Assembly: GCA_947495135.1 (NCBI GenBank)
Contig: CANLXN010000009.1
Coordinates: 116,165-180,164 of the forward strand
Reading direction: 5' to 3'
Origin: an uncultured Flavobacteriaceae bacterium
GTDB lineage: Bacteria > Bacteroidota > Bacteroidia > Flavobacteriales > Flavobacteriaceae
Length of the DNA: 64,000 nucleotides
Shown: positions 1-64,000 of the stretch, one piece after another
Layout of the letters: every line of letters starts with the position of its first letter
How positions within the stretch are numbered: position 1 is the stretch's first letter
Position numbers and translations under genes: made by a program
The notes under the pieces: generated by a model
The model's database searches: none
The model's input: the letters and a program-made list of their open reading frames with translations, nothing else
What the model was told of the DNA's origin: nothing

Positions 1-598
1 ATTGCCATTGTTCTCCCGATGCCAATGGAGCTCCAATACCCATTTTAATGGGTTTAACAATCTGAGGCAAGGCCCCCTCTTCTCTGTCCAATACAATACC
101 GGTACGAATTTTAGTCACCTTTATACCTAGCTCAGAAAACCTGTCGGCTACCGCTTCCCATTTCTCTGTGACCTTTGCTAAAAAAGAATTCCCAACTACG
201 GTTTCATCCTCTGTGTATAAATGATCCTTGGAACTTGGGAAAATACTAATACCGCTTGCCGAAAGATAATGCTCTACTTGATGATCCATTTTTTCTAGCG
301 CATTTTTGATCACCATTGCACTATCTACCCTACTATCAACAATCAACTTCTTATATTTAGTAGTCCATCTTTTAGAGACTGACGCTCCGGCCAAATTAAT
401 AATGGCATCTACATCCTTGAACGCGTCAGTGTCGATTTCTTCGTTATCTGGATTCCAGTAAAAACCTTTGTAATTTGATTCTTGAACAATTTTCCCCCTT
501 CGCGTTGTTAAAAAATGTACTTCAATTTTCTTTTCATGACATTGACGCACAATTTCTTGCCCTATTAACCCTGTAGCACCTGCAATTAATACCTTCAT
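1..598 (-). CDS. TIGR01777-family NAD(P)-dependent epimerase/oxidoreductase (3' end runs off window)
   Basis: Translated by hand; not in ORF track. ATG at 598 gives MKVLIAGATGLIGQEIV (Rossmann GxxGxxG), then DAIINLAGASVSKRWT, SASGISIF and RTGIVL...GALPQIVKPIKMGIGAPLASGEQWQ, typical of this family. Confidence 0.85.
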   Translation of the reverse strand, partial: MKVLIAGATGLIGQEIVRQCHEKKIEVHFLTTRRGKIVQESNYKGFYWNPDNEEIDTDAFKDVDAIINLAGASVSKRWTTKYKKLIVDSRVDSAMVIKNALEKMDHQVEHYLSASGISIFPSSKDHLYTEDETVVGNSFLAKVTEKWEAVADRFSELGIKVTKIRTGIVLDREEGALPQIVKPIKMGIGAPLASGEQWQ

Positions 599-699
599 CT
601 AAACTACCTTTATTTGTTATAAAATTACCATTTAGAATAGGTAATTCCATACTCCTTAACTCAATATTAGTAATCGGTTCATCATCAAAAGAATAATTA

Positions 700-2322
700 T
701 TAAAAGACTTGCTCTCCATTAACGAAGGTGGCTATTACCTTTGTCTTAGGAATGTCGTTCTCTGGACAGGTCATGATATCTTTTTCTAGCACAGTAAAAT
801 CGGCAAATTTATTCGCCTCGATAGAGCCTTTTTCGTCTTCCTCAAAATTAGAATAGGCCGCCCAGATAGTCATTCCACGTAAGGTCTCTTCTCGGCTCAG
901 CCCTTCTTCTTTTCTATAACCGTTTTCAGGATAGTTCTTTAAATCCTTTCGAGCAACGGCAGCGTAAAATGTGTGCATCGGATTTACCTTTTCAACTGGA
1001 AAATCGGTTCCTAATGCTATAATCCCAGCTTTATCTAATAGGGTTTTATAGGCATATGCACCTTTTATTCGTTCTTCTCCAACTCTATCCTCGGCCCAAT
1101 ACATATCGCTAGTTGCATGGGTTGGTTGAACAGAAGGGATAATATTCATCGAAAAATCATCGAAGTTGGAAAGACTCACTACTTGAGCATGTTCTACTTT
1201 CCATCGCGCATCGTTTTTATCTTTTAGAGCGTTTTTATAAGCACGTAACACCGCTACATTGGCAGAATCCCCAATGGCATGTGTATTCATCTGATAGCCT
1301 GCTTCCGCAATACGCGAGGCAACGGCATCCAGCTCAGCAGGTGGAGTAATCATCGCTCCGAAATGATTTTCTTTATCGCTGTATTCAGACCTAAGCGCGG
1401 CACCCCTCGAGCCTAAGGCTCCATCTGCATATACTTTTACCGAACGAACATTTAATCGATCGGTTTTAATGATTCCTTTTGATAAAAAATAATCCAAATT
1501 GGACGGAGTATTACTTACCATGGCGTATACCTTTATCTTTAGCTCCCCAGTACTTTGCATTTCCTTAATGAGTTCTATCACCTCTGCGCTAAGGCCAGCA
1601 TCGTTAATGGTTGTTAAGCCTAATTCAAAGCATTTTTTTTCGGCATCTTTCAAGGCACTTGAGTTGTAGGCTTTTGTCGCCTTCGGAATAGTTGCCCTAA
1701 TAAGTTTCATCGGACTATCAATTACAATTCCGCTAGGTGCTCCATTTTCTAGAACCACTTCTCCACCTGGCACCTTCGTATCTGCAGTTATACCTGCCAT
1801 TTCGAGCGCCTTACTATTTGCCCAGTATGCATGACCATCTATTCGTGTTAATGCTACTGGAACATCTGGAAATAGTGAATCTAAAGACGCTTTATTGGGA
1901 AAGTCTTTTTTATTCCAATCGTTTTGATCCCAACCCCTCCCTAATATAAAGGTGCTGTTTTTTTCTTTCTGAAAGTTGGCCACTCGATCCACCACCTCTG
2001 CCTCACTGGTAGTACCCACCAAGTCTACCTGTTGCATGGTAACTCCTAAATTATATAAGTGAGCGTGCCCATCTATCAATCCCGGCACAATGGTATTGCC
2101 TTCTGCGTCAAAGGAGGTTGTTGGCTCGTATTTCTTTTTAAGTACTTCGGAAGTACCTACTTCTACGATCTTTCCGTTGCGTACAACAAAACTTTCGGCT
2201 GTATCGAAGCTTTCATTAACAGTATAAATCTGTGCATTATACACCAGAAGGTCGACTGGCGCCTTTTCCGAAGAACAAGAAAACAGAATAACTAGGAGGA
2301 AAATTGAAATAGAATACTTCAT
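700..2322 (-). CDS. Amidohydrolase family 3 (YtcJ-like) lipoprotein
   Basis: 540 aa; lipobox LFSC; metal motifs PGLIDGHAH, HAIGD, KVEHAQ, GTDFPVE; C-terminal KGSIEANKFADFTVL. Confidence 0.9.
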   Translation of the reverse strand: MKYSISIFLLVILFSCSSEKAPVDLLVYNAQIYTVNESFDTAESFVVRNGKIVEVGTSEVLKKKYEPTTSFDAEGNTIVPGLIDGHAHLYNLGVTMQQVDLVGTTSEAEVVDRVANFQKEKNSTFILGRGWDQNDWNKKDFPNKASLDSLFPDVPVALTRIDGHAYWANSKALEMAGITADTKVPGGEVVLENGAPSGIVIDSPMKLIRATIPKATKAYNSSALKDAEKKCFELGLTTINDAGLSAEVIELIKEMQSTGELKIKVYAMVSNTPSNLDYFLSKGIIKTDRLNVRSVKVYADGALGSRGAALRSEYSDKENHFGAMITPPAELDAVASRIAEAGYQMNTHAIGDSANVAVLRAYKNALKDKNDARWKVEHAQVVSLSNFDDFSMNIIPSVQPTHATSDMYWAEDRVGEERIKGAYAYKTLLDKAGIIALGTDFPVEKVNPMHTFYAAVARKDLKNYPENGYRKEEGLSREETLRGMTIWAAYSNFEEDEKGSIEANKFADFTVLEKDIMTCPENDIPKTKVIATFVNGEQVF

Positions 2323-2346
2323 GATAAGTTGGTTTTCAGTAAAAAT

Positions 2347-2380
2347 AAAAAAAGCATTCCACTTACGAAGAATGCTTTTT
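2347..2380. terminator. Intrinsic terminator hairpin
   Basis: AAAAGCATTC-loop-GAATGCTTTT with A/T tracts on both sides, downstream of the minus-strand barrel gene. Confidence 0.6.
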
Positions 2381-2585
2381 CCAATATTAAACTTTAAGTA
2401 TACTTTTCAATTCATAGCTAAACTAAAAATAAAACACGCACTACCATGTTATATCATTAGGATACATTCTAAATTAAATCGTTGCGTTAAAGAGGGATGT
2501 TTTTTTTTGAGGATTTTAAATTCAGGATTTATGCTGTCCAATTCATAGATCATTTACAGAAAACGGTGTCTAAAGCTAGCACTCT

Positions 2586-4367
2586 CTACCAATCGAATTT
2601 ATAGGTTGCCCCAGCCAATCCTTGAATTCCTTGAACGGGCGTATTCAACCATTTTTCGTAATTATCACTCAACAAATTACTTCCTTTCAGAAATATAGAA
2701 AGACGTTCGTTAACCCTGTAACCCAAATGCAGATTGGCATCTACATAACCATCTAAAGTAACTACCTCATCAAAAGTGGTAGAAGGGATTCCGTTTTGTG
2801 CCACTGTAAAGAAATCTTTTCGTTCGCCTACGTAAAACAAGGACGCTCCACCATAGATCTTCTCGGTAATTTTAAAATTGGAAAATACAGAAGCAGTTAG
2901 TTCAGGGAGGTTCCAAGCTTCTTGTTGGTCTTCTAAGCCATAGCTAAAGAAATTTACAGTAGCCCCTAAACTAAAAGTGTTCGAAATCTCCACTTTTAGT
3001 TCTCCAAAAGCGTTGAAGGTAGTCACATCGTCGTAAATAACCCCAAAAGAGTTACCGTATTCATAGCCTTCTAAATCTGGCACCCTTCCTTTATAGGTAT
3101 TGATTTGGTATAGAGCTCGATCGTTTTCGTTCCCAAACGATGCGCGCATATTATAGCCTACCGAGTTGGACAATTTTCCTTTCAAACCAGCAAAGGCTCT
3201 ATACAACTCGCTCGTAGGGGTTATAGAAAGAGTTGGCGAAACGAATGGGTTTTCGTTTTTGAAATTATAATAGGTGTTTTGATTTAGTCCTCCTTCGGCA
3301 CCTCCATAAGCAATTAGAAGTTCGTCTACCAAACGGTAAGATGCTAGAATATCCGGATAAATAAACAAATCCAATTCGCTTTCTTGTGTGTTTACCCCCA
3401 TTACAATAGACGCCCCTAGCGACAATGTAAGGTCGTCGTTAACGTATACAAGTGATGGTGTGAGACCGGCATTTAGGAACCCATAGTCAATTCCTTCTGT
3501 ATTGAAATAATTTCTGTCAAATTTCCCAGTGAGATAATCAAGTTCACCTTTCAGTTTAAAGTTCATTTCGGATATTTCAAAAAGAAACTCGGGACTTGCC
3601 GTAAAGTTAATTTCAGAGGAAGAAAAACCATCCGTTAAAAATCTCAAATCCGCTTGAGCTCCTGTAAAAAATGATTCGTCCAATTCTATATTTCCACCAA
3701 TATTTACACTAAAATAGGTTTGCTTAGGGTCTATTGCTTCCAATTCTTCCGATGTAAACGTTCGAGCTAGGTCGTTTAATCCGTACCAATTAAAAACTTG
3801 ATGTTCGATACCTGCATTCAGTCCAAACGACATATCCCTGTTTCTACTATAGTAATTACCCTCTAATTGGGTGTCGTAAAATTTGTTATCCAATAAGACA
3901 TCTTTGATATCTCCTTGAGACGAATTATGCTTGAAAAATATACCCGCATTATCGGTTCTACTTATCTCAAAGTTGCTGTAAAGCTCCCCCAAAATAGTGG
4001 TGTAATTTCCAAAGCCAAGCGTAGCGTAACTATCGTATAATTTAATTGGTTTTGCTTTCTCAACAGTAGCTGCTTTTCCTTTGGCTGGGGTAAACGTAGA
4101 AGCCACTGGAACGGAAAAAATGCTGTAATCTACTTTTTTCTTTGTGGTACTTACGGAATCATTCAACACAGGTGTTTCCTTTACTTTGAAAGCATCGCTA
4201 ATTGTAGGCGTATAGGGTTTGACAATATTTACAACCTCGGTGCCCAGATCGTCATCTTCTTGGGCGTAACTAAAGGTAGTTATGAAAAACAGTAACGGCA
4301 AGAGCTTAAGTACTCTCCCGGCAAGCATAAAATTAGTCATGCCTAGTTTTGATATAATCGACTTCAT
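2586..4367 (-). CDS. Outer-membrane beta-barrel protein (usually annotated TonB-dependent receptor-like) co-transcribed with the TPR gene
   Basis: Signal peptide ending SYA|Q; amphipathic strands; C-terminal GATYKFDW aromatic barrel signature. Start moved to MKSIIS (4367), which removes the overlap with the upstream gene. Confidence 0.75.
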   Translation of the reverse strand: MKSIISKLGMTNFMLAGRVLKLLPLLFFITTFSYAQEDDDLGTEVVNIVKPYTPTISDAFKVKETPVLNDSVSTTKKKVDYSIFSVPVASTFTPAKGKAATVEKAKPIKLYDSYATLGFGNYTTILGELYSNFEISRTDNAGIFFKHNSSQGDIKDVLLDNKFYDTQLEGNYYSRNRDMSFGLNAGIEHQVFNWYGLNDLARTFTSEELEAIDPKQTYFSVNIGGNIELDESFFTGAQADLRFLTDGFSSSEINFTASPEFLFEISEMNFKLKGELDYLTGKFDRNYFNTEGIDYGFLNAGLTPSLVYVNDDLTLSLGASIVMGVNTQESELDLFIYPDILASYRLVDELLIAYGGAEGGLNQNTYYNFKNENPFVSPTLSITPTSELYRAFAGLKGKLSNSVGYNMRASFGNENDRALYQINTYKGRVPDLEGYEYGNSFGVIYDDVTTFNAFGELKVEISNTFSLGATVNFFSYGLEDQQEAWNLPELTASVFSNFKITEKIYGGASLFYVGERKDFFTVAQNGIPSTTFDEVVTLDGYVDANLHLGYRVNERLSIFLKGSNLLSDNYEKWLNTPVQGIQGLAGATYKFDW

Positions 4368-4410
4368 GTTATGAGACATACACGTAGGTTTTATTTCGAA
4401 ATTGATGTTG

Positions 4411-7400
4411 TTAGTTCCCATCTGTTTCCACAGAAGAGTTTGTTTTAGATTCGGCTGCTTTTATTTTAGCGAGTTCCGCTTTTGCTTCTTCAACCACATC
4501 TGGATAGTCTACAAAATTAGAGATCACACTTTCAAGTATGTAGGTAGCCTGATAGGCATCTTCCAAGGCGTAAAAGTTCTTGGCCATGAGCACAAGTCCT
4601 TTGGCGCCATAATATTTATATCCGCTATAATCCTTCGCCAGTTTTTGAACTGAAGCATTAGAACCTGCAAAGTCTGCCTCCTTATTCTTAAAGTAAGCCT
4701 CGTAGTAAAGTGCTTCGGCTGCCAGTTTCCCAGTTGCAATTTTTGATACTTCCGCATAGGCAACTTTTGCTTTTGTTTCATCATCAGTTTCTATGGCAGA
4801 GCGTGCAATGATAATTTGAGCATCACTTTTAATCGTATTGTCTATTTTGGAATTTTGTAGCACCTTTTCGGCATAAATAACAGCATCTGCATACTGTTTT
4901 AATTCGTAGCTCGCCTTCATACTATTGGTCTGAGCAAAAATGACGTTTTGGGGAAAATCGGCTTCACTTTCGAGACGCTTTAAATAGGTAAGTGCATTTT
5001 GATATTCCTTTTGAGCAAGGTATAATTCAGATATTCTCGCCAAGGCTTGTTCTGTGAATTCACTTCTATCCTTGTCTACTACAAATTTGTAATGCGGAAT
5101 GGCCCTTTCTGAACTCTCTTCACCAAAGTAAAGTTGCGCCAAATAAAAGTGTGCTTTTAGCGCGTGAATTCCGTTAGGAAAATCGTTGAGGTAGGATTCA
5201 AATCTTGTGATCGCTTGTGCCGTTTTATTTTCCAAATAAGGTTGTTCCGCAGCTTGATAGCTGGCATCGTCCAATTCAGAATTCTCCACTTCTACAAAAT
5301 CGAGCGTGGCCACCCAATCTGCGTATTCGCCTACTCTTCCTTCATCTATATAAATAAGCTTTGCAGAAGACACGGCCTGCAATGCCTCTGGAGTAGAAGG
5401 ATATTTGTTTGCTACTTTCTTAAAAATTGATAAGGCTTCATTGCTTTTGCCTGAATTATCCAAAATAAGTGCCTTCTTGAGCAAGGCCTTTGAGACATAA
5501 CTACTTCCTGGGAGCTCCTGTTCTAGTTGATCGTAGGAAGCAATGGCGCTAGCCGTTTTATTCATGGACAAATAGGTATTTCCCAATTCGTAAAGGGCGT
5601 CGTCCCTGTAAATTGATTTTGGAAACTTGCTACTAAAGTCTTTCAGCTCCTCGAGTTTTGTATTGGCTCGATCTACAAATCCGTAACTAATTGCCTTCTG
5701 AAAGGATGCATAATCGCGGTCTGGTGAATTTCCTTCAATTGCATTATTGTAATTCTCCATAGCTGGCCAGTACTTGCTAGTCACAAAATAACTATCTCCT
5801 AAACGCAGATAGGTATCGTTTTTACGGGTGGGGTCTAAAGAAACATCGGACAAAAATTGATTAAAATTAGAAATGGCTTCTTCGTAATTTTTAAGTTTGA
5901 AGTAATTGTAAGCCAAGTTATAACGCACGTTTTCATTTTCTGGAGTTTGATTCGACTTAGGGAGCTGTAAAAACTGTTTGTACCCTACTAATGAGGATTC
6001 AAAATTAGAATCTTGATAATCGCTTTCAGCTTTCCAATAGGTGGCCCGTGCAGTAAACACAGGATCAAAAGGTTCTTTTAATGATTTATTGAACATTACT
6101 ACTGCCGCTGCATAATTACCTTCAGCATACTCTTCAACTCCTCTATAGAAGGTTACTTTTTGATATGCTTTTTTATTTTCGAAGGATTTGTTGTTCTCTA
6201 ACAAATCGATGGCGTCCTTATAATTTTTTGAAGTGATGTACGAATCGATCAACAAATCTTTAAGCGCTTCGTTGTTTCCATTATTTGGGTACATTTCTAA
6301 AAAGGATAAAATTACCTTGGGAACACTCTCATAACTATTACCAATCTCATAACTTAACTTTGCGTAATTGAGCCAAGCATCTTCTCTAATTTCTGCCGAG
6401 AAGTCCATTTCAGAAGCATTTTTAAAGGCATTGAGCGCCTGCTGCTTTTGATCCAACTTTAGGTAGCTCTCGGCCAAATGATAATAGGCATTTTGAGCTA
6501 CGGCATTTCGACCATCTACAATCTTATTGAATTCGTTGATGGCTTCTTGATATTGACCTTGCTTATAATAAGCGTAGCCTAATTGATAGTAATCTGTGTT
6601 ATTCCATTTACCGCGTTTTCCTTTGTACTCCTTTAAATAAGGGATGGCCTCCGCATATTTCTTCATATTGAAATAACTCTCTCCAATAATCTTAGAAAGT
6701 TCACTTTTTTCTTGAGGTTTACTGTTTTCATATTGCTCTTTACCAAGTTCAATTGCTTTTTCAAATTTCCCTAGTTTGAAATTCATATCGGCTTGGTAAT
6801 AGCTCAATCCTTCGGCATAGCGATCTTCTCCTTTAACCTCTTCGAAAAGTTCATTTGCTTCTTCATAATTATCGCCTTCGTATTCGATGAATCCCAAATA
6901 ATATTTCGCTTGCGAACCATATTTTTCAGAATCACTTACCCTGTTTAAGTATTTTTTGGCCTCATTAAAACGCTTGCTCTTAAAATAAGCATATCCATTA
7001 TTGAAATTATATTCCTCCATCTGTCCACGACTCAAGCTTCCTTCGTCTACTTTATCGTACCATTTGCGAGCGTAACTATACTTTCCGTTCTCAAAATAAT
7101 AGCTCGCCACATTAATAAAAGCGTCGTTTCTTTTAATACTTGTTGGATATTCCTCTACAAAAGATTCCATTAACCCGTCGGCGTTTTGCTGATTTAAGCG
7201 AACCGCACAGTTAGCGATATAGTAGGCACAATCTCCTTGAATGGTATTATCATTAGAGCTACCTTTCACTTTGGCAAACATAGATTGTGCTGCGAGGAAT
7301 TGATCGTTATTATACAATTCAATAGCCTTATTGTAATCCAATAGTTCATTGGTATAGGCTGCTGTTTGTTGGGCGGATACTTTTCCGAAGAAAAAAAAGA

Positions 7401-7455
7401 AAACGGATAAAAAGACGAGATTTTTATACATCATAGAACTGTTTAGGGCATTCAA
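4411..7455 (-). CDS. Large periplasmic tetratricopeptide-repeat protein
   Basis: 1014 aa; signal peptide ending VSA|Q; many TPR units (AYYHLAESY, ALYELGNTY, YFYLAQLYF). Confidence 0.9.
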   Translation of the reverse strand: MNALNSSMMYKNLVFLSVFFFFFGKVSAQQTAAYTNELLDYNKAIELYNNDQFLAAQSMFAKVKGSSNDNTIQGDCAYYIANCAVRLNQQNADGLMESFVEEYPTSIKRNDAFINVASYYFENGKYSYARKWYDKVDEGSLSRGQMEEYNFNNGYAYFKSKRFNEAKKYLNRVSDSEKYGSQAKYYLGFIEYEGDNYEEANELFEEVKGEDRYAEGLSYYQADMNFKLGKFEKAIELGKEQYENSKPQEKSELSKIIGESYFNMKKYAEAIPYLKEYKGKRGKWNNTDYYQLGYAYYKQGQYQEAINEFNKIVDGRNAVAQNAYYHLAESYLKLDQKQQALNAFKNASEMDFSAEIREDAWLNYAKLSYEIGNSYESVPKVILSFLEMYPNNGNNEALKDLLIDSYITSKNYKDAIDLLENNKSFENKKAYQKVTFYRGVEEYAEGNYAAAVVMFNKSLKEPFDPVFTARATYWKAESDYQDSNFESSLVGYKQFLQLPKSNQTPENENVRYNLAYNYFKLKNYEEAISNFNQFLSDVSLDPTRKNDTYLRLGDSYFVTSKYWPAMENYNNAIEGNSPDRDYASFQKAISYGFVDRANTKLEELKDFSSKFPKSIYRDDALYELGNTYLSMNKTASAIASYDQLEQELPGSSYVSKALLKKALILDNSGKSNEALSIFKKVANKYPSTPEALQAVSSAKLIYIDEGRVGEYADWVATLDFVEVENSELDDASYQAAEQPYLENKTAQAITRFESYLNDFPNGIHALKAHFYLAQLYFGEESSERAIPHYKFVVDKDRSEFTEQALARISELYLAQKEYQNALTYLKRLESEADFPQNVIFAQTNSMKASYELKQYADAVIYAEKVLQNSKIDNTIKSDAQIIIARSAIETDDETKAKVAYAEVSKIATGKLAAEALYYEAYFKNKEADFAGSNASVQKLAKDYSGYKYYGAKGLVLMAKNFYALEDAYQATYILESVISNFVDYPDVVEEAKAELAKIKAAESKTNSSVETDGN

Positions 7456-7584
7456 TAATTGGAACCACTATTTGCTTTATAACGGGATAATTATACAATC
7501 CGTATGTTTTTAATGGCTTTAAAATAGTTGGTAGGGAAAATTACTGTAATTTTAAAGCACTATTCATTTGTAGTTTTAATTATT

Positions 7585-8055
7585 ATGAAGAAATTATTGT
7601 TAATAGCGATCGCCCTAGTTTCAGCGAGTTGTGTATCTCAAGGAGGAATTAACTCTGGTCTTGTTTCAGAAAAGAACGGAAAAATAGGAATTGGAACGTC
7701 GAATCCGGACGAATTACTCACCGTAAAGGGAAAAATTCACACCCAAGAAGTGTTGGTAGATTTAAATGGTGCTGTAGCCCCAGATTATGTTTTCAATACT
7801 TATTACGACGGAAATTCTTTAGAAAAACCCGAATATACATTCAAATCGTTGAGCGAAATAGCTTCGTTTGTCGAAGAAAATAGGCATCTTCCTGCGGTTC
7901 CCTCCGCAAAGGAAATAGAAGAGAAAGGTCTTAGTCTTAAAGAAATGAACCTTCTGCTCTTGGAAAAGATAGAAGAATTAACCCTTCATACCTTGGAGCA
8001 GCAGAAACACATTGAAGTGCTTCAGAAAAAGGTAGAGGCTTTAGAAAATAAATAA
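7585..8055 (+). CDS. Small secreted protein/lipoprotein consisting of the Bacteroidetes GIGT...PDYVF...HLP...LLEKIEELTL coiled-coil module (tail-fibre/S74-chaperone-like)
   Basis: Start MKKLLLIAIALVSASC at 7585; motifs GKIGIGTSNP, PDYVF, NRHLPAVPSA, EMNLLLLEKIEELTLH. Confidence 0.7.
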   Translation: MKKLLLIAIALVSASCVSQGGINSGLVSEKNGKIGIGTSNPDELLTVKGKIHTQEVLVDLNGAVAPDYVFNTYYDGNSLEKPEYTFKSLSEIASFVEENRHLPAVPSAKEIEEKGLSLKEMNLLLLEKIEELTLHTLEQQKHIEVLQKKVEALENK

Positions 8056-8133
8056 AGAAGTTAAGAGTTTTCAGTTGGAGTTGGTCGTATTTCAATTTAC
8101 TTTTGAAATCTCTTAATCATAAAATTATCCACC

Positions 8134-8817
8134 ATGTCTGAAAGTATTCTGGAATTAAAGAACGCTTCCATTTTTCAACGCGAAAACCTTATTCTGAACG
8201 ATGTTTCAGTAAAAATTAATAAGGGTGAATTTGTGTATCTTATTGGTAAGACTGGAAGTGGGAAGAGTAGTTTTATGAAAACACTTTATGGAGATCTTCC
8301 TTTGCAAAAGGGAGAAGGACATATTGTAGGCTTCGATTTACCCACTTTGCAAGAAAAAGACATCCCATTTTTAAGAAGAAAACTGGGTGTGGTCTTCCAA
8401 GATTTTAAATTATTAAACGACCGTACCGTAAAAGCCAATCTTTATTTTGTTCTTACCGCAACTGGGTGGAAAGACAAAGTAGCCATGGACGAAAAAATTG
8501 ATGAAGTTTTGGACAAGGTAGATATGAAAACCAAGAGCTTTAAATATCCTTATCAATTATCGGGTGGAGAACAGCAGCGTGTTGCTATTGCCAGGGCTTT
8601 GTTAAACGACCCAGAATTGATCATTGCAGACGAGCCTACCGGAAATTTAGATCCTCAAACCAGTGTAGAAGTAATGCAAGTATTGCAGGAAATTAATAAA
8701 AATGGCAACACTATTTTAATGGCTACTCACGACTACGCCCTACTTCTTAAATATCCTTCCAAGACGTTAAAATGTGATGACAATCAGGTTTTCGAAGTAG
8801 TTCAGAAAACAGTTTGA
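8134..8817 (+). CDS. ftsE: Cell-division ABC ATPase FtsE
   Basis: Walker [18 protein letters not shown] signature, [14 protein letters not shown]; 227 aa; TACTTTTG promoter-like 8-mer just upstream. Confidence 0.88.
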
Positions 8818-8903
8818 TAGTTGAAATTATTTTTTTTAAGAACCAGGAGACCTCGGCTTTGTTTAAGTCGCTCTCCAATTATCCTCCATCTCAAAACTCA
8901 ATC

Positions 8904-9575
8904 TCAAATCTCCTTAACCGCTCTTAGCATCTCTCTTTTCCCAGGAGGTCCTGGTAAACGCTCCACCAAAAAGCCCACAGCCTGCATTGCTCTTCTCACA
9001 CTTCCTTTGGCAGCATAGGTTACCAACACACCTTCTTCTTTTAAAGATTTGTACATGATCTCAAAAATATCTTCAGTCCATAGGTCGGGTTGAACTCGAG
9101 CTCCAAATGCATCGAAGTAGATAAGGTCGTAGCAATTAACTTCCTCAATATCTGCAAAGAATTGTTTTCGTTTTGTTAAACTGAAATATTCGTTGATTGT
9201 AGTAGTTTCTTCCCAAGGCACCTCGTGAAGCTGGTCGAACAAGGCTTGCGGAGCCTTCACCAGCGTTGGATAATTGAGTTCCTTTACTTCGGAAATATCT
9301 ACTGGATATGCTTCTACGCCAGTATAGGAAACACTGCGTTTGGTTTTTTCAGCCTGAACTGCGGTTAAAAAAGCATTAAGACCGGTCCCGAATCCTATTT
9401 CTAAGATAGAAACTTCCTTTCTTTGAAAATTTCCGAAGAAATACTCGAAACCGGTCTCAATAAAAACATGCAACGCTTCATTGATCGCTCCATGCTTTGA
9501 GTGGTACTGCTCGTTCCAATCGGGTAAATGAATGGTAATAGAACCATCGCCTGTTCGAAGGAACTCGCGTTTCAT
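8904..9575 (-). CDS. mnmD: tRNA mnm5s2U methyltransferase (MnmC N-terminal domain, MnmD)
   Basis: EQYHSKHGA, LEIGFGTGLN, IYFDAFG, PGPPGKREM motifs. Confidence 0.88.
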   Translation of the reverse strand: MKREFLRTGDGSITIHLPDWNEQYHSKHGAINEALHVFIETGFEYFFGNFQRKEVSILEIGFGTGLNAFLTAVQAEKTKRSVSYTGVEAYPVDISEVKELNYPTLVKAPQALFDQLHEVPWEETTTINEYFSLTKRKQFFADIEEVNCYDLIYFDAFGARVQPDLWTEDIFEIMYKSLKEEGVLVTYAAKGSVRRAMQAVGFLVERLPGPPGKREMLRAVKEI

Positions 9576-9576
9576 A

Positions 9577-10116
9577 TTAATTTGTTTCTGGAGCAGGAAT
9601 TAGAACACCCGATGAAGTAAACGAATACGAAACCTCTGGCTCCGTGATTGCGTCAATCTCTTCCTTTGTTTTACCTCCATCTTCAGCAAAGTGCTTCAAC
9701 TCTTCTACACTGGTAGTTGCGATAAAAGCCTTTCCTTCTACAATTACTTCCTGCCCTGCAATGTCCATTGGCATAAAGAAACCGTAGTCCTTAAATTTTA
9801 CGAAAGACTCCATCTCTCCCATGTCCAAACGCATCCAGCAGCCTTTATTTTGGCATACTTTCTTAACAGTCGCCTTAAATTTGGTAGTAACTGTATCGCC
9901 TTCCTTCATGCTTTTATAAGCCTCTAGCATTTCATCTTTGGACAAAACGCCCTTGTCGTCGATCTGTTCTCCAAACGATTGGTATGCGAGTTTAGAATTA
10001 GTAGTTTCTTCCACTGTTTCTACAACAGCCTCTGCTGTAGAATTTGTCTTATCTTTCGTTTCATTGCAGCTCCATAGAACGGCACCGATTGCTAATATTG
10101 CTATTGTTTTTTTCAT
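9577..10116 (-). CDS. DUF4920-family lipoprotein
   Basis: Start MKKTIAILAIGAVLWSC (lipobox) at 10116; KVCQNKGCWM and VKFKDYGFFMP motifs. Confidence 0.8.
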   Translation of the reverse strand: MKKTIAILAIGAVLWSCNETKDKTNSTAEAVVETVEETTNSKLAYQSFGEQIDDKGVLSKDEMLEAYKSMKEGDTVTTKFKATVKKVCQNKGCWMRLDMGEMESFVKFKDYGFFMPMDIAGQEVIVEGKAFIATTSVEELKHFAEDGGKTKEEIDAITEPEVSYSFTSSGVLIPAPETN

Positions 10117-10229
10117 CTTTTTCTGAAATTGATATGAATTTAGAATATACTGCAATTTTATGAAATTTTTGCGTTTTTTATGGGGGAAATTTTGCCTAAT
10201 TTTGGCGTATCTAAAAAAGAACCAATCCC

Positions 10230-11291
10230 ATGAGTCAACCAACAATTACCGTACAGAAAGCTTCCAACTCCCGAATTGATCAGGTTGACTTTGACAATCT
10301 CGTCTTCGGAAACGTTTTTAGCGATCATATGTTCGAGTGTGATTACAAAGACGGTAAATGGCAAAACCCTACAATTAAGCCTTACGGACCACTCACCATG
10401 TATCCATCCGCAAAGGTGTTTCATTACGGTCAAGCCGTTTTTGAAGGAATGAAGGCCTTCAAGGATGACAATGGAAAGGTATTCTTATTTCGACCTGCAG
10501 ATAATTTAAACAGGATTAATAAGTCGTCACACCGTATGGCTATTCCTGAATTCCCAGAAGATTTGTTCTTCGACGGATTAACAGAATTGCTCAAACTCGA
10601 TCGGGAATGGGTGAAACCAGGTCTTGGAAACTCTCTTTATATTCGTCCTTTTGTTATTGCAACCCAAAACGGAGTATCTGCCTCTCCATCTACAGAATAT
10701 AAATTCATGATCATACTTTCTCCTGCACAAGCCTATTATACGGGTGATGTAAAAGTAATGATTGCAGAGAAGTTTAGTAGAGCAGCAGATGGAGGTGTTG
10801 GTTATGCAAAAGCAGCTGGAAATTATGGTGCACAATTCTATCCAACCAACTTGGCAAGAGAAAAAGGATTCCAACAAATTATCTGGACCGATGCCAATGA
10901 GCACAAATATTTAGAAGAGGCTGGAACCATGAATATCTTCTTCCGAATTAACGATCAACTGGTTACGGCACCCAATAACGACCGTATCCTTGACGGAATT
11001 ACCCGAAAAAGCTTAATAAAACTAGCAGAACGCGAAGGTGTGGGCGTAGAAGTTCGTCAAGTATCCATTGCGGAAATTGTGGAAGCAGCCAAAGACGGTT
11101 CCTTGAAAGAGATTTTTGGAGCAGGGACTGCCGCTGTTATTAGTCCGGTAAGCGCCTTTAGCTACAACGATACTGTTTACACCTTGCCAGTAATGGAGCA
11201 TTCGTTTGCCAAGAAATTTAAAAGTCTTCTTATGAACATTCAATACAATTTGGCCGAAGACATGTACGGTTGGAGGTACGCTATTGATTAG
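10230..11291 (+). CDS. ilvE: Branched-chain amino acid aminotransferase
   Basis: HYGQAVFEGMKA, LYIRPF, AKAAGNY, EEAGTMN, ILDGITR, GAGTAA motifs. Confidence 0.93.
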   Translation: MSQPTITVQKASNSRIDQVDFDNLVFGNVFSDHMFECDYKDGKWQNPTIKPYGPLTMYPSAKVFHYGQAVFEGMKAFKDDNGKVFLFRPADNLNRINKSSHRMAIPEFPEDLFFDGLTELLKLDREWVKPGLGNSLYIRPFVIATQNGVSASPSTEYKFMIILSPAQAYYTGDVKVMIAEKFSRAADGGVGYAKAAGNYGAQFYPTNLAREKGFQQIIWTDANEHKYLEEAGTMNIFFRINDQLVTAPNNDRILDGITRKSLIKLAEREGVGVEVRQVSIAEIVEAAKDGSLKEIFGAGTAAVISPVSAFSYNDTVYTLPVMEHSFAKKFKSLLMNIQYNLAEDMYGWRYAID

Positions 11292-11354
11292 AGCTTAGGC
11301 TTGAAATGTGAGAGAAAAAACCTATTTCTAAGCGCTCATTGAATATTAATCCCG

Positions 11355-11741
11355 CTACTTATCGAGTATCTCTTGGATATTGGGCTTAAAATAATTAGGC
11401 CCCTTTAGTACTTTTCCGTCTTCGCGATAGATAGGCTTACCGTTGGCACCTAATTTACTCATGTTACTACGCTGAATTTCATTGAAAACTTCTTCTATTT
11501 TATCTTGCATCCCATGTTCGATGATTGTTCCGCATAAGATATAGAGCATATCCCCTAGCGCATCTGCGACTTCTACTAGGTCATTATTTTGAGCGGCCTC
11601 AAGGTATTCTTCATTCTCTTCCTTCATTAAATTAAAACGGAGCATGTTTCGATCTTCGCCAATATTGGCGATCGGACTGTAATTTCGGTTTAGTTCAAAG
11701 GCGGTGTGAAATTCGTGTACGGCGGCTATTTTATTTTTCAT
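11355..11741 (-). CDS. MazG-like nucleoside triphosphate pyrophosphohydrolase
   Basis: EENEEY, EVADALGDMLY, SNMSKLG, REDGKVLKGPNYF; start moved to MKNKIAAV. Confidence 0.85.
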   Translation of the reverse strand: MKNKIAAVHEFHTAFELNRNYSPIANIGEDRNMLRFNLMKEENEEYLEAAQNNDLVEVADALGDMLYILCGTIIEHGMQDKIEEVFNEIQRSNMSKLGANGKPIYREDGKVLKGPNYFKPNIQEILDK

Positions 11742-11813
11742 AAGAATTGCCCTTCGAAGACGGGCGTATTTTTGAATTAGTATCGTATTTTTGCATTGTA
11801 AAACTACAAATTT

Positions 11814-12005
11814 ATGTTTTCTACCGGACAATTAATTTTTGCTATTCTTTTTGCCGTTGCATTTGTGATTCTCATCGTGATTAGCTATCGAAAAGACGTT
11901 AAAAGAGACCGCAAATACGCCAAAGGAAGCATCTGGATTTTGGTAGGCTTCTTAGTCTTTGTTGGTTTATTGATGGCCGCGAAAGTGTATTTGAAAGGGC
12001 AATAA
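11814..12005 (+). CDS. Small two-TM membrane protein
   Basis: 63 aa; two hydrophobic helices separated by a basic loop; divergent from the MazG-like gene. Confidence 0.65.
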   Translation: MFSTGQLIFAILFAVAFVILIVISYRKDVKRDRKYAKGSIWILVGFLVFVGLLMAAKVYLKGQ

Positions 12006-12143
12006 TTAGTCCGTTGCCTCAAATAAATTTCAGCTTCTCACCTCCTATCTCCAAAATTCTTATTAATTTAATAGTCTAGTACCCCTAGAATCTACCCTCC
12101 CCGAACCAGTTTTCTATTCTCCCCTTTGTTGTGTTTTTTAATT

Positions 12144-12161
12144 ATACCCGGTATTGGGTAT
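12144..12161. promoter_or_regulatory. Palindromic operator ATACCC-N6-GGGTAT (NarL-like 7-2-7), copy 1
   Basis: ATACCCGGTATTGGGTAT; GAGTTTTG (-7-like) starts 40 bp downstream at 12184; same layout at 16274. Confidence 0.65.
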
Positions 12162-12306
12162 GGTTTGATATATCCTAATTGTTGAGTTTTGGAGTATTAA
12201 AAAGTAATTAAAATGACCGAGCCGAAAAAATTTAGTCCGACAATTAGGCTATTCCTTGCATCTTTTTGTCCTTTACATATATAACTTTTCATTTTAAAAA
12301 TTTATT

Positions 12307-13365
12307 ATGAGAATAAAACTACCCTCATTAAGCCGTCTTTTAAATTTCTACATAAATAGAGATAACGCAGATATAGCTTTAGCCCAATATGACGACAAGT
12401 ACATAAGAGAAAATGGTATAGAATATATTGCAATTATTAGGACCAATAATCCAATATTAAAATATAAGCTAGAATTTGGTGTTTCAGATGACAACATAAC
12501 GATCCAAAAATGGAACACCAAGGCCAAAGCCAATATATTAACGATTCCAAGTAATTTGCCTGTTCATACTGAAGCAATTCCATTTAAAGCCCAAACCAAA
12601 TTCATAAAGTCCAAAATTAAACGTGTCGGCAAAATAGCCTTCATTGAACACCTGAAAGATGAAAAATTTGAACAAAGAAGTATCTCAAATGAGAACTCAC
12701 ATTTAGGAGGAACGTTGGGAGGAACTTTTCACCTTAGCAAATTTAGTGGCACATACGGCATTACCAATTGGCATGTCTTATATAAATCTCGCGCAGAATA
12801 TGGTGATGACTTCACGTTCGATTTAAATCTTCCTATATATTACCCTCGCTTACAAAATTATGATTCAAAAACCGAGAAGAAACACGCGGAAATGGGAAAA
12901 ACAATATGGGCATCAGACAAGAACCTTGATGCATGTATTTTTAAAATTACTAAAGAAAATCACAGAAAAGTCATTCAAAAAAGTGTTCAGCACATCACTT
13001 CGATTATACCTCCAAAATTTAATTTAATAGTTAGTTTTTCCGGATTATCGACTCGATATAAATGTGGAGAGGTGAGAAGCGATAATACCACCGTTAAAGT
13101 TGATAGTAATAAGGGTATATATCGTAATCAAATTCAATTAAAAAGAATTTCGCAAAAAGGGGATAGTGGGTCTATTTTATTCCATGGAAAACACGCCGTT
13201 GGACTACTTTTTTCTAGTAGTAAGGAAGGAAAAAATCAATTTTCATATGCAAATAGGCTCGATAAAATATTTGATAATCCAAGAATAGTCACTTTGGATA
13301 TTCTAAATAATAACAGAGTAAATACTCTTCACAAACTAATTTTAAAACCAGACAGGTATGTGTAA
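12307..13365 (+). CDS. Trypsin-like (S1/Nal1-like) serine protease, no signal peptide
   Basis: GTLGGTF, ITNWH (His), LDACIF (Asp), GDSGSILF (Ser), VGLLF; AT-rich gene. Confidence 0.75.
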   Translation: MRIKLPSLSRLLNFYINRDNADIALAQYDDKYIRENGIEYIAIIRTNNPILKYKLEFGVSDDNITIQKWNTKAKANILTIPSNLPVHTEAIPFKAQTKFIKSKIKRVGKIAFIEHLKDEKFEQRSISNENSHLGGTLGGTFHLSKFSGTYGITNWHVLYKSRAEYGDDFTFDLNLPIYYPRLQNYDSKTEKKHAEMGKTIWASDKNLDACIFKITKENHRKVIQKSVQHITSIIPPKFNLIVSFSGLSTRYKCGEVRSDNTTVKVDSNKGIYRNQIQLKRISQKGDSGSILFHGKHAVGLLFSSSKEGKNQFSYANRLDKIFDNPRIVTLDILNNNRVNTLHKLILKPDRYV

Positions 13366-13795
13366 ATTTAATGAAGTACATTATTTAAACGTCGAAGATA
13401 GTGACGACTATCAATTACTGCATGAAGATGCAGAATATGGGGACACCAAAATTTATGGCAAATTCGAATGGCAAGGTTCTGCAATAATCAAAATTAACTT
13501 TATACTCATAAATAAGGCCAATTCGATTAGACATTTATATAAAATGCATAGGGCAAATTTTTGTCAGTCTAAAAATAGAATTGAATTACATTTATCCAGT
13601 GATAAGAGCTTTACAAGCTCAATCGATCAATTAGACACTATCATTTCTAATAATTTAACTCTCGCTAAACAAGATAGAATAGATTTCTGTCTAAGAATTA
13701 CATCCGACAGCCAGACCAGTAATACTAGGCTTTGCGAAAATGACACTTCCGGAGACCCAGATGACAAGGATGGTTCAATTCTAATCGGAACCTAA
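13358..13795 (+). CDS. Hypothetical 145-aa protein with acidic/Gly C-terminal tail
   Basis: Start overlaps the protease stop by 8 bp; ends 3 bp before the kinase; tail NDTSGDPDDKDGSILIGT. Confidence 0.7.
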   Translation: MCKFNEVHYLNVEDSDDYQLLHEDAEYGDTKIYGKFEWQGSAIIKINFILINKANSIRHLYKMHRANFCQSKNRIELHLSSDKSFTSSIDQLDTIISNNLTLAKQDRIDFCLRITSDSQTSNTRLCENDTSGDPDDKDGSILIGT

Positions 13796-13798
13796 AAT

Positions 13799-15622
13799 AT
13801 GTCATTAAAAAGGAATTATCAGAGATTCATAATACCAGTAGTTTTTTTAGCTACTGGTTTTTGCTATTCTCAAAAAGATCTTAAACAATACGCATATGTC
13901 TTATCTCAAACGGAACAACTATTAAAACACAAAGAAATAGACAGTGCTCTACTACAACTAGAATCATTAGACACTCTTAAACTAAACGCCAGTTATTTAG
14001 CTCGATTCCATGAATTATATGGCTCTATTCTTCTTTCTGTTAACCTGCATGGAGAATCGCATTCATCATTCCATCGAGCTAAATTCCTGTATGATTCATT
14101 AGGTTTCGCTTATAAAGAACAAAATATAAACTTGAAAATAATTCAGGTTGATAATCGAACATCTCCTTATAAGGAAGGGATGGAGGAAACTAAAAGAGAA
14201 ATTTCAGAATTAATTTTAGAATATTGTATTTATGCTAAGACGTGTATGGGAAACAATGAAATTTCAGAATGTTATAGCTTGAACGCTGCACGGTATTTAC
14301 ATTTAGAAAAAAGCTTCGAATCCAATTTAAATTTTGATAAGGCAATTTCTTATGCTGAAAAAGCAAATGACTCTTCACTCATAATTAAAAATTCATTCAA
14401 CAAGGCCATTGTTTACAAAGTGCTCCTTAAAGATTTGGATAGCGCGATGTATTATTATAAAAAGATTGAACCGATTATATTAAAATCGGGTAATAAAAAT
14501 AACATTGCTGCCCTCTATAATAATCAAGCAGAGATTTATCAAGAGTACCGTCAGTATCAACTAGCCAAACATCTTTATTTAAAGGCATTGAATCTAAACT
14601 TAAAAGAAGATGGATTACACACCCAATGGAAGATTATAAGAAATCTAACTAAAAACTATGAACTGGCAGGGAATTATGAGAAAGCATTTAAAACTGAAAA
14701 AAGGAAAGATATTATTGGAGATTCTTTGGATAAACAAACTCAATACCTATCTATATTGAAGAACAGAATTAAATACCAAAGTGTTGAAAAAGAAAAACGT
14801 CTTCTAATTTCAAAGCAAAAAGAAAAAGAAACGCAAGATATTGCCGTTGGCCTTGGCGGAAGCCTCGTTGCTGTTTTTTTGATTGGTTTTTTACTATTCA
14901 AAAACACCAAGAAAAAACAGCGCATTGCGGAACAACAACGCGAACTGGAAATTCAAAAGACCGAGAAAATATTAAAAGAACAAGAGCTTACTACCATTGA
15001 TGCTATGATTGCCGGACAGGAAAAAGAGCGACAACGATTGGCAAGTGATTTGCACGACAGTGTAGGAGCTACGCTAGCGGCCGCAAAACTGCAGTTTGAT
15101 CATCTTTCTAAGAACAAATCCAAACTCGGGGAACTAGATGAACTTTTTAATAAGACGGAAAAATTATTAGATGACGCTTACACAGAAGTACGGTCTATGG
15201 CGCATGCCAAGAACAGTGGCGTTTTGGCAAAGGATGGTTTGCTGCCTGCGGTTCTAAAACTGGCGAAGAACGCTTCGGGGACTAATCAATTACAGATCGA
15301 TATACAGGATTTTGGACTGGAGGAACGATTGGAAAATTCTCTGGAGATTACTGTTTTTAGGATTATCCAAGAATTAGTAACCAACATCATTAAACATGCA
15401 AAAGCGAGTGAAGCCAATATCTCCATCACTCAGCATGAGGATTCTCTCAATATTATGGTGGAGGATAATGGGATCGGATTTAAACCGTTGGAAACCCCTA
15501 AAACAAAAGACGGTATGGGACTGGACAGCATCGAAAGACGCGTGGAGCATTTGGAAGGTAGTATGGACGTAGATTCTTCCGAAGAAAAAGGAACCACCAT
15601 TGTAATAGACATTCCCTTATGA
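13799..15622 (+). CDS. TPR-ectodomain sensor histidine kinase (HisKA_3/NarX-type)
   Basis: N-terminal signal; TPR helices (AALYNNQAEIY); TM IAVGLGGSLVAVFLIGFLLF; H-box ERQRLASDLHDSVG; ELVTNIIKHA, EDNGIGF, GMGL boxes. Confidence 0.92.
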   Translation: MSLKRNYQRFIIPVVFLATGFCYSQKDLKQYAYVLSQTEQLLKHKEIDSALLQLESLDTLKLNASYLARFHELYGSILLSVNLHGESHSSFHRAKFLYDSLGFAYKEQNINLKIIQVDNRTSPYKEGMEETKREISELILEYCIYAKTCMGNNEISECYSLNAARYLHLEKSFESNLNFDKAISYAEKANDSSLIIKNSFNKAIVYKVLLKDLDSAMYYYKKIEPIILKSGNKNNIAALYNNQAEIYQEYRQYQLAKHLYLKALNLNLKEDGLHTQWKIIRNLTKNYELAGNYEKAFKTEKRKDIIGDSLDKQTQYLSILKNRIKYQSVEKEKRLLISKQKEKETQDIAVGLGGSLVAVFLIGFLLFKNTKKKQRIAEQQRELEIQKTEKILKEQELTTIDAMIAGQEKERQRLASDLHDSVGATLAAAKLQFDHLSKNKSKLGELDELFNKTEKLLDDAYTEVRSMAHAKNSGVLAKDGLLPAVLKLAKNASGTNQLQIDIQDFGLEERLENSLEITVFRIIQELVTNIIKHAKASEANISITQHEDSLNIMVEDNGIGFKPLETPKTKDGMGLDSIERRVEHLEGSMDVDSSEEKGTTIVIDIPL

Positions 15623-16245
15623 TCACAGTAGCAATTGCAGAAGACCACCAAAGCCTAGTAGACGGTATTAACTTACTGCTCGAATACGAGGAAGACATTT
15701 CTATTGTAGGCAGTGCTAACGACGGGGAAGCGCTCTTGGCTATTGTACGTTTAAAGCAGCCCAAAGTGGTGCTAACCGACATAAAAATGCCCAAAATCGA
15801 CGGTATTTCGGCCACAAGGCTTATTAAAAAGGAGTTTCCGCATATCAAAGTGATTGCTTTTAGCATGTTCGACCAAGAAGAGGCAGTGCGTCAAATTACG
15901 GAAGCTGGTGCTTCTGGATATTTATTGAAAAATTCTCCCTTGGATCAGGTGCTCATTGCCATTAGGGAAGTTGCGGCCGGACATTCATTTTACGACAAAG
16001 CCATTGACACATCGTTCCTTTCCGAAGAAACAAAAACAGCACCTCGTAAATTGATCCTCTCTAAAAGCGAGCGTGAAATCCTAAAACTCATCGGACAAGG
16101 AAAAACCACCAGCGAAATTGCCAATCTCCGATTTACCGCAGTTTCTACCGTAGAAAAGCACCGCAAGAATATGATTCGGAAATTGGGCTTATCTGGTAAG
16201 GGAGAACTGCTGCGATATGCCTTGGAGAAGAAGTATAATTTTTAG
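15619..16245 (+). CDS. NarL/FixJ-family response regulator (REC + LuxR HTH)
   Basis: IAEDH, LTDIKMP, GASGYLLK, LSKSEREILKLIGQG...TVEKHRKN; ATGA overlap with the kinase. Confidence 0.93.
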   Translation: MITVAIAEDHQSLVDGINLLLEYEEDISIVGSANDGEALLAIVRLKQPKVVLTDIKMPKIDGISATRLIKKEFPHIKVIAFSMFDQEEAVRQITEAGASGYLLKNSPLDQVLIAIREVAAGHSFYDKAIDTSFLSEETKTAPRKLILSKSEREILKLIGQGKTTSEIANLRFTAVSTVEKHRKNMIRKLGLSGKGELLRYALEKKYNF

Positions 16246-16273
16246 ATTAAACCATTCATAATAAAACACTTAA

Positions 16274-16291
16274 ATACCCTTGACTGGGTAT
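16274..16291. promoter_or_regulatory. Palindromic operator ATACCC-N6-GGGTAT, copy 2 (may also act as terminator)
   Basis: ATACCCTTGACTGGGTAT followed by a T-run; canonical TATTTTTG (-7) starts 40 bp downstream at 16314. Confidence 0.65.
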
Positions 16292-16345
16292 TTTTTTGTG
16301 GCTTACCTACTGGTATTTTTGAGATATAATTTTAAATAAAATCTC

Positions 16346-17155
16346 ATGAAAAAATTACTACTATTATTAATAGTTCCGATTAACTTACTTGCACAAAATG
16401 ACAATTATATCACCATTGGAAACTATTTAGAATTTACCCAAAATGTTGAAATAATTGAGCTAGAGCCATCTGCTAGCTACGAAACGTTAAAATCTGTAAG
16501 TGAACCTACGACTATGGAAGCAGTAACGTTTACTATAGGAAAAAACGAAATTATTCAAGCCGAGGTTGGATGGATATTTAAAATTCTAAAAAACGACAAA
16601 AACATCTATGTTATCAAATTAATTGGCCAACCAGACTATGCTAACAAATTTTATGGCATCTCGAAATTTCAACTCATTAATAGTGCAAAACTATACGACG
16701 GCAAAAATGCCAAAGACGGATTTGTTGCTAGTGCGATAACCATTCCTGTAAAAGTAAGGTTTGGTAATGAAAAATCTGAACCATTAGCTGAAGGAGAAAG
16801 AGAAAGGTTTTTTGATTTTGAAGGGAACTATAACATAGGAATTACTGGAGGATACAGAATTCGAATCAACCAAAACGGAAGCAACTATCTTACTGGATTA
16901 GTAGGATTTAATATTGGCAGCACCAAAGTAACCCCTGAAACAGCGGATGTTGAAACTGATTCCAATAGAAGTATTCTAACTCCTTTCACTGGCCTAATGG
17001 TAGAGTTTAGTGAGTTTCAAATAGGTGCATTCGTAGGATGGGATCATGTTTCTGGTCAATTAAGTAAAAGCTGGGTATATCAAGGAAAACCATGGTTGGG
17101 TCTAGGAATTGGATACAATATCTTTGCTACAGAAGATTCTACTCCATCAAATTAG
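16346..17155 (+). CDS. Secreted/outer-membrane hypothetical protein
   Basis: Signal peptide ending LLA|Q; amphipathic strand-like C-terminus (WLGLGIGYNIF); AT-rich. Confidence 0.75.
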   Translation: MKKLLLLLIVPINLLAQNDNYITIGNYLEFTQNVEIIELEPSASYETLKSVSEPTTMEAVTFTIGKNEIIQAEVGWIFKILKNDKNIYVIKLIGQPDYANKFYGISKFQLINSAKLYDGKNAKDGFVASAITIPVKVRFGNEKSEPLAEGERERFFDFEGNYNIGITGGYRIRINQNGSNYLTGLVGFNIGSTKVTPETADVETDSNRSILTPFTGLMVEFSEFQIGAFVGWDHVSGQLSKSWVYQGKPWLGLGIGYNIFATEDSTPSN

Positions 17156-17202
17156 AGGATACAGGCAATTAACGATCATAAAGAACAATTTACACCTAAC
17201 TA

Positions 17203-17240
17203 AAAAACCTCCCAAGAGAAAATATCTCAAGGGAGGTTTT
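17203..17240. terminator. Bidirectional intrinsic terminator
   Basis: AAAACCTCCC...GGGAGGTTTT between convergent genes. Confidence 0.75.
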
Positions 17241-17262
17241 GATTTTATAAGTACTGCTATTA

Positions 17263-19305
17263 CTAGTTCTCTAAAGGCAAGAAGTTGTATTTAGCACTGT
17301 AATCTAACATCTGAGCTTCGAAGCTTTCTGGTTGCTCTACGCTGAAACTTTCGATCTCACCGGCGTCGTTCATTTTTGGAACAATTACTGGGTTTACGAA
17401 TCCGCTATAAGGTGGAGATTTAAACTTACTGTTTCTCTCCAATACCTCAGCGTGTAAGGTTTGGTCTACTTTTACACCGTAGTCTTCAACCAACGCTTTA
17501 GCCGCTTCATAATCTCCTTCCGAAGTAATTCGCTGTGTTTCTTTCAATAACATTCCGAAGATCTCACGAAGTTTTGTGTAATCCTTGATATCGTAATAGG
17601 TTTTTCCATCACGAGTTACCTTTTCAATTACGTTATCTGCAGCTCCTTTTTCAAAGGCCCATGCACTAACCCATTGTCTATTCACCATATGTGCTTCTTC
17701 TACATCGTCTCCTAATTCCAAACGTACTAATTGTCCAATTAGACCATTTCGGATGTATCCATCGTAAGCAGCTTTTCCAGTTTCTTCCCAGTTTTCAACT
17801 AAGTTAAGCTCTTGAAGTTTTGGATCCATTAGGTAGTACAGTCCGAATAAATCTGCCCGACCTTCTTCAATCGTCGACTTATAGCGTTTTAGCGTTTCCT
17901 TTGGCGTTCCCACACCTTGATTGATCTGTCCAGAGGCATGTCCAACAACTTCGTGTAAAGCGGTGTGTAATTTATCTCCTAACTGACCGTATTTTTCTTC
18001 CAATCTAATCTCTTCTTCATCATGTGCGAATTCTTGTAACCTTCCACTTCCACCGGCATTGTTGTAGGCGTTAATAATATTCCCAAGAGAAACCGACTTA
18101 CTCCCATGTGCCTGGCGAATCCAGTTGTTATTTGGCAGATTCACTCCAATTGGTGTACTTGGTGAAGCATCTCCCGCTTCTCCAGCAACAATTACTGTTT
18201 TGTAAGAAACTCCTTTTACTTCTTTCTTTTTGTGTTCTGGCATCAAAGGTGAATTGTCTTCAAACCATTGTGCTTCCTTAGATAACACAGCCATTTTCTT
18301 AGACATGTCAAAATCCTTGATTTGCACTATAGTCTCATAAGAACCTTTATATCCTTTGGGATCGTTGTATACTTCTATAAATCCATTGATCCAGTCAATG
18401 TTTCCTTCGGTAGAATTAACCCATGCAACTGCATAATCGTCCCAAGTATCTAAGCTTCCCGTTTTATAGTACTCGATTAATAATCCAATGGCTTTTGCTT
18501 GGTTTTCACTTTCGGCAACTCCCTTGGCTTTTTCTAGCCATCCAATGATTTCGTCAATTGCTGGTCCAAATAAACCACCACTTTTATAGACCTTCTCAAC
18601 TAATTTTCCATTTTCCTTTACCAAACGAGTGTTTAAACCCACTTCAATTGGCTCATCTGCATTTACCTTAATAGCACCATAATACTTCTCCACATCTGCA
18701 GTAGTAACATCTGGCCCATAAAAATTAATGGCACTTTCCAAAACAATATCCGCGTCTTTACTTAAATTAACTTTTTTGGCGTCTTTGTCGTTAAACATAA
18801 CATCAACTGCGGCAGCGGCAAGAGTGGTATTGGTTTCAGCTAAAAGTGTACTAAAATACTCTTTACTGAAATCGGGCTTCATTTTCGCATTGCTATAATG
18901 GTGGTGAATCCCGTTTGCGAACCAAACTCGTTTTAAATAAGTTTCGAAATGATTCCAGTCGGCGCTAGCTTTATCACCGCTATAGTTCTTGTAGATATTC
19001 TCCAAGGCGGCTCTAATTTTTAAATTATGTCGGTAATTTTGATCCCACATAATATCTCTTCCCGATAGACCAGCCTGGGTAAGATAATACACCAGTTTTT
19101 GCTCTTTCAATGTCAAATCTTCAAACCCTGGAATTTGATAGCGCAAAACCTTGATGTCTGCGAACTCACCTACTTTGTAATCGAATTTAGTTTCCTGCTC
19201 TACTTTAGACGAATCTACCGCGACATCGGTATTTTTTTTATCCTCTCCACAAGAAAAAAACAACATGCTCCCAAGAGCCATTGTCAACAATATATTATTC
19301 TTCAT
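17263..19305 (-). CDS. Dipeptidyl-peptidase III (peptidase M49), lipoprotein
   Basis: Hexapeptide zinc motif HEVVGH, EEGRADL, GVNLPN, EAHM; lipobox FFSC. Confidence 0.88.
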   Translation of the reverse strand: MKNNILLTMALGSMLFFSCGEDKKNTDVAVDSSKVEQETKFDYKVGEFADIKVLRYQIPGFEDLTLKEQKLVYYLTQAGLSGRDIMWDQNYRHNLKIRAALENIYKNYSGDKASADWNHFETYLKRVWFANGIHHHYSNAKMKPDFSKEYFSTLLAETNTTLAAAAVDVMFNDKDAKKVNLSKDADIVLESAINFYGPDVTTADVEKYYGAIKVNADEPIEVGLNTRLVKENGKLVEKVYKSGGLFGPAIDEIIGWLEKAKGVAESENQAKAIGLLIEYYKTGSLDTWDDYAVAWVNSTEGNIDWINGFIEVYNDPKGYKGSYETIVQIKDFDMSKKMAVLSKEAQWFEDNSPLMPEHKKKEVKGVSYKTVIVAGEAGDASPSTPIGVNLPNNNWIRQAHGSKSVSLGNIINAYNNAGGSGRLQEFAHDEEEIRLEEKYGQLGDKLHTALHEVVGHASGQINQGVGTPKETLKRYKSTIEEGRADLFGLYYLMDPKLQELNLVENWEETGKAAYDGYIRNGLIGQLVRLELGDDVEEAHMVNRQWVSAWAFEKGAADNVIEKVTRDGKTYYDIKDYTKLREIFGMLLKETQRITSEGDYEAAKALVEDYGVKVDQTLHAEVLERNSKFKSPPYSGFVNPVIVPKMNDAGEIESFSVEQPESFEAQMLDYSAKYNFLPLEN

Positions 19306-19425
19306 TATTGTATATAATTGGTTTTCTACAAATGTAACAAATTATCGGATGTACTATAATACTCATAAACAGAACGGCTACATAAAATTAATTATCTTAG
19401 CATCACTAATAAAAACAACACAACC

Positions 19426-20466
19426 ATGAAACTTTTAAAATATTTATTCTTCCTGATCCTCATTGTGATTATTGGTGGAGCAGTATACTTTGGCACAAAA
19501 GAGAGCTCATACGATCTCAGCGAATCAAAAGTAATAAATGCACCCGTTGATATGATTTTCAAGAAGGTAAACGACTATAAAACTTGGGAAAACTGGGGGC
19601 CTTGGAAAAAAGAAGATCCTACAATGGCATTCACGTATCCTGAAAACACCAGCGGTGAAGGCGGCTCCTATTCTTGGACAGGCGAAATGGACGGATCCAT
19701 GACCACCACTAAAGTTACCCAAAACAAAGAGATTCTTCAAGATTTAACGCTACAAACACCTGGAGGCGAAAGAAACCCTAAAGTGTATTGGAATTTTGAA
19801 GAAACGCAGGAAGGAACCGAAGTAACTTGGGGCATGAAGGGAGAACACACCTTCATGGATAAAGTCTATTACGGCCTAAGCGGTATGGATTTCGATAAAG
19901 ACATGAAAGAAATGCACGAATCTGGACTGGAAGGAATTGCAGCCAGCGTTGCCGAAGACATGAAAAAATACACCATCACCGTTGAAGGGGTTAAGCAATA
20001 CGGAGGAGGATATTATATGTATACTACTACCGCAAGTAAGCAAAGTGAAGTGGGCGCCAAGATGGGACCCATGATGGGGAAAGTTGCTGCTTTTATGCAA
20101 AAGAACCAAATTCAATCTTCAGGAATGCCCTTCACCATTTACAACGAATGGGATACCACGAACAACTCTACCATATTTTCAGCAGCCATCCCCGTAAATG
20201 AGCGCATCATTGTTACAGAAGGTGATGTTCTTTGTGGTTATATGCCACCGGTATCTGCAATTAAAACTACGCTCAAAGGAAATTATGAGAACCTTCCAAA
20301 AGCCTATGCAAAAGCACAGCAATACATACAAGACAACGTTATAATGGTAGACACTGCTCATAAGATGTTTGAAGTGTACACCAACGATCCTGGGGAAGTG
20401 ACTAATCCGGCAGATTGGCAAACAGATATTTACATCCCAGTACTTGTGAACATAGTTCCTAACTAA
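19426..20466 (+). CDS. SRPBCC + GyrI-like domain protein with N-terminal membrane anchor
   Basis: N-terminal TM; WENWGPW/YSW SRPBCC half; C-terminal GyrI-like (KGNYENL, FEVYTNDPG, WQTDIYIP). Confidence 0.8.
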   Translation: MKLLKYLFFLILIVIIGGAVYFGTKESSYDLSESKVINAPVDMIFKKVNDYKTWENWGPWKKEDPTMAFTYPENTSGEGGSYSWTGEMDGSMTTTKVTQNKEILQDLTLQTPGGERNPKVYWNFEETQEGTEVTWGMKGEHTFMDKVYYGLSGMDFDKDMKEMHESGLEGIAASVAEDMKKYTITVEGVKQYGGGYYMYTTTASKQSEVGAKMGPMMGKVAAFMQKNQIQSSGMPFTIYNEWDTTNNSTIFSAAIPVNERIIVTEGDVLCGYMPPVSAIKTTLKGNYENLPKAYAKAQQYIQDNVIMVDTAHKMFEVYTNDPGEVTNPADWQTDIYIPVLVNIVPN

Positions 20467-20491
20467 TCATGAAATATAATAAAGCAACTCC

Positions 20492-20863
20492 TTGAAACAA
20501 CTCCTTCTAGTTTTTTTAGGTGGCGGATTGGGAAGTTCGCTGCGTTATATACTTGGAAAATATCTCAATAGCGCAGCTAATGGAATTCCCTATGGAACCT
20601 TTGCCGCAAATATTTTAGGGAGCTTAATCATTGGAATTATTCTTGGAATGGCAGCAAAAAATGAAATGTTGTCTCAAAACACTACCCTCCTATTAGCCAC
20701 AGGTTTTTGCGGAGGGTTTACTACATTCTCCACTTTTGCCTACGAAAACCATATTTTTCTCAAAAATGGTGACTTCGGTCTCTTCGCTATTTATACCATC
20801 GCAAGTTTTATTCTTGCTTTTGCTGCTGTTTTTCTCGGAATGTGGCTGGTAAGGTTGGTCTAG
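20492..20863 (+). CDS. crcB: Fluoride efflux channel CrcB/FluC
   Basis: GGGLGSSLRY, GTFAANILGS, GFCGGFTTFSTF; TTG start. Confidence 0.92.
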   Translation: MKQLLLVFLGGGLGSSLRYILGKYLNSAANGIPYGTFAANILGSLIIGIILGMAAKNEMLSQNTTLLLATGFCGGFTTFSTFAYENHIFLKNGDFGLFAIYTIASFILAFAAVFLGMWLVRLV

Positions 20864-21468
20864 TGCTCTCCAAAATCTTTTACGCCTGCCTCGACTCGAA
20901 CCAATAAATCGTTTTCTTTTGGCGGAATAGGGCAAGAATATCTTTTATTATATGCACAATAAGGATTGTAAGCCTTGTTGAAATCTAGCACAATTACATC
21001 ACCTTTTGGAATACGTGCATCTAAAAAGCGACCTCCACCATAAGAACCATCTCCACTGCTGAGATCGGTAAAAGGCAAAAACAGATAATCTACATATTCT
21101 GGATCATCACTAGGCGGTACACTTTGAAACAAATTTAGTTTTAAAGCGGTATTGTTTATTTCAAAGTGAGCTTCTCCGTATTTTACGTATTCGGGAAGAC
21201 GATCTGTCGTTGTTGGCATTAAAAATGGTTTCTCATTAGGAGTGCGAACAAACTTTGCCTCTATTCTATAATCTAAGTTAATTGGATAAAATTCTAACGC
21301 TTCAAAATTTTCAAAATCTTTTGGCTCTAAAATAGTAGTCTCCGCATTGGCAAAATTTTCATTTTCCTCTAAACGATAGGCTTTTATATCTTCTATCATT
21401 TCAGCATTGGTTTGAGCTGTAGATATTTCAGAAACAATAAACAATAACAGAAAAGGGAGGTATTTCAT
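20860..21468 (-). CDS. DUF1684-family secreted protein
   Basis: LFLPFTD, YGGGRFLD, LDFNKAYNPYCAYN, CPIPPKEN; start moved to MKYLPF. Confidence 0.88.
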   Translation of the reverse strand: MKYLPFLLLFIVSEISTAQTNAEMIEDIKAYRLEENENFANAETTILEPKDFENFEALEFYPINLDYRIEAKFVRTPNEKPFLMPTTTDRLPEYVKYGEAHFEINNTALKLNLFQSVPPSDDPEYVDYLFLPFTDLSSGDGSYGGGRFLDARIPKGDVIVLDFNKAYNPYCAYNKRYSCPIPPKENDLLVRVEAGVKDFGEH

Positions 21469-21510
21469 CTTAAAAAGTTTATGTAAATATAATTGAATTA
21501 TAAAAATCAT

Positions 21511-21518
21511 TACATTTG
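21511..21518 (+). promoter_or_regulatory. Bacteroidetes -7 promoter element
   Basis: TACATTTG matches TAnnTTTG, 20 bp before the leader ATG. Confidence 0.65.
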
Positions 21519-21537
21519 GAATAACAAAGAAGAAAAA

Positions 21538-21609
21538 ATGAACAATCGCACCTATTTAATCCAATCGAAAACTGTAGTGTACTGCTGCGGCCGGATATGT
21601 ATGTGTTGA
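21538..21609 (+). CDS. Putative Cys-rich leader peptide MNNRTYLIQSKTVVYCCGRICMC
   Basis: 23 codons; 4 Cys in the last 8; A-rich start context; followed by a terminator. Confidence 0.7.
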   Translation: MNNRTYLIQSKTVVYCCGRICMC

Positions 21610-21636
21610 TGATAGAACTATCAAGTAATTCAATAT

Positions 21637-21675
21637 AAAAACGTCCGGTATCTCTACCGGACGTTTTATTTTTAT
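21637..21675 (+). terminator. Attenuator-type intrinsic terminator upstream of MFS gene
   Basis: AAAAACGTCCGGTA-TCTC-TACCGGACGTTTT then ATTTTTAT; lies between uORF and MFS start. Confidence 0.8.
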
Positions 21676-21696
21676 ACTACCTCACAACCCACCAAC

Positions 21697-22923
21697 ATGA
21701 AACAATTTTTTACTAACTACATAGAAAACTTTCGGGGCCTCTCCAGAGAAATCTGGCTCTTATCGCTGGTTACATTTATTAACAGAGCAGGTGCTATGGT
21801 CCTTCCGTTTCTATCCCTCTACTTGGTCAATGCAAAATGCTTTACTTTACCGCAAGTTGGATGGATTATGACGAGCTACGGAATTGGATCCTTACTTGGC
21901 ACATGGATTGGTGGAAGATTAACCGATAAAATTGGGTTTTACAAAGTGATTATTGCCAGTCTTTTTTTAGGTGGACTGGGATTTATCGCTCTCCAATTTC
22001 TGGATACTTTCTACACCATATGTATAGGAATGATGATCTTAAGTGCTCTAGCAGATGCCTACCGTCCGGCAATTTTCGTTGCCTGCGACGCCTATAGTAA
22101 ACCAGAAAACGTAACGCGGGCAATTGCACTTATTAGATTAGCCATTAATCTTGGCTTTTCTATTGGTCCTGTAATTGGAGGACTCATTATTGCTCGAATA
22201 AATTACTCTTCCCTATTCTGGATTGATGGGATTACCTGTGTTTTGGCTGCCCTCCTGCTATTCTTGGTCCTTAAGCCAAAAGCAATGAATGAGGGGCATA
22301 CAAAACAGACAGAAGCGGTAAAAGAAGGCATCTCGCCTTATAAAAATGCACTCTACCTATTGCTCGTTCTTATAATGATATTGAGCACCATCACCTTTGT
22401 TCAATATTTCTCGGTACTCCCATTGTATTACGAACAAAGGCATTTATTATCAGAAGAGCTCATCGGCCTGCTTCTCTTTCTCAATGGTGTACTCATTGTT
22501 CTTTTCGAAATGCCCATTGTGGGGTGGCTCGAACGAATCAACATCTCCAAATCCATGGCTACTTTTTGGGGAATGATCTTAATTGCACTCAGTTTTCTGG
22601 TCATGAATCTAACCAGTTGGAGCGGCGTTTTGATTATTGGCATGGTTCTCATGACTTTGGGAGAAATGGTAGGCTCGCCATTTGCAAATGCCCTAGCATT
22701 GTCAATGGCCCCCAAAGGCAGGAAAGGAACCTATATGGGTCTTTATAGTATGAGCTTTTCTATGGCGCACATTGTGGGGCATAATAGCGGGATGAATCTT
22801 GTAGATCAATTTGGATACGACTTTACATGGTATGTAATGGCGTTTGTTTTATTAGTGGTGGCCGCTATGTGTATTTGGCTGTACCGTTTGTTGAAAAAAT
22901 CGAAAGACTATGTAATCTATTAG
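21697..22923 (+). CDS. MFS transporter (12 TM)
   Basis: GRLTDKIG motif A; AINLGFSIGPVIGG; 408 aa hydrophobic. Confidence 0.9.
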   Translation: MKQFFTNYIENFRGLSREIWLLSLVTFINRAGAMVLPFLSLYLVNAKCFTLPQVGWIMTSYGIGSLLGTWIGGRLTDKIGFYKVIIASLFLGGLGFIALQFLDTFYTICIGMMILSALADAYRPAIFVACDAYSKPENVTRAIALIRLAINLGFSIGPVIGGLIIARINYSSLFWIDGITCVLAALLLFLVLKPKAMNEGHTKQTEAVKEGISPYKNALYLLLVLIMILSTITFVQYFSVLPLYYEQRHLLSEELIGLLLFLNGVLIVLFEMPIVGWLERINISKSMATFWGMILIALSFLVMNLTSWSGVLIIGMVLMTLGEMVGSPFANALALSMAPKGRKGTYMGLYSMSFSMAHIVGHNSGMNLVDQFGYDFTWYVMAFVLLVVAAMCIWLYRLLKKSKDYVIY

Positions 22924-23013
22924 TCTTTCTTACTGAAATATGAGTACATTTAATTAGTAAATAAACTTTAATAAGAGAGGCGGTCTGTTTCTCTTATTCT
23001 GAAATTTTCTATC

Positions 23014-23784
23014 ATGAAAAATGTTTGGTTAATTATTATTTTATTCGGACTGGTGGCTTGTGGAAATTCTCCTGAAAAGGAACTTCAAATCCATGACGAA
23101 CACACCCAAGAATTAGCAGCAGAGAATCTGCCAAACAAAACATTCCCGAAGCTGGATTCCACAAGATACAATGTAGGATTCCTAATAATGGATGGCGTAT
23201 ACAATACCGAATTAACAGCTCCTTACGATATTTTTCAGCATACCGTTTTCAGGGAGAACATAAAGGCCATGAATGTATTCACCGTCGCTAATACCGACGA
23301 GCCCATCCGCACCTTTGAAGGCATGAGGATTTTACCCGATTTTAATTATCTAAAAGACAAAATCCCAACAATTGATATTTTAGTAATCCCCAGTGCCGAA
23401 CATCATTTAGACACCGATCTGGAAGATGAAGAAATGTTAGACTTTGTAAAACGAACAAATAAAAGCGCCCAATTTATCACTTCTCACTGTGACGGAGCAT
23501 TTGTCTTAGCGAAAGCAGGCTTGCTTGAAGGAATCGTTTCTACCACCTTCCCCAGCGACATAGATGCCATGCGGGACATGTTTCCCACACTGGATGTTAG
23601 AAAAGACGTGCTTTTTGTGCACGATGGCAAGTATATAACCTCTGCAGGAGGCGCAAAAAGTTTTGAAGCGGCTCTTTATTTGTGTGAGTATCTCTACGGA
23701 AAAGAAATTACCCAATCCTTGGCTGGCGGATTAGTTATTGATTGGAACCTAAAGCAAGTTCCTCACCTTATCGTGCAAGATTAA
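23014..23784 (+). CDS. DJ-1/PfpI family lipoprotein
   Basis: Lipobox LVAC; ELTAPYDIF, SHCDGAFVLAKAG, ITSAGG. Confidence 0.85.
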   Translation: MKNVWLIIILFGLVACGNSPEKELQIHDEHTQELAAENLPNKTFPKLDSTRYNVGFLIMDGVYNTELTAPYDIFQHTVFRENIKAMNVFTVANTDEPIRTFEGMRILPDFNYLKDKIPTIDILVIPSAEHHLDTDLEDEEMLDFVKRTNKSAQFITSHCDGAFVLAKAGLLEGIVSTTFPSDIDAMRDMFPTLDVRKDVLFVHDGKYITSAGGAKSFEAALYLCEYLYGKEITQSLAGGLVIDWNLKQVPHLIVQD

Positions 23785-24221
23785 AGTGGTTTAATAGCAT
23801 TGCTCTCTACTACCTGTGACAATACAATCTGGGTTTTGGTTTCGCCATAACTGATGAGCTGATCTATAAAGGTCTCCAAATGTTTCTGATTTTTCAAAAC
23901 GACCTCCATTACAATATTCTCGTTCCCAGTAATACGATAACAGTTCACCACCTCATCATAAGTTTTCACTTGGGATAAGAATGGCTTCAATTTTCCCATA
24001 AATGCCCTCAAAGTAATAATTGCCTTTAGCTGGTAACCACACTCAAACGGAGAGACACTAGTACGGTATCCATAAATGACTCCCGCATCCTCCAATTTTT
24101 TAATTCGTTCGGTTACTGCTGGCGAACTAATTCCTATTCTACGACCAATTTCTGCACTGGAAAGACGAGCGTTGGTTTGAAGGGCCTCCAATATTTTTCT
24201 ATTAAGCGCGTCAATTTTCAT
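23781..24221 (-). CDS. Lrp/AsnC family transcriptional regulator
   Basis: LQTNARLSSAEIG...VTERIKKLEDAGVI HTH; CYRITG C-terminal domain; start moved to MKIDAL. Confidence 0.9.
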   Translation of the reverse strand: MKIDALNRKILEALQTNARLSSAEIGRRIGISSPAVTERIKKLEDAGVIYGYRTSVSPFECGYQLKAIITLRAFMGKLKPFLSQVKTYDEVVNCYRITGNENIVMEVVLKNQKHLETFIDQLISYGETKTQIVLSQVVESNAIKPL

Positions 24222-24352
24222 TTTTGAAACAATTTTAACGCAAAATAGCATATTATTAAACTAAAACCATCTTTTTGCTTTAAAATCCAAATGTTATTCT
24301 CGACGATTGTTGCTAAATTTGATGTAATTGCTAGAAAAATTATAATTATCAC

Positions 24353-24748
24353 ATGTTACCCAATATCCCAAGCGGCCTACCGCAATCTCCTTTATATCAA
24401 AAGGCTATAGATATCTTCGCGTTATCGCGTAGTATCTCTCATTATTTTGTTGAAGACTTGAATTACCTCGAAAATGATGGTAAAGAAGACCCACATATTT
24501 ACTTTACTGGAGATATAGTGCAGCAGTCTATTTCATTGGCTCCAGAGATTTTGAAAGCAGAAAGCCAACCCTTCGCTGAAGACAAACAAAGGCATGCCGC
24601 CTCCGTTACGCGACTTACCAATTTACTGTACTCTAATTGTGAGCGTTTGGAACGAACACATAGCAATGGACGAGACTTTCTTCCCGTACTGCGCAAAGAA
24701 TTGAAGAAATTTAGAAAATTACAGCGTAATTGGATGTTAACTTTATAA
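24353..24748 (+). CDS. Hypothetical all-helical protein (four-helix-bundle-like)
   Basis: 131 aa; helical pattern LYQKAIDIF...LRKELKKFRKLQRNW. Confidence 0.65.
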   Translation: MLPNIPSGLPQSPLYQKAIDIFALSRSISHYFVEDLNYLENDGKEDPHIYFTGDIVQQSISLAPEILKAESQPFAEDKQRHAASVTRLTNLLYSNCERLERTHSNGRDFLPVLRKELKKFRKLQRNWMLTL

Positions 24749-24778
24749 ATCTCGTATCTAAAATCCGCCGAATTTGTA

Positions 24779-26323
24779 TTAAAATGGTTGAGCAGCCCTT
24801 ATGAGTTTAAGATATCGTTCGAGTTCTTGCTTCACCTTTTTACGCAATAGAAAGAGACCAATCATATTTGGCACCATCATAGCGAACACCATTGCATCAC
24901 TAAATAGCACAACAGAACCCAAAGTAATGGCTCCACCCAATACGGTAAATAGACAAAAAATCACCTTATAGATGTACTCTTCCCGTTTTTCGCGCCCAAA
25001 TAAATAGCTCCATGCCTGATATCCGTAATAAGACCAAGAGATCATAGAAGAAAAGGCAAATAAGACCACCGCCACCGAGAGTACATATGGAAACCAAGAG
25101 ACTCCGCTCTCTAGAGCCTTTGCAGTTAACAAAACACCTTGCTCATCACTAAGAATAGTTCCAGGAACAATTTGCCCTGTAATAATCAGTGCCAAAGCGG
25201 TCATCGTACAAACTACTACCGTATCAATAAATGGTTCTAACAGTGCGACTAAACCCTCGCTTGCAGGGTACTTGGTTTTCACAGCACTATGAGCAATAGA
25301 CGAGCTTCCTATTCCCGCTTCATTGCTAAAGGCCGCTCTTCTAAAACCCTGCACCAACACCCCGACAAAACCACCTGTAACTCCTTCAGGACTAAAAGCT
25401 CCATCCCAAATCATTAAAAATGCCGTGGGGATGTCTTTCCAATTAATCCCTAAGATAATAATGATGGCCAACACATAAATTACGACCATCACTGGCACTA
25501 CCTTATCGGTTACATTTGCTATTTTCTTAATGCCGCCAATAATAACAACACCAACCAAAACCGCCATCACAAACCCAAAAACCCAACCATATCCATGAAT
25601 AAAACTCTCCTCCGCCCCAGTCACATGCTCGAACAACTTAAAAGCTTGGTTTACCTGAAACATATTTCCTCCGCCAAAAGATCCACCAATACACATTATT
25701 GCAAACAAAACAGCCAATAGTTTTCCAAATCTGGGTAATCCTGTTTCCCCTAAGCCTCTCTTTAAATAGTACATTGGCCCGCCGTAAATAGTGCCCTCTT
25801 CATTTACTTCCCGATACTTTACTCCCAACGTACATTCCACAAATTTTGAAGCCATCCCTAGGAAACCTATCAAAATCATCCAAAAGGTAGCACCAGCACC
25901 TCCAATAGAAAGTGCTATGGCTACTCCCGCAATATTCCCCAATCCAACCGTCGCAGAAACAGCCGCAGTTAAAGCCTGAAAATGACTCACCTCTCCCTCT
26001 CCTTCTACCCGAATGGTATCTGGATTATCTCCATCGACCAGGGAAACTGAAGAAGACGATAAAACGGTACTATTCTCTTCTAAGTAATCATACTTTCCTC
26101 TTACTACATCAATTGCCTTTTTAAAACCTCTTAAGTTGATTAGCTTAAAATAAAATGTAAAATAGGCCGCTCCAAAAATAAGTACTATCAATACCCAAGG
26201 TATTCCAACCGATGGGGTGACTGGAATTTCAGCAAAAACGGCGTCGGTGAACCAACTAGTTGCAGCACTAAATCGTTCGTTTAATTGTTGGTCAAATGAA
26301 GTAGAGGGTGTTAGAAAATACAT
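24779..26323 (-). CDS. Alanine/glycine:cation symporter (AGCS)
   Basis: SHFQAL, TVGLGNIAGVA, GGPMYY, GGGNMFQ, FSNEAGIGS, LEPFIDT. Confidence 0.92.
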   Translation of the reverse strand: MYFLTPSTSFDQQLNERFSAATSWFTDAVFAEIPVTPSVGIPWVLIVLIFGAAYFTFYFKLINLRGFKKAIDVVRGKYDYLEENSTVLSSSSVSLVDGDNPDTIRVEGEGEVSHFQALTAAVSATVGLGNIAGVAIALSIGGAGATFWMILIGFLGMASKFVECTLGVKYREVNEEGTIYGGPMYYLKRGLGETGLPRFGKLLAVLFAIMCIGGSFGGGNMFQVNQAFKLFEHVTGAEESFIHGYGWVFGFVMAVLVGVVIIGGIKKIANVTDKVVPVMVVIYVLAIIIILGINWKDIPTAFLMIWDGAFSPEGVTGGFVGVLVQGFRRAAFSNEAGIGSSSIAHSAVKTKYPASEGLVALLEPFIDTVVVCTMTALALIITGQIVPGTILSDEQGVLLTAKALESGVSWFPYVLSVAVVLFAFSSMISWSYYGYQAWSYLFGREKREEYIYKVIFCLFTVLGGAITLGSVVLFSDAMVFAMMVPNMIGLFLLRKKVKQELERYLKLIRAAQPF

Positions 26324-26415
26324 ATGATAAATTTTCTAGCAAATTGTGCCAAAAAAGAATATCACAAAAGGTTAAGCACTGTTGAAAATGGAAAACAAAA
26401 TGGTTAAGCATATGC

Positions 26416-27528
26416 TTAGTCTCCCTGTTTGAAGGAAGTGTACTGCAAAAAATCGTTAGCCAAAGCGAATTTAATTAATTCGGCTTTACCACCTGCTCCG
26501 CTTATGTTTAAGATTTTTTTTATTTGATGAATATGGGTCTGTAAGCCGTCTAAACTTATATGCATTTCTTGAGCTAGCTCGGGATACGATTTCTCACTTC
26601 CAAAATAGGCCAAATTACCCAACACTTCTTTCTGACGATCGGAAAGTTCTATTTTATGTGCTTTTTTAAACTCTTGCAACTCCTGTTTTACTGATCGCAA
26701 GGTGTCTAAATGACTTTCATTTGCAATTTGTAAGTGTTCCAATTCAATAGTGAGTTTTGCATTTTCCTGAGAAAGACTCTGCACCAAGGTTTGTTGCTCT
26801 TCCTTTTCAGAAAGAAACTTCCAACTATACAGCAGAATAGAAAAAAGTAAAATAAATAAAAACTTAAACGAAATAGCAGTAATGCCTCCCACCAACGACC
26901 AAAATTCTTGATCCACAATTTGAACCAATTGATCCCGAGGAATAATACGGTGAGATACCGCGATAATTATAAGCACAAACAAAGCGAAGGTTGGTAAGTA
27001 CATAAATCGCATTTGTCGAGCCGAAAAAGCATTGTTAAGTTCATAAAACAAGGAAGCTGCCACAAAAACTGAGATAGGAATATCGATTAACCAAGTGAAA
27101 CTCGAACTTAGGTGGTCGTTACTGTAAGAGGCGGCCAAAAACACAAAGGCAATCATTCCTAAAACACCTGCGTATAGAAAAATGAACTGTTTTGTAGAAA
27201 AACGTTCCACCAACTGTACTGCCATTCCTCTCTTTTTACGGTGTTCTATCGACGGCAGTGATAGTAAAATAAATAGCGAATTGGCTAAAGAGATAAGCAG
27301 CCCCCAATAAATCACCACTTTTGAAGGAATTGTGAAAACTTCGGTCAAGAAAAGGTTACCCAGTGCCCCGAGTCCCCATACAAAGATGGCGAGGCCAAAC
27401 CATTTAATTCCGTTTACAGATTGTGGGTGATCTGCCTTTTCTTTTTCTTTTACAAAAATACGCTGAATAACAACTGCACTAATCAAACAGACAATAGCCG
27501 TAACCGTATATTCAATAATAACTAACAC
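26416..27528 (-). CDS. Multi-TM membrane protein with C-terminal LuxR-type HTH
   Basis: About 7 hydrophobic helices, a coiled coil, then LSDRQKEVL...LAQEMHISLDGLQTHIHQIKKIL. Confidence 0.8.
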   Translation of the reverse strand: MLVIIEYTVTAIVCLISAVVIQRIFVKEKEKADHPQSVNGIKWFGLAIFVWGLGALGNLFLTEVFTIPSKVVIYWGLLISLANSLFILLSLPSIEHRKKRGMAVQLVERFSTKQFIFLYAGVLGMIAFVFLAASYSNDHLSSSFTWLIDIPISVFVAASLFYELNNAFSARQMRFMYLPTFALFVLIIIAVSHRIIPRDQLVQIVDQEFWSLVGGITAISFKFLFILLFSILLYSWKFLSEKEEQQTLVQSLSQENAKLTIELEHLQIANESHLDTLRSVKQELQEFKKAHKIELSDRQKEVLGNLAYFGSEKSYPELAQEMHISLDGLQTHIHQIKKILNISGAGGKAELIKFALANDFLQYTSFKQGD

Positions 27529-27588
27529 TAACTGGTTTTACTGTTAAAGATATTGAATTATCCTATAAGAACATTCGCTGTAGAAATT

Positions 27589-29028
27589 TCATTTTAATTC
27601 TGCCAAAAGAGCCAAAAACTGAACATCTTCTCTGTATTTCTCAAAAGCTTCAGTTTCCAAAATTGCTTTCTTATTAGTCCATCCTTTGGAAATAGAAAGC
27701 TTCAAATTAGCGATGACTTTTTCACGATTATTGATCATCGCAAAATCAATTGCCAGCAAATAATAAGGCCAAGCCGCCTCTGGTAAAACCACTGTAACTA
27801 ATTGATGCGCATAAATAGCTTTCTCGAATTCACCATCTCTCCGCTTGCTGTTTCCCGTTTCAACCGCCATAGCATAAACTGCAAACCCAATTCTCTTTCC
27901 CATCTTCCGGTAAGCCGAATCTTTAGAACTGATATATTTTTCGTCTAATTTTTTAAGCTCCTTGTTCCACCACTTATAGTTATGAGCAGGTTTTTTTGAA
28001 TCAATTTCCTTCATGAAACGATCCACGAACTTACTTCGAACCTCCAACTCCAATTTCTCAATTTCTTTTTCATTTTCAATCTCCGCGCGGTATTTCTTGC
28101 TACTTTTTAGTTTTTTTATTTTGCCCCGAATACTATCTAGATTGTAATACTTGGCAAAATTTGTAATGAGTCGCTCATATTCCTCCACCGCTAATTTAGT
28201 CCGTTCGTTATTTTCGAATGCACGAGCGTCTTTGTAAAGATCTTCATAATAGTTTTGGATAAATAGAACATCCTTATCCCGAATGTTTCTATTATAGGCT
28301 TGCAATTCTAACCATCCCAAAGCTTTTTGGATCTGACTTGAAGGAGGCCATTTGTGAGTATCATTATTAATGAAAAGTTCGTTCTCAATGCCAAAGGTCT
28401 CTAACCAAGCTTTTGAACCATACATTTCTTGGTAATTCATATCCTCATTACCTACTAATCCCACATACGAAAACGAGGCTCCAGGACCAGGTGTATGCGT
28501 TGTATTTGGTGAGAAACTCGCCCCACAAGCGATCACTCCTTGAATCTGACCTGTAAGAGAAGCTACAGCCGTTGCAAGCCTAGCACCGCCAGAAAAGCCT
28601 GAGGTATAAATTTGCTTTTCGTCAATATTGAAAGTCTTAAAAACTTCAGAAAAAAGGCGGTTAATAATTTCAAAATTGGCTTCGAATAAACCATTCCTAC
28701 TATTATTGGAGCAAATCAACACATAGTTGAAACGTTCGGAAGCATCTAAAAATGGTTGTATTCCATTCTTTCCGTTTCCCGAAGGATCAAAAATAAAAAC
28801 GACCGCCGACAATTGATTTGGATTGTACCGTTGAGGCAGATAGAGCGCATATGTTTCAGAAGAGCCGCCAACCGAAATAGAATCGACTACAGTTCCTTTT
28901 TCGAACAAAGTTTCCTGTGCAAAAATTTCCGAAGAGCATAAAAACGCACAAAACAAAAAAGAGAATGGTGCTATATTAAAAAGCACTATTCTCTTTAGTT
29001 TACTATTTATATTACTTAAGAAGTACAT
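27589..29028 (-). CDS. Secreted alpha/beta-hydrolase with C-terminal TPR
   Basis: Signal peptide ending IFA|Q; YALYLP, nucleophile elbow GFSGGAR, THKWP; C-terminal PYYLLAIDFA TPR-like helices. Confidence 0.75.
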   Translation of the reverse strand: MYFLSNINSKLKRIVLFNIAPFSFLFCAFLCSSEIFAQETLFEKGTVVDSISVGGSSETYALYLPQRYNPNQLSAVVFIFDPSGNGKNGIQPFLDASERFNYVLICSNNSRNGLFEANFEIINRLFSEVFKTFNIDEKQIYTSGFSGGARLATAVASLTGQIQGVIACGASFSPNTTHTPGPGASFSYVGLVGNEDMNYQEMYGSKAWLETFGIENELFINNDTHKWPPSSQIQKALGWLELQAYNRNIRDKDVLFIQNYYEDLYKDARAFENNERTKLAVEEYERLITNFAKYYNLDSIRGKIKKLKSSKKYRAEIENEKEIEKLELEVRSKFVDRFMKEIDSKKPAHNYKWWNKELKKLDEKYISSKDSAYRKMGKRIGFAVYAMAVETGNSKRRDGEFEKAIYAHQLVTVVLPEAAWPYYLLAIDFAMINNREKVIANLKLSISKGWTNKKAILETEAFEKYREDVQFLALLAELK

Positions 29029-32000
29029 TACATATTTCTACGATACTGTCCTCCCACTTCAAATAATGAATGCGTAATCTGTCCTAAAGAACAGTATTTA
29101 CAAACTTCCATCAACGCTTCAAAAATGTTCTCATTATTGATGGACCTGTGCTGTAAATCTTTAAGCAGCGCCGCGGCCTTTTCATCATTTACGGTATGAA
29201 GACTATTAACCACCTCTATTTGATATTGCTTCTCTTCTTCGGTAGCACGGATTACCTCCGCTGGCAGCACCGTTGGAGAACCGGTACTACTAAGAAATGT
29301 ATTTACACCAATAATTGGGAACTCTCCCGTATGTTTCAAAGTCTCATAATAAAGACTCTCCTCCTGAATCTTACTGCGCTGATACATCGTTTCCATAGCT
29401 CCCAAAACACCTCCACGTTCGGTTATTCTGTCGAACTCCTCTAAAACAGCATTCTCTACAAGATCTGTTAGTTCTTCTATAATAAATGAACCTTGTATAG
29501 GGTTTTCATTCTTAGCGAGACCTAACTCTTTATTGATGATGAGCTGAATTGCCATTGCTCTTCGCACACTTTCTTCGGTTGGAGTAGTAATGGCCTCATC
29601 GTAGGCGTTGGTGTGAAGTGAATTACAGTTATCATAAATTGCATAAAGCGCCTGCAAGGTTGTTCTGATGTCGTTAAAATCGATTTCCTGAGCATGCAGC
29701 GATCTTCCTGAGGTTTGAATATGATACTTCAACATTTGTGCTCTCGGGTTCGCTCCGTATTTATGTTTGAGCGCCTTCGCCCAAATCTTACGAGCAACAC
29801 GGCCTATCACCGAATACTCGGGATCTACTCCATTGCTAAAGAAAAAGGAAAGGTTAGGTCCAAACTTATTGATGTCCATCCCACGAGACAAATAGTATTC
29901 TACGTAAGTGAAACCATTGGATAATGTAAATGCTAATTGCGTAATTGGATTCGCTCCAGCTTCTGCAATGTGATATCCACTAATAGAGACTGAGTAGAAA
30001 TTACGCACCTGCTTTTCAATAAAATACTCTTGTACGTCTCCCATCAATCGCAATGCGAATTCGGTAGAAAAAATACAGGTATTCTGCGCTTGGTCTTCCT
30101 TTAAAATATCTGCCTGTACTGTACCACGTACCTGCATCAAGGTATCCGCTTTTATTTTGTAATAAACCTCCTTAGGAAGAACCTGATCTCCGGTTACTCC
30201 TAACAACATTAATCCTAATCCGTCATTCCCCTCTGGTAAGTCGCCTTGATATTGCGGGCGGGTTTGCCCCCTATAAATTTCTGTAATTTTCTTTTCTACA
30301 TCCTTCTCCAGCTTGTTTTCTTTGATGTACTTCTCGCAGTTCTGATCGATGGCAGCATTCATAAAAAATCCTAACAACATAGGAGCAGGACCATTGATGG
30401 TCATACTAACAGAAGTCATTGGATCACTTAAATCGAACCCAGAATACAATTTCTTAGCATCGTCTAAGCAACAGATCGAAACACCTGCATTACCAATCTT
30501 ACCATAGATATCTGGACGAATACCGGGATCATTTCCATAGAGTGTAACACTGTCGAAAGCAGTAGACAAACGCTTCGCAGGTAACCCATGACTTACGTAG
30601 TGAAAACGACGATTGGTTCTTTCTGGACCTCCTTCACCTGCAAACATTCGGGCGGGGTCTTCTCCAGTTCTTTTAAACGGATATAATCCGGAGGTATATG
30701 GAAACTCGCCAGGAACATTTTCCTGTAGGCACCATTTTAAAACATCTCCCCATGCTTGGTATTTTGGCAATGCCACTTTCGGTATCTGTGAATGTGACAG
30801 TGATTCTGTATGTGTATCTATCTTTATTTCTTTATCCCGTACTTTAAAGGAATAGACTGGATCTTTATACTTCTTCACTTTCTCGTCCCAACCAGTAATT
30901 ACTTCCCAGTTGTATGGATCAAGGTCCATTTTCACACGATCAAATTCGGCTATTAGAAGTTTAATTAGATCCTTATTTTCTTCCGAAATATTCATGGAAT
31001 CACCATCTAGACCTGCCTTGTCTAAATTAGGTACACTACCCGAAATAGATTCTACGGTTTTGAAAATTCCATATAGTTTTTGAGCAACTTCCACCTGTTG
31101 GTCTGCAGTCTTATCGTAGGCTCTATTGTTTTCTGAAATTTCCGAAAGATAACGCGTGCGAGCTGGAGGGATCACAAAGATCTTCTCGCTCATCTCGTCT
31201 GTAATTTCAAATGTACTGTTTAGGTTGGCTCCAGCTTTAGACACTAATTCGTCCATGATAGCCTTGTAAAGCTTATTCATTCCTGGGTCGTTAAACTGAG
31301 AAGCAATGGTTCCATGAACAGGCAATTGATCCTGAGGCGTATCCCAAAGTTGGTGATTACGCATGTATTGTTTTTTCACATCTCGCAAGGCATCTAGAGA
31401 TCCTCTTTTATCGAACTTATTGATCGCGACTAAATCGGCAAAATCGAGCATGTCAATTTTTTCCAGCTGGGTCGCAGCGCCAAATTCTGGGGTCATTACG
31501 TAAAGCGAAATATCACTGTGTTCTAAAATTTCGGTATCGCTTTGCCCTATTCCTGAAGTTTCTAAAATAATAAGGTCGTACTCTGCCGCCTTCAATACCT
31601 GAATTGCTTCCGCAACATATTTTGACAATGCTAAATTACTTTGCCTAGTTGCAAGGCTTCTCATGTAAACTCTAGGCGAATTAATAGCGTTCATACGGAT
31701 GCGATCTCCAAGCAGTGCTCCACCTGTTTTCCTTTTGGAAGGATCTACAGAAATGAGTCCAATGGTTTTTTCGGGGAAATCAATTAAGAATCGGCGCACC
31801 AATTCGTCTACCAATGATGATTTTCCAGACCCACCCGTTCCAGTAATTCCGAGTACTGGTGTACTAATATTTTCGTTTTTCTTATGAATTTGAGTCAACG
31901 CATCTTTGGCAATTTCTGGAAAATTTTCAGCAGAAGAGATCACCCGAGCAATTGCTCCGTCTACCTTGTCGGCCAATTGGTTCACTTCTCCATTCAATTT

Positions 32001-32477
32001 ATCTCCAATTGGATAATCTGCTTGTTGAACAAGATCATTGATCATTCCCTGCAACCCCATTTCTCTTCCATCATCTGGCGCATAAATACGGGTGATTCCA
32101 TAATCCATCAATTCCTTGATTTCAGAGGGAAGAATTACTCCTCCTCCGCCACCAAAGATCTTGATGTGTCCTGCTCCTTTTTCCTTGAGCAGATCGTACA
32201 TGTACTTGAAATATTCGTTGTGACCACCTTGATAGGAAGTCATTGCAATGGCATTTGCATCCTCTTGGATGGCGGTATTTACCACCTCTTCCACACTTCT
32301 ATCGTGTCCTAAGTGAATCACTTCCACGCCAGTAGTTTGAATAATCCGACGCATAATATTAATAGCCGCATCATGACCATCGAATAACGAGGCCGCTGTA
32401 ACAATTCTTACTTTATTTTTCGGGATATAAGGAGTCTGTTGCTGCATTGACAATTTAGGTTGAATTTTGTTTGACAA
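29028..32477 (-). CDS. icmF: Fused isobutyryl-CoA mutase / MeaB-like GTPase (IcmF)
   Basis: B12-binding FDGHDAAIN; GTPase [21 protein letters not shown]; mutase RMFAG (Phe at the MCM Tyr89 position) and QAQNTC (Gln at the MCM Arg207 position). Confidence 0.9.
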
Positions 32478-32578
32478 ATTTACGAAATTCGCAATTAAAG
32501 AAGGGAGTTCACTATATAATTACTACAATGAATTGTTAAGTTGCTGGAGCTGTTACGACCAAGTGCTAAAACCGACCT

Positions 32579-33349
32579 ATGTCTCTTCTAAAAATTATCA
32601 GCACTTTACTTTTAACGCTTTTATTTATTTCGTGTTCTTCAGACGACGATATCAATACCAATACGCCCAATATTTTTGAGGGTGATGCATATCTCACCAC
32701 TCAACAGGAAGTAGAAGAGTTTGGCGCAAATAACTACGACCTCATTGATGGATATCTTCAAATAGGCGACTCTATTGTTACAAATACCTCCATTGTCGAT
32801 CTCCAAACCTTAAGTTCCATTAGCGCTATCAATGGCAACCTAAGTTTTAGCGGAAACAATGCGCTCAACAGTCTCCAAGGCTTGGACAATGTAACTTCTG
32901 TAGGAGGAAGGTTATTTATTACTGGCAACGAGCTTTTACAAAACTTGGATGGTCTAAATAGTATTGGTTCTGTAGGCATAAATATTTTTATCATTTCAAA
33001 TCCGCAACTTCAAAACATGGAAGGGCTGAGTAGTATTACCACATTAGGTGAACATATTAAAATCAATAGCAACGCAGCTTTGTCTTCAGTTGAAGGTTTT
33101 AGAAACATTACTGAAATACCAGGAGGAATGGAAATTAGAGGCAACTTTACCCTCACATCTCTAGAAGGTTTTAACAATCTAACCAGTGTAGCACATTCGC
33201 TTCGAATTAATCTCAACGGCGAACTCGCTAACTTTTGCGCGTTAGAAACACTGTTTAAAACAGAGGGTGTGGGAGAAGACTACATCGTATTTGGCAATGA
33301 AATTAATCCAAGTGAGCAGGAAATTATCGATGGTAATTGTAGCCAATAA
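32579..33349 (+). CDS. Lipoprotein with receptor-L-domain/LRR-like repeats
   Basis: Lipobox FISC; repeated NxxLxxLxGLxxLTSVG units. Confidence 0.8.
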   Translation: MSLLKIISTLLLTLLFISCSSDDDINTNTPNIFEGDAYLTTQQEVEEFGANNYDLIDGYLQIGDSIVTNTSIVDLQTLSSISAINGNLSFSGNNALNSLQGLDNVTSVGGRLFITGNELLQNLDGLNSIGSVGINIFIISNPQLQNMEGLSSITTLGEHIKINSNAALSSVEGFRNITEIPGGMEIRGNFTLTSLEGFNNLTSVAHSLRINLNGELANFCALETLFKTEGVGEDYIVFGNEINPSEQEIIDGNCSQ

Positions 33350-33388
33350 TGCATTATCTTTGGCGTATTAATTTAAGAAACGTACAAA

Positions 33389-34105
33389 ATGATAATTAAA
33401 AGACTCTTATTAGTTGCCCTTGTCTTTATGGCAACTTCATGTGATGAACTTCAAAATGTTGTAAACACACTTCCTCAAGGAGATACTGGTGGAGGTATTA
33501 GTGCCGCAATGATGGGGAACGGTTTGCGTCAAGCACTAGATTTTGGTATTGACAAACAAGTAACTAAACTTACCCAGAAAGATGGGTTTTATAAAAATGA
33601 ACTCGTAAAAATTCTACTTCCGGCAGAATTGCAAAAAGTAGATCAAACCCTCCGCGATATTGGATTGGGAAGCTTGGCAGATGATGGAATTAAAGTACTT
33701 AACAGAGCTGCTGAGGATGCTGTAAAAGAAGCTACACCTATTTTTGTCGATGCAGTAAAGGGAATTACCTTCAATGATGCAAAAAACATTTTGGTTGGAG
33801 CAGACGATTCTGCAACTAATTATCTGAAGGCACGCACCAACACGGCTCTCTACAATAAGTTTAATCCAGTGATTCAAAACTCTTTCTCCAAGGTTGGAGC
33901 GGATCAAATTTGGTCTAATATTATCAATAAGTATAACACCATTCCATTTGTAAATAAAGTGAATCCAGATCTTACAGATTATGTGACAAATCAAGCATTG
34001 GAAGGAGTTTATAAGATGATTTCAGTAGAAGAAAAACAGATTAGAACGAAAGTTTCTTCACGTACTACTACTCTCTTACAACAGGTTTTTGCGCTGCAAG
34101 ATTAA
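33389..34105 (+). CDS. DUF4197-family lipoprotein
   Basis: Lipobox ATSC; GLRQAL, LNRAAEDAVKEATPIF, EEKQIR. Confidence 0.88.
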   Translation: MIIKRLLLVALVFMATSCDELQNVVNTLPQGDTGGGISAAMMGNGLRQALDFGIDKQVTKLTQKDGFYKNELVKILLPAELQKVDQTLRDIGLGSLADDGIKVLNRAAEDAVKEATPIFVDAVKGITFNDAKNILVGADDSATNYLKARTNTALYNKFNPVIQNSFSKVGADQIWSNIINKYNTIPFVNKVNPDLTDYVTNQALEGVYKMISVEEKQIRTKVSSRTTTLLQQVFALQD

Positions 34106-34869
34106 GCGTGTAACTTTTTAAAATATTGGAAAGCCGCTTTTAACCGAGAGCCGTACCAACTAAAATATTCGCCGTCTACTAAACGTATGTCGGCGTTTAT
34201 TTTTTCTGATAATTCTGAAATATGCTTTTCGCCAAACGGGAACGGTTCAGACGACAGCAGCACGGTGCTAGCGTTTTCGAGTTGTGCGATGGTTACTTCT
34301 GGATAGCGCGTTTCAGTTAAAATATTTTGAAATTTATTTAACTGAAGTAATGAGTTAATAAAAGTATCTGTACCAGCCGCCATATAGGGGTTCTTCCAAA
34401 TTAGGTAAGCTACTTTCTTTGAGGGTTTATCTTTAATGAAGCTGCTGAAATTTTCGAACTCCCGATTAATGTCGTCAATAATTGCCCGAGCCTTCTCCTG
34501 CGCCTGAAACAGATTCCCCAATAGCTGGATCATTTCATTGTTATCCTCAATAGTTGAAATATCACTCACCCAAACCGGCGCTATTGGTTCCAAGGTTGCG
34601 ACTATTTCTTTGGTATTTTCCTCTTTGTTACAGATAACGATATCGGGTTGCAGGTCGCTAATTTTATCAAAATGAACCTCCTTAGTTCCACCAACAACGG
34701 TCACTTCTTTTCGAAGTTCTTTGGGATGTACACAAAACTTAGTAACTCCTACCAATCGATCTTTCAATCCTAAATCTACCAACAACTCGGTCTGCGAAGG
34801 AACCAAAGACACTATACGCTTTGGCGGATGCGCGATGTTCAGTTGTCTCTGTAGCTGGTCGTAGATCAC
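34102..34869 (-). CDS. Helical-backbone ABC substrate-binding protein (BtuF-like)
   Basis: RIVSLVPSQTELL, VGVTKFC, GGTK, KEEN, DGEYFSWYG. Confidence 0.85.
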   Translation of the reverse strand: MIYDQLQRQLNIAHPPKRIVSLVPSQTELLVDLGLKDRLVGVTKFCVHPKELRKEVTVVGGTKEVHFDKISDLQPDIVICNKEENTKEIVATLEPIAPVWVSDISTIEDNNEMIQLLGNLFQAQEKARAIIDDINREFENFSSFIKDKPSKKVAYLIWKNPYMAAGTDTFINSLLQLNKFQNILTETRYPEVTIAQLENASTVLLSSEPFPFGEKHISELSEKINADIRLVDGEYFSWYGSRLKAAFQYFKKLHA

Positions 34870-34880
34870 GAAAAAAAGAA

Positions 34881-35699
34881 TTACTGCTTATCCAAGATCG
34901 CTGCCATTTGCAATTGCAATTTCTCGGCGGAGGCAGCAGCAGCGGTAGCAAAATTTGTGTCATTGGAGGCGTATATGATTCCTCTAGAAGAGTTAATTAG
35001 GAGTCCGACATCCTTAGTCATTCCGTATTTACACACTTCAGTTAGGCTACCTCCTTGAGCTCCTACTCCAGGAACCAAGAGAAAACTTTCCGGAATTATT
35101 TGTCTAATTTCGGCTAGGTATTCGGCTTTGGTAGCACCTACCACGTACATCAAATTTTCAGAATTGTTCCATTCCTTTGAAGTTTCAAGTACCGTTTTAT
35201 AAAGCTCTTTTCCATTAACCAATTGTGTCTGAAAATCGAATGCTCCTTGATTAGAAGTTAGTGCCAATAAAATAGTGTGTTTTCCTTCAAATGAAAGAAA
35301 GGGCTCTATCGAATCTTTTCCCATATAGGGAGCAGCGGTAACGGAATCAAAATTTAAGTCCTCAAAAAATGCTTTGGCGTACATCGCCGACGTATTTCCA
35401 ATATCGCCTCGCTTGGCATCTGCAATAGTGAAAATAGTAGGATGATGCTCGTTTAGGTAGTTAATGGTTTTGTCTAGCGCCTTCCAGCCTTTCAATCCGT
35501 ATGCTTCGAAAAATGCAATATTGGGTTTATAAGCTACCGCCAGGTGATGTGTGGCATCTATGATGGCCTTGTTAAACTCAAAGATAGGGTCTTCGGTTTC
35601 AAGTAAATGTTTCGGTATTTTATTCAAATCTACATCCAGCCCAACACAAAGAAAAGATTTTTTACGACGAATTTCTGAAACGAGTTGTTTGGTGGTCAT
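34881..35699 (-). CDS. pyrF: Orotidine-5'-phosphate decarboxylase
   Basis: [38 protein letters not shown]. Confidence 0.95.
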
Positions 35700-35731
35700 T
35701 GATTCAAAACAGTTTAGATAATTGATCTAGC

Positions 35732-36808
35732 TTAAAACGATTCTCCAGATTCCTTTAATTTTTCGGTATTGCTCACTAACTGCAACTCGTCGATAATTTT
35801 TTGAACATCCCCGTCGATGATATTACTCAAATCGTACAAGGTCAAGTTAATTCTGTGATCGGTCACACGGCCTTGCGGATAGTTGTAGGTTCTAATTTTT
35901 GCGCTTCTATCTCCGCTAGTTACCATAGAACCACGTTTTAGAGCATCTTCGGCCTGTTTTTTGGCCAACTCTAAATCGTATAAACGTGAGCGAAGTACTT
36001 TAAAGGCCTTTTCCTTATTCTTATGCTGAGATTTCTGATCTTGACACTGTGCTACTAAGCCAGTAGGTTCGTGAGTTAATCTTACGGCCGAATAGGTTGT
36101 ATTAACCGATTGCCCACCTGGTCCTGACGAACAGAAATAATCGACCCGAACTTCTTTTGGGTTAATTTCAACATCAAATTCCTCTGCTTCTGCAAAAACC
36201 ATCACCGTTGCTGCGCTTGTATGCACCCTCCCTTGAGTTTCGGTTTGTGGTACTCGTTGCACACGGTGCACTCCTGCTTCATATTTTAAAGTTCCATAAA
36301 CATCCTCTCCTTCTACTTCAAACTGAATTTCTTTAAATCCACCACTGGTACCTTCACTAAAATCGACCACACTTACCTTCCAGCCCTTATTCTCGCAGTA
36401 TTTGGTATACATTCTATGTAGATCTCCTGCAAAGATACTAGCCTCATCTCCACCTGTTCCTGCTCTAATTTCCATTACTGCATTTTTTGCGTCTTCTGGA
36501 TCTTTTGGAATAAGGAGGAATTTGATTTCTTCTTCTAGTTCAGGAATGCGGGATTTCGCGTCATCCAGTTCCATTTTAGCCATTTCGACCATTTCGTCAT
36601 CACTTCCATCAGAAATGATTTCTTCCGCTTCATTAATACTATTGGTAAGGGTTAAGTATTCTTCGCGCTTATCCATTAAAGTACGGAGATCTTTGTACTC
36701 TTTATTTAATTGGACATACCGTTTTTGATCTGTAATAATATCGGGCTGAATAATGAGATCACTCACCTCGTCAAATCGTTGTTTTATTATTTGAAGTCTA
36801 TCTAGCAT
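35732..36808 (-). CDS. prfA: Peptide chain release factor 1
   Basis: GTGGDEA, PQTET recognition loop region, [22 protein letters not shown]. Confidence 0.96.
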
Positions 36809-36898
36809 AAATTAGAAGCCATTAAGTTATATGGACATCGACAAATTTACAATTTTTTTACCCGAAAAGAAACAGCAAGCACAGGCTTCTGCAACCCA

Positions 36899-37636
36899 TT
36901 AATCTTTAGAGGGATCCCTTTTGCTTAAAAGCTTTCCACTATCGTTTATATGGAAGCAAAAGAAATAAATAAAGCAGTACGATCCAAGTAATAAAAACCT
37001 TGCCGTATACTGCCCTAACGCACTATCGACAATTTTATAATAGCCAATACCACGAAACGTTTCAGAAAAGACTATTAAGATGAGAAACATGACAAACAAA
37101 ACAGAGGAACCCGTATTGGTTTCATTTAAATAAATAAAGGCGTAGATATGCAAGATGTATACTATTGTCATCTGTATTGAAATAATCACTAGTAACGGAA
37201 TAGAAACTATATAGTCGAAAAGAACTTCAACAAATGAGAAAGAAAGCCAACCAAATACGATGGCAGAAACGGAGATAGCGATAATTATAATAGGGTCCAA
37301 ACGCTTGAGGGTGACCTTCGACCGAATAAGAATTAAAAGTAATAAAAACCCAATAGCATTGAGGAGCATCGTAATGCAGGCAATGTTATCATTTTCATAC
37401 CAAATACTCAGCAAACTAGAGAACCCATGAAGAAATACAAATCCCAAGGCGAAGGAGTTGACTCGAGATTTCTCAAAAACTAATAGCGATGCTAAAAAAG
37501 AAAAAGCGGTGAGCGCTCTTAGTCCTCTAAAGTATATGTAATCTTGATCGGGATCAATAGACATACTTAGTATAAACAACAATACACTCAACAATATAGC
37601 AATTCGAATATGTTGTATGTTTGATAATTTAATCAT
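36899..37636 (-). CDS. Polytopic membrane protein, tandem paralog 1 of 3
   Basis: 7-8 TM; shares SSxxSIWY and FSExFRxxxYY motifs with neighbours. Confidence 0.75.
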   Translation of the reverse strand: MIKLSNIQHIRIAILLSVLLFILSMSIDPDQDYIYFRGLRALTAFSFLASLLVFEKSRVNSFALGFVFLHGFSSLLSIWYENDNIACITMLLNAIGFLLLLILIRSKVTLKRLDPIIIIAISVSAIVFGWLSFSFVEVLFDYIVSIPLLVIISIQMTIVYILHIYAFIYLNETNTGSSVLFVMFLILIVFSETFRGIGYYKIVDSALGQYTARFLLLGSYCFIYFFCFHINDSGKLLSKRDPSKD

Positions 37637-37669
37637 AGTTAAATTTTAATAGCTATTTGAGAGTATTCC

Positions 37670-38410
37670 TTATACCTGTTCTGTTGTACTTATCACCCTA
37701 ATTTTCATAAAAATAAAATGACACAACAAAGAATATGAAATAATCAATAGCGCACGGCCAATTTGCTGACTAATTATTGGATCTACAAATTCATAATATC
37801 CAGCACCTCTAAGCATATCCGAAAAAACTAAAAAAATGAGGTAAAATATAAAGACTAAAGAGTCTCTAGAGTTAGCCTCATTGTGGTAGATAAACGCTAG
37901 AACTAATAACACAAAAAAAGTGGCAGTAAGAGCGCATATCGTTAAAACCAGAAACAGAGTTTCCAAGTATGGAGACAAAATATTGATAAAGGCAACAAGT
38001 AATAATCCGCAAATAGCAGCTACCACACCAAGTGCGATAGACAAGAGAACACCAGGGTTTTTAAAAAGCACCATGCGATAGACCATTTTTACTAAATAAA
38101 AAAGCGCAATCGTTTCGAGTCCCATTGTTAGAATAGCAACCCATTGAACATGAAACCATATGGAGAATAAACTAGAAACAGCGAATATTATTAGGAAAAC
38201 TTGAATGAGATCATTTTTATTTTTGCCAAAAAGAAACAGGATAAGGTAGGAAAAGCATATTACTGGCCGCAAAATTCTAAAGGCATAAAAATCCTCTCCA
38301 ACTGGGCTGTAGAAGAAGTTTAATACAATTAATGCCAGTCCAACGGTAATTAAAACCGCTTTGTGATGTCTTTCTAGAAATGTTGGGGATTTTAACAATT
38401 TTTCAAACAA
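37670..38410 (-). CDS. Polytopic membrane protein, tandem paralog 2 of 3
   Basis: VSSLFSIWF; VFSDMLRGAGYY. Confidence 0.75.
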   Translation of the reverse strand: MFEKLLKSPTFLERHHKAVLITVGLALIVLNFFYSPVGEDFYAFRILRPVICFSYLILFLFGKNKNDLIQVFLIIFAVSSLFSIWFHVQWVAILTMGLETIALFYLVKMVYRMVLFKNPGVLLSIALGVVAAICGLLLVAFINILSPYLETLFLVLTICALTATFFVLLVLAFIYHNEANSRDSLVFIFYLIFLVFSDMLRGAGYYEFVDPIISQQIGRALLIISYSLLCHFIFMKIRVISTTEQV

Positions 38411-38448
38411 TTAATAATTTATAGTTAGGACATTTAAAATATGACTTC

Positions 38449-39171
38449 TCATCTAGCACCGAGAACTTCCTCTGTCTTTTTAGGTATTAAATCGAAATAT
38501 ACAATTAATGACATTCCCAATAAAAGAAGGGCTCGCGCCACATATACTGAAATATCTCCGTAGGCAAAATTATAATATGCAATTGCTCTAAAGACCTCTG
38601 CAAAAACAAGTACAAAAACAAAACTGGTAAAAACGAGAGTGGCCTTAGAACTAAATTTATGATTATATAATAATGACATAAAGCCCGTAACTACCAAACT
38701 CATAGCTCCCAATAAAAGTAGAAAATAATGAAGTTGGCCCAAGGCGAAATCTCGCATCATTACCACAAATTCGTAAAGAAGGTATGCGTTAAGCAAAACC
38801 AGTAAAGTGAAAATGGCTATAAAAAATACGTTCATTTTCTTGAAGCTTACTTTAGGAAAAAGCGCGGCTATTAGAACCACAAACGAAACGAAATTAAGTG
38901 CCATAGATAGCGTTGCTAACCATGGCTGTTCGTACCAAATGGTTAAAAAACTCGAAACGCCATATAAGCAGAGAAAAAAGACAAGGATTCTATTCGCTTT
39001 AGACTTTTTGAGGTACAGCAAAAGAAACAAATAAGAAAAACAAATAAGCCCTCGAATGGCCCGATACCATTGAAAATCGCCAGTTTGATGAACAAAAATG
39101 CTGAGTAACAGCAGCAATGTCGCGAACACAACAAATGTAATGGTGTATTTTTTCAGAAGACCTCCTCGCAT
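38449..39171 (-). CDS. Polytopic membrane protein, tandem paralog 3 of 3
   Basis: VSSFLTIWY; VFAEVFRAIAYY. Confidence 0.75.
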   Translation of the reverse strand: MRGGLLKKYTITFVVFATLLLLLSIFVHQTGDFQWYRAIRGLICFSYLFLLLYLKKSKANRILVFFLCLYGVSSFLTIWYEQPWLATLSMALNFVSFVVLIAALFPKVSFKKMNVFFIAIFTLLVLLNAYLLYEFVVMMRDFALGQLHYFLLLLGAMSLVVTGFMSLLYNHKFSSKATLVFTSFVFVLVFAEVFRAIAYYNFAYGDISVYVARALLLLGMSLIVYFDLIPKKTEEVLGAR

Positions 39172-39252
39172 TATTAAATATAAACAATATCTAATCTTAA
39201 TCTGTGAGGAAATTAAGAATAAGTCGGGCGAAAATATGAATTTTCGTAATTA

Positions 39253-40434
39253 CTAGCTATACGTGTAGACACCTATTTTTGAAGATATCGTTAACTTCTT
39301 ACCTTCTGAAGCTTCTACTCGGCCAACAACTTTAGCATCAACATTAAACGAATTCGAAATTGAAATAATGTCTGCTGCAATTTCTTCAGGTACGTATAAT
39401 TCCATTCTATGTCCCATGTTGAAAACTTGATACATCTCCTTCCAATCTGTTCCACTTTCCTCTTGAATGAGTCTGAAAAGTGGTGGCACATCGAACAAGT
39501 TATCTTTTATGATATGCAAATCGTCAATAAAATGCAGAATTTTGGTTTGGGCACCTCCACTGCAATGGACCATTCCATGGATTTCATTATTGCTATATGC
39601 CGCAAGAATTGCTTTTATAATAGGAGCATAAGTTCGTGTTGGAGATAACACTAATTTCCCAGCATTTATCGGACTTCCATCTACTTCGTCTGTAAGTTTT
39701 TTTGAACCCGAATACACCAAATCCTCCGGTACAGCCCTGTCGTAACTTTCACTGAATTTTTCAGCTAAATACTTGTGAAACACATCATGGCGAGCACTGG
39801 TTAACCCGTTACTTCCCATACCTCCGTTGTATTCAGTTTCATAAGTAGCCTGTCCAAAAGAAGCCAATCCAACAATTACATCTCCAGGCTTAATATTAGC
39901 ATTATCTACCACCTCATCCCTTTTCATTCTAGCGGTAACAGTTGAGTCTACAATGATAGTACGGACTAAATCGCCAACATCTGCTGTTTCTCCACCAGTA
40001 GAATAAATCTTTACACCAAATTTTTCCAGATCCTTTATCAGTTCTTCGGTACCATTAATTATAGCTGAAATGACTTCCCCTGGAATTAAATTTTTATTTC
40101 GACCGATAGTGGAAGAAAGCATAATATTGTCTACAGCCCCTACGCAAAGTAAGTCGTCAATATTCATGATGAGCGCATCTTGAGCAATACCTTTCCATAC
40201 AGAAAGATCTCCTGTTTCCTTCCAATACATATAAGCCAAAGAAGACTTAGTTCCAGCGCCATCGGCATGCATAATCAAGCAGTGATCTTCGCTTGCGGTA
40301 AGGTAATCTGGCACAATTTTACAAAAGGCTTTTGGAAAAAGTCCCTTGTCCACATTCTTTATGGCGTTGTGGACATCTTCTTTACCCGCTGATACACCTC
40401 TTTGCGCGTAGCGTTTGGAAATTTCTTGACTCAT
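39253..40434 (-). CDS. purM: Phosphoribosylformylglycinamidine cyclo-ligase (AIR synthase, Bacteroidetes type)
   Basis: RYAQRGVSA, HADGAGTKS, MNIDDL, GGETADVGD, SNGLTSARH, HCSGG, VFNMGHRM. Confidence 0.9.
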   Translation of the reverse strand: MSQEISKRYAQRGVSAGKEDVHNAIKNVDKGLFPKAFCKIVPDYLTASEDHCLIMHADGAGTKSSLAYMYWKETGDLSVWKGIAQDALIMNIDDLLCVGAVDNIMLSSTIGRNKNLIPGEVISAIINGTEELIKDLEKFGVKIYSTGGETADVGDLVRTIIVDSTVTARMKRDEVVDNANIKPGDVIVGLASFGQATYETEYNGGMGSNGLTSARHDVFHKYLAEKFSESYDRAVPEDLVYSGSKKLTDEVDGSPINAGKLVLSPTRTYAPIIKAILAAYSNNEIHGMVHCSGGAQTKILHFIDDLHIIKDNLFDVPPLFRLIQEESGTDWKEMYQVFNMGHRMELYVPEEIAADIISISNSFNVDAKVVGRVEASEGKKLTISSKIGVYTYS

Positions 40435-40467
40435 AATAGAAAATTGAATTACAAAAGTACATAATGC

Positions 40468-40499
40468 AAAAACGTCCCAAAAATAAGGGACGTTTTTTT
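40468..40499. terminator. Intrinsic terminator at end of curli secretion operon
   Basis: AAAAACGTCCC-loop-GGGACGTTTTT. Confidence 0.8.
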
Positions 40500-40519
40500 A
40501 TTAAGTTATTTTAACAACA

Positions 40520-42043
40520 CTATTGCCAATCTGGCATGCTTGCGTTCGTAAACACCAATTCTCTTGTAGAACTTCCGCCCAATGGTATCACATAAATATT
40601 TTCAATCGATAAGTTATCATTGGATGTGTTGGTTACGATAATTGACCCTTCGTCTGGGGAATATTTTACGTCGAGATCATTGGTACCGTTTATTTTGTCT
40701 ATCGACAACTCGATTGTTTCGCTGGTATCAAAATCAAATTCGAATATTCGGGTATCTAATTGTCTATAATTAACATTTTCGAATCCAGTGATGTCTTGCG
40801 TATACAAAACACGTTGTCCGTCAATCGAGAAATCAATTCCACCAATGGCTCCTGGTTCACCTTCCACCACAGATTTAACTATCCCACCATCTGTTGGATC
40901 AATAATTATGATCTTCGCATTATACCCTATTGCATTATTCAGTTTTAAAACAACAAAGTCACTAAATTCATTGGTTGCAACTTCTGTTATAAAATCTTGA
41001 GGATCTGCTTCCCAAACCAATGTTGTTCCCGATCCATCTGCATTAATAGAATACAATCTATTGAAATTAGGGTAGTATAACTTTTCTCCGTTCGGAAACC
41101 AATCAAATTCTATCTCATCGTTTCGGAATCCCGCAACTGGAACAGTCGAAGTAAGTTGATCGACGCCAGACCCATCAGAATTCATTGAAAATAAATGTAC
41201 TGCAGTTCCAACAGTCCTTAAAAATGCAATTTTCTCGTTGGTTCTATTCTTTCTTGGCTTAAAACTATTGGTCTCTGCATCTGTCAATGCAAATTCATCC
41301 TCATTAGGATCATTTTCTTCTCCGTCTTCATTGGTGTCGTTACCAGAATAAATTACGAAATTCCCGTTATCCTCCTCTCGAGTGTATAAAAAACGATTTA
41401 GATTTTCAGTAGAAGTGGTGAAACTACTAATTGAGCTTTGTACTACCGGTGCTATGTCGTCATCTGCTTTTACTTGCCAGAAATAGGTTGTTGCTAAGGT
41501 TAAATTGGCAACTGTATAGGTAGTGTCCTGTAAATTTTCGAACAACTGGATTTCGTTGGTTGACCCATTACGAACTTCCAAGGTATAGGTTAACTCATCA
41601 TCGTTGTCGTCACTTCCTATCCATAAGAAATCAACACTTAGTGCTACATCGGTACTATTATCCAATGGAAAAATAAGAATTGGCTCATTTGGTGGCACAT
41701 TGTCCCCCGTTCGTTCTTCCAATTCAAACACCAAATTAGTCGTTCCGCCGGTTATAATGGTTGCTGCTTCGAAAGAAACAATAAAATCATCTAATTCTGC
41801 CTGTACAGAATAATCGCCAGTTGAAATATCTTCAATTATAAAAGCTCCAAGATCGTCTGTAAAAACAGTATTAGAAGTTGGATTTGTTGTTATTTTCACA
41901 TTAGCCAGAGGAAGGTTTCCGTCTGCGGCCACCACAAATCCAGTTAGTGTCCCAAAACCGTTTTGTTCAAAGGTATCTTCAGAACAGCCTCCAAACATAA
42001 GTAGAAGTGTGCAGCTTGTTAATATATATAGTATTCTTTTCAT
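40520..42043 (-). CDS. Curli-operon lipoprotein: carboxypeptidase-regulatory-like + FN3-like + TolB/PD40 beta-propeller
   Basis: Lipobox FGGC; GTLTGFV...LANVKITT...G.F; YFWQVKADD; propeller motifs IAFLR, FDWFPNGEKLYY, FSIDGQRVLY, YSPDEGSII; 2 bp after csgG stop. Confidence 0.8.
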   Translation of the reverse strand: MKRILYILTSCTLLLMFGGCSEDTFEQNGFGTLTGFVVAADGNLPLANVKITTNPTSNTVFTDDLGAFIIEDISTGDYSVQAELDDFIVSFEAATIITGGTTNLVFELEERTGDNVPPNEPILIFPLDNSTDVALSVDFLWIGSDDNDDELTYTLEVRNGSTNEIQLFENLQDTTYTVANLTLATTYFWQVKADDDIAPVVQSSISSFTTSTENLNRFLYTREEDNGNFVIYSGNDTNEDGEENDPNEDEFALTDAETNSFKPRKNRTNEKIAFLRTVGTAVHLFSMNSDGSGVDQLTSTVPVAGFRNDEIEFDWFPNGEKLYYPNFNRLYSINADGSGTTLVWEADPQDFITEVATNEFSDFVVLKLNNAIGYNAKIIIIDPTDGGIVKSVVEGEPGAIGGIDFSIDGQRVLYTQDITGFENVNYRQLDTRIFEFDFDTSETIELSIDKINGTNDLDVKYSPDEGSIIVTNTSNDNLSIENIYVIPLGGSSTRELVFTNASMPDWQ

Positions 42044-42045
42044 CG

Positions 42046-43464
42046 CTATTCAATTATTATTGGTTCAATAATACTTTTTCTTCTTACGGAGGTTTCACCG
42101 AAATGATATTTGATTCCTACTCCAAAGTTATAAAAGTAGTCATCTCTTTTCCCGTTTTCTACAAGATCTAATTCATCAGAAAACGAAATGTTTTGTTCGC
42201 CAAAGGCCTCCAGGCTAATTGCTGAAGAAAGATTGTAATTAACACCAAGTCCAAACCTAAGTCGCGGTGCAAGTCCAATATTTTTTACCATGTTATTTTG
42301 ACCATCTAAGTCGATTAAATACCCAAAACCAGCGTATAAAACAGGTGTAATATCATCGAGCGGAAGCACACTATATTCTATGTCCAATCCTACAGAAGCG
42401 AAATCTTTCGAAAAATCGTCTCCCGTTTCAAAGCGGTAAACCCCTCCATTTGCTATAAGGCTAAAATTCTTACTTACTCTTCTTGAGTAATTAATTTCAC
42501 CACTATAACCAAGTCTCTTCTTGGAGTAATCGCCATTAAGAATTGGAAATCCTAGGCTTAAACCTACTGCATCTTTGGAGGTTCTATCGATTTGTTTACG
42601 GTCGTAAAGTAACTTAGATTCTTCATAATCCTTTTCTTCTCGATATGCCTCAATTAGTTCATCATCTACACCATCTTTGGTAGACCAAAGATCATCTTCA
42701 ATACCTTCGATAATCAAGGACTCCACGGCTTTCTCTATAGCGTCTTTGAGAGCTAGTTCTACTGGCTCATTTTTAGTAAATCCAGTTTCTGCTTCTAATA
42801 GTCGTTGGAAATTTACATATCGAAAAACTCCTACATCTACTGCTTGAGATAGAATAGTTTTTGAAACATATACTGTTTTCAATATCCTTCCATTGGAAGT
42901 TGATACAGCGCGCAAGTAGACGGTAATTCTGTCTTGTCTATATTGCGTAGAACCGCCTACACCAAAATAGCGAGCTCCAGCACCTCCTGTAAGTATATTA
43001 GTATCATAGGAGATGATCCCTCCTTCTAATAATATACCTGCATAAAGCAATGGCGGTAAGTTAGGTTCGTTCGGATTTTTATTCTTTCTGTATTCATCCC
43101 TGGTAGAACGAATAATGTTTCTTTCATTTAGGAGGTTAGACAAGTTTTCTCGCTCAATAGTATTAAACCAACGAGAATCTTCTAACGCTTTTATAAGAAC
43201 TGTAGTCGCACCTTGTGGGACTGCAGTACTGAAGGTACTACCCGCTTCGGTACTTTTATATTGCCCTGTTTGATCCTTAAAGTTATAAACACCCACCACT
43301 ATTGGTTCGGCTGGCATTGGCAACTCACGTAAAATCTTAGTTCGTGGAGATAACTCCCCAGTTCTAGCAGGCTGTTGCGATACGGGTTGATTAAAATAAC
43401 TCCCACAACTAGTTGCCATTAAGCCACACCCAAGTATTGTCAAAAATTTCAGATAATGTTTCAT
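42046..43464 (-). CDS. csgG: Curli secretion channel CsgG with C-terminal beta-barrel extension
   Basis: Lipobox ATSC; VYNFKDQTGQYK, STAVPQGA, SRWF...ERENLSNLLNERNIIR, GGIISYDTN, GVGGSTQYRQD; start moved to MKHYLK. Confidence 0.93.
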   Translation of the reverse strand: MKHYLKFLTILGCGLMATSCGSYFNQPVSQQPARTGELSPRTKILRELPMPAEPIVVGVYNFKDQTGQYKSTEAGSTFSTAVPQGATTVLIKALEDSRWFNTIERENLSNLLNERNIIRSTRDEYRKNKNPNEPNLPPLLYAGILLEGGIISYDTNILTGGAGARYFGVGGSTQYRQDRITVYLRAVSTSNGRILKTVYVSKTILSQAVDVGVFRYVNFQRLLEAETGFTKNEPVELALKDAIEKAVESLIIEGIEDDLWSTKDGVDDELIEAYREEKDYEESKLLYDRKQIDRTSKDAVGLSLGFPILNGDYSKKRLGYSGEINYSRRVSKNFSLIANGGVYRFETGDDFSKDFASVGLDIEYSVLPLDDITPVLYAGFGYLIDLDGQNNMVKNIGLAPRLRFGLGVNYNLSSAISLEAFGEQNISFSDELDLVENGKRDDYFYNFGVGIKYHFGETSVRRKSIIEPIIIE

Positions 43465-43471
43465 GCAGCGT

Positions 43472-43870
43472 TTAATTTGGAACGATAATTTGCGTTTGTT
43501 CACCTGTGTTGGTGTCTAAGATATTTATGACTAATCCTTCGGCCGAATCAAAAATCTCTAGAGATAAGCTACCAAAGCTGAAAGATCCTTCTTCAAGCCC
43601 TTCGCCCAATTGCGAAGTAAATAAGCTTCTGGACAATTGCCCAAGGATTTGACGATTCAAATTAGCTGCAAACTCTTCGAGTTCTGTTCTATCCCTATCT
43701 TCAGCACTAGGGTCTGTGAAGGAGTTTTGAGCATTGGCAGAGGCCAGCAATTGCTGATACATAAAGGTATCTCCACCGCCAAAATTTGGATTCTTAGGTC
43801 TGTAGGATAGTTGTTGACCAACGCAAGCGCAAGTAAACAGAATACAAACCGTAGTGATAAGTATTTTCAT
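43472..43870 (-). CDS. csgF: Curli assembly protein CsgF
   Basis: QQLSYRPKNPNFGGG...LLASANAQN N-terminus; C-terminal TGEQTQIIVP. Confidence 0.92.
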   Translation of the reverse strand: MKILITTVCILFTCACVGQQLSYRPKNPNFGGGDTFMYQQLLASANAQNSFTDPSAEDRDRTELEEFAANLNRQILGQLSRSLFTSQLGEGLEEGSFSFGSLSLEIFDSAEGLVINILDTNTGEQTQIIVPN

Positions 43871-43881
43871 GGGTTTATTGA

Positions 43882-44703
43882 TTAGTAACGTTTAATTTTT
43901 TTTGAATCACGTTTTTGGCGTCGTAAATGCAAGCTTACTCTTGCCATGGTTGCGTCTTTCATTTTTTGAAGGTAGTCAATTCCTGGAATTGCGAAAAACC
44001 GAAAAACCAGTGTTTCCCCTACAAAAACTTCGATTCGAGTGTTTCGACCTACGCCTAACACTTCTTTAATTTTTATAATTTCTTCGGAATTGATATTGTT
44101 CTGTAGGTATTGACTATAGAACATCTGATAAAAATCTTTTCCTGGTTTCGTTTTTGTTTCTTCCAAAACAATGCCTGTAAGAACGATACCATCACCCCCA
44201 GCGCTTGCAACATCCTGACTGTCAATTTGTTTAGGCTGATTATCCGATTGATCATCTTGGACTACGCTAACAGCATCTGGATCGTTGTAAGATGGATTAT
44301 CGTTAATAACTACTCGATCCTTTCCTACCACTTGTTCATCTTGATTGTATATCAGTAATAGGATAATTATTCGATCCTGTGTATCTAGATTGATAGTCGT
44401 TTTGGCGAGATTGGCTTTTTCACCCGTGGCAAGTACAACCCTGCCAGATTGCTCATTCTTCGATTTATTTTTTGTTTCGGAATTTGTTCTGAAAACGGTA
44501 AATACATATTTCAGACTTTGACTCAATTGAGACTTATTGAAAGCCGATGTGGTAATTTCAATGAATTCGTAATTGGAGTCTAAATTGATTTTTGCCTCCA
44601 CCTCTGTATTATAGATCTGTGCATTCATGTTCTCAGTGGTTAAAGAGAGAAAAACGCAGGCTAATAAAAAGTAGGTAAAAGGGGTAGGCTTGCTAAAAAG
44701 CAT
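43882..44703 (-). CDS. csgE: CsgE-family protein with extra N-terminal CsgH-like beta domain
   Basis: C-terminal GIVLEETKTKPGKDFYQMFY is the CsgE motif; position between csgB and csgF. Confidence 0.78.
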   Translation of the reverse strand: MLFSKPTPFTYFLLACVFLSLTTENMNAQIYNTEVEAKINLDSNYEFIEITTSAFNKSQLSQSLKYVFTVFRTNSETKNKSKNEQSGRVVLATGEKANLAKTTINLDTQDRIIILLLIYNQDEQVVGKDRVVINDNPSYNDPDAVSVVQDDQSDNQPKQIDSQDVASAGGDGIVLTGIVLEETKTKPGKDFYQMFYSQYLQNNINSEEIIKIKEVLGVGRNTRIEVFVGETLVFRFFAIPGIDYLQKMKDATMARVSLHLRRQKRDSKKIKRY

Positions 44704-44708
44704 GAGGT

Positions 44709-45215
44709 TTAGAAATTTCGAACAATAACACTTTGCCCTTCACCTTGCATGGTGACTTTTAATTTTTCTGAAATACCATTTCCGCCATACCAGGTAAGGT
44801 TTTGGTTATTTCCATTTTGGATAATTTCTCCTTGAAGCGATTCAACATTTAACCCTGAGAAGTTAAGAACGCTGTTGTTATCTCCATTTTGAAGTATTTT
44901 TTCTTGAATAGTATTACCTCGAAGGTTTACATAAACATCATTATCGTCCCCTATTTGAACGAATTGAACATCACTTCTCTGAGACTGAACCCTTGCAGTG
45001 ATATCATTATTATTACCCACTTGTTGGATAAAAACAGAATTTCCATTAGAAGAAGTGGACATTTGTGAAGAATTCTGTGAAGACAAAAAGTTATTTTCAG
45101 AATTCTCTTGCTTGAAAGCATCAAGCGCTGTAGTAGTATCGTTATATGTTTGTCCAAAGCTAAGACTTGCTGTAAAAAGCATGGCTAGCATCAGGTATAT
45201 TTGTTTAGTCTTCAT
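44709..45215 (-). CDS. csgB: Minor curlin / nucleator-like (CsgB-like)
   Basis: 168 aa; signal peptide; degenerate QxGxxN repeats (QQVGNNN, VQIGDDN, LQNGDNN, IQNGNNQ) with basic residues; heads the secretion operon. Confidence 0.75.
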   Translation of the reverse strand: MKTKQIYLMLAMLFTASLSFGQTYNDTTTALDAFKQENSENNFLSSQNSSQMSTSSNGNSVFIQQVGNNNDITARVQSQRSDVQFVQIGDDNDVYVNLRGNTIQEKILQNGDNNSVLNFSGLNVESLQGEIIQNGNNQNLTWYGGNGISEKLKVTMQGEGQSVIVRNF

Positions 45216-45278
45216 AGCAGTTGTTTTAAGGGATTAAGATACGTAATTTCTGCGAAACTCAGCACTTAAAATATTCAA

Positions 45279-45293
45279 TCTTGAAGTTCAAGA
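45279..45293. promoter_or_regulatory. Perfect inverted repeat upstream of csgB operon
   Basis: TCTTGAA-G-TTCAAGA. Confidence 0.35.
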
Positions 45294-45402
45294 ATAATTG
45301 ATATTTGTACTTGAAATTTTATTTAAAAACAAGTATAAGAGCCAGGCAAAAACCCAACCCTTATACTGTTTTTCATAATCGTCAATTTAATTGATCTGAT
45401 TA

Positions 45403-46857
45403 TTAGTTGTTTTGTGTAACAGAAGAAACGTTTGAGTTTCCTACTTGGTTAACAGAACTCATGTGGTTGTTACCATTTTGGTCAACAGTACTTAAGTTGA
45501 AGTCTCCCATTTGGTTTACAACACTCATGTGCTGTAATCCATCTTGATCAACAGTACTAGAGTTAGCTAAACCATCTTGATCAACATCAGAGTTGTTCAT
45601 GTCTCCTGTTTGAGTAACTGCAGATCCATTAAGAGTTCCAATTTGATCAACATCAGAAACATTCATATCTCCTGTTTGAGTAGTGCTTGATCCGTTGCTG
45701 TTTCCAGTTTGAGAAACATCACTATCATTAGAATCACCAACTTGCTGAGTTACTTGCGTATTTAAGTCTCCGGTTTGAGCAACATCACTATCGTTTAGGT
45801 CCCCAATTTGAAGAACGAACGATCCATTGTTGTTTCCAGATTGAGCAACGAAAGACTCGTTATCATCTCCAAACTGACCTGTAGTAGAAGAGTTTCCGTT
45901 TCCAATTTGGTAGGTCTCAGCATCATTAGAGTTTCCTCCTTGTTGCGTTAACTGTCCATTGTTGTTTCCTTGCTGCTCAACATAACTAGCATTAGTATCC
46001 CCAGCTTGGATTACATCACTGTTGTTTTGGTTTCCAATTTGGAAAGTCAACGCATAGTTAGCGTTACCATCTTGGTCGATAGTACTGTTGTTATCGTTAC
46101 CGTACTGACCAGCACCGCCGTAGTTATCGTTACCGTCTTGGTCGATATCGGAAGTGTTGTTGTCACCAATTTGCTCGTTTTGACCCCAGTTGTTGTCTCC
46201 GTTTTGGTTTACATCACTATCGTTACCTACTCCAGTTTGCCAGATATCAGAGATGTTTCCATTTCCATTTTGATCTGCCAGTGCATCGTTCATGTTTCCG
46301 TTTTGCTCTACGTAAGAATCGTTGGCATCACCACCATATTGATTAACTAAAGAAACGTTATCATTCCCAGACTGATATACTTCACTTACATGGAAACCAT
46401 TTCCAGATCCGTATCCTTGGAATACATCACTATCGTTGTTGTTACCGTCTTGAGAAACAATGCTTGAGCTACTGAAGCCCCACTGATCTGTATAAGCGTC
46501 GTTATCAACACCAACTTGGTCTACATCACTAATATTATCATCTCCATCCTGCCAGATGAAGTTATTGTTAGTTGCACCACTTTGGTTTACAGAAGAAATG
46601 TTTCTATCTGAAAGCCCATCTCCACCTGGTCCACCACCAGTTTGTCTTGTCTCATTAGTGTTAGAAACACCATTTTGATCTACGGTTGAATCATTGTCGT
46701 CTCCAACAGAATCAACATCCGAAGAATTTGTTAGCCCAGTTTGAACCACTGAAGATGAATTACCACTTCCAATTTGATCCACTGTACTGACATTAAATTG
46801 CCCGAACATTACAGAGCCACACATTAGGGCCGCTGCGGTTAAAAATACATTTTTCAT
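45403..46857 (-). CDS. csgA: Long major curlin 1 (484 aa)
   Basis: Signal peptide, then continuous 11-residue QxGxxNxSxVx half-repeats ending QNN. Confidence 0.9.
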   Translation of the reverse strand: MKNVFLTAAALMCGSVMFGQFNVSTVDQIGSGNSSSVVQTGLTNSSDVDSVGDDNDSTVDQNGVSNTNETRQTGGGPGGDGLSDRNISSVNQSGATNNNFIWQDGDDNISDVDQVGVDNDAYTDQWGFSSSSIVSQDGNNNDSDVFQGYGSGNGFHVSEVYQSGNDNVSLVNQYGGDANDSYVEQNGNMNDALADQNGNGNISDIWQTGVGNDSDVNQNGDNNWGQNEQIGDNNTSDIDQDGNDNYGGAGQYGNDNNSTIDQDGNANYALTFQIGNQNNSDVIQAGDTNASYVEQQGNNNGQLTQQGGNSNDAETYQIGNGNSSTTGQFGDDNESFVAQSGNNNGSFVLQIGDLNDSDVAQTGDLNTQVTQQVGDSNDSDVSQTGNSNGSSTTQTGDMNVSDVDQIGTLNGSAVTQTGDMNNSDVDQDGLANSSTVDQDGLQHMSVVNQMGDFNLSTVDQNGNNHMSSVNQVGNSNVSSVTQNN

Positions 46858-47030
46858 AATCTTAAAAGTATTAAATTTGGTTATTAAAATTGTTTTCAGG
46901 TATCTATGTTTAGTTGAACATATTCATTTATAAAAACGCGTCTAACACAGGGCTTTCTAAAAAAAGCACTACGAGCTTGCCGAGTTTAATTTTGAGGAGA
47001 GGGATTGGTAAGCTTAATATTTAGTTATAG

Positions 47031-47216
47031 TTGCACTTCAAATATCTAACAAATATCAATACGTTCTATACGTATAAACACTTACAAGCTAACACCTTAA
47101 CATTATTTGTAGGAAAAAACCTTGTTTTTAAAATATGGTATATCGACAGAGTGAAATCAAACATCGATGAACTACCAAAATGTATACAAATTACACATAA
47201 GTTAAAATTTTGTTAA
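47031..47216 (-). promoter_or_regulatory. Curlin promoter module, copy 1
   Basis: Ungapped match to 50132-50317; TCGAY repeats at 47143/47164; GTTAA repeats at 47201/47212. Confidence 0.7.
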
Positions 47217-47634
47217 AATACTTCATCCTTTACGTCTATTCAATTTATGCTAGATGAACGCTCAAATTTCACCGATGAATTACTATTCTAAGCCTTCTCT
47301 TTTTCCTACAAAAACAACTGTCATGGCATTTCACATTAAAAACGATTTAGAAAGAACATATGCCGGTAGGCTTAAATATTAATCCATCCATAAAATATAC
47401 CTTCAAATGTGTTCTTCAATTAGACGATCCTGCTCTTTTTGCCAACCTACCCCTGTGGTTATAACGAGAAAAAGTTAGATGGAAAATTATATTCTATCAT
47501 TTAGCACATTGGCCCAATTCCGAAAATTTCAGCAATGAGTAGCGTTCAAAACTATTGAAATTAATCTCCAGGCATATGCTTACTCCAACAATAATACTGA
47601 AGCATGCCAGCAAACAAGGCGTCAAAAAATGCAA

Positions 47635-47667
47635 TAAAAAAGAGCGACCCAATTATGAGTCGCTCTT
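47635..47667 (-). terminator. Terminator of curlin 2
   Basis: Minus strand GAGCGACTCATAATTGGGTCGCTCTTTTTT. Confidence 0.8.
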
Positions 47668-47716
47668 CATACTGATATTTAGAAAGTTTCAACTAAACTT
47701 TCCAAAGAATAATTAA

Positions 47717-49930
47717 TTAGTTGTTCTGAGTTACAGAAGAAGTATTGCTGTTTCCAATCTGGTTAACCGTACTTGTGTGGTTGTTTCCATTTTGATCAAC
47801 AGTACTTAAGTTGAAATCTCCAACTTGGTTAACAGTACTCATGTGCTGTAATCCGTCTTGGTCAACAGTGCTTGAGTTAGCCAAACCGTTTTGGTCTACA
47901 TCACTCATGTTCATATCTCCTGTTTGAGTAACTGCAGATCCGTTAAGAGTTCCAGTTTGGTCAACATCAGAAATGTTCATGTCTCCTGTTTGAGTAGTAC
48001 TAGATCCGTTGCTGTTTCCGTTTTGAGAAACATCGCTATCGTTAGAGTTACCTACTTGCTGAGTTACTTGCGTATTCAAATCTCCGTTTTGGTCAACATC
48101 GCTATCGTTTAAATCTCCAATTTGAAGAACGAAAGATCCGTTGTTGTTTCCAAACTGTCCAACGTTAGAGCTGTTATTGTCTCCAAACTGTCCAGTAGTA
48201 GATCCGTTTCCGTTTCCGTACTGCTGTACAAAGCTAAAGTTAGTATCTCCATCCTGCACAGTAAGGTTACCATTGCTGTTTCCGAACTGATCTACTAAAC
48301 TAAAGTTAGAGTCACCATCTTGATCTACTTGAGAATTGTTAGTTAATCCAATTTGAGAAACTAAAGATTCGTTAAAGTCACCATCTTGATCAACATCACT
48401 GTTGTTAGCGGTACCGTCTTGTCCAACAAAAGAATCGTTGTTGTCTCCAGTCTGGTCTACATCACTTACGTGATCGTCTCCACCAGCTCCAAAGTATCCC
48501 TGTAATACTTCAGAGTTGTTGTTATCTCCAATAGAAGTAACTGAACTACTATTATTGTTTCCAATTTGCTCTACGTTAGAAGTGTTCATGTTTCCGAACT
48601 GTTGAACAACACTACCGTTGTCGTTTCCTAATTGGTTTACAGCAGAAACGTTGTTGTCTCCTGTGTATCCTTGTTGTACAAAAGAGTTGTTGTTATCTCC
48701 AGTAGAAGTTACGTCAGACTCGTTAGTTACACCAATTTGTCCTACAAAAGAGCTGTTACCGTTTCCAACCTGATCTACGTCAGAATCGTTAGCAGTACCG
48801 TCTTGTCCAACAAAAGAATCGTTGTTGTCTCCAGTCTGGTCTACATCACTTACGTGATCGTCTCCACTTACGAAGTATCCTTGAAGAACTTCAGAAGTAT
48901 TGCTGTTTCCATTTTGGTCAACAGTACTCATGTTGTTATTTCCAATTTGCTCTACAATAGAACCGTTACTATCTCCAAACTGCCCAACATAACTATCGTT
49001 AGTCATTCCTGTTTGTAGAACAGTAGATCCATTGCTGTTTCCAAACTGATCTGTCCAGCTACTGTTAGAATCTCCGTTTTGGTCTGTACTAGCAGAGTTA
49101 GAATCTCCGAAAGACTGAACTACAGAAAAGTTGCTGTTTCCATCTTGGTCTGTGTCATTCGTATTTAAGTTTCCTACTTGAGCAACATACGAATAGTTAC
49201 TGTCTCCAGTCTGGTCTACAGTACTAGTATTGCTGTCTCCAGTGAATCCCTGATAAGACTGAGAAGTGTTAGCATCACCATTTTGGTTGATAGTACTTGT
49301 GTTAGCATTACCATCTTGCCACATTTGAGAGGAATTACTATCTCCTGTTTGATCTGTAAAGCTAGAGTTAGAATTTCCTGTTTGATCCTCATCAGAAACG
49401 TTTAAATCTCCATTTTGAGTTACAAAAGAAACATTCCCATTCCCTAATTGGTCTTGCGTAGAATCATTCATGTCTCCTACTTGAGCGTTGTAACCAATGT
49501 TACCATCACCTGTTTGAGTGATTGCAGAATTATTGTCATCAGACCCATCAGTATCTCCGTACTGATCGATATGACCAACGTTTGCATTACCAGATTGAGT
49601 TACAGAACCAACGTTGTTATCATTAACAGAAGCCCCACCACCAAAACCTTGGTGTACGTCTGCTTCGTTATTATTTCCAGTTTGAAGAACATCAGCTTCG
49701 TTTCCGTTACCTAATTGGTCAACATCGTTATTGTTAGCGTCTCCTAACTGATCTACGTCAGAATCGTTGTTGTCTCCAACTTGGTCTACCGTAGAAACGT
49801 TTACCGCACCGGTCTGGTCAACATCGGATGCATTACCGTTACCAGTCTGATTGACTGCGCTGTTGTTAAATTGTGCGAACGCCACTGCTCCAATGAACAT
49901 TGCCGCTACACTTAATACTACTTTTTTCAT
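47717..49930 (-). CDS. csgA: Long major curlin 2 (737 aa)
   Basis: MKKVVLSVAAMFIGAVAFA|QFN; about 60 half-repeats; ends QNN. Confidence 0.92.
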   Translation of the reverse strand: MKKVVLSVAAMFIGAVAFAQFNNSAVNQTGNGNASDVDQTGAVNVSTVDQVGDNNDSDVDQLGDANNNDVDQLGNGNEADVLQTGNNNEADVHQGFGGGASVNDNNVGSVTQSGNANVGHIDQYGDTDGSDDNNSAITQTGDGNIGYNAQVGDMNDSTQDQLGNGNVSFVTQNGDLNVSDEDQTGNSNSSFTDQTGDSNSSQMWQDGNANTSTINQNGDANTSQSYQGFTGDSNTSTVDQTGDSNYSYVAQVGNLNTNDTDQDGNSNFSVVQSFGDSNSASTDQNGDSNSSWTDQFGNSNGSTVLQTGMTNDSYVGQFGDSNGSIVEQIGNNNMSTVDQNGNSNTSEVLQGYFVSGDDHVSDVDQTGDNNDSFVGQDGTANDSDVDQVGNGNSSFVGQIGVTNESDVTSTGDNNNSFVQQGYTGDNNVSAVNQLGNDNGSVVQQFGNMNTSNVEQIGNNNSSSVTSIGDNNNSEVLQGYFGAGGDDHVSDVDQTGDNNDSFVGQDGTANNSDVDQDGDFNESLVSQIGLTNNSQVDQDGDSNFSLVDQFGNSNGNLTVQDGDTNFSFVQQYGNGNGSTTGQFGDNNSSNVGQFGNNNGSFVLQIGDLNDSDVDQNGDLNTQVTQQVGNSNDSDVSQNGNSNGSSTTQTGDMNISDVDQTGTLNGSAVTQTGDMNMSDVDQNGLANSSTVDQDGLQHMSTVNQVGDFNLSTVDQNGNNHTSTVNQIGNSNTSSVTQNN

Positions 49931-50131
49931 AATTTGTGAAGTTTTAAATAAAGGTTACTATACTAGTTGTATTGGTTTTAATTTATGTTTGATTTGTTCT
50001 TAAATTAACTTTTTCGCGCTTCTTTAACCCACATGTAAAACACCAGCGCTTATTTGTAGCTGATCGTTAAAACAGTGACTTTAAAAAAAATTGTTGAGGA
50101 GGAAGAGTCAGTTGTTTAAATTGGTAATTAG

Positions 50132-50317
50132 TTGCATGTCAAAGGTGCAACAAAAACTAATACCTGCTATACGTACAAACACTTAGTACCGTATTTATCG
50201 AATTGTTTTGAAGGAAAATTCCTCATTTGTTGTTTATGGTATTCCGACAGACTTCACAATTTGACCGACAAACTACGCGATTGTATACAAATTACACATT
50301 TGTTAAAATTTTGTTAA
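50132..50317 (-). promoter_or_regulatory. Curlin promoter module, copy 2
   Basis: CCGAC repeats at 50244/50265; TGTTAA at 50301/50312; minus-strand CACCTTTG (-7-like). Confidence 0.7.
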
Positions 50318-50520
50318 AAAACAAACGATAACGTTGTAGAAATAATCATCCTCGACAAACTGTAAAATATTATCGCTCAATAGAATGGCTAGCAAATTCT
50401 ATTCCTACAAATATTCATGAACGAAGCTTTTTTGGAGGTAAGCATATTTCAGAAAAAAATACTTCTTTGGTATTTATAAACATCAATCCTATTTTATGGG
50501 TCGATTGTTCAAATTGTTTA

Positions 50521-50556
50521 AAAAAAAAGCGCAAATCATTAAAGACTTACGCTTTT
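50521..50556 (-). terminator. Terminator of curlin 3
   Basis: AAAAGCG...CGCTTTT with poly-U on the minus strand. Confidence 0.65.
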
Positions 50557-50590
50557 ACCAACAAACTAACTTTTAGTGGCTACTAAACTC

Positions 50591-52237
50591 CTAGTTGTTT
50601 TGAGAAACATAAGAAGTGTTGTTATTTCCAACTTGGTTCACCGTACTTGAATGGTTGTCACCGTTTTGATCAACAGTACTTAAGTTATAGTCGCCCATTT
50701 GATAAACGGTGCTCATATGCTCTAAACCATCTTGATCTACTGTGCTTGAGTTAGCCATCCCATTTTGGTAAACGTCGCTAACATTCATATCGCCTGTTTG
50801 GGTAACTGCAGATGCATTAAGAGTTCCTGTTTGATCTACGTAAGATATATTCATATCTCCTGTTTGAGCGGTGCTCGATCCGTTGCTATTTCCGGTTTGG
50901 TCTACATAACTGGTATTCATGTAACCAACTTGCTCAGTAACTTGCGTGTTTAGGTCTCCGTATTGATCTACATAACTTGCGTTCATATCCCCAATTTGCA
51001 GAACGAAAGATCCGTTGTTGTTTCCATACTGCGCTACATTGGAAGTGTTTTCATATCCATACTGTCCTACACTAGATGCATTTCCATTACCAGTTTGGTT
51101 TACTTCGCTATAGTTAGCTTCACCTTCCTGATACGTTAAACTACCATTGTAATTTCCGGTTTGGTTGACATCGCTCAAGTTATAATCACCTTCTTGATCC
51201 ACCGTAGAGTAGTTGCCCTCTCCATTCTGCGCTACAGAAGACTCATTTGCTTCGCCATACTGATACACTTCAGATTCGTTGTAATCTCCATCTTGCGCTA
51301 CTAAAGAAACATTTTCATCTCCTGTTTGATCGGTATAGCTATCGTTATAGTTTCCAATTTGAGTAACGGCTGATGCATTATAATCGCCATACTGACTCGT
51401 ATAATTTGAGTTATAATCTCCTTCTTGCGCAACAATGCTGCTGTTATATGCTCCTTCCTGATAAACTTCAGAATCGTTAGCCTCTCCAACTTGCAGGACT
51501 AATGAAGCATTGTAATCACCATACTGATCTACTTCCGAGTAGTTATCCTCACCATCTTGACCAACTAAAGACAAGTTTTCATCCCCAGTTTGATACACAT
51601 TACTATCGTTATAGTTTCCAATTTGTACCACTGCAGACACATTGTAGTTTCCATCTTGTTCTGTATAACTTGTATTGTAATCTCCAGTCTGCGTTTCACT
51701 AGATGTATTGAAATCGCCGTACTGCTCTACTTCCGTCTCATTAGCGTTACCCAATTGATCTTGTGTAGAACTGTTGTAGTCACCTTCTTGGCTATTAAAT
51801 GCGTAATTATCATCTCCTGTTTGGTAAATGGCAGAATCGTTATAATCAGATCCATTGCTACCACCTTCTTGGTCAATGTGACCCTCATTGTCGTTTCCAG
51901 ATTGAGTTACTGAAGCAACGTTATAGTCGTTGTCGCCAGCACCAGAACCAAAACCTTGATGTATGTCTGCTTCGTTGTAATCTCCATTCTGAAGAACATC
52001 TGCTTCGTTACCATCACCGAGCTGATCTACATCACTGTTGTTATAGGCTCCAACCTGCTCTACATTAGCGTAGTTGTAATCTCCATATTGGTCTACAGTA
52101 GAACCATTATATGCTCCCACCTGATATACGTCTGAAACATTTTCGTTTCCAGTTTGTTGAACTGCGTTGTCATTAAATTGGGCGAAAGCTACTGCGCCGA
52201 TTAGCATTGCTGCTACACTTAAAATTCTCTTTTTCAT
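50591..52237 (-). CDS. csgA: Long major curlin 3, Tyr/Glu-enriched (548 aa)
   Basis: Same signal peptide and repeat frame; QYGDYN-type repeats; about 49 Tyr by manual count. Confidence 0.92.
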   Translation of the reverse strand: MKKRILSVAAMLIGAVAFAQFNDNAVQQTGNENVSDVYQVGAYNGSTVDQYGDYNYANVEQVGAYNNSDVDQLGDGNEADVLQNGDYNEADIHQGFGSGAGDNDYNVASVTQSGNDNEGHIDQEGGSNGSDYNDSAIYQTGDDNYAFNSQEGDYNSSTQDQLGNANETEVEQYGDFNTSSETQTGDYNTSYTEQDGNYNVSAVVQIGNYNDSNVYQTGDENLSLVGQDGEDNYSEVDQYGDYNASLVLQVGEANDSEVYQEGAYNSSIVAQEGDYNSNYTSQYGDYNASAVTQIGNYNDSYTDQTGDENVSLVAQDGDYNESEVYQYGEANESSVAQNGEGNYSTVDQEGDYNLSDVNQTGNYNGSLTYQEGEANYSEVNQTGNGNASSVGQYGYENTSNVAQYGNNNGSFVLQIGDMNASYVDQYGDLNTQVTEQVGYMNTSYVDQTGNSNGSSTAQTGDMNISYVDQTGTLNASAVTQTGDMNVSDVYQNGMANSSTVDQDGLEHMSTVYQMGDYNLSTVDQNGDNHSSTVNQVGNNNTSYVSQNN

Positions 52238-52409
52238 AAATGAGGTTTTAAAATTAAATTGATTAAAAAATATACTTAGTGTACTAATTCAATAAGTTAT
52301 GAGTGTATGTACCACTCTGGAGAATCCATCAGATTTGACTCTGAAAGACATTCCATTGCTTTTAGGATTTAAAATTTCGAGGAGAATTGGTATTCGTTGT
52401 AATCCTTTG

Positions 52410-52594
52410 CTGCGGTTCAAAGATGCTGCAAAAACTAATTCCCAGAATACGCGTATACACTTACCTACCGCGATTTTAACAATTTTTGTAGGAGAATACG
52501 GTGATTTTATTTTTCAACCCATCGACAGAAACGAATAAAAATCGGCCAAAAGCGCAAATTTGCAATTTTTGGCTAAATGTTAAAATTATGTAAA
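52410..52594 (-). promoter_or_regulatory. Curlin promoter module, copy 3
   Basis: TTCAAAGATG (minus CATCTTTG), ATACGCGTATACACTTA, TTGTAGGAG, ATCGACAGA, TGTTAA/TGTAAA at 52578/52589. Confidence 0.65.
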
Positions 52595-52981
52595 TTACCT
52601 ACAGTATCATTTTAAAAATGTAAAACCAACGTTTAAAAACTAAATTAATCGACAAAAAACACAGCCAACGCTTGCCTTTTTCTTAGAAAAATGACTAAAA
52701 AATCAATTATTACAAATGAAAGAAATAAAACGAATCGAAACCAGGTTCTTCTTGACGCTAAAAAAGCTCATTAATAATAGAAATGGAATGGAACATATTG
52801 GAACTATTATTACAACCGCTCCAAATCTGATTGTAAGACCAGGGTCCCTTTAGAGTTAGGATACGTTTCAACTTTTAGAATAGATTAGTTTCTTCAGTAT
52901 AACAGCTACTGGCTCATGGTTGGATCGATAGAGAAAGACCCTAAAGAAGTAAGAATCGAAAAATACGCAATATGATTGCAT

Positions 52982-53013
52982 AAAAAAAGAGCGACTCATT
53001 GCGAGTCGCTCTT
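52982..53013 (-). terminator. Terminator of curlin 4
   Basis: AAAAAAAGAGCGACTC-ATTGC-GAGTCGCTCTT; near-identical to the curlin 2 terminator. Confidence 0.85.
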
Positions 53014-53057
53014 GATACTGAAAACTAGAAAGCCTAAAACTTTCTCTAGAATAATTA

Positions 53058-55160
53058 TTAGTTGTTCTGAGTTACAGAAGAACTGTTGTTGTTTCCAATT
53101 TGGTTAACCGTACTTGTGTGGTTGTTACCGTTTTGGTCAACTGTACTTAAGTTGAAGTCTCCAACTTGGCTTACCGTACTCATGTGTTGGAATCCATCCT
53201 GATCTACTGTACTTGAGTTAGCCAAACCATCTTGGTCAACATCACTCATGTTCATGTCTCCTGTTTGAGTCACTGCAGATCCGTTAAGAGTTCCAGTTTG
53301 ATCAACATCAGATATGTTCATGTCTCCTACTTGAGTAGTGCTAGATCCGTTGCTGTTTCCGTTTTGAGAAACATCACTATCGTTAGAATCACCAATTTGC
53401 TGAGTTACTTGCGCATTTAAATCTCCAGTTTGAGCAACATCACTATCGTTTAAATCTCCAATTTGAAGAACGAAAGAGCTATTGTTGTTTCCAACCTGAT
53501 CAACATTAGAACCGTTATTGTTTCCAAATTGTCCTGTAGAAGAACCGTTACCGTTTCCAGTTTGGTTGACTAAGCTAAAGTTAGTATCTCCTTGTTGCAT
53601 AGTAAGGTTTCCGTTAGCGTTACCAATTTGAGCAACTGAACTATTGTTACCGTTTCCAGTTTGGTCTACATCACTGTTGTTAAAGTCTCCATCTTGCTCA
53701 ACATAAGAAATGTTATCATCTCCAAGCTGATCTACAGTAGAAGTGTTGTCGTTAGAATCAAAAGTCTGATAAACCTCAGAACGGTTACGATCTCCCGTTT
53801 GTTGAACAGAACTGTTGTTGTTGTTTCCAATGTATCCTTGGATAGCATAAGAGTAGTTATTGTCTCCAGTTTGATCTACATCAGAAACATTGTTGTCTCC
53901 TCTCTGCCCTAAAATAGCAGTGTTAGCATTTCCTGTTTGATCGGTATCGCTAATGTTGCTATCTCCAAATTGCCAAGTAAGACCGTAGTTATTGTCTCCT
54001 GTTTGAGTGATATCAGATTCTCCATTCGTAGATTCAAATCCAGCACCTAATATTGCGTTTCCTTGATCTACATCCACAACGTTTCCATTACCAAACTGAT
54101 CTACATCAGAATCGTTATCGTCTCCGTATGCTTCAACATCTGCAGTGTTATTGTCTCCTTGTTGGTTGATATCAGAATTGTTATCAAAACCACGTTGAGC
54201 CATTAAGCTTGTGTTATTGTCTCCCGTTTGATCTGTATCACTATCGTTGTCATCACCTTCTTGATACTCTGTAGAAACATTGCTGTTTCCTTCTTGATCT
54301 ACATTAGAATCGTTATCGTCTCCAATTTGATCTGTATCTGCAGCATTGAAGTTACCGTGCTGATCGATGTCAGAATCGTTTCCGTTTCCTAATTGATCAA
54401 TACTAGCAACGTTGTCGCTAGAAGTCCTTCCAGAACCGTCTGAGAAACGCTGATCGATATGACCATCGTTATCATCTCCTAATTGATATACAGTTGCATC
54501 GTTGTTGTTGTTTCCAGTTGGGCTAGAAAAACCACCTTGGTGTACATCTGAAGAGTTGTCATTTCCAAACTGCTCTACGAATGAGTTGTTCCCATCACCG
54601 TCTTGAATAACATCACTTACATTATCGTCTCCTTGCTGATCTACCCATGAACTATTTGCGTTCCCATCTTGATCTACATCAGATTCGTTTGTAACACCAA
54701 TTTGACCTACGAAAGAGAAGTTTCCGTCTCCGTCTTGATCTACATCACTGTCGTTAGCTGTACCATCCTGTCCTACGAAAGAAAAGTTACCATCGCCTGT
54801 TTGATCTACATCACTTACGTGATCGTTTCCACCTGCGAAATATCCTTGAAGTACTTCCGAAGAGTTGTTATCTCCGGTAGAAGTAACATCAGATTGGTTG
54901 TTTTCTCCAAATTGCTCTACAGTAGAAGTGTTAGCGTCTCCAACCTGATCTACATCAGAATCGTTAGATACACCAACTTGGTCTACGTCAGAACCGTTGT
55001 TGTCTCCTGTTTGATCAACAGTAGAAACGTTCGTCATTCCTGTTTGATCTACATCAGATCCATTACCTGAACCAGTCTGATTGACTGTGCTCACGTTAAA
55101 TTGTGCAAATGCTGTTGCTCCAATGAACAATGCCGCTGCACTTAATACTACTTTTTTCAT
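53058..55160 (-). CDS. csgA: Long major curlin 4 (700 aa)
   Basis: True start MKKVVLSAAALFIGATAFA at 55160; repeats end QNN. Confidence 0.92.
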   Translation of the reverse strand: MKKVVLSAAALFIGATAFAQFNVSTVNQTGSGNGSDVDQTGMTNVSTVDQTGDNNGSDVDQVGVSNDSDVDQVGDANTSTVEQFGENNQSDVTSTGDNNSSEVLQGYFAGGNDHVSDVDQTGDGNFSFVGQDGTANDSDVDQDGDGNFSFVGQIGVTNESDVDQDGNANSSWVDQQGDDNVSDVIQDGDGNNSFVEQFGNDNSSDVHQGGFSSPTGNNNNDATVYQLGDDNDGHIDQRFSDGSGRTSSDNVASIDQLGNGNDSDIDQHGNFNAADTDQIGDDNDSNVDQEGNSNVSTEYQEGDDNDSDTDQTGDNNTSLMAQRGFDNNSDINQQGDNNTADVEAYGDDNDSDVDQFGNGNVVDVDQGNAILGAGFESTNGESDITQTGDNNYGLTWQFGDSNISDTDQTGNANTAILGQRGDNNVSDVDQTGDNNYSYAIQGYIGNNNNSSVQQTGDRNRSEVYQTFDSNDNTSTVDQLGDDNISYVEQDGDFNNSDVDQTGNGNNSSVAQIGNANGNLTMQQGDTNFSLVNQTGNGNGSSTGQFGNNNGSNVDQVGNNNSSFVLQIGDLNDSDVAQTGDLNAQVTQQIGDSNDSDVSQNGNSNGSSTTQVGDMNISDVDQTGTLNGSAVTQTGDMNMSDVDQDGLANSSTVDQDGFQHMSTVSQVGDFNLSTVDQNGNNHTSTVNQIGNNNSSSVTQNN

Positions 55161-55392
55161 AATGTGAAGTTTTTTAAAAAAGGTTACTATACTAGTTGTA
55201 TGTAGCTGAAAAAGTTGTGAATTTTTCAGCATTTCAAATATTAGGATAAATATTTATTCCTACATACGTAGTAACACGTACTGTAGGAATACCCAATAAA
55301 TTAAATAGGAAATTACTGATAAAAAAGTCAATTTAATCGGTATAATTATATTTTTAATGGCTCAAAAACACAATTTCCTACAAAACCCTATA

Positions 55393-55409
55393 TGTTAAAT
55401 TTATGTTAA
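55393..55409 (-). promoter_or_regulatory. TGTTAA-N5-TGTTAA direct repeat upstream of curlin 4
   Basis: TGTTAAATTTATGTTAA; same 11-bp period as the other copies. Confidence 0.6.
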
Positions 55410-55706
55410 ATTAAAATTTGTTCATGTAGTCAACATTTTACCATCGACATAAGACATTCTTTTTCGCTCAAATGCATAATGTTTTCTTCTGAAATTTGCG
55501 AAAAACTCAAAAAAGAGCATCGAAAACATCAAATTCGAAATATTTCCTACAAAAAAATTAAATTTTACGAATGAAGACCTCCACTTTCGCATCCCTATAA
55601 ATGCGGGATACGCCATTCAAAAATGACATAACAAGGAAAATCTGTCACTACTCGCCCTACAAATCCGTAAAGAGTTGATATACAGAAATTTAAAAAAAGT
55701 AAACCA

Positions 55707-56065
55707 CCAGTTATTCGGTACTATGGACGAAGTATTGCCAACTCCTAGCTGTTATACATTACTAGAATGACTATTTGGAGTTTGAGATATCTCAGTGGTA
55801 TTTAAATGACCGCTTTGAAGTACATCCGCCTCATTAGCGCCACCCAAATCATCGGTATCTGCAGAATTATCATCCCCTAATTGACTAAATGAGAGCTATT
55901 AAAATCTCCTTGCTGATCTAGGATAGTGTACTTGCTCGCTCCTGTCTAATCTCTATCTGAAACATTAGTATCTCCAGGTTAAGTGGTCACTCGAGCATTG
56001 AGTTGAGCAAACAATGTTCCTCCAAATAATAAGAACAAGGGTGTACATATGGAAATCTTATGCAT
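55707..56065 (-). pseudogene. Degraded short curlin pseudogene
   Basis: MHKISICTPLFLLFGGTLFA|Q signal, then TT*PGDTNVSDRD*TG...DQQGDFNSS, a frameshift, QLGDDNSADTDDLGGANEADVLQSG...NV*QLGVGNTSSIVPNN. Two in-frame stops fall at repeat Gln positions. Confidence 0.8.
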
Positions 56066-56400
56066 AATGGCAGGTATTTTGGTTGAAGTATTTAACATCC
56101 AATTGTACTGCCATTTGATATATCCGCAAAGTTTCCAAGTGTTTTTACTGAAATGATCGACATTCAAAAAAAGGGATTCTCTCTTTTTTAACCGAAATTT
56201 TCGAAATCCAGTGATGGTTCTAAAAAAATACTTTCTGACCGACCCATGTGTAGAAAGAAATTCGTACCCAACCAATATAAACAGAGGAAAATTGAATTGT
56301 GAAAATTTCCGAAGAAATACGTTTTCAAATTCACCAACTTATATCCAAATTATCAATCGTCCATGGTATCCCCCCATCGTATATCACCAACTACTTTCAT

Positions 56401-56433
56401 AAAAAAAGCGGAAACCATTTCTGATTTCCGCCT
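56401..56433 (-). terminator. Terminator of curlin 5
   Basis: AAAAAAAGCGGAAA...TTTCCGCCTT. Confidence 0.7.
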
Positions 56434-56465
56434 TCTCAAAGTAAATAATATATTGGTAATATATC

Positions 56466-58388
56466 TTAGTTGTTTTGAGTAACTGTAGAACCATTCATGT
56501 TTCCAATCTGGTTTACTGTACTAGTGTGGTTGTTACCATTTTGACTTACATCACTGTTGTTCATGTTACCATCTTGTAACACAGTACTCATGTGAGAAAG
56601 ACCAGTTTGTCCAACAACACTTGTGTTATCGTCACCCATTTGATCTACATCTGAAGTATTCATATCTCCAGTCTGAACTACGTCTGAATCATTTCTGTCT
56701 CCAGTTTGGTCTACATCTGAAACATTCAGGTCTCCAGCTTGTTCAACATAACTTTCGTTATCGTCACCCATTTGATCTACCGTAGAAAGGTTGTCGTTAG
56801 ATCCAAAAGTTTGGTATACATAAGACTCGTTTCCGTCCCCTGTTTGCTGAACTGAACTATTGTTGTTATTTCCAACATATCCTTGAATAGCATAAGAGAA
56901 GTTATCGTCCCCTGTTTGATCCACATCAGAAACGTTGTTGTCTCCTCTTTGACCCAAGATAGCACTGTTACCATCCCCTGTTTGGTCGGTATCGCTAATG
57001 TTGCTATCTCCAAATTGCCATGTAAGACCGTAGTTGTTATCTCCTGTTTGAGTGATATCAGACTCACCATTAGTCGATTCAAATCCAGCTCCTAATCCTG
57101 AATTTCCTTGATCAACGTCTACTTCATTGTTGTCACCAATTTGATCTACATCAGAATTGTTATCGTCTCCAAATGCTTCAACATTAGAAATGTTGCTATC
57201 TCCTGTTTGATCTACTCTAGAGAAGTTTGCATCTCCTTGTTGGATCATAGTACTGGCGTTCATATCTCCAGTTTGCCAAGTGTAACTGTTGTTCAGGTCA
57301 CCTATTTGATCTTCATCTGAAGTGTTAGAATCACCAAATTGGTTGTTACGGCTAAAGTTGTTGTCTCCTGTTTGGTCAATTGTAGACATGTTCATGTCTC
57401 CAGACTGTTGGATCGTACCACTGTTAGAATCTCCTGTTTGAGTTACAGCTCCGTTGTTATCATCTGCACCGTCTGCAGAGAATAATTGGTAAACGTTACC
57501 ACTGTTTCCATTACCTGTTTGAGTAATAGCAGAAACATTGTTGTCGTTGTCCTCAGTAGAAACACCTGTTAAACCTTGCCAAGATACAGCAACGTTGTTA
57601 TCACCTGTTTGCATAACATCAGACTCATTTCCGTTACCTAATTGCTCAGTTAATGAAGTGTTAGAGTTTCCGTTTTGGTCAACATCAGAGTTGTTAGAGT
57701 CTCCTCTTACAATAAGATCTGCGCTATTAGAATCACCAAATTGATCTACCGTACTTACGTTAGAGTTTCCAGTTTGAGACATTGAATTAGCGTTGAAATC
57801 ACCAGACTGGCTTGTAAAGCTAGAGTTAGAGTCACCTATTTGATCCTCATCTGAAGCGTTGTTATCTCCATTTTGAATAACGAAAGAGGTGTTTAAGTTT
57901 CCAACTTGGTCTTGAGTAGAACCATTCATGTCACCTACTTGAGAATTATACCCAAAGTTATCATCTCCTGTTTGGTTAATTGCAGAGTTGTTATCGTCAG
58001 ACCCATCTGTATCACCGTACTGGTCGATGTGACCTGTGTTTCCATTCCCAGATTGAGTTACAGAACCTACGTTGTTGTCATTAATTGAAGCACCAGTACC
58101 AAAACCTTGGTGTACGTCTGCTTCGTTGTTATCTCCTGTTTGAAGAACATCGGCTTCGTTTCCGTTACCTAATTGATCTACGTCGTTGTTGTTAGAGACA
58201 CCTACCTGATCAACATCAGAATCGTTGCTGTCTCCTACTTGATCAACTGTAGAAGCGTTCGTCGCTCCTGTTTGGTCAACATCAGATCCGTTTCCGTTTC
58301 CTGTTTGATTGACAGTACTCACGTTAAATTGTGCAAAAGCCACTGCTCCAATGAACATAGCTGCTACACTTAATACTACTTTTTTCAT
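56466..58388 (-). CDS. csgA: Long major curlin 5 (640 aa)
   Basis: Same signal peptide as curlin 2; repeats end QNN. Confidence 0.92.
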   Translation of the reverse strand: MKKVVLSVAAMFIGAVAFAQFNVSTVNQTGNGNGSDVDQTGATNASTVDQVGDSNDSDVDQVGVSNNNDVDQLGNGNEADVLQTGDNNEADVHQGFGTGASINDNNVGSVTQSGNGNTGHIDQYGDTDGSDDNNSAINQTGDDNFGYNSQVGDMNGSTQDQVGNLNTSFVIQNGDNNASDEDQIGDSNSSFTSQSGDFNANSMSQTGNSNVSTVDQFGDSNSADLIVRGDSNNSDVDQNGNSNTSLTEQLGNGNESDVMQTGDNNVAVSWQGLTGVSTEDNDNNVSAITQTGNGNSGNVYQLFSADGADDNNGAVTQTGDSNSGTIQQSGDMNMSTIDQTGDNNFSRNNQFGDSNTSDEDQIGDLNNSYTWQTGDMNASTMIQQGDANFSRVDQTGDSNISNVEAFGDDNNSDVDQIGDNNEVDVDQGNSGLGAGFESTNGESDITQTGDNNYGLTWQFGDSNISDTDQTGDGNSAILGQRGDNNVSDVDQTGDDNFSYAIQGYVGNNNNSSVQQTGDGNESYVYQTFGSNDNLSTVDQMGDDNESYVEQAGDLNVSDVDQTGDRNDSDVVQTGDMNTSDVDQMGDDNTSVVGQTGLSHMSTVLQDGNMNNSDVSQNGNNHTSTVNQIGNMNGSTVTQNN

Positions 58389-58587
58389 AATTGTGAAGTT
58401 GTTAATAAAGGTTATAATACTTGTTAGTTGAACAGATAAGTGAGGTTACAATTATCTGTTGGTCAAATATCATAAGAATTATCAATTTTTAGGTACGTAC
58501 TAATACGTAGCCACCCATAAAAGAGGGTAAAACCGTAAGAAAAATGGTAGGAAAAATGCTTAATCAACGATTAATTATAAATTAGAA

Positions 58588-58639
58588 TCGATGAACTACA
58601 CAATTTTGATCGATGAAAGAAATGTTAATTTTATGTTAA
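58588..58639 (-). promoter_or_regulatory. TCGATGAA repeats plus TGTTAA-N5-TGTTAA upstream of curlin 5
   Basis: TCGAT at 58588/58610; TGTTAA at 58623/58634. Confidence 0.6.
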
Positions 58640-58905
58640 AATCTATAAATGAAACAAATTAGGTTTTTTTAATTCGCTGAAAGACAATCTTTACCGACAA
58701 CAGACCTGCTTTTTGTAAAAGAAATCTAAAGAAATACTAAACAGAAAGAAGTTTCTTACAAATAATACGCAATCGTAATAGCTTTACTATTACAAGTTGT
58801 AAGAAGTTACCTAGCATAAAACCGCAAAAAGCTATGTCTTTTTTTTCGCTATATATAGGTACAATTTAAACTTCAAAAATAGATGTCATTCAACTAGAAC
58901 TTAAC

Positions 58906-61092
58906 TTATCTAGTGAAAAGCAACTCTCTGTACTTGGTCATTGGCCAAAGTTCATCATCTACTAATAATTCCAACTTGTCGCAATGATATCGAATTTGTT
59001 CAAAATACGGCTTCACCTCATCACAATAGGTATGTGCCCGTTTTTCACCACTTTCAATTTGATTGGCCTTCTTTCTAGCATCGGTCATTTCGGTGATCCC
59101 TTTATTGATATGTTCTATATGATCGCTAATGCTTTCAATTAACTTCATCTGTTCTCCAGCTACCTTCTTAAAGCTGTTTCCATAGATATCCTTCAACCCC
59201 GTAACATTTTCAATAAGAATGTTTTGATATCTAATTGCCGTAGGAATCACATGGTTCCGCGCAATATCTCCAAGAACACGACCTTCTATCTGGATTCTCA
59301 TCGCATACTCTTCCACCTGAATCTCGTAACGAGCTTCCAATTCAACTGGCGTAAGGATACCTAAATCTCCGAAAAGCTTTATCGCCTTATCCGAAACATT
59401 CGCCTTTAGTGCTGCTGGGGTTGTTTTATTATTACTTAGGCCTCTTTTAGCAGCTTCCTTCTCCCATGCATCCCCATATCCATCTCCTTCAAAACGGATT
59501 CTTTTCGACTCCTTAATATATTCTCTCAATACATTGAAGATCGCATCATCCTTTTTCATCTTCTTTTTCGCCACAAGGATATCTACTTGCTCTTTGAAAT
59601 CGAACAGCTGTCTAGCAACAATTGTATTTAAAACCGTCATTGGATTTGCACAGTTCGCCGTAGATCCTACTGCTCGCAATTCAAACTTGTTTCCAGTAAA
59701 TGCAAAAGGCGAAGTTCTATTTCGATCTGTATTATCCATTAAAATCTCTGGAATTTTCCCTACTACATTCAATTTAAGGTCGGTTTTCTCTTGTGGAGAG
59801 AGCTTGCCATTGGTTACTTTCTCCAACTCGTCCAGCACATCCGTGAGTTGAGATCCTATAAACACTGATATAATAGCGGGAGGCGCCTCATTAGCACCCA
59901 AGCGATGATCGTTGCTAGCACTCGCTATGGATGCTCTAATAAGTTCTTCGTAATCATGTACCGCTTTTATGGTATTTATGAAAAAAGTCAAAAACTGTAA
60001 ATTCTTCATAGGCGTACTTCCAGGGCTTAATAAGTTAACTCCTGTATTAGTAGCCAAAGACCAGTTATTATGTTTTCCGCTCCCGTTTATTCCTTTAAAT
60101 GGTTTCTCATGAAAGAGCACTTTAAAATGATGCCGTTCTGCCACCTTGTCCATCACATCCATCAATAAAGAGTTGTGATCTACTGCAAGATTTGCTTCTT
60201 CAAATATAGGAGCCAACTCAAACTGATTGGGCGCTACTTCGTTATGCCGAGTTTTAACAGGCACTCCTAGAAGCATGCATTCGGTTTCCATATCCCTCAT
60301 AAAATTGAGAACTCTATTAGGTATGGATCCAAAATAATGATCGTCCAGTTGTTGACCTTTCGCTGGAGCATGACCTAAAAGGGTTCTTCCAGTAATCATA
60401 ATATCTGGACGAGAAGAAGCCAGCGCCTTATCGATTAAGAAGTATTCCTGTTCCCATCCTAAGGTAGCGTTTACCTTAGTTACCGTCTTATCGAAATATT
60501 TTGCAACAGCCGTAGCCGCAGTATCTACACAGTGAAGAGATCTTAACAAAGGTGTTTTATTATCGAGAGCCTCTCCCGTGTAGGCAACAAACACAGTTGG
60601 AATACAAAGTGTCGTTCCATAGATAAAAGCAGGAGATGTTGGATCCCAAGCAGTGTAACCTCTCGCCTCAAAAGTGTTTCTTATTCCTCCATTAGGAAAA
60701 CTAGAAGCATCGGGTTCTTGTTGAACTAGCTGTCCTCCGCCAAACTTTTCAATCGCTCGCCCATCCTCCATCGTTTCGAAAAAAGCATCATGTTTTTCGG
60801 CAGTCGATCCTGTAAGAGGCTGAAACCAATGCGTATAATGTGTTGCCCCTTTAGAAATAGCCCATTCTTTCATTCCCGTTGCAATATGATCTGCCGCGGA
60901 GCGATCTATTTTCGCACCACTAATAACCGCATCTTGTACACTCTTAAAAGAGTCTTTGGTGAGGTATTGGAGCATGGCCATATCGTTGAATACGTTCTTT
61001 CCAAAAATTTCGGATCGTCTAGCTGGTTCATTTACCGCGACCGGTACTCTATGTAATGTATCTCTAATTGCTTGAAATCTTAACACTGCCAT
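58906..61092 (-). CDS. glnA: Glutamine synthetase type III
   Basis: 728 aa; THYTHWFQP, EPDASSFPNGG, GWEQEYF, HNEVAPNQFE, NGSGKHNNW, DRNRTSPFAFTGNKFE. Confidence 0.94.
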   Translation of the reverse strand: MAVLRFQAIRDTLHRVPVAVNEPARRSEIFGKNVFNDMAMLQYLTKDSFKSVQDAVISGAKIDRSAADHIATGMKEWAISKGATHYTHWFQPLTGSTAEKHDAFFETMEDGRAIEKFGGGQLVQQEPDASSFPNGGIRNTFEARGYTAWDPTSPAFIYGTTLCIPTVFVAYTGEALDNKTPLLRSLHCVDTAATAVAKYFDKTVTKVNATLGWEQEYFLIDKALASSRPDIMITGRTLLGHAPAKGQQLDDHYFGSIPNRVLNFMRDMETECMLLGVPVKTRHNEVAPNQFELAPIFEEANLAVDHNSLLMDVMDKVAERHHFKVLFHEKPFKGINGSGKHNNWSLATNTGVNLLSPGSTPMKNLQFLTFFINTIKAVHDYEELIRASIASASNDHRLGANEAPPAIISVFIGSQLTDVLDELEKVTNGKLSPQEKTDLKLNVVGKIPEILMDNTDRNRTSPFAFTGNKFELRAVGSTANCANPMTVLNTIVARQLFDFKEQVDILVAKKKMKKDDAIFNVLREYIKESKRIRFEGDGYGDAWEKEAAKRGLSNNKTTPAALKANVSDKAIKLFGDLGILTPVELEARYEIQVEEYAMRIQIEGRVLGDIARNHVIPTAIRYQNILIENVTGLKDIYGNSFKKVAGEQMKLIESISDHIEHINKGITEMTDARKKANQIESGEKRAHTYCDEVKPYFEQIRYHCDKLELLVDDELWPMTKYRELLFTR

Positions 61093-61140
61093 GATTGAAA
61101 ATTTAATTATTACAACAAAGTTACATTTTTATAACAATAC

Positions 61141-61208
61141 CCCCCAAAAAATAGGGGTGTTAACACAAAAAATGCAATTGTTGATAATTAACCCCTATAA
61201 TTTTGGAG
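61141..61208. promoter_or_regulatory. Two palindromic boxes CCCC-YA-W5-TW-GGRG between divergent GS genes
   Basis: CCCCCAAAAAATAGGGG (61141-61157) and CCCCTATAATTTTGGAG (61192-61208), between the two divergent -7 elements. Confidence 0.5.
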
Positions 61209-61269
61209 TACGTGACCTAATTCTTTATATATTTGCCGCGTTTAACTATCAAAACACATACATAGCACT

Positions 61270-62280
61270 ATGAGCAAGTCTAAATTAGAATACATATGGT
61301 TGGATGGGTACAAGCCCACACAAAACATGAGAAGTAAAACCAAAGTAGAAGATAACTTTAGCGGAAAGCTGGAAGATTGTCCAATTTGGTCTTTTGACGG
61401 TTCATCTACGCGACAAGCACTAGGTGATTCTTCAGACTGTTTGTTGAAACCAGTAGCAATCTATCCAGATCCGGCGCGTGAAAACGGTTTTTTAGTAATG
61501 ACTGAAGTTCTAAATTCAGACGGAACGCCGCACTCATCAAATGCAAGAGCGACTATCGATGACGATGACTCCGATTTCTGGTTTGGATTTGAGCAGGAAT
61601 ATTTCATTATGGATACGCATACGCAACTTCCATTAGGGTTTCCTATTGGCGGATATCCTGGACCTCAAGGAATGTACTATTGTTCTGTTGGTGGTAGACA
61701 TACGCATGGACGTGATTTCGTAGAGGCGCACGCAGACCTTTGCATCGCAGCTGGATTAAACTTCGAAGGAATTAATCAAGAAGTAGCAAGTGGACAGTGG
61801 GAATTTCAACTGTTTGCTAAGGGAGCAAAAAAGGCAGGAGACGAAATATGGATTGCTCGTTATTTATTAGATCGTTTAACCGAGCAATACGGTTACTATA
61901 TAGAATATCACCCAAAACCTGTAAAAGGAGATTGGAATGGTAGTGGAATGCACGCGAATTTCTCTAATACTGTTTTAAGAACCTGCGGTTCTAGAGAAAC
62001 CTATGAGAAAATATGTGAAGCGTTTAGACCTGTTACTTCCGAGCATATCGATGTCTATGGAGAATTTAACGATCAACGTTTAACTGGATTGCATGAAACA
62101 GCTTCCATTAAAGACTTCAGCTACGGTGTATCTGATAGAGGAGCGTCTATTCGTATTCCTATTATTACTGTGGAAAATGGTTGGAAAGGATGGTTAGAAG
62201 ACAGAAGACCAGCTTCAAATGCGGATCCTTATAAAATTGCAGGAAGAATTATTAAGACCGTGAAGTCTGCCAAAATATAA
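61270..62280 (+). CDS. glnII: Glutamine synthetase type II
   Basis: 336 aa; EYIWLDG, WSFDGSST, WFGFEQEY, PQGMYYC, NQEV...QWEFQ, NGSGMH, RLTGLHET, LEDRRPASN. Confidence 0.92.
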   Translation: MSKSKLEYIWLDGYKPTQNMRSKTKVEDNFSGKLEDCPIWSFDGSSTRQALGDSSDCLLKPVAIYPDPARENGFLVMTEVLNSDGTPHSSNARATIDDDDSDFWFGFEQEYFIMDTHTQLPLGFPIGGYPGPQGMYYCSVGGRHTHGRDFVEAHADLCIAAGLNFEGINQEVASGQWEFQLFAKGAKKAGDEIWIARYLLDRLTEQYGYYIEYHPKPVKGDWNGSGMHANFSNTVLRTCGSRETYEKICEAFRPVTSEHIDVYGEFNDQRLTGLHETASIKDFSYGVSDRGASIRIPIITVENGWKGWLEDRRPASNADPYKIAGRIIKTVKSAKI

Positions 62281-62301
62281 ATAAATACAAATTGTTGGTT
62301 T

Positions 62302-62332
62302 AAAAAAGCACTCAGAAATGGGTGCTTTTTTT
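62302..62332. terminator. Bidirectional intrinsic terminator
   Basis: AAAAAAGCACTC-loop-GGGTGCTTTTTTT between convergent genes. Confidence 0.8.
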
Positions 62333-62355
62333 ATTTCATCAGCCAAATAATAAGA

Positions 62356-63324
62356 CTAGGTAAACGCTAAACTCACAAACACCATATAGGCGAAAACCAG
62401 AATAAGTCCTTTATATCTTCCTATTAAAAATCGCTTAGGGATAAATGCCAACGGAATAAGGATGGCGGCAAATCCTAGAAGCCAAAAAATGTCACTATTT
62501 AATACTTGAATTTCGGTCACTGCAATGGGTTGAATAATTGCTGTGATTCCAAGCACGGAAGCAATGTTAAAAATGTTAGAACCAATAAGATTTCCCAACG
62601 AAAGCGCTTTCTCCTTTTTAAGCGCTGCAATAATGGACGCTGCCAACTCTGGCACACTAGTTCCAATTGCAATCATCGTAACAGCAATCACACGCTCACT
62701 TACTTCCATCACTCTTGCCAAATCCACTGCGCCTTCTACCAACCAAACACTTCCAAAGTAGAGTGCTGCACCTCCAATGAGTAACCAAATAACAATTTTA
62801 AAATTGGAAACGACAGCTAATTTATCATCTACCTCATCACTAACTTCCTGTTTTTCCGATAGTGCATCTGCTGCCGATTTCTTTCTTGCTCGTGCAATAA
62901 GCAACCACAAATAAATAATCAACATTACAAGAAGTGCAATTCCTTCGGTTCGATCTAAAACATTTCCACTTTTCAGTAAAAAATAAAGAGCTACGGAGAG
63001 CAGCATCATTACTGGCCAATTAAATTTGTAAAAATCTTTGTCAATCGCCAAAGGAGCAATAACCGCGGTCACCCCAAGGACAAGGCCAATATTCGCAATA
63101 TTACTACCAATTACGTTCCCAAGAGAAATTGAAGAAAGTCCATCCAATGCTGCTTGCACACTCACCAACAATTCTGGTGCAGAAGTAGCAAAAGACACAA
63201 CGGTAAGACCAATTACCATTTTAGAAAGTTTCAGCTTAAAAGAAAGTGCTACCGAAGACCTCACTAAGAATTCACCTCCAACAACAAGGAGAGTTAATCC
63301 AATAATAATTAAAAATATGCTCAT
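62356..63324 (-). CDS. Calcium/sodium antiporter (YrbG-like)
   Basis: Two alpha repeats SFATSAPE...GNVIGSNIAN and GTSVPE...GNLIGSNIFN. Confidence 0.92.
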   Translation of the reverse strand: MSIFLIIIGLTLLVVGGEFLVRSSVALSFKLKLSKMVIGLTVVSFATSAPELLVSVQAALDGLSSISLGNVIGSNIANIGLVLGVTAVIAPLAIDKDFYKFNWPVMMLLSVALYFLLKSGNVLDRTEGIALLVMLIIYLWLLIARARKKSAADALSEKQEVSDEVDDKLAVVSNFKIVIWLLIGGAALYFGSVWLVEGAVDLARVMEVSERVIAVTMIAIGTSVPELAASIIAALKKEKALSLGNLIGSNIFNIASVLGITAIIQPIAVTEIQVLNSDIFWLLGFAAILIPLAFIPKRFLIGRYKGLILVFAYMVFVSLAFT

Positions 63325-63433
63325 AGAATTTTATTGCCATGCGAAGATAGTAATAGATTTATGAATTACGATGAACCAATTGTAAATGAAAGCTTCCTAT
63401 CGCAGACCTCGAATCTCACTTTTAATTACCAAT

Positions 63434-63499
63434 TAACTATATTTTCAGTTACATAACTATAAAAATAGTTGTATAACTGAAAATATAGTTATAGATTTG
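63434..63499 (+). promoter_or_regulatory. Three TAACT-N8-AGTTR operators plus -7 element of the blaI-like operon
   Basis: 18-bp palindromes start at 63434, 63454, 63474 (20-bp period); TAGATTTG at 63492-63499. Confidence 0.8.
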
Positions 63500-63537
63500 T
63501 ACTTCATCATTCAAATTTCAGTGTTAAATATCATTAT

Positions 63538-63894
63538 ATGGAACGATTAACAAATAAGGAAGAAGAAATTATGCAGGCACTTTGGGAACTCGAGAAGGGT
63601 TTCGTGAAAGAGATTATTTCGCAATTACCTGGAGAAAATCACTACAACACCATTTCCACCATTGTTCGTAATTTGGAAGAAAAGGGCTTTGTTTCTTATC
63701 ACGCATTTGGAAAAACACATCAATATTACCCCTTGGTATCTAAAGATAAATATGCCGACAAGTTTATGAACCTCGCTTCCAAGCGATACTTTAATAATAG
63801 CTACAAAAGCATGGTGTCTTTCTTTGCAAAGGAAGAAAAAATAAGTGCAGAGGAGCTTCGAGAAATATTAGAAATCATCGAAAAAAAGAAATAA
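63538..63894 (+). CDS. BlaI/MecI/CopY family repressor
   Basis: LTNKEEEIMQALW, YNTISTIVRNLEEKGFV, YYPLVSK, SLVSFF-like MVSFF. Confidence 0.92.
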   Translation: MERLTNKEEEIMQALWELEKGFVKEIISQLPGENHYNTISTIVRNLEEKGFVSYHAFGKTHQYYPLVSKDKYADKFMNLASKRYFNNSYKSMVSFFAKEEKISAEELREILEIIEKKK

Positions 63895-64000
63895 ATGGAA
63901 ATTGGGATTCACCTTTTAAAATCGGTTACCGTACTCTCTATATTCTATATAGTGTACTTTCTTTTTCTTCGGAAAGACACCTTATTTAGAATTAAAAGGC
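63895..64000 (+). CDS. 5' end of probable M56/BlaR1-family membrane metallopeptidase (truncated by window)
   Basis: ATG immediately after blaI stop; MEIGIHLLKSVTVLSIFYIVYFLFLRKDTLFR; typical partner of BlaI. Confidence 0.7.
   Translation, partial: MEIGIHLLKSVTVLSIFYIVYFLFLRKDTLFRIKR

Follow-up and report, generated by a model that had tools for sequence, protein, structure and literature searches.

The window analysed here, a continuous stretch of DNA of 64 kb, harbours an operon located in an island whose synteny extends across the Flavobacteriaceae, and all of the features described below lie on the + strand. Four genes, encoding in order a protease-like protein, a small protein, a TPR/HisKA_3 kinase and a REC+GerE regulator, can be called an operon because each gene overlaps the next or comes close to abutting it (13358/13365, 13795/13799 and 15619/15622). 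The first gene (12307–13365) encodes a chymotrypsin-fold serine protease-like protein of 352 amino acids, in which H156 and S287 (within GDSGS) were invariant in an 18-member alignment; it had no match in Pfam, and its profile matched SplE, glutamyl endopeptidase and streptogrisin (E 6.5e-7). The second (13358–13795) encodes a 145 amino acid protein of a very small family, with 16 relatives found among 1.84 billion representatives, and has a conserved C-terminal tail, PDDKDGSILIGT. The motif DKDG[SA]I[LI][IV]G was present at or near the C-terminus in all 13 relatives whose sequence was read, and the tail motif occurred in 29 of 65 kinase-proximal proteins as opposed to none of approximately 1480 other ORFs. 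A signal peptide is lacking in both the protease-like and the small protein of the window.

The third gene (13799–15622) encodes a sensor histidine kinase with a signal peptide, a periplasmic TPR region (approximately residues 25–345), a transmembrane segment (346–370) and HisKA_3 and HATPase_c domains. Its C-terminal half had a median identity of 59% to relatives, compared with 26% or undetectable similarity for the N-terminal half, and across loci the sensor domain, the accessory genes and the output genes are all hypervariable. The fourth gene (15619–16245) encodes a response regulator composed of a REC domain, with D54 as the predicted phospho-acceptor, and a GerE/LuxR-type helix-turn-helix, so that the operon does encode a NarL/LuxR-class regulator along with a HisKA_3 kinase. 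Downstream, at 16346–17155, lies a gene for a beta-rich protein of 269 amino acids with a signal peptide. This protein belongs to no Pfam family, and its structural model (pLDDT 68.5) gave no significant fold match, with a weak resemblance to OmpA/OmpX-type barrels. Independently found homologues from Aquimarina and one marine metagenome likewise follow the regulator gene at this position, and those of two Aquimarina genomes have the palindromic site described below in front of them, in keeping with the designation of 16346–17155 as the output gene in the initial annotation.

That annotation had also drawn attention to a palindrome, ATACCC-N6-GGGTAT, before the operon and before the next gene. 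A search of both strands confirmed that the window contains just these two exact matches, at 12144–12161 (ATACCCGGTATTGGGTAT) and 16274–16291 (ATACCCTTGACTGGGTAT), whilst dinucleotide-preserving shuffles (n=100) yielded a mean of 0.01 matches per window and never two or more. A position weight matrix trained exclusively on sites of other loci scored the pair at 44.7 and 43.6 bits respectively, against no more than 8 bits in the rest of the 64 kb and a maximum of 3.0 bits in shuffled windows. The first palindrome, ATACCC-GGTATT-GGGTAT with the core TACCC-N6-GGGTA at 12145–12160, is a 7-2-7 inverted repeat 5' of the operon and constitutes predicted operator 1; predicted operator 2 (16272–16298) has the core TACCC-TTGACT-GGGTA at 16275–16290, within a hairpin formed by AAATACCC and GGGTATTT and followed by a T-run. 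In both cases the A of ATACCC lies exactly 40 bp before the first base of a Bacteroidetes -7-type box, in agreement with the spacing originally noted. That of the operon, GAGTTTTG at 12184–12191, agrees with five of the six consensus positions of TAnnTTTG, its first base being a non-canonical G in place of T, and is shared, base for base, by the corresponding sites of Aquimarina loci L080 and L083, which belong to two genomes; that of the output gene, TATTTTTG at 16314–16321, agrees with all six.

Transcription start points at A residues 12196 (operon) and 16326 (output gene) were predicted from the placement of the sigma-A -7 box, which spans -12 to -5 in Flavobacterium (PMC9723704), and from a peak of purines at position 52 of the logo. 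A search of RNA runs found none that contain this sequence. These starts would position the centre of operator 1 at -43.5 and give the output gene a 5'UTR of 20 nt, inside the sharp peak of 19–30 nt (median 24 nt) seen for predicted 5'UTRs throughout the family. A 23-codon ORF at 12213–12284 (MTEPKKFSPTIRLFLASFCPLHI and stop) begins 17 nt past the predicted operon start, in the position of a first gene. Its weak resemblance to the N-termini of a family of small proteins with three transmembrane segments, encoded by the first genes of related operons, hints that it is probably a truncated remnant of such a gene.

Loci from related marine bacteria (n=79) were retrieved by kinase homology alone, and contained 147 sites in which no more than one core position was mismatched. 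A -7 box with at least five of six positions matching was found at the fixed spacing in 115 of these, compared with 2.3% of random position pairs, and every one of the 115 faces the same way as the kinase and regulator genes. Of these, 57 precede the operon, 32 lie no more than 150 nt past the regulator stop codon and 26 precede genes further downstream, with none in the flanks of the loci. The logo of the 115 sites, TACCC-a-n-T-A-n-T-GGGTA, consists of two inverted heptamers 2 bp apart, the first five positions of which agree with the NarL consensus TACYY, bearing out the NarL-family geometry first ascribed to the window pair. Columns outside the selection were also conserved, with a T at logo position 17 in 115/115 sites, an A at position -2 in 109, and TA at the centre. 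Conservation in orthologous loci had been suggested as a check, and in alignments of whole intergenic regions (n=54, chosen by synteny) the palindrome arms and the TTTG of the -7 box were the sole features conserved at 90% or more. The motif furthermore accompanies the two-component system into loci that lack flanking synteny (L038, L045, L063, L073 and L078 among them).

The same short palindrome bounds each variable gene or gene group inside a conserved chromosomal frame, as would be expected of recombination sites, akin to attC-type cassette boundaries, behind the turnover of variable genes. However, the locus maps, read by gene size and conservation, show no recombinase-sized conserved gene, the left boundary between variable and conserved sequence falls within the kinase gene, away from the palindromes, and a recombination site would have no need to stay in constant register with a -7 box and with a start codon approximately 24 nt further on. 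We regard recombination as scarcely credible.

A role in RNA requires closer consideration. The hairpin of the second copy comprises an 8-bp stem, a 6-nt loop and a 7-T run situated 30 nt past the regulator stop codon, and 16272–16293 with its T-run was detected in a terminator scan (RNA fold -13 kcal/mol, z -3.96). It could be argued that the palindromes are intrinsic terminators only, ending the preceding co-directional gene and standing before promoters by chance, with no protein reader. This would accord with the terminator score, with A and T runs at the flanks that lengthen the stem, and with logo pair 2/15, which covaries symmetrically ((A,T) in 132 and (C,G) in 30 sites, versus 14 and 6 single changes). 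It would also accord with TCCCC-N6-GGGGA, a related class carrying symmetric substitutions that is found downstream within other islands, in some cases with no -7 box or promoter, and the pattern of which fits hairpin selection. Position cannot separate out a terminator role, because every site has a co-directional gene before it and T-rich sequence after it. Nevertheless, the ten arm positions are near-invariant across genera whilst the adjacent spacer is unconserved, other symmetric arm variants appear just 0–3 times, the loop bases T8, A9 and T11 are kept although terminators have no such requirement, and the distance to the -7 box is constant to the base pair. The U-tract of the first copy is poor and the terminator scan did not call this copy, and TACCC-N6-GGGTA terminators are absent from the DNA flanking the loci outside the islands. 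True RNA hairpins of these same loci have unrelated stems, whereas the palindrome arms are constant; one such terminator-like hairpin, at 13834–13858 within the kinase gene (+36 to +60 of the ORF, a 10-bp stem then TTTTG, -13.6 kcal/mol), has counterparts of unrelated stem sequence in 10 of 47 kinase genes, where shuffling the codon order gave 1.5 +/- 1.2. Termination as the only function thus appears very unlikely. The initial annotation had allowed that the 16274 copy might be solely a terminator; a terminator there is credible, but the conserved stem sequence and fixed -7 spacing argue against exclusivity, and this copy is probably both an operator and an intrinsic terminator.

As to which protein would read the operators, residues T177, H181, R182, K183 and N184 of the recognition helix (T177-V-E-K-H-R-K-N184) are invariant across 78 regulator orthologues, giving the pattern T-V-x-x-H-R-K-N, and no other DNA-binding protein was found to be encoded in the island of the window. 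A metagenome scan recovered this palindrome-promoter module in front of unlinked genes as well, most of which encode signal-peptide-like N-termini, and a NarL-type two-component gene was present in the fetched stretch for 19 of 67 unique modules, or two of six where at least 4 kb was available on both sides. This low linkage implies either a regulon that extends beyond the locus or a motif common to other regulators. The main reader might accordingly be a LuxR-type paralogue of the regulator, a protein with GerE alone or a factor of more global reach, given that GerE-only proteins carrying an identical helix (TVSTHRKNI) are encoded in some islands and that the module occurs in a gut Bacteroidales species in a fetched stretch without a two-component gene. 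Yet the motif moves with the kinase-regulator pair, distant NarL-type regulators beside independently found metagenomic sites also have TV-x-T-H-R-K-N, so that helix signature and motif co-occur in distant paralogues, and the unlinked sites are explained equally well as additional members of a regulon that need not be local. The chance that another protein is the principal reader seems to us very slight.

Our preferred interpretation, to which we assign a probability of about 0.72, is that both palindromes are operators of the NarL/LuxR-class regulator encoded at 15619–16245, through which it would control its own operon and the neighbouring gene. The TPR-sensor kinase would phosphorylate the regulator, at the predicted acceptor D54, and a regulator dimer would bind the inverted heptamers TACCCnn-TA-nnGGGTA, centred approximately 43.5 bp 5' of each start and adjoining the place of a -33 element. 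A -33 TTTG at consensus distance is absent and the palindrome stands there instead; the bound dimer would assist sigma-A RNA polymerase at a promoter with a -7 box alone. Operator 1 would then confer positive autoregulation on the four-gene operon and operator 2 would drive expression of the secreted beta-rich protein. In the operon RNA, the second copy would fold as a hairpin with a U-run that probably ends operon transcripts, which would leave the output gene reliant on its own regulator-activated promoter.

The regulator could instead act as a repressor, with occupancy of -51 to -36 blocking the -33 region or upstream polymerase contacts and resulting in negative autoregulation. The site borders on or overlaps the position of a -33 element, promoters of this phylum need the -33 TTTG for full activity (PMC2483708), and NarL-family proteins do repress at some promoters (PMC7419079). 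On the other hand, there is no canonical -33 TTTG at consensus distance to occlude, and -43.5 is the position of an activating NarL site. A site kept in strict helical register with the -7 box, as at these 115 places, typically belongs to an activator, and the -7 boxes 5' of operons usually deviate at their first base (CAnnTTTG or GAGTTTTG), such suboptimal boxes being what activator-dependent promoters would have. Repression is consequently considered unlikely. The operator reading of the initial annotation is supported, as far as sequence analysis reaches, in its site geometry, regulator, orthologous promoters and output gene. A circuit of this type is ordinary, although it has not yet been described for this bacterial group.

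The order of a putative processing enzyme, a small precursor-like protein, a kinase with hypervariable input and a conserved regulator resembles that of the agr and ComQXPA peptide quorum-sensing loci, whose regulator likewise controls its own operon and switches on the output promoter next to it, as predicted here; ComP/ComA is also a HisKA_3/NarL-class pair. In contrast, the protease-like and small proteins of the window lack signal peptides, the C-terminal tail of the small protein is constant across genera and not strain-specific, and many related loci have a lipoprotein and no protease. Among solved structures, those nearest to the regulator are VraR/LiaR, NarL and DesR, with the cell-envelope stress regulators VraR/LiaR the best sequence match (E 2.6e-29) at low identity, sharing the domain order and a similar helix scaffold (T-V-K-T-H-x-x-N). 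VraR and LiaR operons are autoregulated, as is predicted here, and likewise have accessory genes 5' of the kinase, whilst their operators differ in sequence from these palindromes and their kinases are intramembrane-sensing and devoid of TPR domains. The second palindrome resembles rho-independent terminators in its stem-loop and 7-T run after a stop codon, but unlike these its stem sequence is itself conserved across genera and positions within the locus, and the first copy lacks a good U-tract. The promoters conform to the Bacteroidetes sigma-A type (-33 TTTG / -7 TAnnTTTG) in the -7 box at -12 to -5 from the predicted start and in 5'UTRs of the typical 20–25 nt or so, the palindrome replacing the -33 TTTG. 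The regulator is not a NarL orthologue by sequence: it scored 103.9 bits against the NCBIfam NarL model, far below the cut-off of 250, the base-contacting K188 and V189 of NarL are replaced by D/E and T/K in this family (T-V-[DE]-[TK]-H-R-K-N versus K188-V189-H-V-K192), and the partner kinase has periplasmic TPR sensing and not a NarX-type nitrate sensor. The two systems nonetheless share a REC+GerE regulator partnered with a HisKA_3 kinase and operators of two inverted heptamers 2 bp apart (yeaR, -43.5, and ogt, -44.5, in E. coli), with TACCC fitting TACYY and a single site near -43.5, just 5' of the -35/-33 region, which is the arrangement from which NarL activates E. coli yeaR (PMC10853779; PMC7419079).

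Searches of both strands of the 64 kb window returned only two matches to the palindrome, ATACCCGGTATTGGGTAT at 12144-12161 (operator 1, before the four-gene operon) and ATACCCTTGACTGGGTAT at 16274-16291 (operator 2, after the regulator gene), both read directly from the sequence, compared with 0.01 expected from dinucleotide-preserving shuffles. A -7-type octamer of the Bacteroidetes sigma-A promoter (consensus TAnnTTTG) begins exactly 40 bp from the first base of each palindrome: GAGTTTTG at 12184 in the operon promoter, which matches five of the six consensus positions and is conserved in Aquimarina, and TATTTTTG at 16314 in the output promoter, which matches all six. With a weight matrix derived from other loci only, the two sites scored 44.7 and 43.6 bits, and the rest of the window scored 8 bits or less. 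Both the palindromes and the equally spaced octamers proposed in the initial annotation were thus confirmed. Direct TACCC pentamers at 12081-12085 and 12095-12099, located 64 and 50 bp upstream of operator 1, were considered as auxiliary half-sites and dropped, since they are neither enriched (23 observed versus 15.6 expected) nor conserved in other loci and are probably due to chance. A further candidate, TACCT-N6-AGGTA at 30129, lies inside a 1149-aa ORF without a -7 box and was also taken as a chance occurrence.

The interval between the two palindromes is filled by four tightly packed genes on the + strand. The first two, at 12307-13365 (352 aa) and 13358-13795 (145 aa), encode proteins without a Pfam match, and are followed by a histidine kinase with TPR, HisKA_3 and HATPase_c domains (13799-15622) and a response regulator with a receiver and a GerE/LuxR-type HTH domain (15619-16245).

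When the kinase was used as a query against one genome per bacterial species, 79 loci were returned at 35-62% identity, all of which originated from Flavobacteriaceae or close relatives (Winogradskyella, Psychroserpens, Dokdonia, Gilvibacter, Maribacter, Lutibacter and others). The core TACCC-N6-GGGTA occurred 62 times in the 1.48 Mb of these loci, far in excess of the one or two occurrences that we estimated from base composition, and 147 sites were found when one mismatch was permitted. At 115 of the 147, at least five of the six TAnnTTTG positions were present at the exact spacing of the window copies, compared with 2.3% of random position pairs. Every one of the 115 sites runs in the kinase-regulator direction, with 57 located upstream of the kinase-containing operon, 32 no more than 150 nt past the regulator stop codon and the remaining 26 further downstream, each preceding a same-strand gene; none was situated in flanking DNA. 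An alignment made independently of the motif, from whole intergenic regions picked by gene synteny (54 pre-operon and 57 post-regulator), contained columns at 90% conservation only in the palindrome arms and the TTTG of the -7 box. The motif is therefore conserved in orthologous promoters, where its absence had been named in the initial annotation as the observation that would count against an operator. The kinase-regulator pair also keeps the motif in loci without flanking synteny, including the comparison loci L038, L045, L063, L073 and L078.

A logo of the 115 sites, numbered from the T of TACCC as position 1, reads A(-2) w A(0) T A C C C a n T / A n T G G G T A T(17) K T T T T, with its symmetry centre (marked by the slash) between positions 8 and 9 of a central TA. 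Columns that played no part in site selection were also conserved, namely T17 (115/115), A(-2) (109/115), T11 (102/115) and A9 (101/115). From the symmetry and the arms, TACCC(a)(n) and (n)(T)GGGTA, the site consists therefore of two inverted heptamers 2 bp apart, to which both window copies conform exactly. Relative to the NarL consensus TACYYMT, positions 1-5 of the heptamer fit (with C or T at the fifth), A occupies position 6 in 54% of cases and position 7 is unconserved, such that the NarL-family 7-2-7 geometry suggested earlier holds for the inverted arrangement, the 2-bp gap and the first five positions.

The -7 box occupies logo positions 40-47 and a peak of purines is found at position 52. 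Because the sigma-A -7 box of Flavobacterium psychrophilum spans -12 to -5 (PMC9723704), the predicted start falls on logo position 52 and the palindrome centre on -43.5, which would place the transcription starts of the window at A12196 and A16326; a search of RNA sequencing runs gave no match to the region. The predicted 5'UTRs of the family form a sharp peak at 19-30 nt with a median of 23-24 nt, into which the 20 nt of the output gene fits. Centred at -43.5 from the inferred starts, the site adjoins the upstream promoter element, and this register is fixed at all 115 sites. A -33 TTTG at the consensus distance was absent from the logo, in which positions 16-20 read A-T-K-T-T and the region is filled by the right arm of the palindrome; the -33 element has been described as dispensable but required for full activity (PMC2483708). 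Pre-operon sites mostly carry a weakened -7 box, either CAnnTTTG or, in the window and Aquimarina, GAGTTTTG, unlike the downstream sites, where the -7 box is canonical.

The regulator at 15619-16245, the sole DNA-binding protein encoded in the island of the window, matched PF00072 (7.1e-25) and PF00196 (8.2e-12), both above the curated cut-offs. It belongs to the NarL/FixJ class, with a receiver, a C-terminal GerE/LuxR HTH and an adjoining HisKA_3 kinase, the gene of which (PF07730 and PF02518) overlaps the start of the regulator gene by 4 nt. The nearest solved structures are those of VraR/LiaR, NarL and DesR. In 78 kinase-adjacent regulators with an overall identity of ~63%, residues T177, H181, R182, K183 and N184 of the recognition helix were invariant. 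This adjacent regulator, with the diagnostic helix TVxTHRKN, is the candidate reader of TACCCnn-TA-nnGGGTA.

Operator 2 and its flanks also form an 8-bp stem with a 6-nt loop and seven T residues, 30 nt past the regulator stop codon, and a terminator scan called 16272-16298, with a fold of -13 kcal/mol (z -3.96). In addition, T at logo position 18 is commoner in downstream than in upstream sites, which lengthens the U-run. On account of this stem-loop and T-run, the scan call, the fold energy and the downstream bias at position 18, we think that operator 2 has a dual role, as a terminator in RNA and as an operator in DNA. That the palindromes might be terminators and nothing more, as the initial annotation had considered for the 16274 copy, is a different matter. 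Selection for a hairpin would be favoured by a second class of palindrome, AAAATCCCC-N6-GGGGATTTTTT, in which the substitution is symmetric and some copies lack a -7 box. However, the sequence of the arms itself, beyond their pairing, is near-invariant across genera next to an unconserved spacer, the loop is conserved, and the register with the -7 box is exact. Operator 1 (12144-12161) was moreover left uncalled by the terminator scan and has a poor U-tract (tail GGTTTGAT), and real hairpins in the same loci, such as those at +31 to +63 of the kinase ORF, have unrelated stems. The terminator at 16274 is credible, but a role confined to termination is unlikely. Covariation of the logo pair -1/18, as (T,G) versus (A,T), fits RNA wobble pairing and a DNA pyrimidine preference alike and therefore fails to separate the two readings; that of the pair 5/12 was not significant (10 observed versus ~7 expected). 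No Rfam family matched within 11800-17400.

The second class itself was represented by 48 copies, found within islands only downstream of the regulator gene, 26 of which carry a -7 box at the same spacing; the loci concerned include L003, L014, L018-L020, L022, L025, L033, L040, L041 and L081 of the comparison set, and no copy occurs in the window. These palindromes often directly precede GerE-only genes of ~126-141 aa, the helix of which (TVSTHRKNI) matches that of the regulator; their ATG coincides with the predicted start and they are possibly leaderless.

The locus is syntenic across the family. Its left frame consists of a class IV aminotransferase gene, a PRA-PH-like gene and a gene for a small membrane protein (65%, 77% and 53% median identity to the window proteins, respectively), and its right frame, after the island, of genes for an M49 peptidase (71%) and an SRPBCC protein (39%). 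The accessory genes upstream and the output genes downstream vary from species to species. A two-TM protein of 61-63 aa, encoded in the window at 11814-12005, is conserved in every syntenic locus at a median identity of 53%; its gene immediately precedes operator 1, and no terminator was found between the two. Loci in which the two-component system has another location lack this protein, which therefore seems to be part of the chromosomal frame and not of the system. The output gene at 16346-17155 encodes a 269-aa protein with a signal peptide and without a Pfam family, the structure model of which was moderate (pLDDT 68.5) and gave no significant match in a fold search. Its homologues, found independently in Aquimarina and a marine metagenome, occupy the same place after the regulator gene, and those of Aquimarina are preceded by the same operator-promoter module, in agreement with its initial designation as the output gene. 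In other species the output genes encode, among others, type IX secretion cargo, DUF5723 proteins, VWA and PD40 lipoproteins and small GerE-only proteins. PADLOC returned marginal matches only, which do not support any known defence system.

In an independent scan of metagenomes, for which only the motif served as seed, at least 120 stretches with at least 67 unique modules were retrieved. Among the matches listed, a NarL-type two-component gene was present in the fetched stretch for 19 of 67 unique modules, and every NarL-type protein near a module carried the signature T-V-x-T-H-R-K-N, including regulators of ~30% identity and one paired with a different sensor type. Many of the contigs are short, yet some listed modules with ample flanks lack such a gene, which weakens the case for a purely local regulon; these modules would so mark either unlinked regulon genes or several regulators of the same helix that share the operator. 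The genes downstream of the listed modules mostly encode what we read as signal-peptide-like N-termini, and a Pfam scan of the listed stretches adds type IX secretion tails and outer-membrane barrels. About 57 of the at least 120 listed stretches derive from the same locus, upstream of a PepSY_TM gene, in a gut species of Bacteroidales. In these human gut stretches (L085 and about 56 more, GC ~0.50) the palindrome and -7 box precede a 504-aa PepSY_TM protein in the same register, with no NarL-type two-component gene within up to 9 kb. In another metagenome stretch (L106, GC 0.53) the palindrome, with -7 boxes on both strands, precedes a kinase of another sensor type, Reg_prop / Y_Y_Y + HisKA_3, the partner regulator of which is 32% identical to that of the window and keeps T-V-E-T-H-R-K-N.

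On the input side, the kinase possesses a signal peptide, a long periplasmic TPR region and a single TM helix (346-370). Between species its N-terminal half is 26% identical or undetectable, versus 59% for the C-terminal half and 63% for the regulator. Word-based searches for homologues of the 352-aa and 145-aa proteins returned the window's own sequences only, and relatives were obtained by BLASTP in the fetched loci, a profile search of solved structures and exhaustive HMMER. The 352-aa protein represents a divergent chymotrypsin-fold serine protease family with an invariant H156 and GDSGS serine, and a search with its profile matched SplE, glutamyl endopeptidases and streptogrisins (E 6.5e-7). 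The first large operon gene encodes this fold in the window and 18 other loci; in other species the position is taken by an S8 subtilase, a papain/C39-like protease or a caspase-like (C14) protein (L055:7338-8597, L030:7171-8364 and L141:3250-4050). The kinase-proximal protein is hypervariable, yet 29 of 65 end in P-[DE]-x-x-x-G-[SND]-I-[LI]-[VI]-G plus 1-3 residues, a tail found in none of ~1480 other ORFs of the loci and present in lipoprotein-type and signal-peptide-less proteins alike. In the window it is GDPDDKDGSILIGT, encoded at 13751-13792. The family of the 145-aa protein has 16 relatives among 1.84 billion representatives, and the tail is kept in all 13 sequences read. In subtilase loci the kinase-proximal protein has a different, Cys-containing C-terminal tail. 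No export signal was found in the protease-like or the small protein of the window.

Two further features of the operon were observed. A strong hairpin that resembles a terminator, at 13834-13858 within the kinase ORF (+36 to +60), has a 10-bp stem of -13.6 kcal/mol followed by TTTTG; hairpins of 7-12 bp with a T tail occur in the first 110 nt of 10 of 47 full-length kinase genes, mostly at +31 to +63 and with unrelated stem sequences, compared with 1.5 +/- 1.2 in codon-order shuffles. Such a hairpin could be an attenuator that keeps the kinase and regulator at a lower expression level than the accessory genes. A 23-codon ORF at 12213-12284, which starts 17 nt past the predicted operon start, weakly resembles the N-terminus of a three-TM protein of ~90-130 aa that is encoded by the first gene in 15 related operons. 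It is probably what remains of this gene after truncation, and such a loss would account for the 111-nt gap before 12307, which is unusually long.

Flavobacteriaceae have very few defined transcription-factor operators, and how activators act with the unusual -33/-7 sigma-A promoters of the phylum is poorly understood. The present analysis supplies a precise and testable operator, TACCCnn-TA-nnGGGTA at a predicted -43.5, a candidate regulator with the helix TVxTHRKN, and more than 100 natural promoter variants as a ready-made set. The island is fixed in its chromosomal place across an abundant marine bacterial family, and its regulator and operator stay fixed as the sensor, accessory and output genes turn over fast. 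Because its outputs consist largely of secreted and surface proteins and of type IX secretion cargo, it offers a good entry to what these bacteria sense at their surface. The overlap of operator and terminator past the regulator gene would be a compact design that could serve genetic tools for the phylum. No description of the operator or the island was found in the searchable literature, the coverage of which was incomplete, and earlier work is possible.

Compared at the species level, the island resembles agr, ComQXPA and RNPP-like loci in its hypervariable sensor, conserved regulator and conserved operator before the operon. A protease, a tail-bearing protein and a hypervariable TPR sensor are encoded ahead of the conserved regulator, an order similar to that of peptide-signalling loci. 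From this architecture, it is conceivable though improbable that the island signals through proteolysis or a peptide, as a type of module that has not been described in Bacteroidetes. The kinase-proximal protein would then be the substrate of the co-encoded protease, which is trypsin-like in the window, and the periplasmic TPR domain of the kinase, itself hypervariable, would sense either the product or the tail. The regulator would close a positive feedback via operator 1 and induce secreted or surface proteins via operator 2; if true, the island would function analogously to agr, ComQXPA or RNPP systems.

The closer comparison is with NarL, although the regulator is not its orthologue, scoring 103.9 bits against a cut-off of 250 for the NCBIfam NarL equivalog. 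NarL contacts bases through K188, V189 and K192 (PMC10853779), of which K188 and V189 are replaced here; the helix reads E-K-H-R-K at this region in the window and D/E-T/K-H-R-K across the regulator family, and the sensor of the kinase is a TPR domain, not of the NarX/NarQ type. E. coli yeaR is activated by NarL through one 7-2-7 site, which is centred at -43.5 and immediately precedes the -35 element, and ogt through a site at -44.5 (PMC10853779; PMC7419079), such that the predicted centre of the operators described here equals an experimentally established activating position. By this analogy, the palindromes appear to work in the manner of NarL-type activator sites, as part of a positive autoregulatory loop to which a neighbouring output promoter is coupled; circuits of this kind are well known.

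Follow-up and report, generated by a model that had tools for sequence, protein, structure and literature searches.

The window, the whole 64,000-nucleotide stretch of DNA that was analyzed, carries on its plus strand a gene for an MFS transporter of 408 aa (21697..22923; PF07690, E 2.7e-59), and a short leader with a promoter, a uORF and a terminator lies directly upstream. A putative -7 promoter box of the Bacteroidetes type, TACATTTG, was read from the window sequence at 21511..21518 (+). TAnnTTTG is the established -7 promoter consensus of Bacteroidetes. Transcription would initiate a few nucleotides 3' of this box and leave a 5' UTR of some 12-15 nt that is rich in A. The box is spaced 19 nt from the ATG of a uORF of 23 codons plus a TGA stop (21538..21609, +; ATG at 21538, TGA at 21607-21609) that encodes the peptide MNNRTYLIQSKTVVYCCGRICMC. 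An intrinsic terminator detected by the terminator scan follows at 21638..21677 (+). Its 13-bp stem (21638-21650 / 21655-21667) has 6 G-C pairs among the 13, and the hairpin at 21638-21667 consists of the arms AAAACGTCCGGTA and TACCGGACGTTTT closed by a TCTC loop. The scan places ATTTTTATAC after the stem; ATTTTTAT lies directly 3' of the hairpin, and the T-tract spans 21668-21677. The MFS ATG is at 21697. The original prediction, made from this DNA alone, had named the promoter, the 23-codon uORF, the 13-bp hairpin with its T-tract and the MFS start, and all of them lie where it put them. It also held that ORF tracks miss the uORF, and the gene calls of two isolate genomes list none for it. 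The upstream neighbor, a DUF1684 gene (20860-21477), is on the opposite strand and divergent from the leader, so the hairpin is not the 3' terminator of a neighboring gene.

The MFS protein is the predicted regulated gene product and a predicted efflux pump of the H+-antiporter type. The residues of its drug:H+ antiporter motifs A (GRLTDKIG) and C (GFSIGPVIGG) do not vary in alignment A1. By NCBIfam and PDB sequence matching it comes closest to drug or amine H+ antiporters, namely the multidrug resistance superfamily, NorA and VMAT; its matches to the multidrug, Tet, Cml and NorA models are weak and sub-threshold. NCBI names the orthologs 'MDR family MFS transporter', a name given by annotation only. 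A gene for a DJ-1/PfpI family protein with a lipoprotein-like signal sequence (23014..23784, +; PF01965 match) is the probable second gene of the operon. This gene is immediately 3' of the MFS gene in 32 loci, for which short flanks were examined. It starts on the final base of the MFS gene in Maribacter sp. HTCC2170 and is separated from it by a 12-nt gap in Rasiella rasia. A gene for an AsnC/Lrp-type regulator is found in the vicinity of 47 loci. The DJ-1/PfpI, DUF1684 and AsnC-type neighbors received no specific NCBIfam name.

The promoter-uORF-terminator-MFS layout is repeated in approximately 60 distinct orthologous leaders from Flavobacteriaceae, including the isolates Maribacter sp. HTCC2170 and Rasiella rasia, and the MFS proteins behind the conserved leaders have 51-77% protein identity. 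The element is conserved across marine Flavobacteriaceae. Of 59 leaders, 58 carry the TAnnTTTG box, 45 of them exactly and 13 with a single mismatch; it mostly stands 16-24 nt before the uORF start codon, most often at 19-20 nt, and the 12 nt preceding the ATG are 64% A. An orthologous uORF of 22-27 codons was found in 59/59 analyzed leaders compared to 2.8 expected from mononucleotide shuffles. The uORF region has no in-frame stops, whereas its two alternative frames contain 86 and 99. Three leaders (L076, L027 and L038) have TTG or GTG in place of ATG at the same position. The strict retention of frame, the conserved length and the exchange of starts only for other starts argue that translation of the uORF is under selection. 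Between the end of the uORF and the terminator lie 21-31 nt. The MFS ATG follows the terminator at a median distance of about 22 nt (range about 20-29 nt), and no promoter box lies in this interval in 55/59 loci; the TAnnTTTG found there in the remaining 4 of 59 is made by the T-tract. A terminator that ends this close to the ATG means that the pump would be transcribed only by read-through.

A covariance model built from clade A alone matches clade B leaders with E-values of 1e-9 to 1e-6. All convincing matches on the leader strand are directly 5' of the MFS gene, and the covariance-model search saw the element before this MFS only. A further match in the same window, at 40461-40636 on the minus strand, was rejected as a second leader; it turned out to be an ordinary 3' terminator whose stem resembles that of the leader. 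The element is absent from orthologous loci L004 and L014, and L031-L033 retain the hairpin and lack the uORF, showing that the element is not obligatory. A scan of the leader region against Rfam at permissive E-values gave sub-threshold, terminator-driven matches only (best STnc430, 27.9 bits against a threshold of 47), and the whole 64-kb window had zero matches to Rfam 15 at the gathering threshold. Literature searches turned up neither a description of the element nor an attenuator before a Bacteroidota efflux operon.

Folding of the window leader gave two alternative structures that share their strands. The OFF state consists of a long intra-uORF hairpin plus the terminator, and in the ON state the 3' end of the uORF is paired to the terminator 5' arm. 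Both are visible in the window's own folds. Segment 1 (21545..21562, +; uORF codons 3-9) is the 5' arm of the long hairpin P0 in the full-length minimum-energy fold and the putative anti-antiterminator. P1 (21572..21590, +), the inner hairpin of the 1:2 structure in the window fold, pairs CUGUAGU with GCUGCGG, and its 3' arm includes Cys codons 16 and 17. Segment 2 (21591..21610, +), seen in both window folds and in the alignments, is the antiterminator strand and comprises CCGGAU (21591-21596) followed by UGUGUUGA (21602-21609); the stop codon falls within it, as do Cys codons 21 and 23. Segment 3 (21630..21650, +), taken from folds and alignments, comprises UCAAUAUA (21630-21637) and the terminator 5' arm (21638-21650). 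Segment 2 pairs with segment 1 in the OFF state and with segment 3 in the ON state. The transcript that ends at the terminator loop has a minimum-energy fold of -23.9 kcal/mol in which CCGGAU (21591-21596) is paired with GUCCGG (21643-21648). This is the pairing that the original prediction had proposed between CCGGATATGT (21591-21600) and ACGTCCGG (21641-21648) as an antiterminator. Segment 1, the upstream partner strand that it missed, completes a classical 1:2 / 2:3 / 3:4 switch.

The alignments support both states, and the predicted mutually exclusive folds are conserved and covary across the family. Pairing of the OFF structure reaches 93% in clade A. In clade B it is 84%, compared to about 40% with the partners slid, and compensatory changes occur in 20 of 31 pairs, a number equalled by 0 of 500 shuffles. 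The equivalent of the segment 1 helix has 86% pairing in clade A, where 5/7 pairs show compensatory changes, and 77% in clade B; both sides are changed in 6/6 pairs of the clade B equivalent of P1. The terminator stem is 97% paired with compensatory changes in clades A and B, and its sequence falls into three types across the family. ON pairing is 84% in clade B and 82% in clade A, compared to 30-46% in slid controls, and the CCGGAU strand is a conserved antiterminator partner of the terminator 5' arm by this measure. Within clades the antiterminator shows a modest level of compensatory change. Both sides change in just 2/16 pairs of clade A, where the shuffle control is not exceeded and support comes mainly from the percentage paired and from the match across terminator types. 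The antiterminator duplex has an energy of -10.4 kcal/mol with its own terminator, -7.7 with a swapped terminator and -6.2 when shuffled; in clade A the values are -11.9 with self and about -6 with terminators of another type. Single-sequence folds of truncated leaders contain the antiterminator in 44/59 compared to 25% of controls, and the 1:2 hairpin has a mean of about 20 pairs in leaders compared to about 10 in controls. The structures came from per-clade alignments; RNAalifold over all clades jointly recovered the terminator alone. The cross-clade alignment fitted to the covariance model (A4) is too gappy in the clade B antiterminator region, and duplex energies were used in place of column counts.

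Comparative analysis establishes the predicted architecture and its conservation, and the element is likely a ribosome-dependent, trp-type leader-peptide transcription attenuator that controls the operon of the efflux-type MFS and DJ-1/PfpI genes. The original prediction of such an attenuator is borne out by a selected uORF, a terminator with no separate MFS promoter behind it, and folds that exclude each other. The predicted switch has four segments. Segment 1 spans uORF codons 3-9 and segment 2 the last six or so codons with the stop; segment 3 covers the 21 nt through the terminator 5' arm, and segment 4 corresponds to the terminator 3' arm. When no ribosome is present, 1:2 and then 3:4 would form and transcription would terminate. 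A ribosome that reaches the stop codon would mask segment 2, and 3:4 would again form and terminate transcription. A ribosome that stalls or lags at about codons 2-14 would melt 1:2 and leave segment 2 free; 2:3 would then form and the pump operon would be transcribed. The antiterminator strand ends 5-13 nt 5' of the stop codon in most leaders. When ribosomes are positioned by standard footprint sizes, the last stall that would spare this strand is at about codon 14 (nt 21577). The pump is therefore probably switched on upon ribosome stalling, in a model that presumes transcription-translation coupling and RNA polymerase pausing in Bacteroidota. A search of sequencing runs matched the window locus to DNA metagenomes and to no RNA run, and four runs mapped against the Tara locus L007 gave zero reads on it.

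The signal was approached through the evolution of the peptide. Substitutions in the uORF are spread over the three codon positions as 115:111:141, compared to 371:169:1270 in the adjacent MFS gene, and the codon changes are 192 non-synonymous and 71 synonymous in the uORF compared to 378 and 1108 in the MFS gene. These ratios suggest that the leader peptide evolves almost neutrally and that the product is unimportant. No residue forms a sensor-codon run in the stall-competent zone in the 59 leaders. The macrolide-type arrest motif R/K-x-R/K occurs within codons 2-14 in just 7/59 leaders; its occurrences are mostly at codons 15-18, where a stalled ribosome would mask the antiterminator. An unconserved peptide and the lack of a sensor-codon run point to a general slowing or arrest of translation as the likeliest input. 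The signal is most likely general ribosome stalling of the kind caused, for example, by ribosome-targeting natural products or translation inhibitors, and such an input would suit an MDR-type exporter. A bolder and more tentative proposal is that the leader may be a sequence-independent 'translation speedometer' that converts ribosome slowing over the first 14 or so codons into expression of an efflux pump and a periplasmic DJ-1/PfpI enzyme, and that the family may be the first antibiotic- or translation-stress-responsive attenuator family in Bacteroidota. If so, the device would be widespread in marine Flavobacteriaceae with a peptide shaped almost wholly by the needs of RNA folding.

An attenuator that senses another amino acid, with starvation for Thr, Ile, Tyr or Asn read at codons 3-14 and inducing the transporter, is an unlikely variant of this mechanism. 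The composition of the stall-competent zone agrees with it to the extent that Thr (16.6%), Ile (10.3%) and Asn (10%) are frequent, at least two Thr are present in 46/59 leaders, and TT and NN tandems occur. These residues, however, are simply what A-rich ANN codons encode in a weakly structured stretch rich in A and C; they drift freely among close relatives and form no runs like those of the thr, his or leu leaders. The downstream genes, an antiporter-type MFS_1 protein and DJ-1/PfpI in a conserved pairing, are neither biosynthetic nor an obvious importer and do not belong to a cognate amino-acid pathway. Queuosine or another tRNA modification was also considered as an explanation for the Asn and Tyr codons, and the idea was dropped for want of support beyond codon composition.

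Three other explanations are less probable than an amino-acid sensor. One is a TnaC/SpeFL-type leader, whose specific nascent peptide would halt the ribosome from within the exit tunnel upon binding a small molecule, possibly the substrate of the pump. At about 24 residues the peptide is close to TnaC in length, and an N-terminal M-(R/K)-N-x-(V/T)-T-I-Y recurs within clades. The recurring residues, however, overlap the strands of the P0 helix and change in step with the RNA pairing, and neither the codon-change counts nor the even distribution across codon positions shows purifying selection on the peptide. A ribosome arrested on or close to the stop codon would also mask the antiterminator and favor termination.

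The promoter, ORF and terminator make up a complete small transcription unit, and an independent gene for a 23-aa protein or a small RNA, with the MFS gene under a separate promoter, would have the same appearance. In Flavobacterium psychrophilum, transcription of the MFS gene THC0290_0574, a possible ortholog, starts 138 nt before the gene, and a 133-nt 5' segment that was quantified on its own exceeds the coding sequence in abundance in some conditions (PMC9723704). This transcript pattern is a lead rather than evidence; an attenuator likewise yields an abundant terminated leader. The short distance from terminator to ATG with no promoter box in nearly all loci makes this explanation highly improbable, as do the drifting peptide and the occurrence of the element only before this MFS. 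A conserved alternative pairing that destroys the terminator would have no purpose in a stand-alone gene.

A riboswitch or protein-binding leader, in which a ligand or an RNA-binding protein selects the fold and translation of the ORF is secondary, would account for a highly structured RNA with two conserved folds, and the AsnC/Lrp-type regulator gene near many of the loci agrees with it. The selection for translation seen in frame, length and start codons argues against it. The invariant columns are nearly all in the terminator and the ATG with no invariant unpaired nucleotides of the ligand-pocket kind, and no Rfam family matches.

The least probable explanation is the one first drawn from the window, in which scarce Cys-tRNA would stall ribosomes at the Cys codons and so govern read-through into an exporter of cysteine or thiols, in the direct or the inverted sense. 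The window leader has 4 Cys among its last 8 residues, and Cys makes up 5.8% of residues over the leader family, well above typical proteome levels. The downstream DJ-1/PfpI family is generally known to use a reactive Cys. The comparison largely refutes the cysteine reading. Cys is absent from 9/59 orthologous leaders and single in 30/59, and the four in the window are the maximum. Conserved Cys codons were thus not found in the orthologous leaders; no alignment position is consistently Cys, the best being position -3 with 17/59 leaders, and L001 and L002 have zero Cys despite MFS proteins 69% and 75% identical. The window Cys codons (21583, 21586, 21598 and 21604) all lie within pairing strands, and a ribosome on them would mask the antiterminator strand as the original prediction had anticipated. 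All four, and 49 of the 79 in the family, are 3' of codon 14, where a stall would mask the antiterminator just as a terminating ribosome does. A stall at the window Cys codons would therefore have the same outcome as termination at the stop codon, which leaves neither a direct nor an inverted Cys logic. Sensing of thiol-reactive metals or oxidants, the alternative offered with the cysteine reading, finds no support for the same reasons, the unconserved and shifting Cys positions and the drift of the peptide. Tyr/Cys (UAU/UGU) swaps occur where a helix pair merely goes from A-U to G-U, a sign that the constraint acts on the RNA. The Cys codons in the window thus appear to be by-products of U/G-rich pairing strands.

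Attenuation by leader peptides is textbook knowledge, but the cases proposed to date in Bacteroidota are mostly inferred ones in amino-acid operons (e.g. PMC9723704). The leader family described here offers a clean and widely conserved candidate case in abundant marine Flavobacteriaceae, culturable strains included. If the signal is translation stress, the leader would tie exposure to antibiotics or natural products to pump expression in bacteria that do not have Shine-Dalgarno-based translational attenuation. The family is also a caution for reading a single sequence, as the striking run of Cys codons is apparently a side effect of the pairing strands that only the orthologs revealed.

The element resembles the trp-type attenuators (trpL, hisL, leuL, thrL, ilvL and pheL) in its short leader ORF, its exclusive 1:2, 2:3 and 3:4 pairings, the stop codon within segment 2, and the intrinsic terminator immediately before the first structural gene. 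Read-through only upon a ribosome stall in segment 1, as proposed here, is a further likeness. Unlike those leaders, the window element has no tandem sensor codons and a drifting peptide, its genes are an efflux-type MFS and DJ-1/PfpI rather than biosynthetic enzymes, and its host is a member of Bacteroidota with a TAnnTTTG promoter and without Shine-Dalgarno-led initiation. Cysteine-responsive leaders include the Cys-codon leader peptides of actinobacterial cys genes and the Cys T-boxes. The several Cys codons of the window leader are the sole likeness to them; Cys is unconserved in the family and outside the stall-competent zone in the window, and the downstream genes are not those of cysteine metabolism.

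The vmlR, lmo0919, msr(D) and mef/mel leaders are antibiotic-responsive, ribosome-mediated transcription attenuators. Ribosome-mediated attenuation is also known for the multidrug transporter bmrCD in the bmrB-bmrCD operon of Bacillus subtilis (PMC4191407). The window element shares with these systems a leader ORF and a terminator/antiterminator switch, which stands before a predicted efflux pump in the window and before a drug exporter or resistance gene in those systems. It shares as well the probable input, a stalled ribosome and not one amino acid, with a loose requirement on the amino acids of the leader. The antibiotic-responsive systems differ in that they are from Firmicutes and experimentally shown, whereas the present family is known from sequence comparison. 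Several of their leaders are very short or have a defined stalling motif such as R/K-x-R/K, which only the few leaders counted above have in the stall zone.

The toiL uORF of the E. coli topAI-yjhQ operon is reportedly a general sensor of ribosome-targeting antibiotics of many inhibitor classes (PMC12121999). The concept of a uORF that reports varied translation stress by ribosome stalling is common to both. Rho-dependent termination is the reported mode of action of toiL, whereas the window element uses an intrinsic terminator and an RNA antiterminator, and the sequences are unrelated. The cmlA, fexA, cat, tet(L) and ermC leaders, which have 8-20 codons, work by translation attenuation, in which a ribosome-binding site is unmasked. 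They likewise place a leader peptide before an MFS or resistance gene, and stalling remodels the leader RNA. The predicted switch in the window is a transcription terminator rather than a translational control, and a terminator switch would suit Bacteroidota, which do not rely on Shine-Dalgarno pairing.

The leader in the window opens with the promoter box TACATTTG (21511-21518), followed by an A-rich stretch. A 23-codon uORF evident in the sequence and the ORF listing (ATG 21538, TGA 21607-21609) encodes the peptide MNNRTYLIQSKTVVYCCGRICMC, and the terminator scan places a perfect 13-bp hairpin, AAAACGTCCGGTA-TCTC-TACCGGACGTTTT followed by ATTTTTAT, at 21638-21667. The gene that follows (ATG 21697) encodes a 408-aa MFS_1 protein identified by the ORF listing and a domain match. 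All are on the plus strand, and the original prediction had located the box, uORF, hairpin with T-tract, and MFS start correctly. The annotated upstream neighbor, a DUF1684 gene (20860-21477), is divergent on the minus strand, so the hairpin cannot be its 3' terminator. The short spacer between the T-tract and the MFS ATG (21678-21696), like its equivalent in most loci, is rich in C and A, and a ACCAACCAA-like motif recurs in it (CTACCTCACAACCCACCAAC in the window); it may give initiation of MFS translation an unstructured setting.

MFS-protein scans identified orthologous loci in genomes (4) and metagenomes (80) at 51-77% identity, and nearly all scanned loci have a strong hairpin and T-tract directly before the MFS start. 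Named orthologs come from Aureisphaera, Rasiella, Altibacter, Aequorivita, Ulvibacter, Maribacter, Sediminicola, Arenibacter, Flavivirga, Lacinutrix, Winogradskyella, and others; the leader element is present in two genome isolates, Maribacter sp. HTCC2170 and Rasiella rasia. Removal of duplicates gave 59 leaders for analysis. An ATG-initiated ORF of 22-27 codons is found in 59/59, its stop is 21-31 nt from the hairpin with a single exception (13 nt), and a TAnnTTTG box lies 16-24 nt 5' of the ATG in 58/59. Loci missed by the first filter mostly carry the element too, with an imperfect stem, a longer MFS spacer, an N, or a TTG/GTG start. The homologous start position is TTG in L076 (~1357) and L027 (~1333) and GTG in L038 (~60) with the frame otherwise intact; these are alternative start codons, not random triplets. 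Among the orthologous loci, L004 and L014 apparently lack the whole element. Three related metagenome loci (L031, L032, and L033; MFS 64% identical) have a shortened leader lacking an ATG-initiated uORF and keep the TAnnTTTG box and the hairpin with T-tract before the MFS gene (start 1501), which may reflect natural loss of the leader ORF. A covariance model trained only on leaders of one group, clade A, recovers those of clade B with E values of 1e-9 to 1e-6, and every convincing leader-strand match is directly 5' of the MFS gene. It follows that the leaders share descent and belong to this gene alone.

The uORF span contains no in-frame stops in the 59 leaders, compared with 86 and 99 in the other two frames, and 59 such ORFs are seen where shuffles predict 2.8. 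Substitutions between close relatives are spread evenly over codon positions (115:111:141), with 192 non-synonymous and 71 synonymous codon changes. The first 120 MFS codons of the same pairs give 371:169:1270, with 378 non-synonymous and 1108 synonymous changes. The uORF is a predicted leader peptide for which translation appears to matter and the sequence does not.

The full-length minimum-energy fold in the window consists of the terminator and a long hairpin within the uORF, built from helices P0 (outer; 21545-21562 with 21593-21610) and P1 (inner; 21572-21578 with 21584-21590). When the transcript is cut at the terminator loop, the predicted fold instead pairs CCGGAU (21591-21596) with GUCCGG (21643-21648) and 21602-21609 with 21630-21637. 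This is the antiterminator proposed in the original prediction, which had overlooked the intra-uORF hairpin. Per-clade alignments support both predicted folds. For the intra-uORF hairpin plus terminator (OFF), 84% of cells are paired in clade B (31 sequences; ~40% with partners slid) and 93% in clade A (19 sequences; 28-47% slid); for the antiterminator (ON), the values are 84% (30-44% slid) and 82% (29-46% slid), respectively. Compensatory changes occur in 20/31 pairs of the clade B OFF fold, a number attained in 0/500 shuffles. They are few in the clade A ON fold, and within-clade covariation support for the antiterminator is modest. The terminator stem exists as three sequence types, ACGUCCGG, AGUCCAAC, and AGCCCUGAU, each with a matching strand close to the uORF 3' end. 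The antiterminator duplex has an energy of -10.4 kcal/mol when both strands come from one leader, -7.7 when partners are swapped, and -6.2 when the strands are shuffled. Single-sequence folding forms the antiterminator in 44/59 truncated leaders versus 25% of controls and the intra-uORF hairpin with ~20 pairs versus ~10 in controls. Comparison of the leaders thus makes an attenuator architecture highly probable.

The gap between the terminator and the MFS ATG is only ~22 nt and has no promoter box in 55/59 loci; therefore, the pump could be transcribed only by read-through. By the standard footprint, a terminating ribosome protects roughly 12-15 nt upstream of the P site, and the 3' end of the antiterminator strand is 5-13 nt before the uORF stop codon in most leaders, which argues for trp-type logic. 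A ribosome terminating at the stop codon would cover this strand, and termination of transcription would follow either with no ribosome or with one that reaches the stop. A ribosome held at about codons 2-14 would melt the 5' strand of P0 and leave CCGGAU and the adjoining strand free, giving antitermination. How the ribosome sits on the leader is inferred here, as is the requirement for coupling.

The original prediction had the leader sense cysteine supply through its Cys codons, by direct or inverted logic. The window's four Cys codons, the only leader with this many, start at 21583, 21586, 21598, and 21604 in the P1 3' arm and the antiterminator strand. All are 3' of codon 14 (21577); a ribosome with its A site any further along would cover CCGGAU. 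A Cys stall is therefore equivalent to normal termination, which rules against both versions. Conserved Cys codons, the check proposed with that idea, are also absent: 9/59 leaders have none, 30/59 have one, and no consistent Cys position was found in the aligned leaders. One helix position carries UAU (Tyr) in some leaders and UGU (Cys) in others, giving A-U and G-U pairs, respectively. The peptides have excess Cys (5.8%), Tyr, Thr, Ile, and Arg and almost no Asp, Glu, Gly, Ala, or Pro, a bias that fits A/U-rich RNA with U/G-rich pairing strands.

No sensor-like residue runs were found in the 59 peptides. Thr is the most regular stall-zone residue (at least two in 46/59), and the macrolide-type +x+ motif occurs within the stall zone of only 7/59. 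Given the drifting peptide, the simplest input would be ribosomes slowing on the leader for any reason. The MFS alignment shows no variation in antiporter motif A, GRLTDKIG, or motif C, GFSIGPVIGG; weak matches to drug or amine H+ antiporters are the nearest found. The next gene 3' of the MFS gene encodes a DJ-1/PfpI protein that has a lipoprotein-like signal; it starts at the last MFS base in Maribacter and after gaps of 12 nt in Rasiella and 90 nt in the window. Analogy with bmrCD (PMC4191407) and toiL (PMC12121999) leads us to prefer, tentatively and at rather less than even confidence, a possible translation-stress or antibiotic-responsive efflux/detoxification operon.

The Maribacter sp. 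HTCC2170 MFS/DJ-1 overlap is one base (L085, position 5203). Gene order around the element is kept between positions 19426-24251 of the window and loci L085 and L086: SRPBCC/GyrI-like, CrcB, divergent DUF1684, leader-MFS, DJ-1/PfpI, and a convergent AsnC/Lrp-type regulator. DUF1684 is the divergent neighbor in 66/85 loci. The fluoride-channel gene crcB (20492-20863) starts 25 nt past the stop of the preceding gene and is probably co-transcribed with it. No fluoride riboswitch is recognizable at crcB, and no Rfam gathering-score match occurs on either strand of the 64-kb window. A second covariance-model match (40461-40636, minus strand; 31.5 bits, E 0.003) was rejected as an ordinary 3' terminator. 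Its hairpin at ~40474-40501, AAAAAAACGTCCC-TTATTTTT-GGGACGTTTTT, lies past a 507-aa gene (40520-42043, minus strand) and has a stem almost identical to the leader terminator stem; a promoter-like TACTTTTG box follows it before the next gene (39253-40434).

In Flavobacterium psychrophilum, the published transcriptome (PMC9723704) places a SigA-type start (box TATCTTTG) 138 nt ahead of the MFS permease gene THC0290_0574 and scores a 133-nt 5' segment separately, at up to ~2-3 log2 units above the coding sequence in some conditions. This excess is as expected of an attenuated leader, in a gene that is at most a candidate member of the leader-MFS family. The leader element shares its mode of working with trp-type attenuators. 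It does not fit the amino-acid-specific attenuators, having neither sensor codons nor pathway genes. No Rfam family reached threshold for the leader region, and no description of the element was found in the literature searched. In its predicted logic and the probable kind of gene it controls, the element resembles antibiotic-responsive efflux and resistance attenuators; their known arrest motifs are absent. The leader element is best filed as, in effect, a new family within a known kind of regulator.

Follow-up and report, generated by a model that had tools for sequence, protein, structure and literature searches.

The window examined here, a 64,000-nucleotide stretch of a marine Flavobacteriaceae genome, carries five large, diverged curli-subunit genes (C1-C5) in tandem beside a single curli secretion operon, which lies downstream of the array and includes a small curlin, CsgE, CsgF and CsgG:

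40520..42043, minus strand, operon-final conserved lipoprotein with CarboxypepD_reg, FN3-like and propeller-like domains
42046..43503, minus strand, CsgG lipoprotein carrying an OMP beta-barrel domain at its C-terminus (472 aa from the likely start, 43464)
43472..43870, minus strand, CsgF (Pfam CsgF, E 1.3e-29)
43882..44703, minus strand, CsgE with a fused N-terminal CsgC/H-like domain, 273 aa (Pfam CsgE at residues 175-267)
44709..45215, minus strand, small curlin, 168 aa, ~5 repeats, basic C-terminus, candidate CsgB-like nucleator
45403..46857, minus strand, C1, curlin paralog, 484 aa, ~21 repeats (Pfam Curlin_rpt, E 1.3e-45)
47717..49930, minus strand, C2, curlin paralog, 737 aa, ~33 repeats (Curlin_rpt, E 2.4e-68)
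50591..52237, minus strand, C3, curlin paralog, 548 aa, Tyr/Glu-rich surface (Curlin_rpt, E 5.5e-70)
53058..55160, minus strand, C4, curlin paralog, 700 aa (Curlin_rpt, E 6.3e-80)
55710..56065, minus strand, decayed short curlin gene (sixth copy, pseudogene), signal peptide MHKISICTPLFLLFGGTLFAQ followed by broken repeats
56466..58388, minus strand, C5, curlin paralog, 640 aa, divergent C-terminal module (Curlin_rpt, E 9.1e-66)

The proposal, made in the initial annotation, that these are giant curlin paralogs feeding one secretion operon is borne out by the matches of all five ORFs to Curlin_rpt, Pfam PF07012 (E 1e-45 to 6e-80), and by the csgE, csgF and csgG homologs encoded directly downstream on the same strand. 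Each protein consists of 35-51 copies of an 11-aa half-repeat, N-x-S-x-V-x-Q-x-G-x-x, equivalent to ~21-33 full 22-aa repeats; N, S, V, Q and G dominate the core positions, as in the curlin-repeat kernel N-$-Psi-$-Psi-$-Q / X-G-X-X, and the core is unchanged in every half-repeat, with the same motif in all five paralogs. A 19-aa hydrophobic Sec leader, assigned together with its cleavage site by inspection, is kept in 16 orthologs and paralogs, and cleavage is predicted between AFA and Q in C2-C5 and between FG and Q in C1 (for C4, whose ORF extends to 55232, the conserved MKKVVLS start was taken, giving 700 aa). The mature chain opens with a canonical repeat and thus has no N22-like segment. 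Composition likewise agrees with the earlier description of very acidic chains that are almost free of Lys, Arg and Cys and end in QNN: the mature proteins contain 0 Lys, 0 Cys and 0-6 Arg, have a net charge of -65 to -113, and all five terminate in QNN. They are not enterobacterial CsgA in the strict sense (NCBIfam NF007470), as C1-C5 show no degenerate N-terminal repeat; the scores for this model are 118-164 against a cut-off of 160, only C4 just passes, and all five score higher against the CsgB model. The split between CsgA and CsgB is not assignable outside Gammaproteobacteria (PMC3521004).

Conservation is distributed unevenly along these chains. The ends are 72-78% identical, compared with 44% for the interior repeats; the first and last repeats are conserved both among the five paralogs and across genera, the last ones carrying His-for-Asn substitutions, whereas interiors and outward-facing residues vary. 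The expectation that the paralogs differ in surface is upheld, for example by C3, which has 49 Tyr and 32 Glu where each of the other paralogs has 10 Tyr and 7-14 Glu, with these residues located at the outward-facing or arc positions 2, 4, 6, 8 and 11 of the 11-mer. The AF2 model of C1 is all-beta, with 42 strands at 11-aa spacing (mean pLDDT 78.6, and >90 in the C-terminal half). At the sequence level, C1 matches the solved Pontibacter curli subunit (PDB 8c50) with a phmmer E of 3.8e-36; a Foldseek search of the C1 model against the PDB gave no significant match (best E 0.86) and retrieved no curli structures.

The operon itself contains two fused components. The small curlin scores 14.5 bits against Pfam Curlin_rpt, below the 20.7 cut-off (30.4 bits for the Olleya ortholog), and its size, its K/R-containing C-terminus and its position, which is the same in all relatives, fit a CsgB-type nucleator. 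The 273-aa CsgE protein, which has a profile match to 2na4, is modeled by AF2 (pLDDT 82.6) with an N-terminal 7-strand sandwich at residues 35-133 (pLDDT mostly >90), for which the top two PDB matches are CsgC (2xsk, TM 0.80, rmsd 2.5 A) and CsgH (2n59, TM 0.67); the NCBIfam CsgH score is 24.7 bits, below the cut-off of 35. As modeled, this domain has the CsgC/CsgH fold, and it is encoded in a curli locus. The CsgG protein combines the Pfam CsgG domain (E 1.7e-66) with OMP_b-brl (29.1 bits), in a form of ~470 aa that is widespread in Flavobacteriaceae. The start of the operon-final lipoprotein gene overlaps the csgG stop by 4 bp, and this gene is syntenic in all relatives.

The five paralogs are old and mosaic, and each is under purifying selection. 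C2 shares 80% identity with C5 over its 5′ 662 nt and a 3′ module with C1, C3 and C4; the middle module of C4 (508 nt) is 81% identical to C5; and the C-terminal 165 aa of C5 are only 41-45% identical to C1-C4, the nearest relative being the distal paralog of another Flavobacteriaceae locus (L001, 53%). On average, shared modules are 76-85% identical at the nucleotide level, with dS of 0.5-1.7 and dN/dS of 0.07-0.21. The coding sequence is highly repetitive, which could raise the suspicion that the tandem array results from mis-assembled repeats, but this reading can be practically dismissed given the divergence of the shared modules, the internal repeat units that are only 60-81% alike, and the long (517-1305 bp), AT-rich intergenic spacers, each of which is unique. 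Moreover, every gene and several of the gene/spacer junctions are represented in independent metagenome contigs from other samples (4 runs, 95-99% identity), which indicates that the array is not an assembly artefact.

The sixth curlin copy offers a counterpoint to the five intact genes: its curlin-like repeats are interrupted by at least three stops and one frameshift, which shows that unneeded copies get lost. This bears on the possibility that the copies mainly raise total curlin output and that their differences reflect neutral drift. The identical core motif of all copies and their common promoter module are compatible with such a dosage effect; we nevertheless consider it improbable, because the paralogs are old yet each remains intact under purifying selection, the Tyr/Glu substitutions of C3 cluster at its outward and arc positions, and the one short copy has decayed. 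Antigenic variation from silent cassettes of the pilE/pilS kind does not apply to C1-C5 either: there are no promoterless, 5′-truncated donors among them, and all five copies possess a start codon, a signal peptide, a promoter module and a terminator.

The predicted promoter module spans ~180 bp, precedes all five genes with fixed spacing, and is variable in blocks B and C. Together with the terminators, the modules are as follows:

47037..47217, minus strand, C1 promoter module, blocks A-E (TTTAACAnAAnTTTAAC, TCTGTCGAT, TTTTCCTAC, GTAAGTGTTTATACGTA, ATATTTGAA); D-to-E 40 nt, A-to-D 132 nt
50138..50318, minus strand, C2 promoter module, blocks and spacing as in the C1 module
52416..52595, minus strand, C3 promoter module, block D most diverged
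55233..55410, minus strand, C4 promoter module, TACGTGTTACTACGTA with 0 mismatches; block E begins 81 nt before the ATG, leader ~75 nt
58462..58640, minus strand, C5 promoter module, TACGTATTAGTACGTA with 0 mismatches; block E begins 82 nt before the ATG, leader ~75 nt
45332..45367, minus strand, C1 terminator, hairpin and U-run (pattern scan and folding, z -6.6)
47639..47668, minus strand, C2 terminator (pattern scan and folding, z -8.6)
50525..50556, minus strand, C3 terminator (pattern scan and folding)
52987..53013, minus strand, C4 terminator (pattern scan and folding)
56402..56437, minus strand, C5 terminator (folding: 16-bp stem followed by U7, -23.1 kcal/mol, z -7.05)

Whereas 'most' of the genes had been credited with a clear terminator, all five in fact have one, four detected by the pattern scan and the fifth, that of C5, absent from the scan and revealed by folding. 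The upstream control regions, originally put at 230-370 bp, hold up as an estimate for the conserved module, which begins 250-388 bp upstream of the ATGs, but not for the full spacers, which are considerably longer.

All five predicted promoters contain a palindromic TACGT-N6-ACGTA box located 24 nt upstream of a TTTG-type -7 box. This palindrome is enriched in the 64-kb window (6 matches against 1.2 expected). It recurs ahead of curlin genes from Olleya-like, Ulvibacter and other related loci: regions upstream of curlins make up 3.7% of that sequence and contain 10 of the 19 matches. That all five promoters combine the same palindromic box with one module of fixed spacing favors common regulation and, judging from these sequence signals, a single regulator most likely activates all five genes at once. 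The suggestion of a 'switchable' repertoire finds no footing here, given the single module and the lack of the hallmarks of phase variation: at the array, only weak, imperfect inverted repeats of 12-20 nt surround the promoters, none of them convincing as invertible elements; the longest homopolymer tract is A9, so that long slipped-strand tracts are missing; and there is no recombinase ORF. A repertoire could also operate through differential regulation, each curlin being deployed under other conditions (surface, salinity, temperature) to form alternative fibers. Independent regulation of extra copies has been suggested by Dueholm et al. (PMC3521004), and the monocistronic genes with their AT-rich spacers, the variation of blocks B and C, and the differing surfaces, as in C3, agree with it. 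Furthermore, the predicted leaders fall into two length classes (~180-210 nt for C1-C3 and ~75 nt for C4-C5), which leaves room for differential post-transcriptional control. Set against the identical spacing of one module in all five genes and the absence of invertible or slippage-prone elements and recombinase genes, we regard differential deployment as an unlikely alternative.

Comparison across the family places the array in perspective. The locus appears to be a conserved Flavobacteriaceae curli (type VIII secretion) locus, in the order glnA, large curlin gene(s), small curlin, CsgC/H-CsgE, CsgF, CsgG, lipoprotein and purM, in which the major subunit gene has been expanded. Syntenic loci carry 1-4 large curlin genes (2-4 in 15 of 32 loci), and Ulvibacter antarcticus (GCA_003688405.1, L089) has at least five. 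Contrary to what the initial annotation implied, the degree of expansion is therefore not unusual, and the notion that such arrays are not routine in the family is largely contradicted by the copy-number comparison. Published surveys put the number of repeats at 4-62 and describe N22 as the exception; genomes contain up to 14 curlin copies, 30 at most (PMC10192328); Spirosoma and Rhodopseudomonas have up to six csgA/B homologs (PMC3521004). Curlin arrays of this kind, like curlins of giant size, have been described before and are common in Flavobacteriaceae. The Ulvibacter locus and those of Olleya, Dokdonia and Bizionia (L001-L008) share the gene order of the window, CsgG proteins 55-66% identical to its own, 1 to at least 5 large curlins of 300-820 aa, the ...VTQ(N/S)(N/D) C-terminal ending and, in some loci, the TACGT palindrome. 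The window differs from these relatives in that all its spacers are long and in its total curlin coding capacity, at 3109 aa the largest among those sampled (relatives reach at most ~1800 aa within the available flank).

Several diverged curlin paralogs per genome, as found here, are also present in the surveyed multi-copy genomes, for which a role of the extra copies in modulating fiber properties was already proposed (PMC3521004, PMC10192328); in the window, by contrast, all copies form one tandem array directly upstream of a single secretion operon, and each has a recognizably shared promoter module. With the curli system of E. coli and Salmonella (csgBAC-csgDEFG), the window has in common the curlin repeat family, CsgE, CsgF and CsgG, and a small second curlin beside the machinery as the counterpart of CsgB. 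However, it has five major-subunit genes, no csgD, an extra lipoprotein gene in the operon, CsgC/H fused to CsgE, and CsgG with an additional C-terminal OMP barrel; its subunits contain 21-33 repeats of the centrosymmetric class and no N22, compared with 5 repeats and N22 in CsgA. Comparable to these proteins is the CsgA R15.5 of Pontibacter korlensis (8c50; Sleutel et al. 2023, PMC10192328), also from Bacteroidota, centrosymmetric, built of an 11-aa half-repeat and devoid of N22, which has 15.5 repeats as opposed to 21-33.

We propose that the major curli subunit gene has probably undergone a lineage-specific tandem expansion, with co-regulated subunits that would form mixed or parallel fibers. 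Each gene would be transcribed separately, from its own promoter to its own intrinsic terminator; the products would be exported by Sec with cleavage between AFA and Q, probably kept unfolded by the CsgC/H-CsgE fusion and passed through the CsgG pore. At the cell surface, by homology, the small CsgB-like curlin would act together with CsgF as their template. Each curlin is predicted to fold as a long, very acidic beta-solenoid of the centrosymmetric class with the core N-x-S-x-V-x-Q. Given conserved end repeats combined with varied interiors and surfaces, the subunits could probably stack head-to-tail on one another, yielding mixed or parallel fibers with different surface chemistries, such as that of C3. 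The conservation of both chain ends makes co-polymerization plausible, and docking in mixed fibers via the conserved curlin kernel has been argued for previously (PMC10192328). The C-terminal module of C5 is divergent except for the last ~30 residues, so that this paralog might form a separate fiber class.

Under a bolder version, which we put forward only tentatively, programmed hetero-polymeric curli would be assembled from the five paralogs: their conserved cap repeats at the N- and C-termini, with the His-for-Asn substitutions of the last repeats, would take the place of N22 as a universal signal for docking and export; the variable interiors would create a patterned surface chemistry, for instance adhesive or cross-linkable Tyr-rich segments in C3; and the whole set would be driven by one regulator binding the TACGT-N6-ACGTA palindrome. 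Alternatively, the products could be non-amyloid: long, acidic beta-solenoids that bind cations, leave the cell through CsgG and serve in the matrix or as adhesins, working as monomers and not as polymers of the curli type. The extreme charge, the lack of Lys and a repeat number that makes each monomer already a long rod are in line with this view, and our literature search found no experimental amyloid data for Flavobacteriaceae curlins. It is nonetheless very improbable, considering the conserved chain termini, as expected of stacking interfaces, the retention of CsgF together with a CsgB-like subunit and a putative inhibitor domain of the CsgC/H type, and the curli fibers formed by the 15-repeat Pontibacter homolog (PDB 8c50; PMC10192328).

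Because giant and multi-copy curlins have been surveyed before, the tandem expansion described here leaves the current understanding of curli unchanged. It provides a clean natural example of multi-subunit curli, with five intact, old and differently surfaced subunits served by one secretion machine, that could be used to test the co-polymerization of curlin paralogs and the regulation of Bacteroidota curli without CsgD. Furthermore, the fusion of a CsgC/H chaperone to the CsgE adaptor and that of CsgG to a barrel are family-wide features that merit structural study.

The array at 45403-58640 consists of five minus-strand genes, C1-C5, whose coordinates and sizes agree with those in the initial annotation:

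45403-46857, minus strand, C1, ORF of 484 aa
47717-49930, minus strand, C2, ORF of 737 aa
50591-52237, minus strand, C3, ORF of 548 aa
53058-55160, minus strand, C4, ORF of 700 aa counted from the conserved MKKVVLS start (the ORF extends to 55232)
56466-58388, minus strand, C5, ORF of 640 aa

All five proteins match the Pfam family Curlin_rpt (E 1e-45 to 6e-80), which together with the csgE, csgF and csgG homologs encoded downstream confirms the observation of a five-gene giant curlin array feeding one secretion operon. C1-C5 repeat with a period of 11 residues, each unit being a half-repeat of the form N-x-S-x-V-x-Q-x-G-(D/N)-x, present in 35-51 copies per protein (~21-33 full 22-aa curlin repeats). 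The motif conforms to the kernel described for curlins, N-$-Psi-$-Psi-$-Q followed by X-G-X-X, and the likeness of the two half-repeats puts C1-C5 in the class that Sleutel et al. call 'centrosymmetric' (PMC10192328). C1 shows sequence similarity to the solved Pontibacter curli subunit 8c50 (E 3.8e-36), and its AlphaFold2 model (mean pLDDT 78.6, >90 in the C-terminal half) contains 42 short strands at an 11-residue spacing; a Foldseek search of this model against the PDB was uninformative, returning generic beta-helix proteins only (E >0.8). The claimed features of the chains were all recovered: a 19-aa leader ending AFA|Q (FG|Q in C1) is followed directly by a canonical repeat, the mature chains contain no Lys or Cys and 0-6 Arg, with a net charge of -65 to -113, and all five end in QNN. 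The possibility that C1-C5 are T9SS cargo was rejected, given that Pfam detects Curlin_rpt alone in the five proteins and thus no C-terminal sorting domain. The other 40 kb of the window contain no further curlin gene.

The array is preceded by glnA and followed by the secretion genes:

44709-45215, minus strand, short curlin of 168 aa, candidate CsgB (Pfam score below threshold; the Olleya ortholog scores above it)
43882-44703, minus strand, CsgE, 273 aa, downstream of the array on the same strand
43472-43870, minus strand, CsgF, downstream of the array on the same strand
42046-43503, minus strand, CsgG lipoprotein with a C-terminal OMP beta-barrel domain, 472-485 aa
40520-42043, minus strand, lipoprotein of 507 aa with CarboxypepD_reg, FN3-like and beta-propeller-like domains

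The gene for the 507-aa lipoprotein begins with a 4-bp overlap of the csgG stop and occupies the position after csgG in all related loci examined; it is likely the fifth member of the curli operon. The 273-aa CsgE comprises two domains joined by a disordered linker, of which the C-terminal one is CsgE proper (Pfam; profile match to 2na4). The AF2 model (pLDDT 82.6), built on an alignment of 40 sequences, folds residues 35-133 into a seven-strand sandwich, with E. coli CsgC (2xsk; TM 0.80, rmsd 2.5 A) and CsgH from R. palustris (2n59) as the two top-ranked structures in the PDB. The modeled fold thus suggests a CsgC/H-like, inhibitor-like domain fused to the secretion adaptor CsgE, which fits the statements that Bacteroidetes have no separate csgC (PMC3521004) and that CsgH-like subfamilies occur in Bacteroidetes (PMC4838910). 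The long, fused form is found family-wide in Flavobacteriaceae (240-270 aa in many genera, ~395 aa in Olleya). CsgG, in turn, is ~200 aa longer than its E. coli counterpart, with a C-terminal extension that matches OMP_b-brl and, weakly, the 8-strand barrel of the T9SS protein PorG. A CsgG of ~470 aa with an appended barrel is the rule across Flavobacteriaceae, where the window's CsgG falls (nearest Ulvibacter antarcticus, 66% identity); nine small barrels around a nonameric CsgG pore would be an unusual arrangement.

The five paralogs are mosaics: C1-C4 have a common 3' module of 500-700 nt (76-85% identity), C2 and C5 share their first 662 nt (80%), and C4 and C5 a middle block of 508 nt (81%). 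The shared blocks show dS of 0.5-1.7 and dN/dS of 0.07-0.21, which implies that both the duplications and the exchanges are old and that every copy is under purifying selection. An assembly artefact was considered and rejected. Within the genes, DNA similarity between repeat units is only 60-81%, and four independent metagenome or isolate runs, from marine and biofilm samples, gave low-depth contigs with 95-99% identity to the array that between them span each of the five genes and several of the gene/spacer junctions; mis-assembly is therefore very unlikely, with the continuity of the whole array resting on the original assembly. The locus was found in no RNA run. The spacers (517-1305 bp, 28-33% GC) are mostly unlike one another. 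The longest, between C5 and C4, owes its length to a decayed sixth, short curlin gene (55710-56065, minus strand), in which an intact-looking signal peptide, MHKISICTPLFLLFGGTLFAQ, precedes curlin-like repeats disrupted by one frameshift and at least three stops.

Each gene is followed, ~30-70 nt 3', by a strong hairpin and U-run; terminators had been claimed for most of the genes and were found for all five, four by pattern scan and the fifth, 3' of C5, by folding (-23.1 kcal/mol, z -7). All five spacers also contain a common module of ~180 bp, in which A-to-D spans 129-132 nt and D-to-E exactly 40 nt:

block A, TTTAACAnAAnTTTAACA, promoter module of C1-C5
block B, TCTGTCGAT, promoter module of C1-C5
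block C, TTTTCCTAC, promoter module of C1-C5
block D, GTA(A/C)GTGTTTnTACGTA, promoter module of C1-C5
block E, ATATTTGA(A/C), promoter module of C1-C5

The Bacteroidota-type -7 box has the consensus TAnnTTTG, and we take block E to be a putative box of this type. Under this assumption, leaders of ~75 nt (C4, C5) and ~180-210 nt (C1-C3) are predicted:

46858-47036, 49931-50137 and 52238-52415, minus strand, long leaders of C1, C2 and C3
55161-55232 and 58389-58461, minus strand, short leaders of C4 and C5

A CT-rich box, TCTCCTC, is common to the long leaders; an Rfam scan of 40000-64000, which includes them, gave no meaningful match. A sigma-70 promoter scan found 35 sites versus 46 expected, that is, no enrichment, with a model that is not applicable to Bacteroidota promoters.

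Block D is a palindrome, TACGT-N6-ACGTA, located 24 nt upstream of the TTTG -7-like box; ~130 nt further upstream lies a direct repeat, TTTAACA-N4-TTTAACA. The palindrome occurs at the following positions:

47069-47084, 50170-50185, 55265-55280 and 58494-58509 in the window, with a diverged copy at 52448-52464
2409, 4167 and 5472 in the Olleya namhaensis locus (L008)
2601 and 4817 in the Ulvibacter antarcticus locus (L089)

Allowing at most one mismatch, there are six copies in the 64-kb window versus 1.2 expected, and four of the six are in curlin promoters. Each of the three Olleya namhaensis curlin genes is also preceded by the palindrome, as are two genes in Ulvibacter and several in metagenomic loci, and across 965 kb of related loci, 10 of 19 copies fall within the 3.7% of sequence upstream of curlin genes. 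We regard it as a candidate operator of a regulator. Only one regulator pair is obvious among the window's genes: at 13799-16245 (plus strand), ~30 kb from the array, an ORF resembling a histidine kinase accompanies a response regulator of the NarL/LuxR type.

The initial annotation had raised the possibility of a switchable repertoire, for which the sequence offers no support. We detected no convincing inverted repeats bracketing the curlin promoters, no homopolymer longer than 9 nt and no recombinase ORF in the array, and invertible promoters were rejected accordingly; silent cassettes were likewise considered and rejected. Taken with the single common promoter module, these observations point to C1-C5 being monocistronic genes under one common regulator rather than a phase-variable or otherwise switchable set. 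In Olleya namhaensis, the TACGTA box of the middle curlin gene is preceded at close range by a poly-T tract of ~30 nt (L008 ~4120-4150), which could allow slipped-strand variation there; the tract has no counterpart in the window.

A protein homolog search with C2, severely hampered because the word prefilter copes poorly with this low-complexity repeat, yielded only distant matches (26-35% identity), and the surveys of relatives were therefore anchored on CsgG and CsgF. Synteny of the curli locus extends across Flavobacteriaceae, with Dokdonia, Bizionia, Olleya and Ulvibacter among the examples, as well as numerous contigs from marine metagenomes, in the order glnA, large curlin(s), small curlin, long CsgE, CsgF, long CsgG, lipoprotein, purM. 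Among 32 loci with ~10 kb of upstream flank, large curlin genes (usually 300-950 aa) number one in 16, two in nine, three in three and four in three, with none in the remaining locus; Ulvibacter antarcticus has four in the flank and an 823-aa one running off it, hence at least five. The degree of expansion is thus not unusual. Relatives have spacers of between ~20 bp (operonic) and 1.3 kb; the window, where all spacers are long, has the most curlin coding sequence in the sample (3109 aa) and stands at the upper end of a continuum. Previous surveys reported up to 22 repeats and at most six csgA/B homologs per genome, with the suggestion that extra copies modulate fibre properties (Dueholm et al., 2012; PMC3521004), and 4-62 repeats with copy numbers declining to 14 and a maximum of 30 (Sleutel et al., 2023; PMC10192328). 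The papers searched include no experimental study of curli arrays in Flavobacteriaceae. Giant multi-copy curlin arrays are accordingly a kind already known and surveyed, to which the window adds one member.

Core repeat positions are identical across C1-C5, with the variation located at outward-facing and arc positions. The expectation of differing surfaces is borne out by C3, which has 49 Tyr and 32 Glu versus 10 Tyr and 7-14 Glu in the remaining paralogs. In C3 these residues occupy 11-mer positions 2, 4, 6, 8 and 11; its fibre surface would be chemically distinct and possibly adhesive or cross-linkable. The chain ends, in contrast, are conserved: identity among the paralogs is 72% over the first 22 mature residues and 78% over the last 22 versus 44% in register-matched interior repeats. 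Terminal conservation remains at 63-65% across 16 curlins from seven genomes, in most of which His replaces the kernel Asn in the last repeats. Curli polymerise by stacking, with the last repeat of each subunit placed on the first repeat of its neighbour (PMC10192328). The combination of conserved ends and variable interiors is thus expected if the paralogs dock mutually and on a common nucleator, and we infer that C1-C5 may do both. The conserved ends could equally serve as an export signal in place of N22, the N-terminal targeting segment of E. coli CsgA. The best-supported model of the array is one in which the paralogs are co-regulated, have ends that are mutually compatible and differ in their surfaces.
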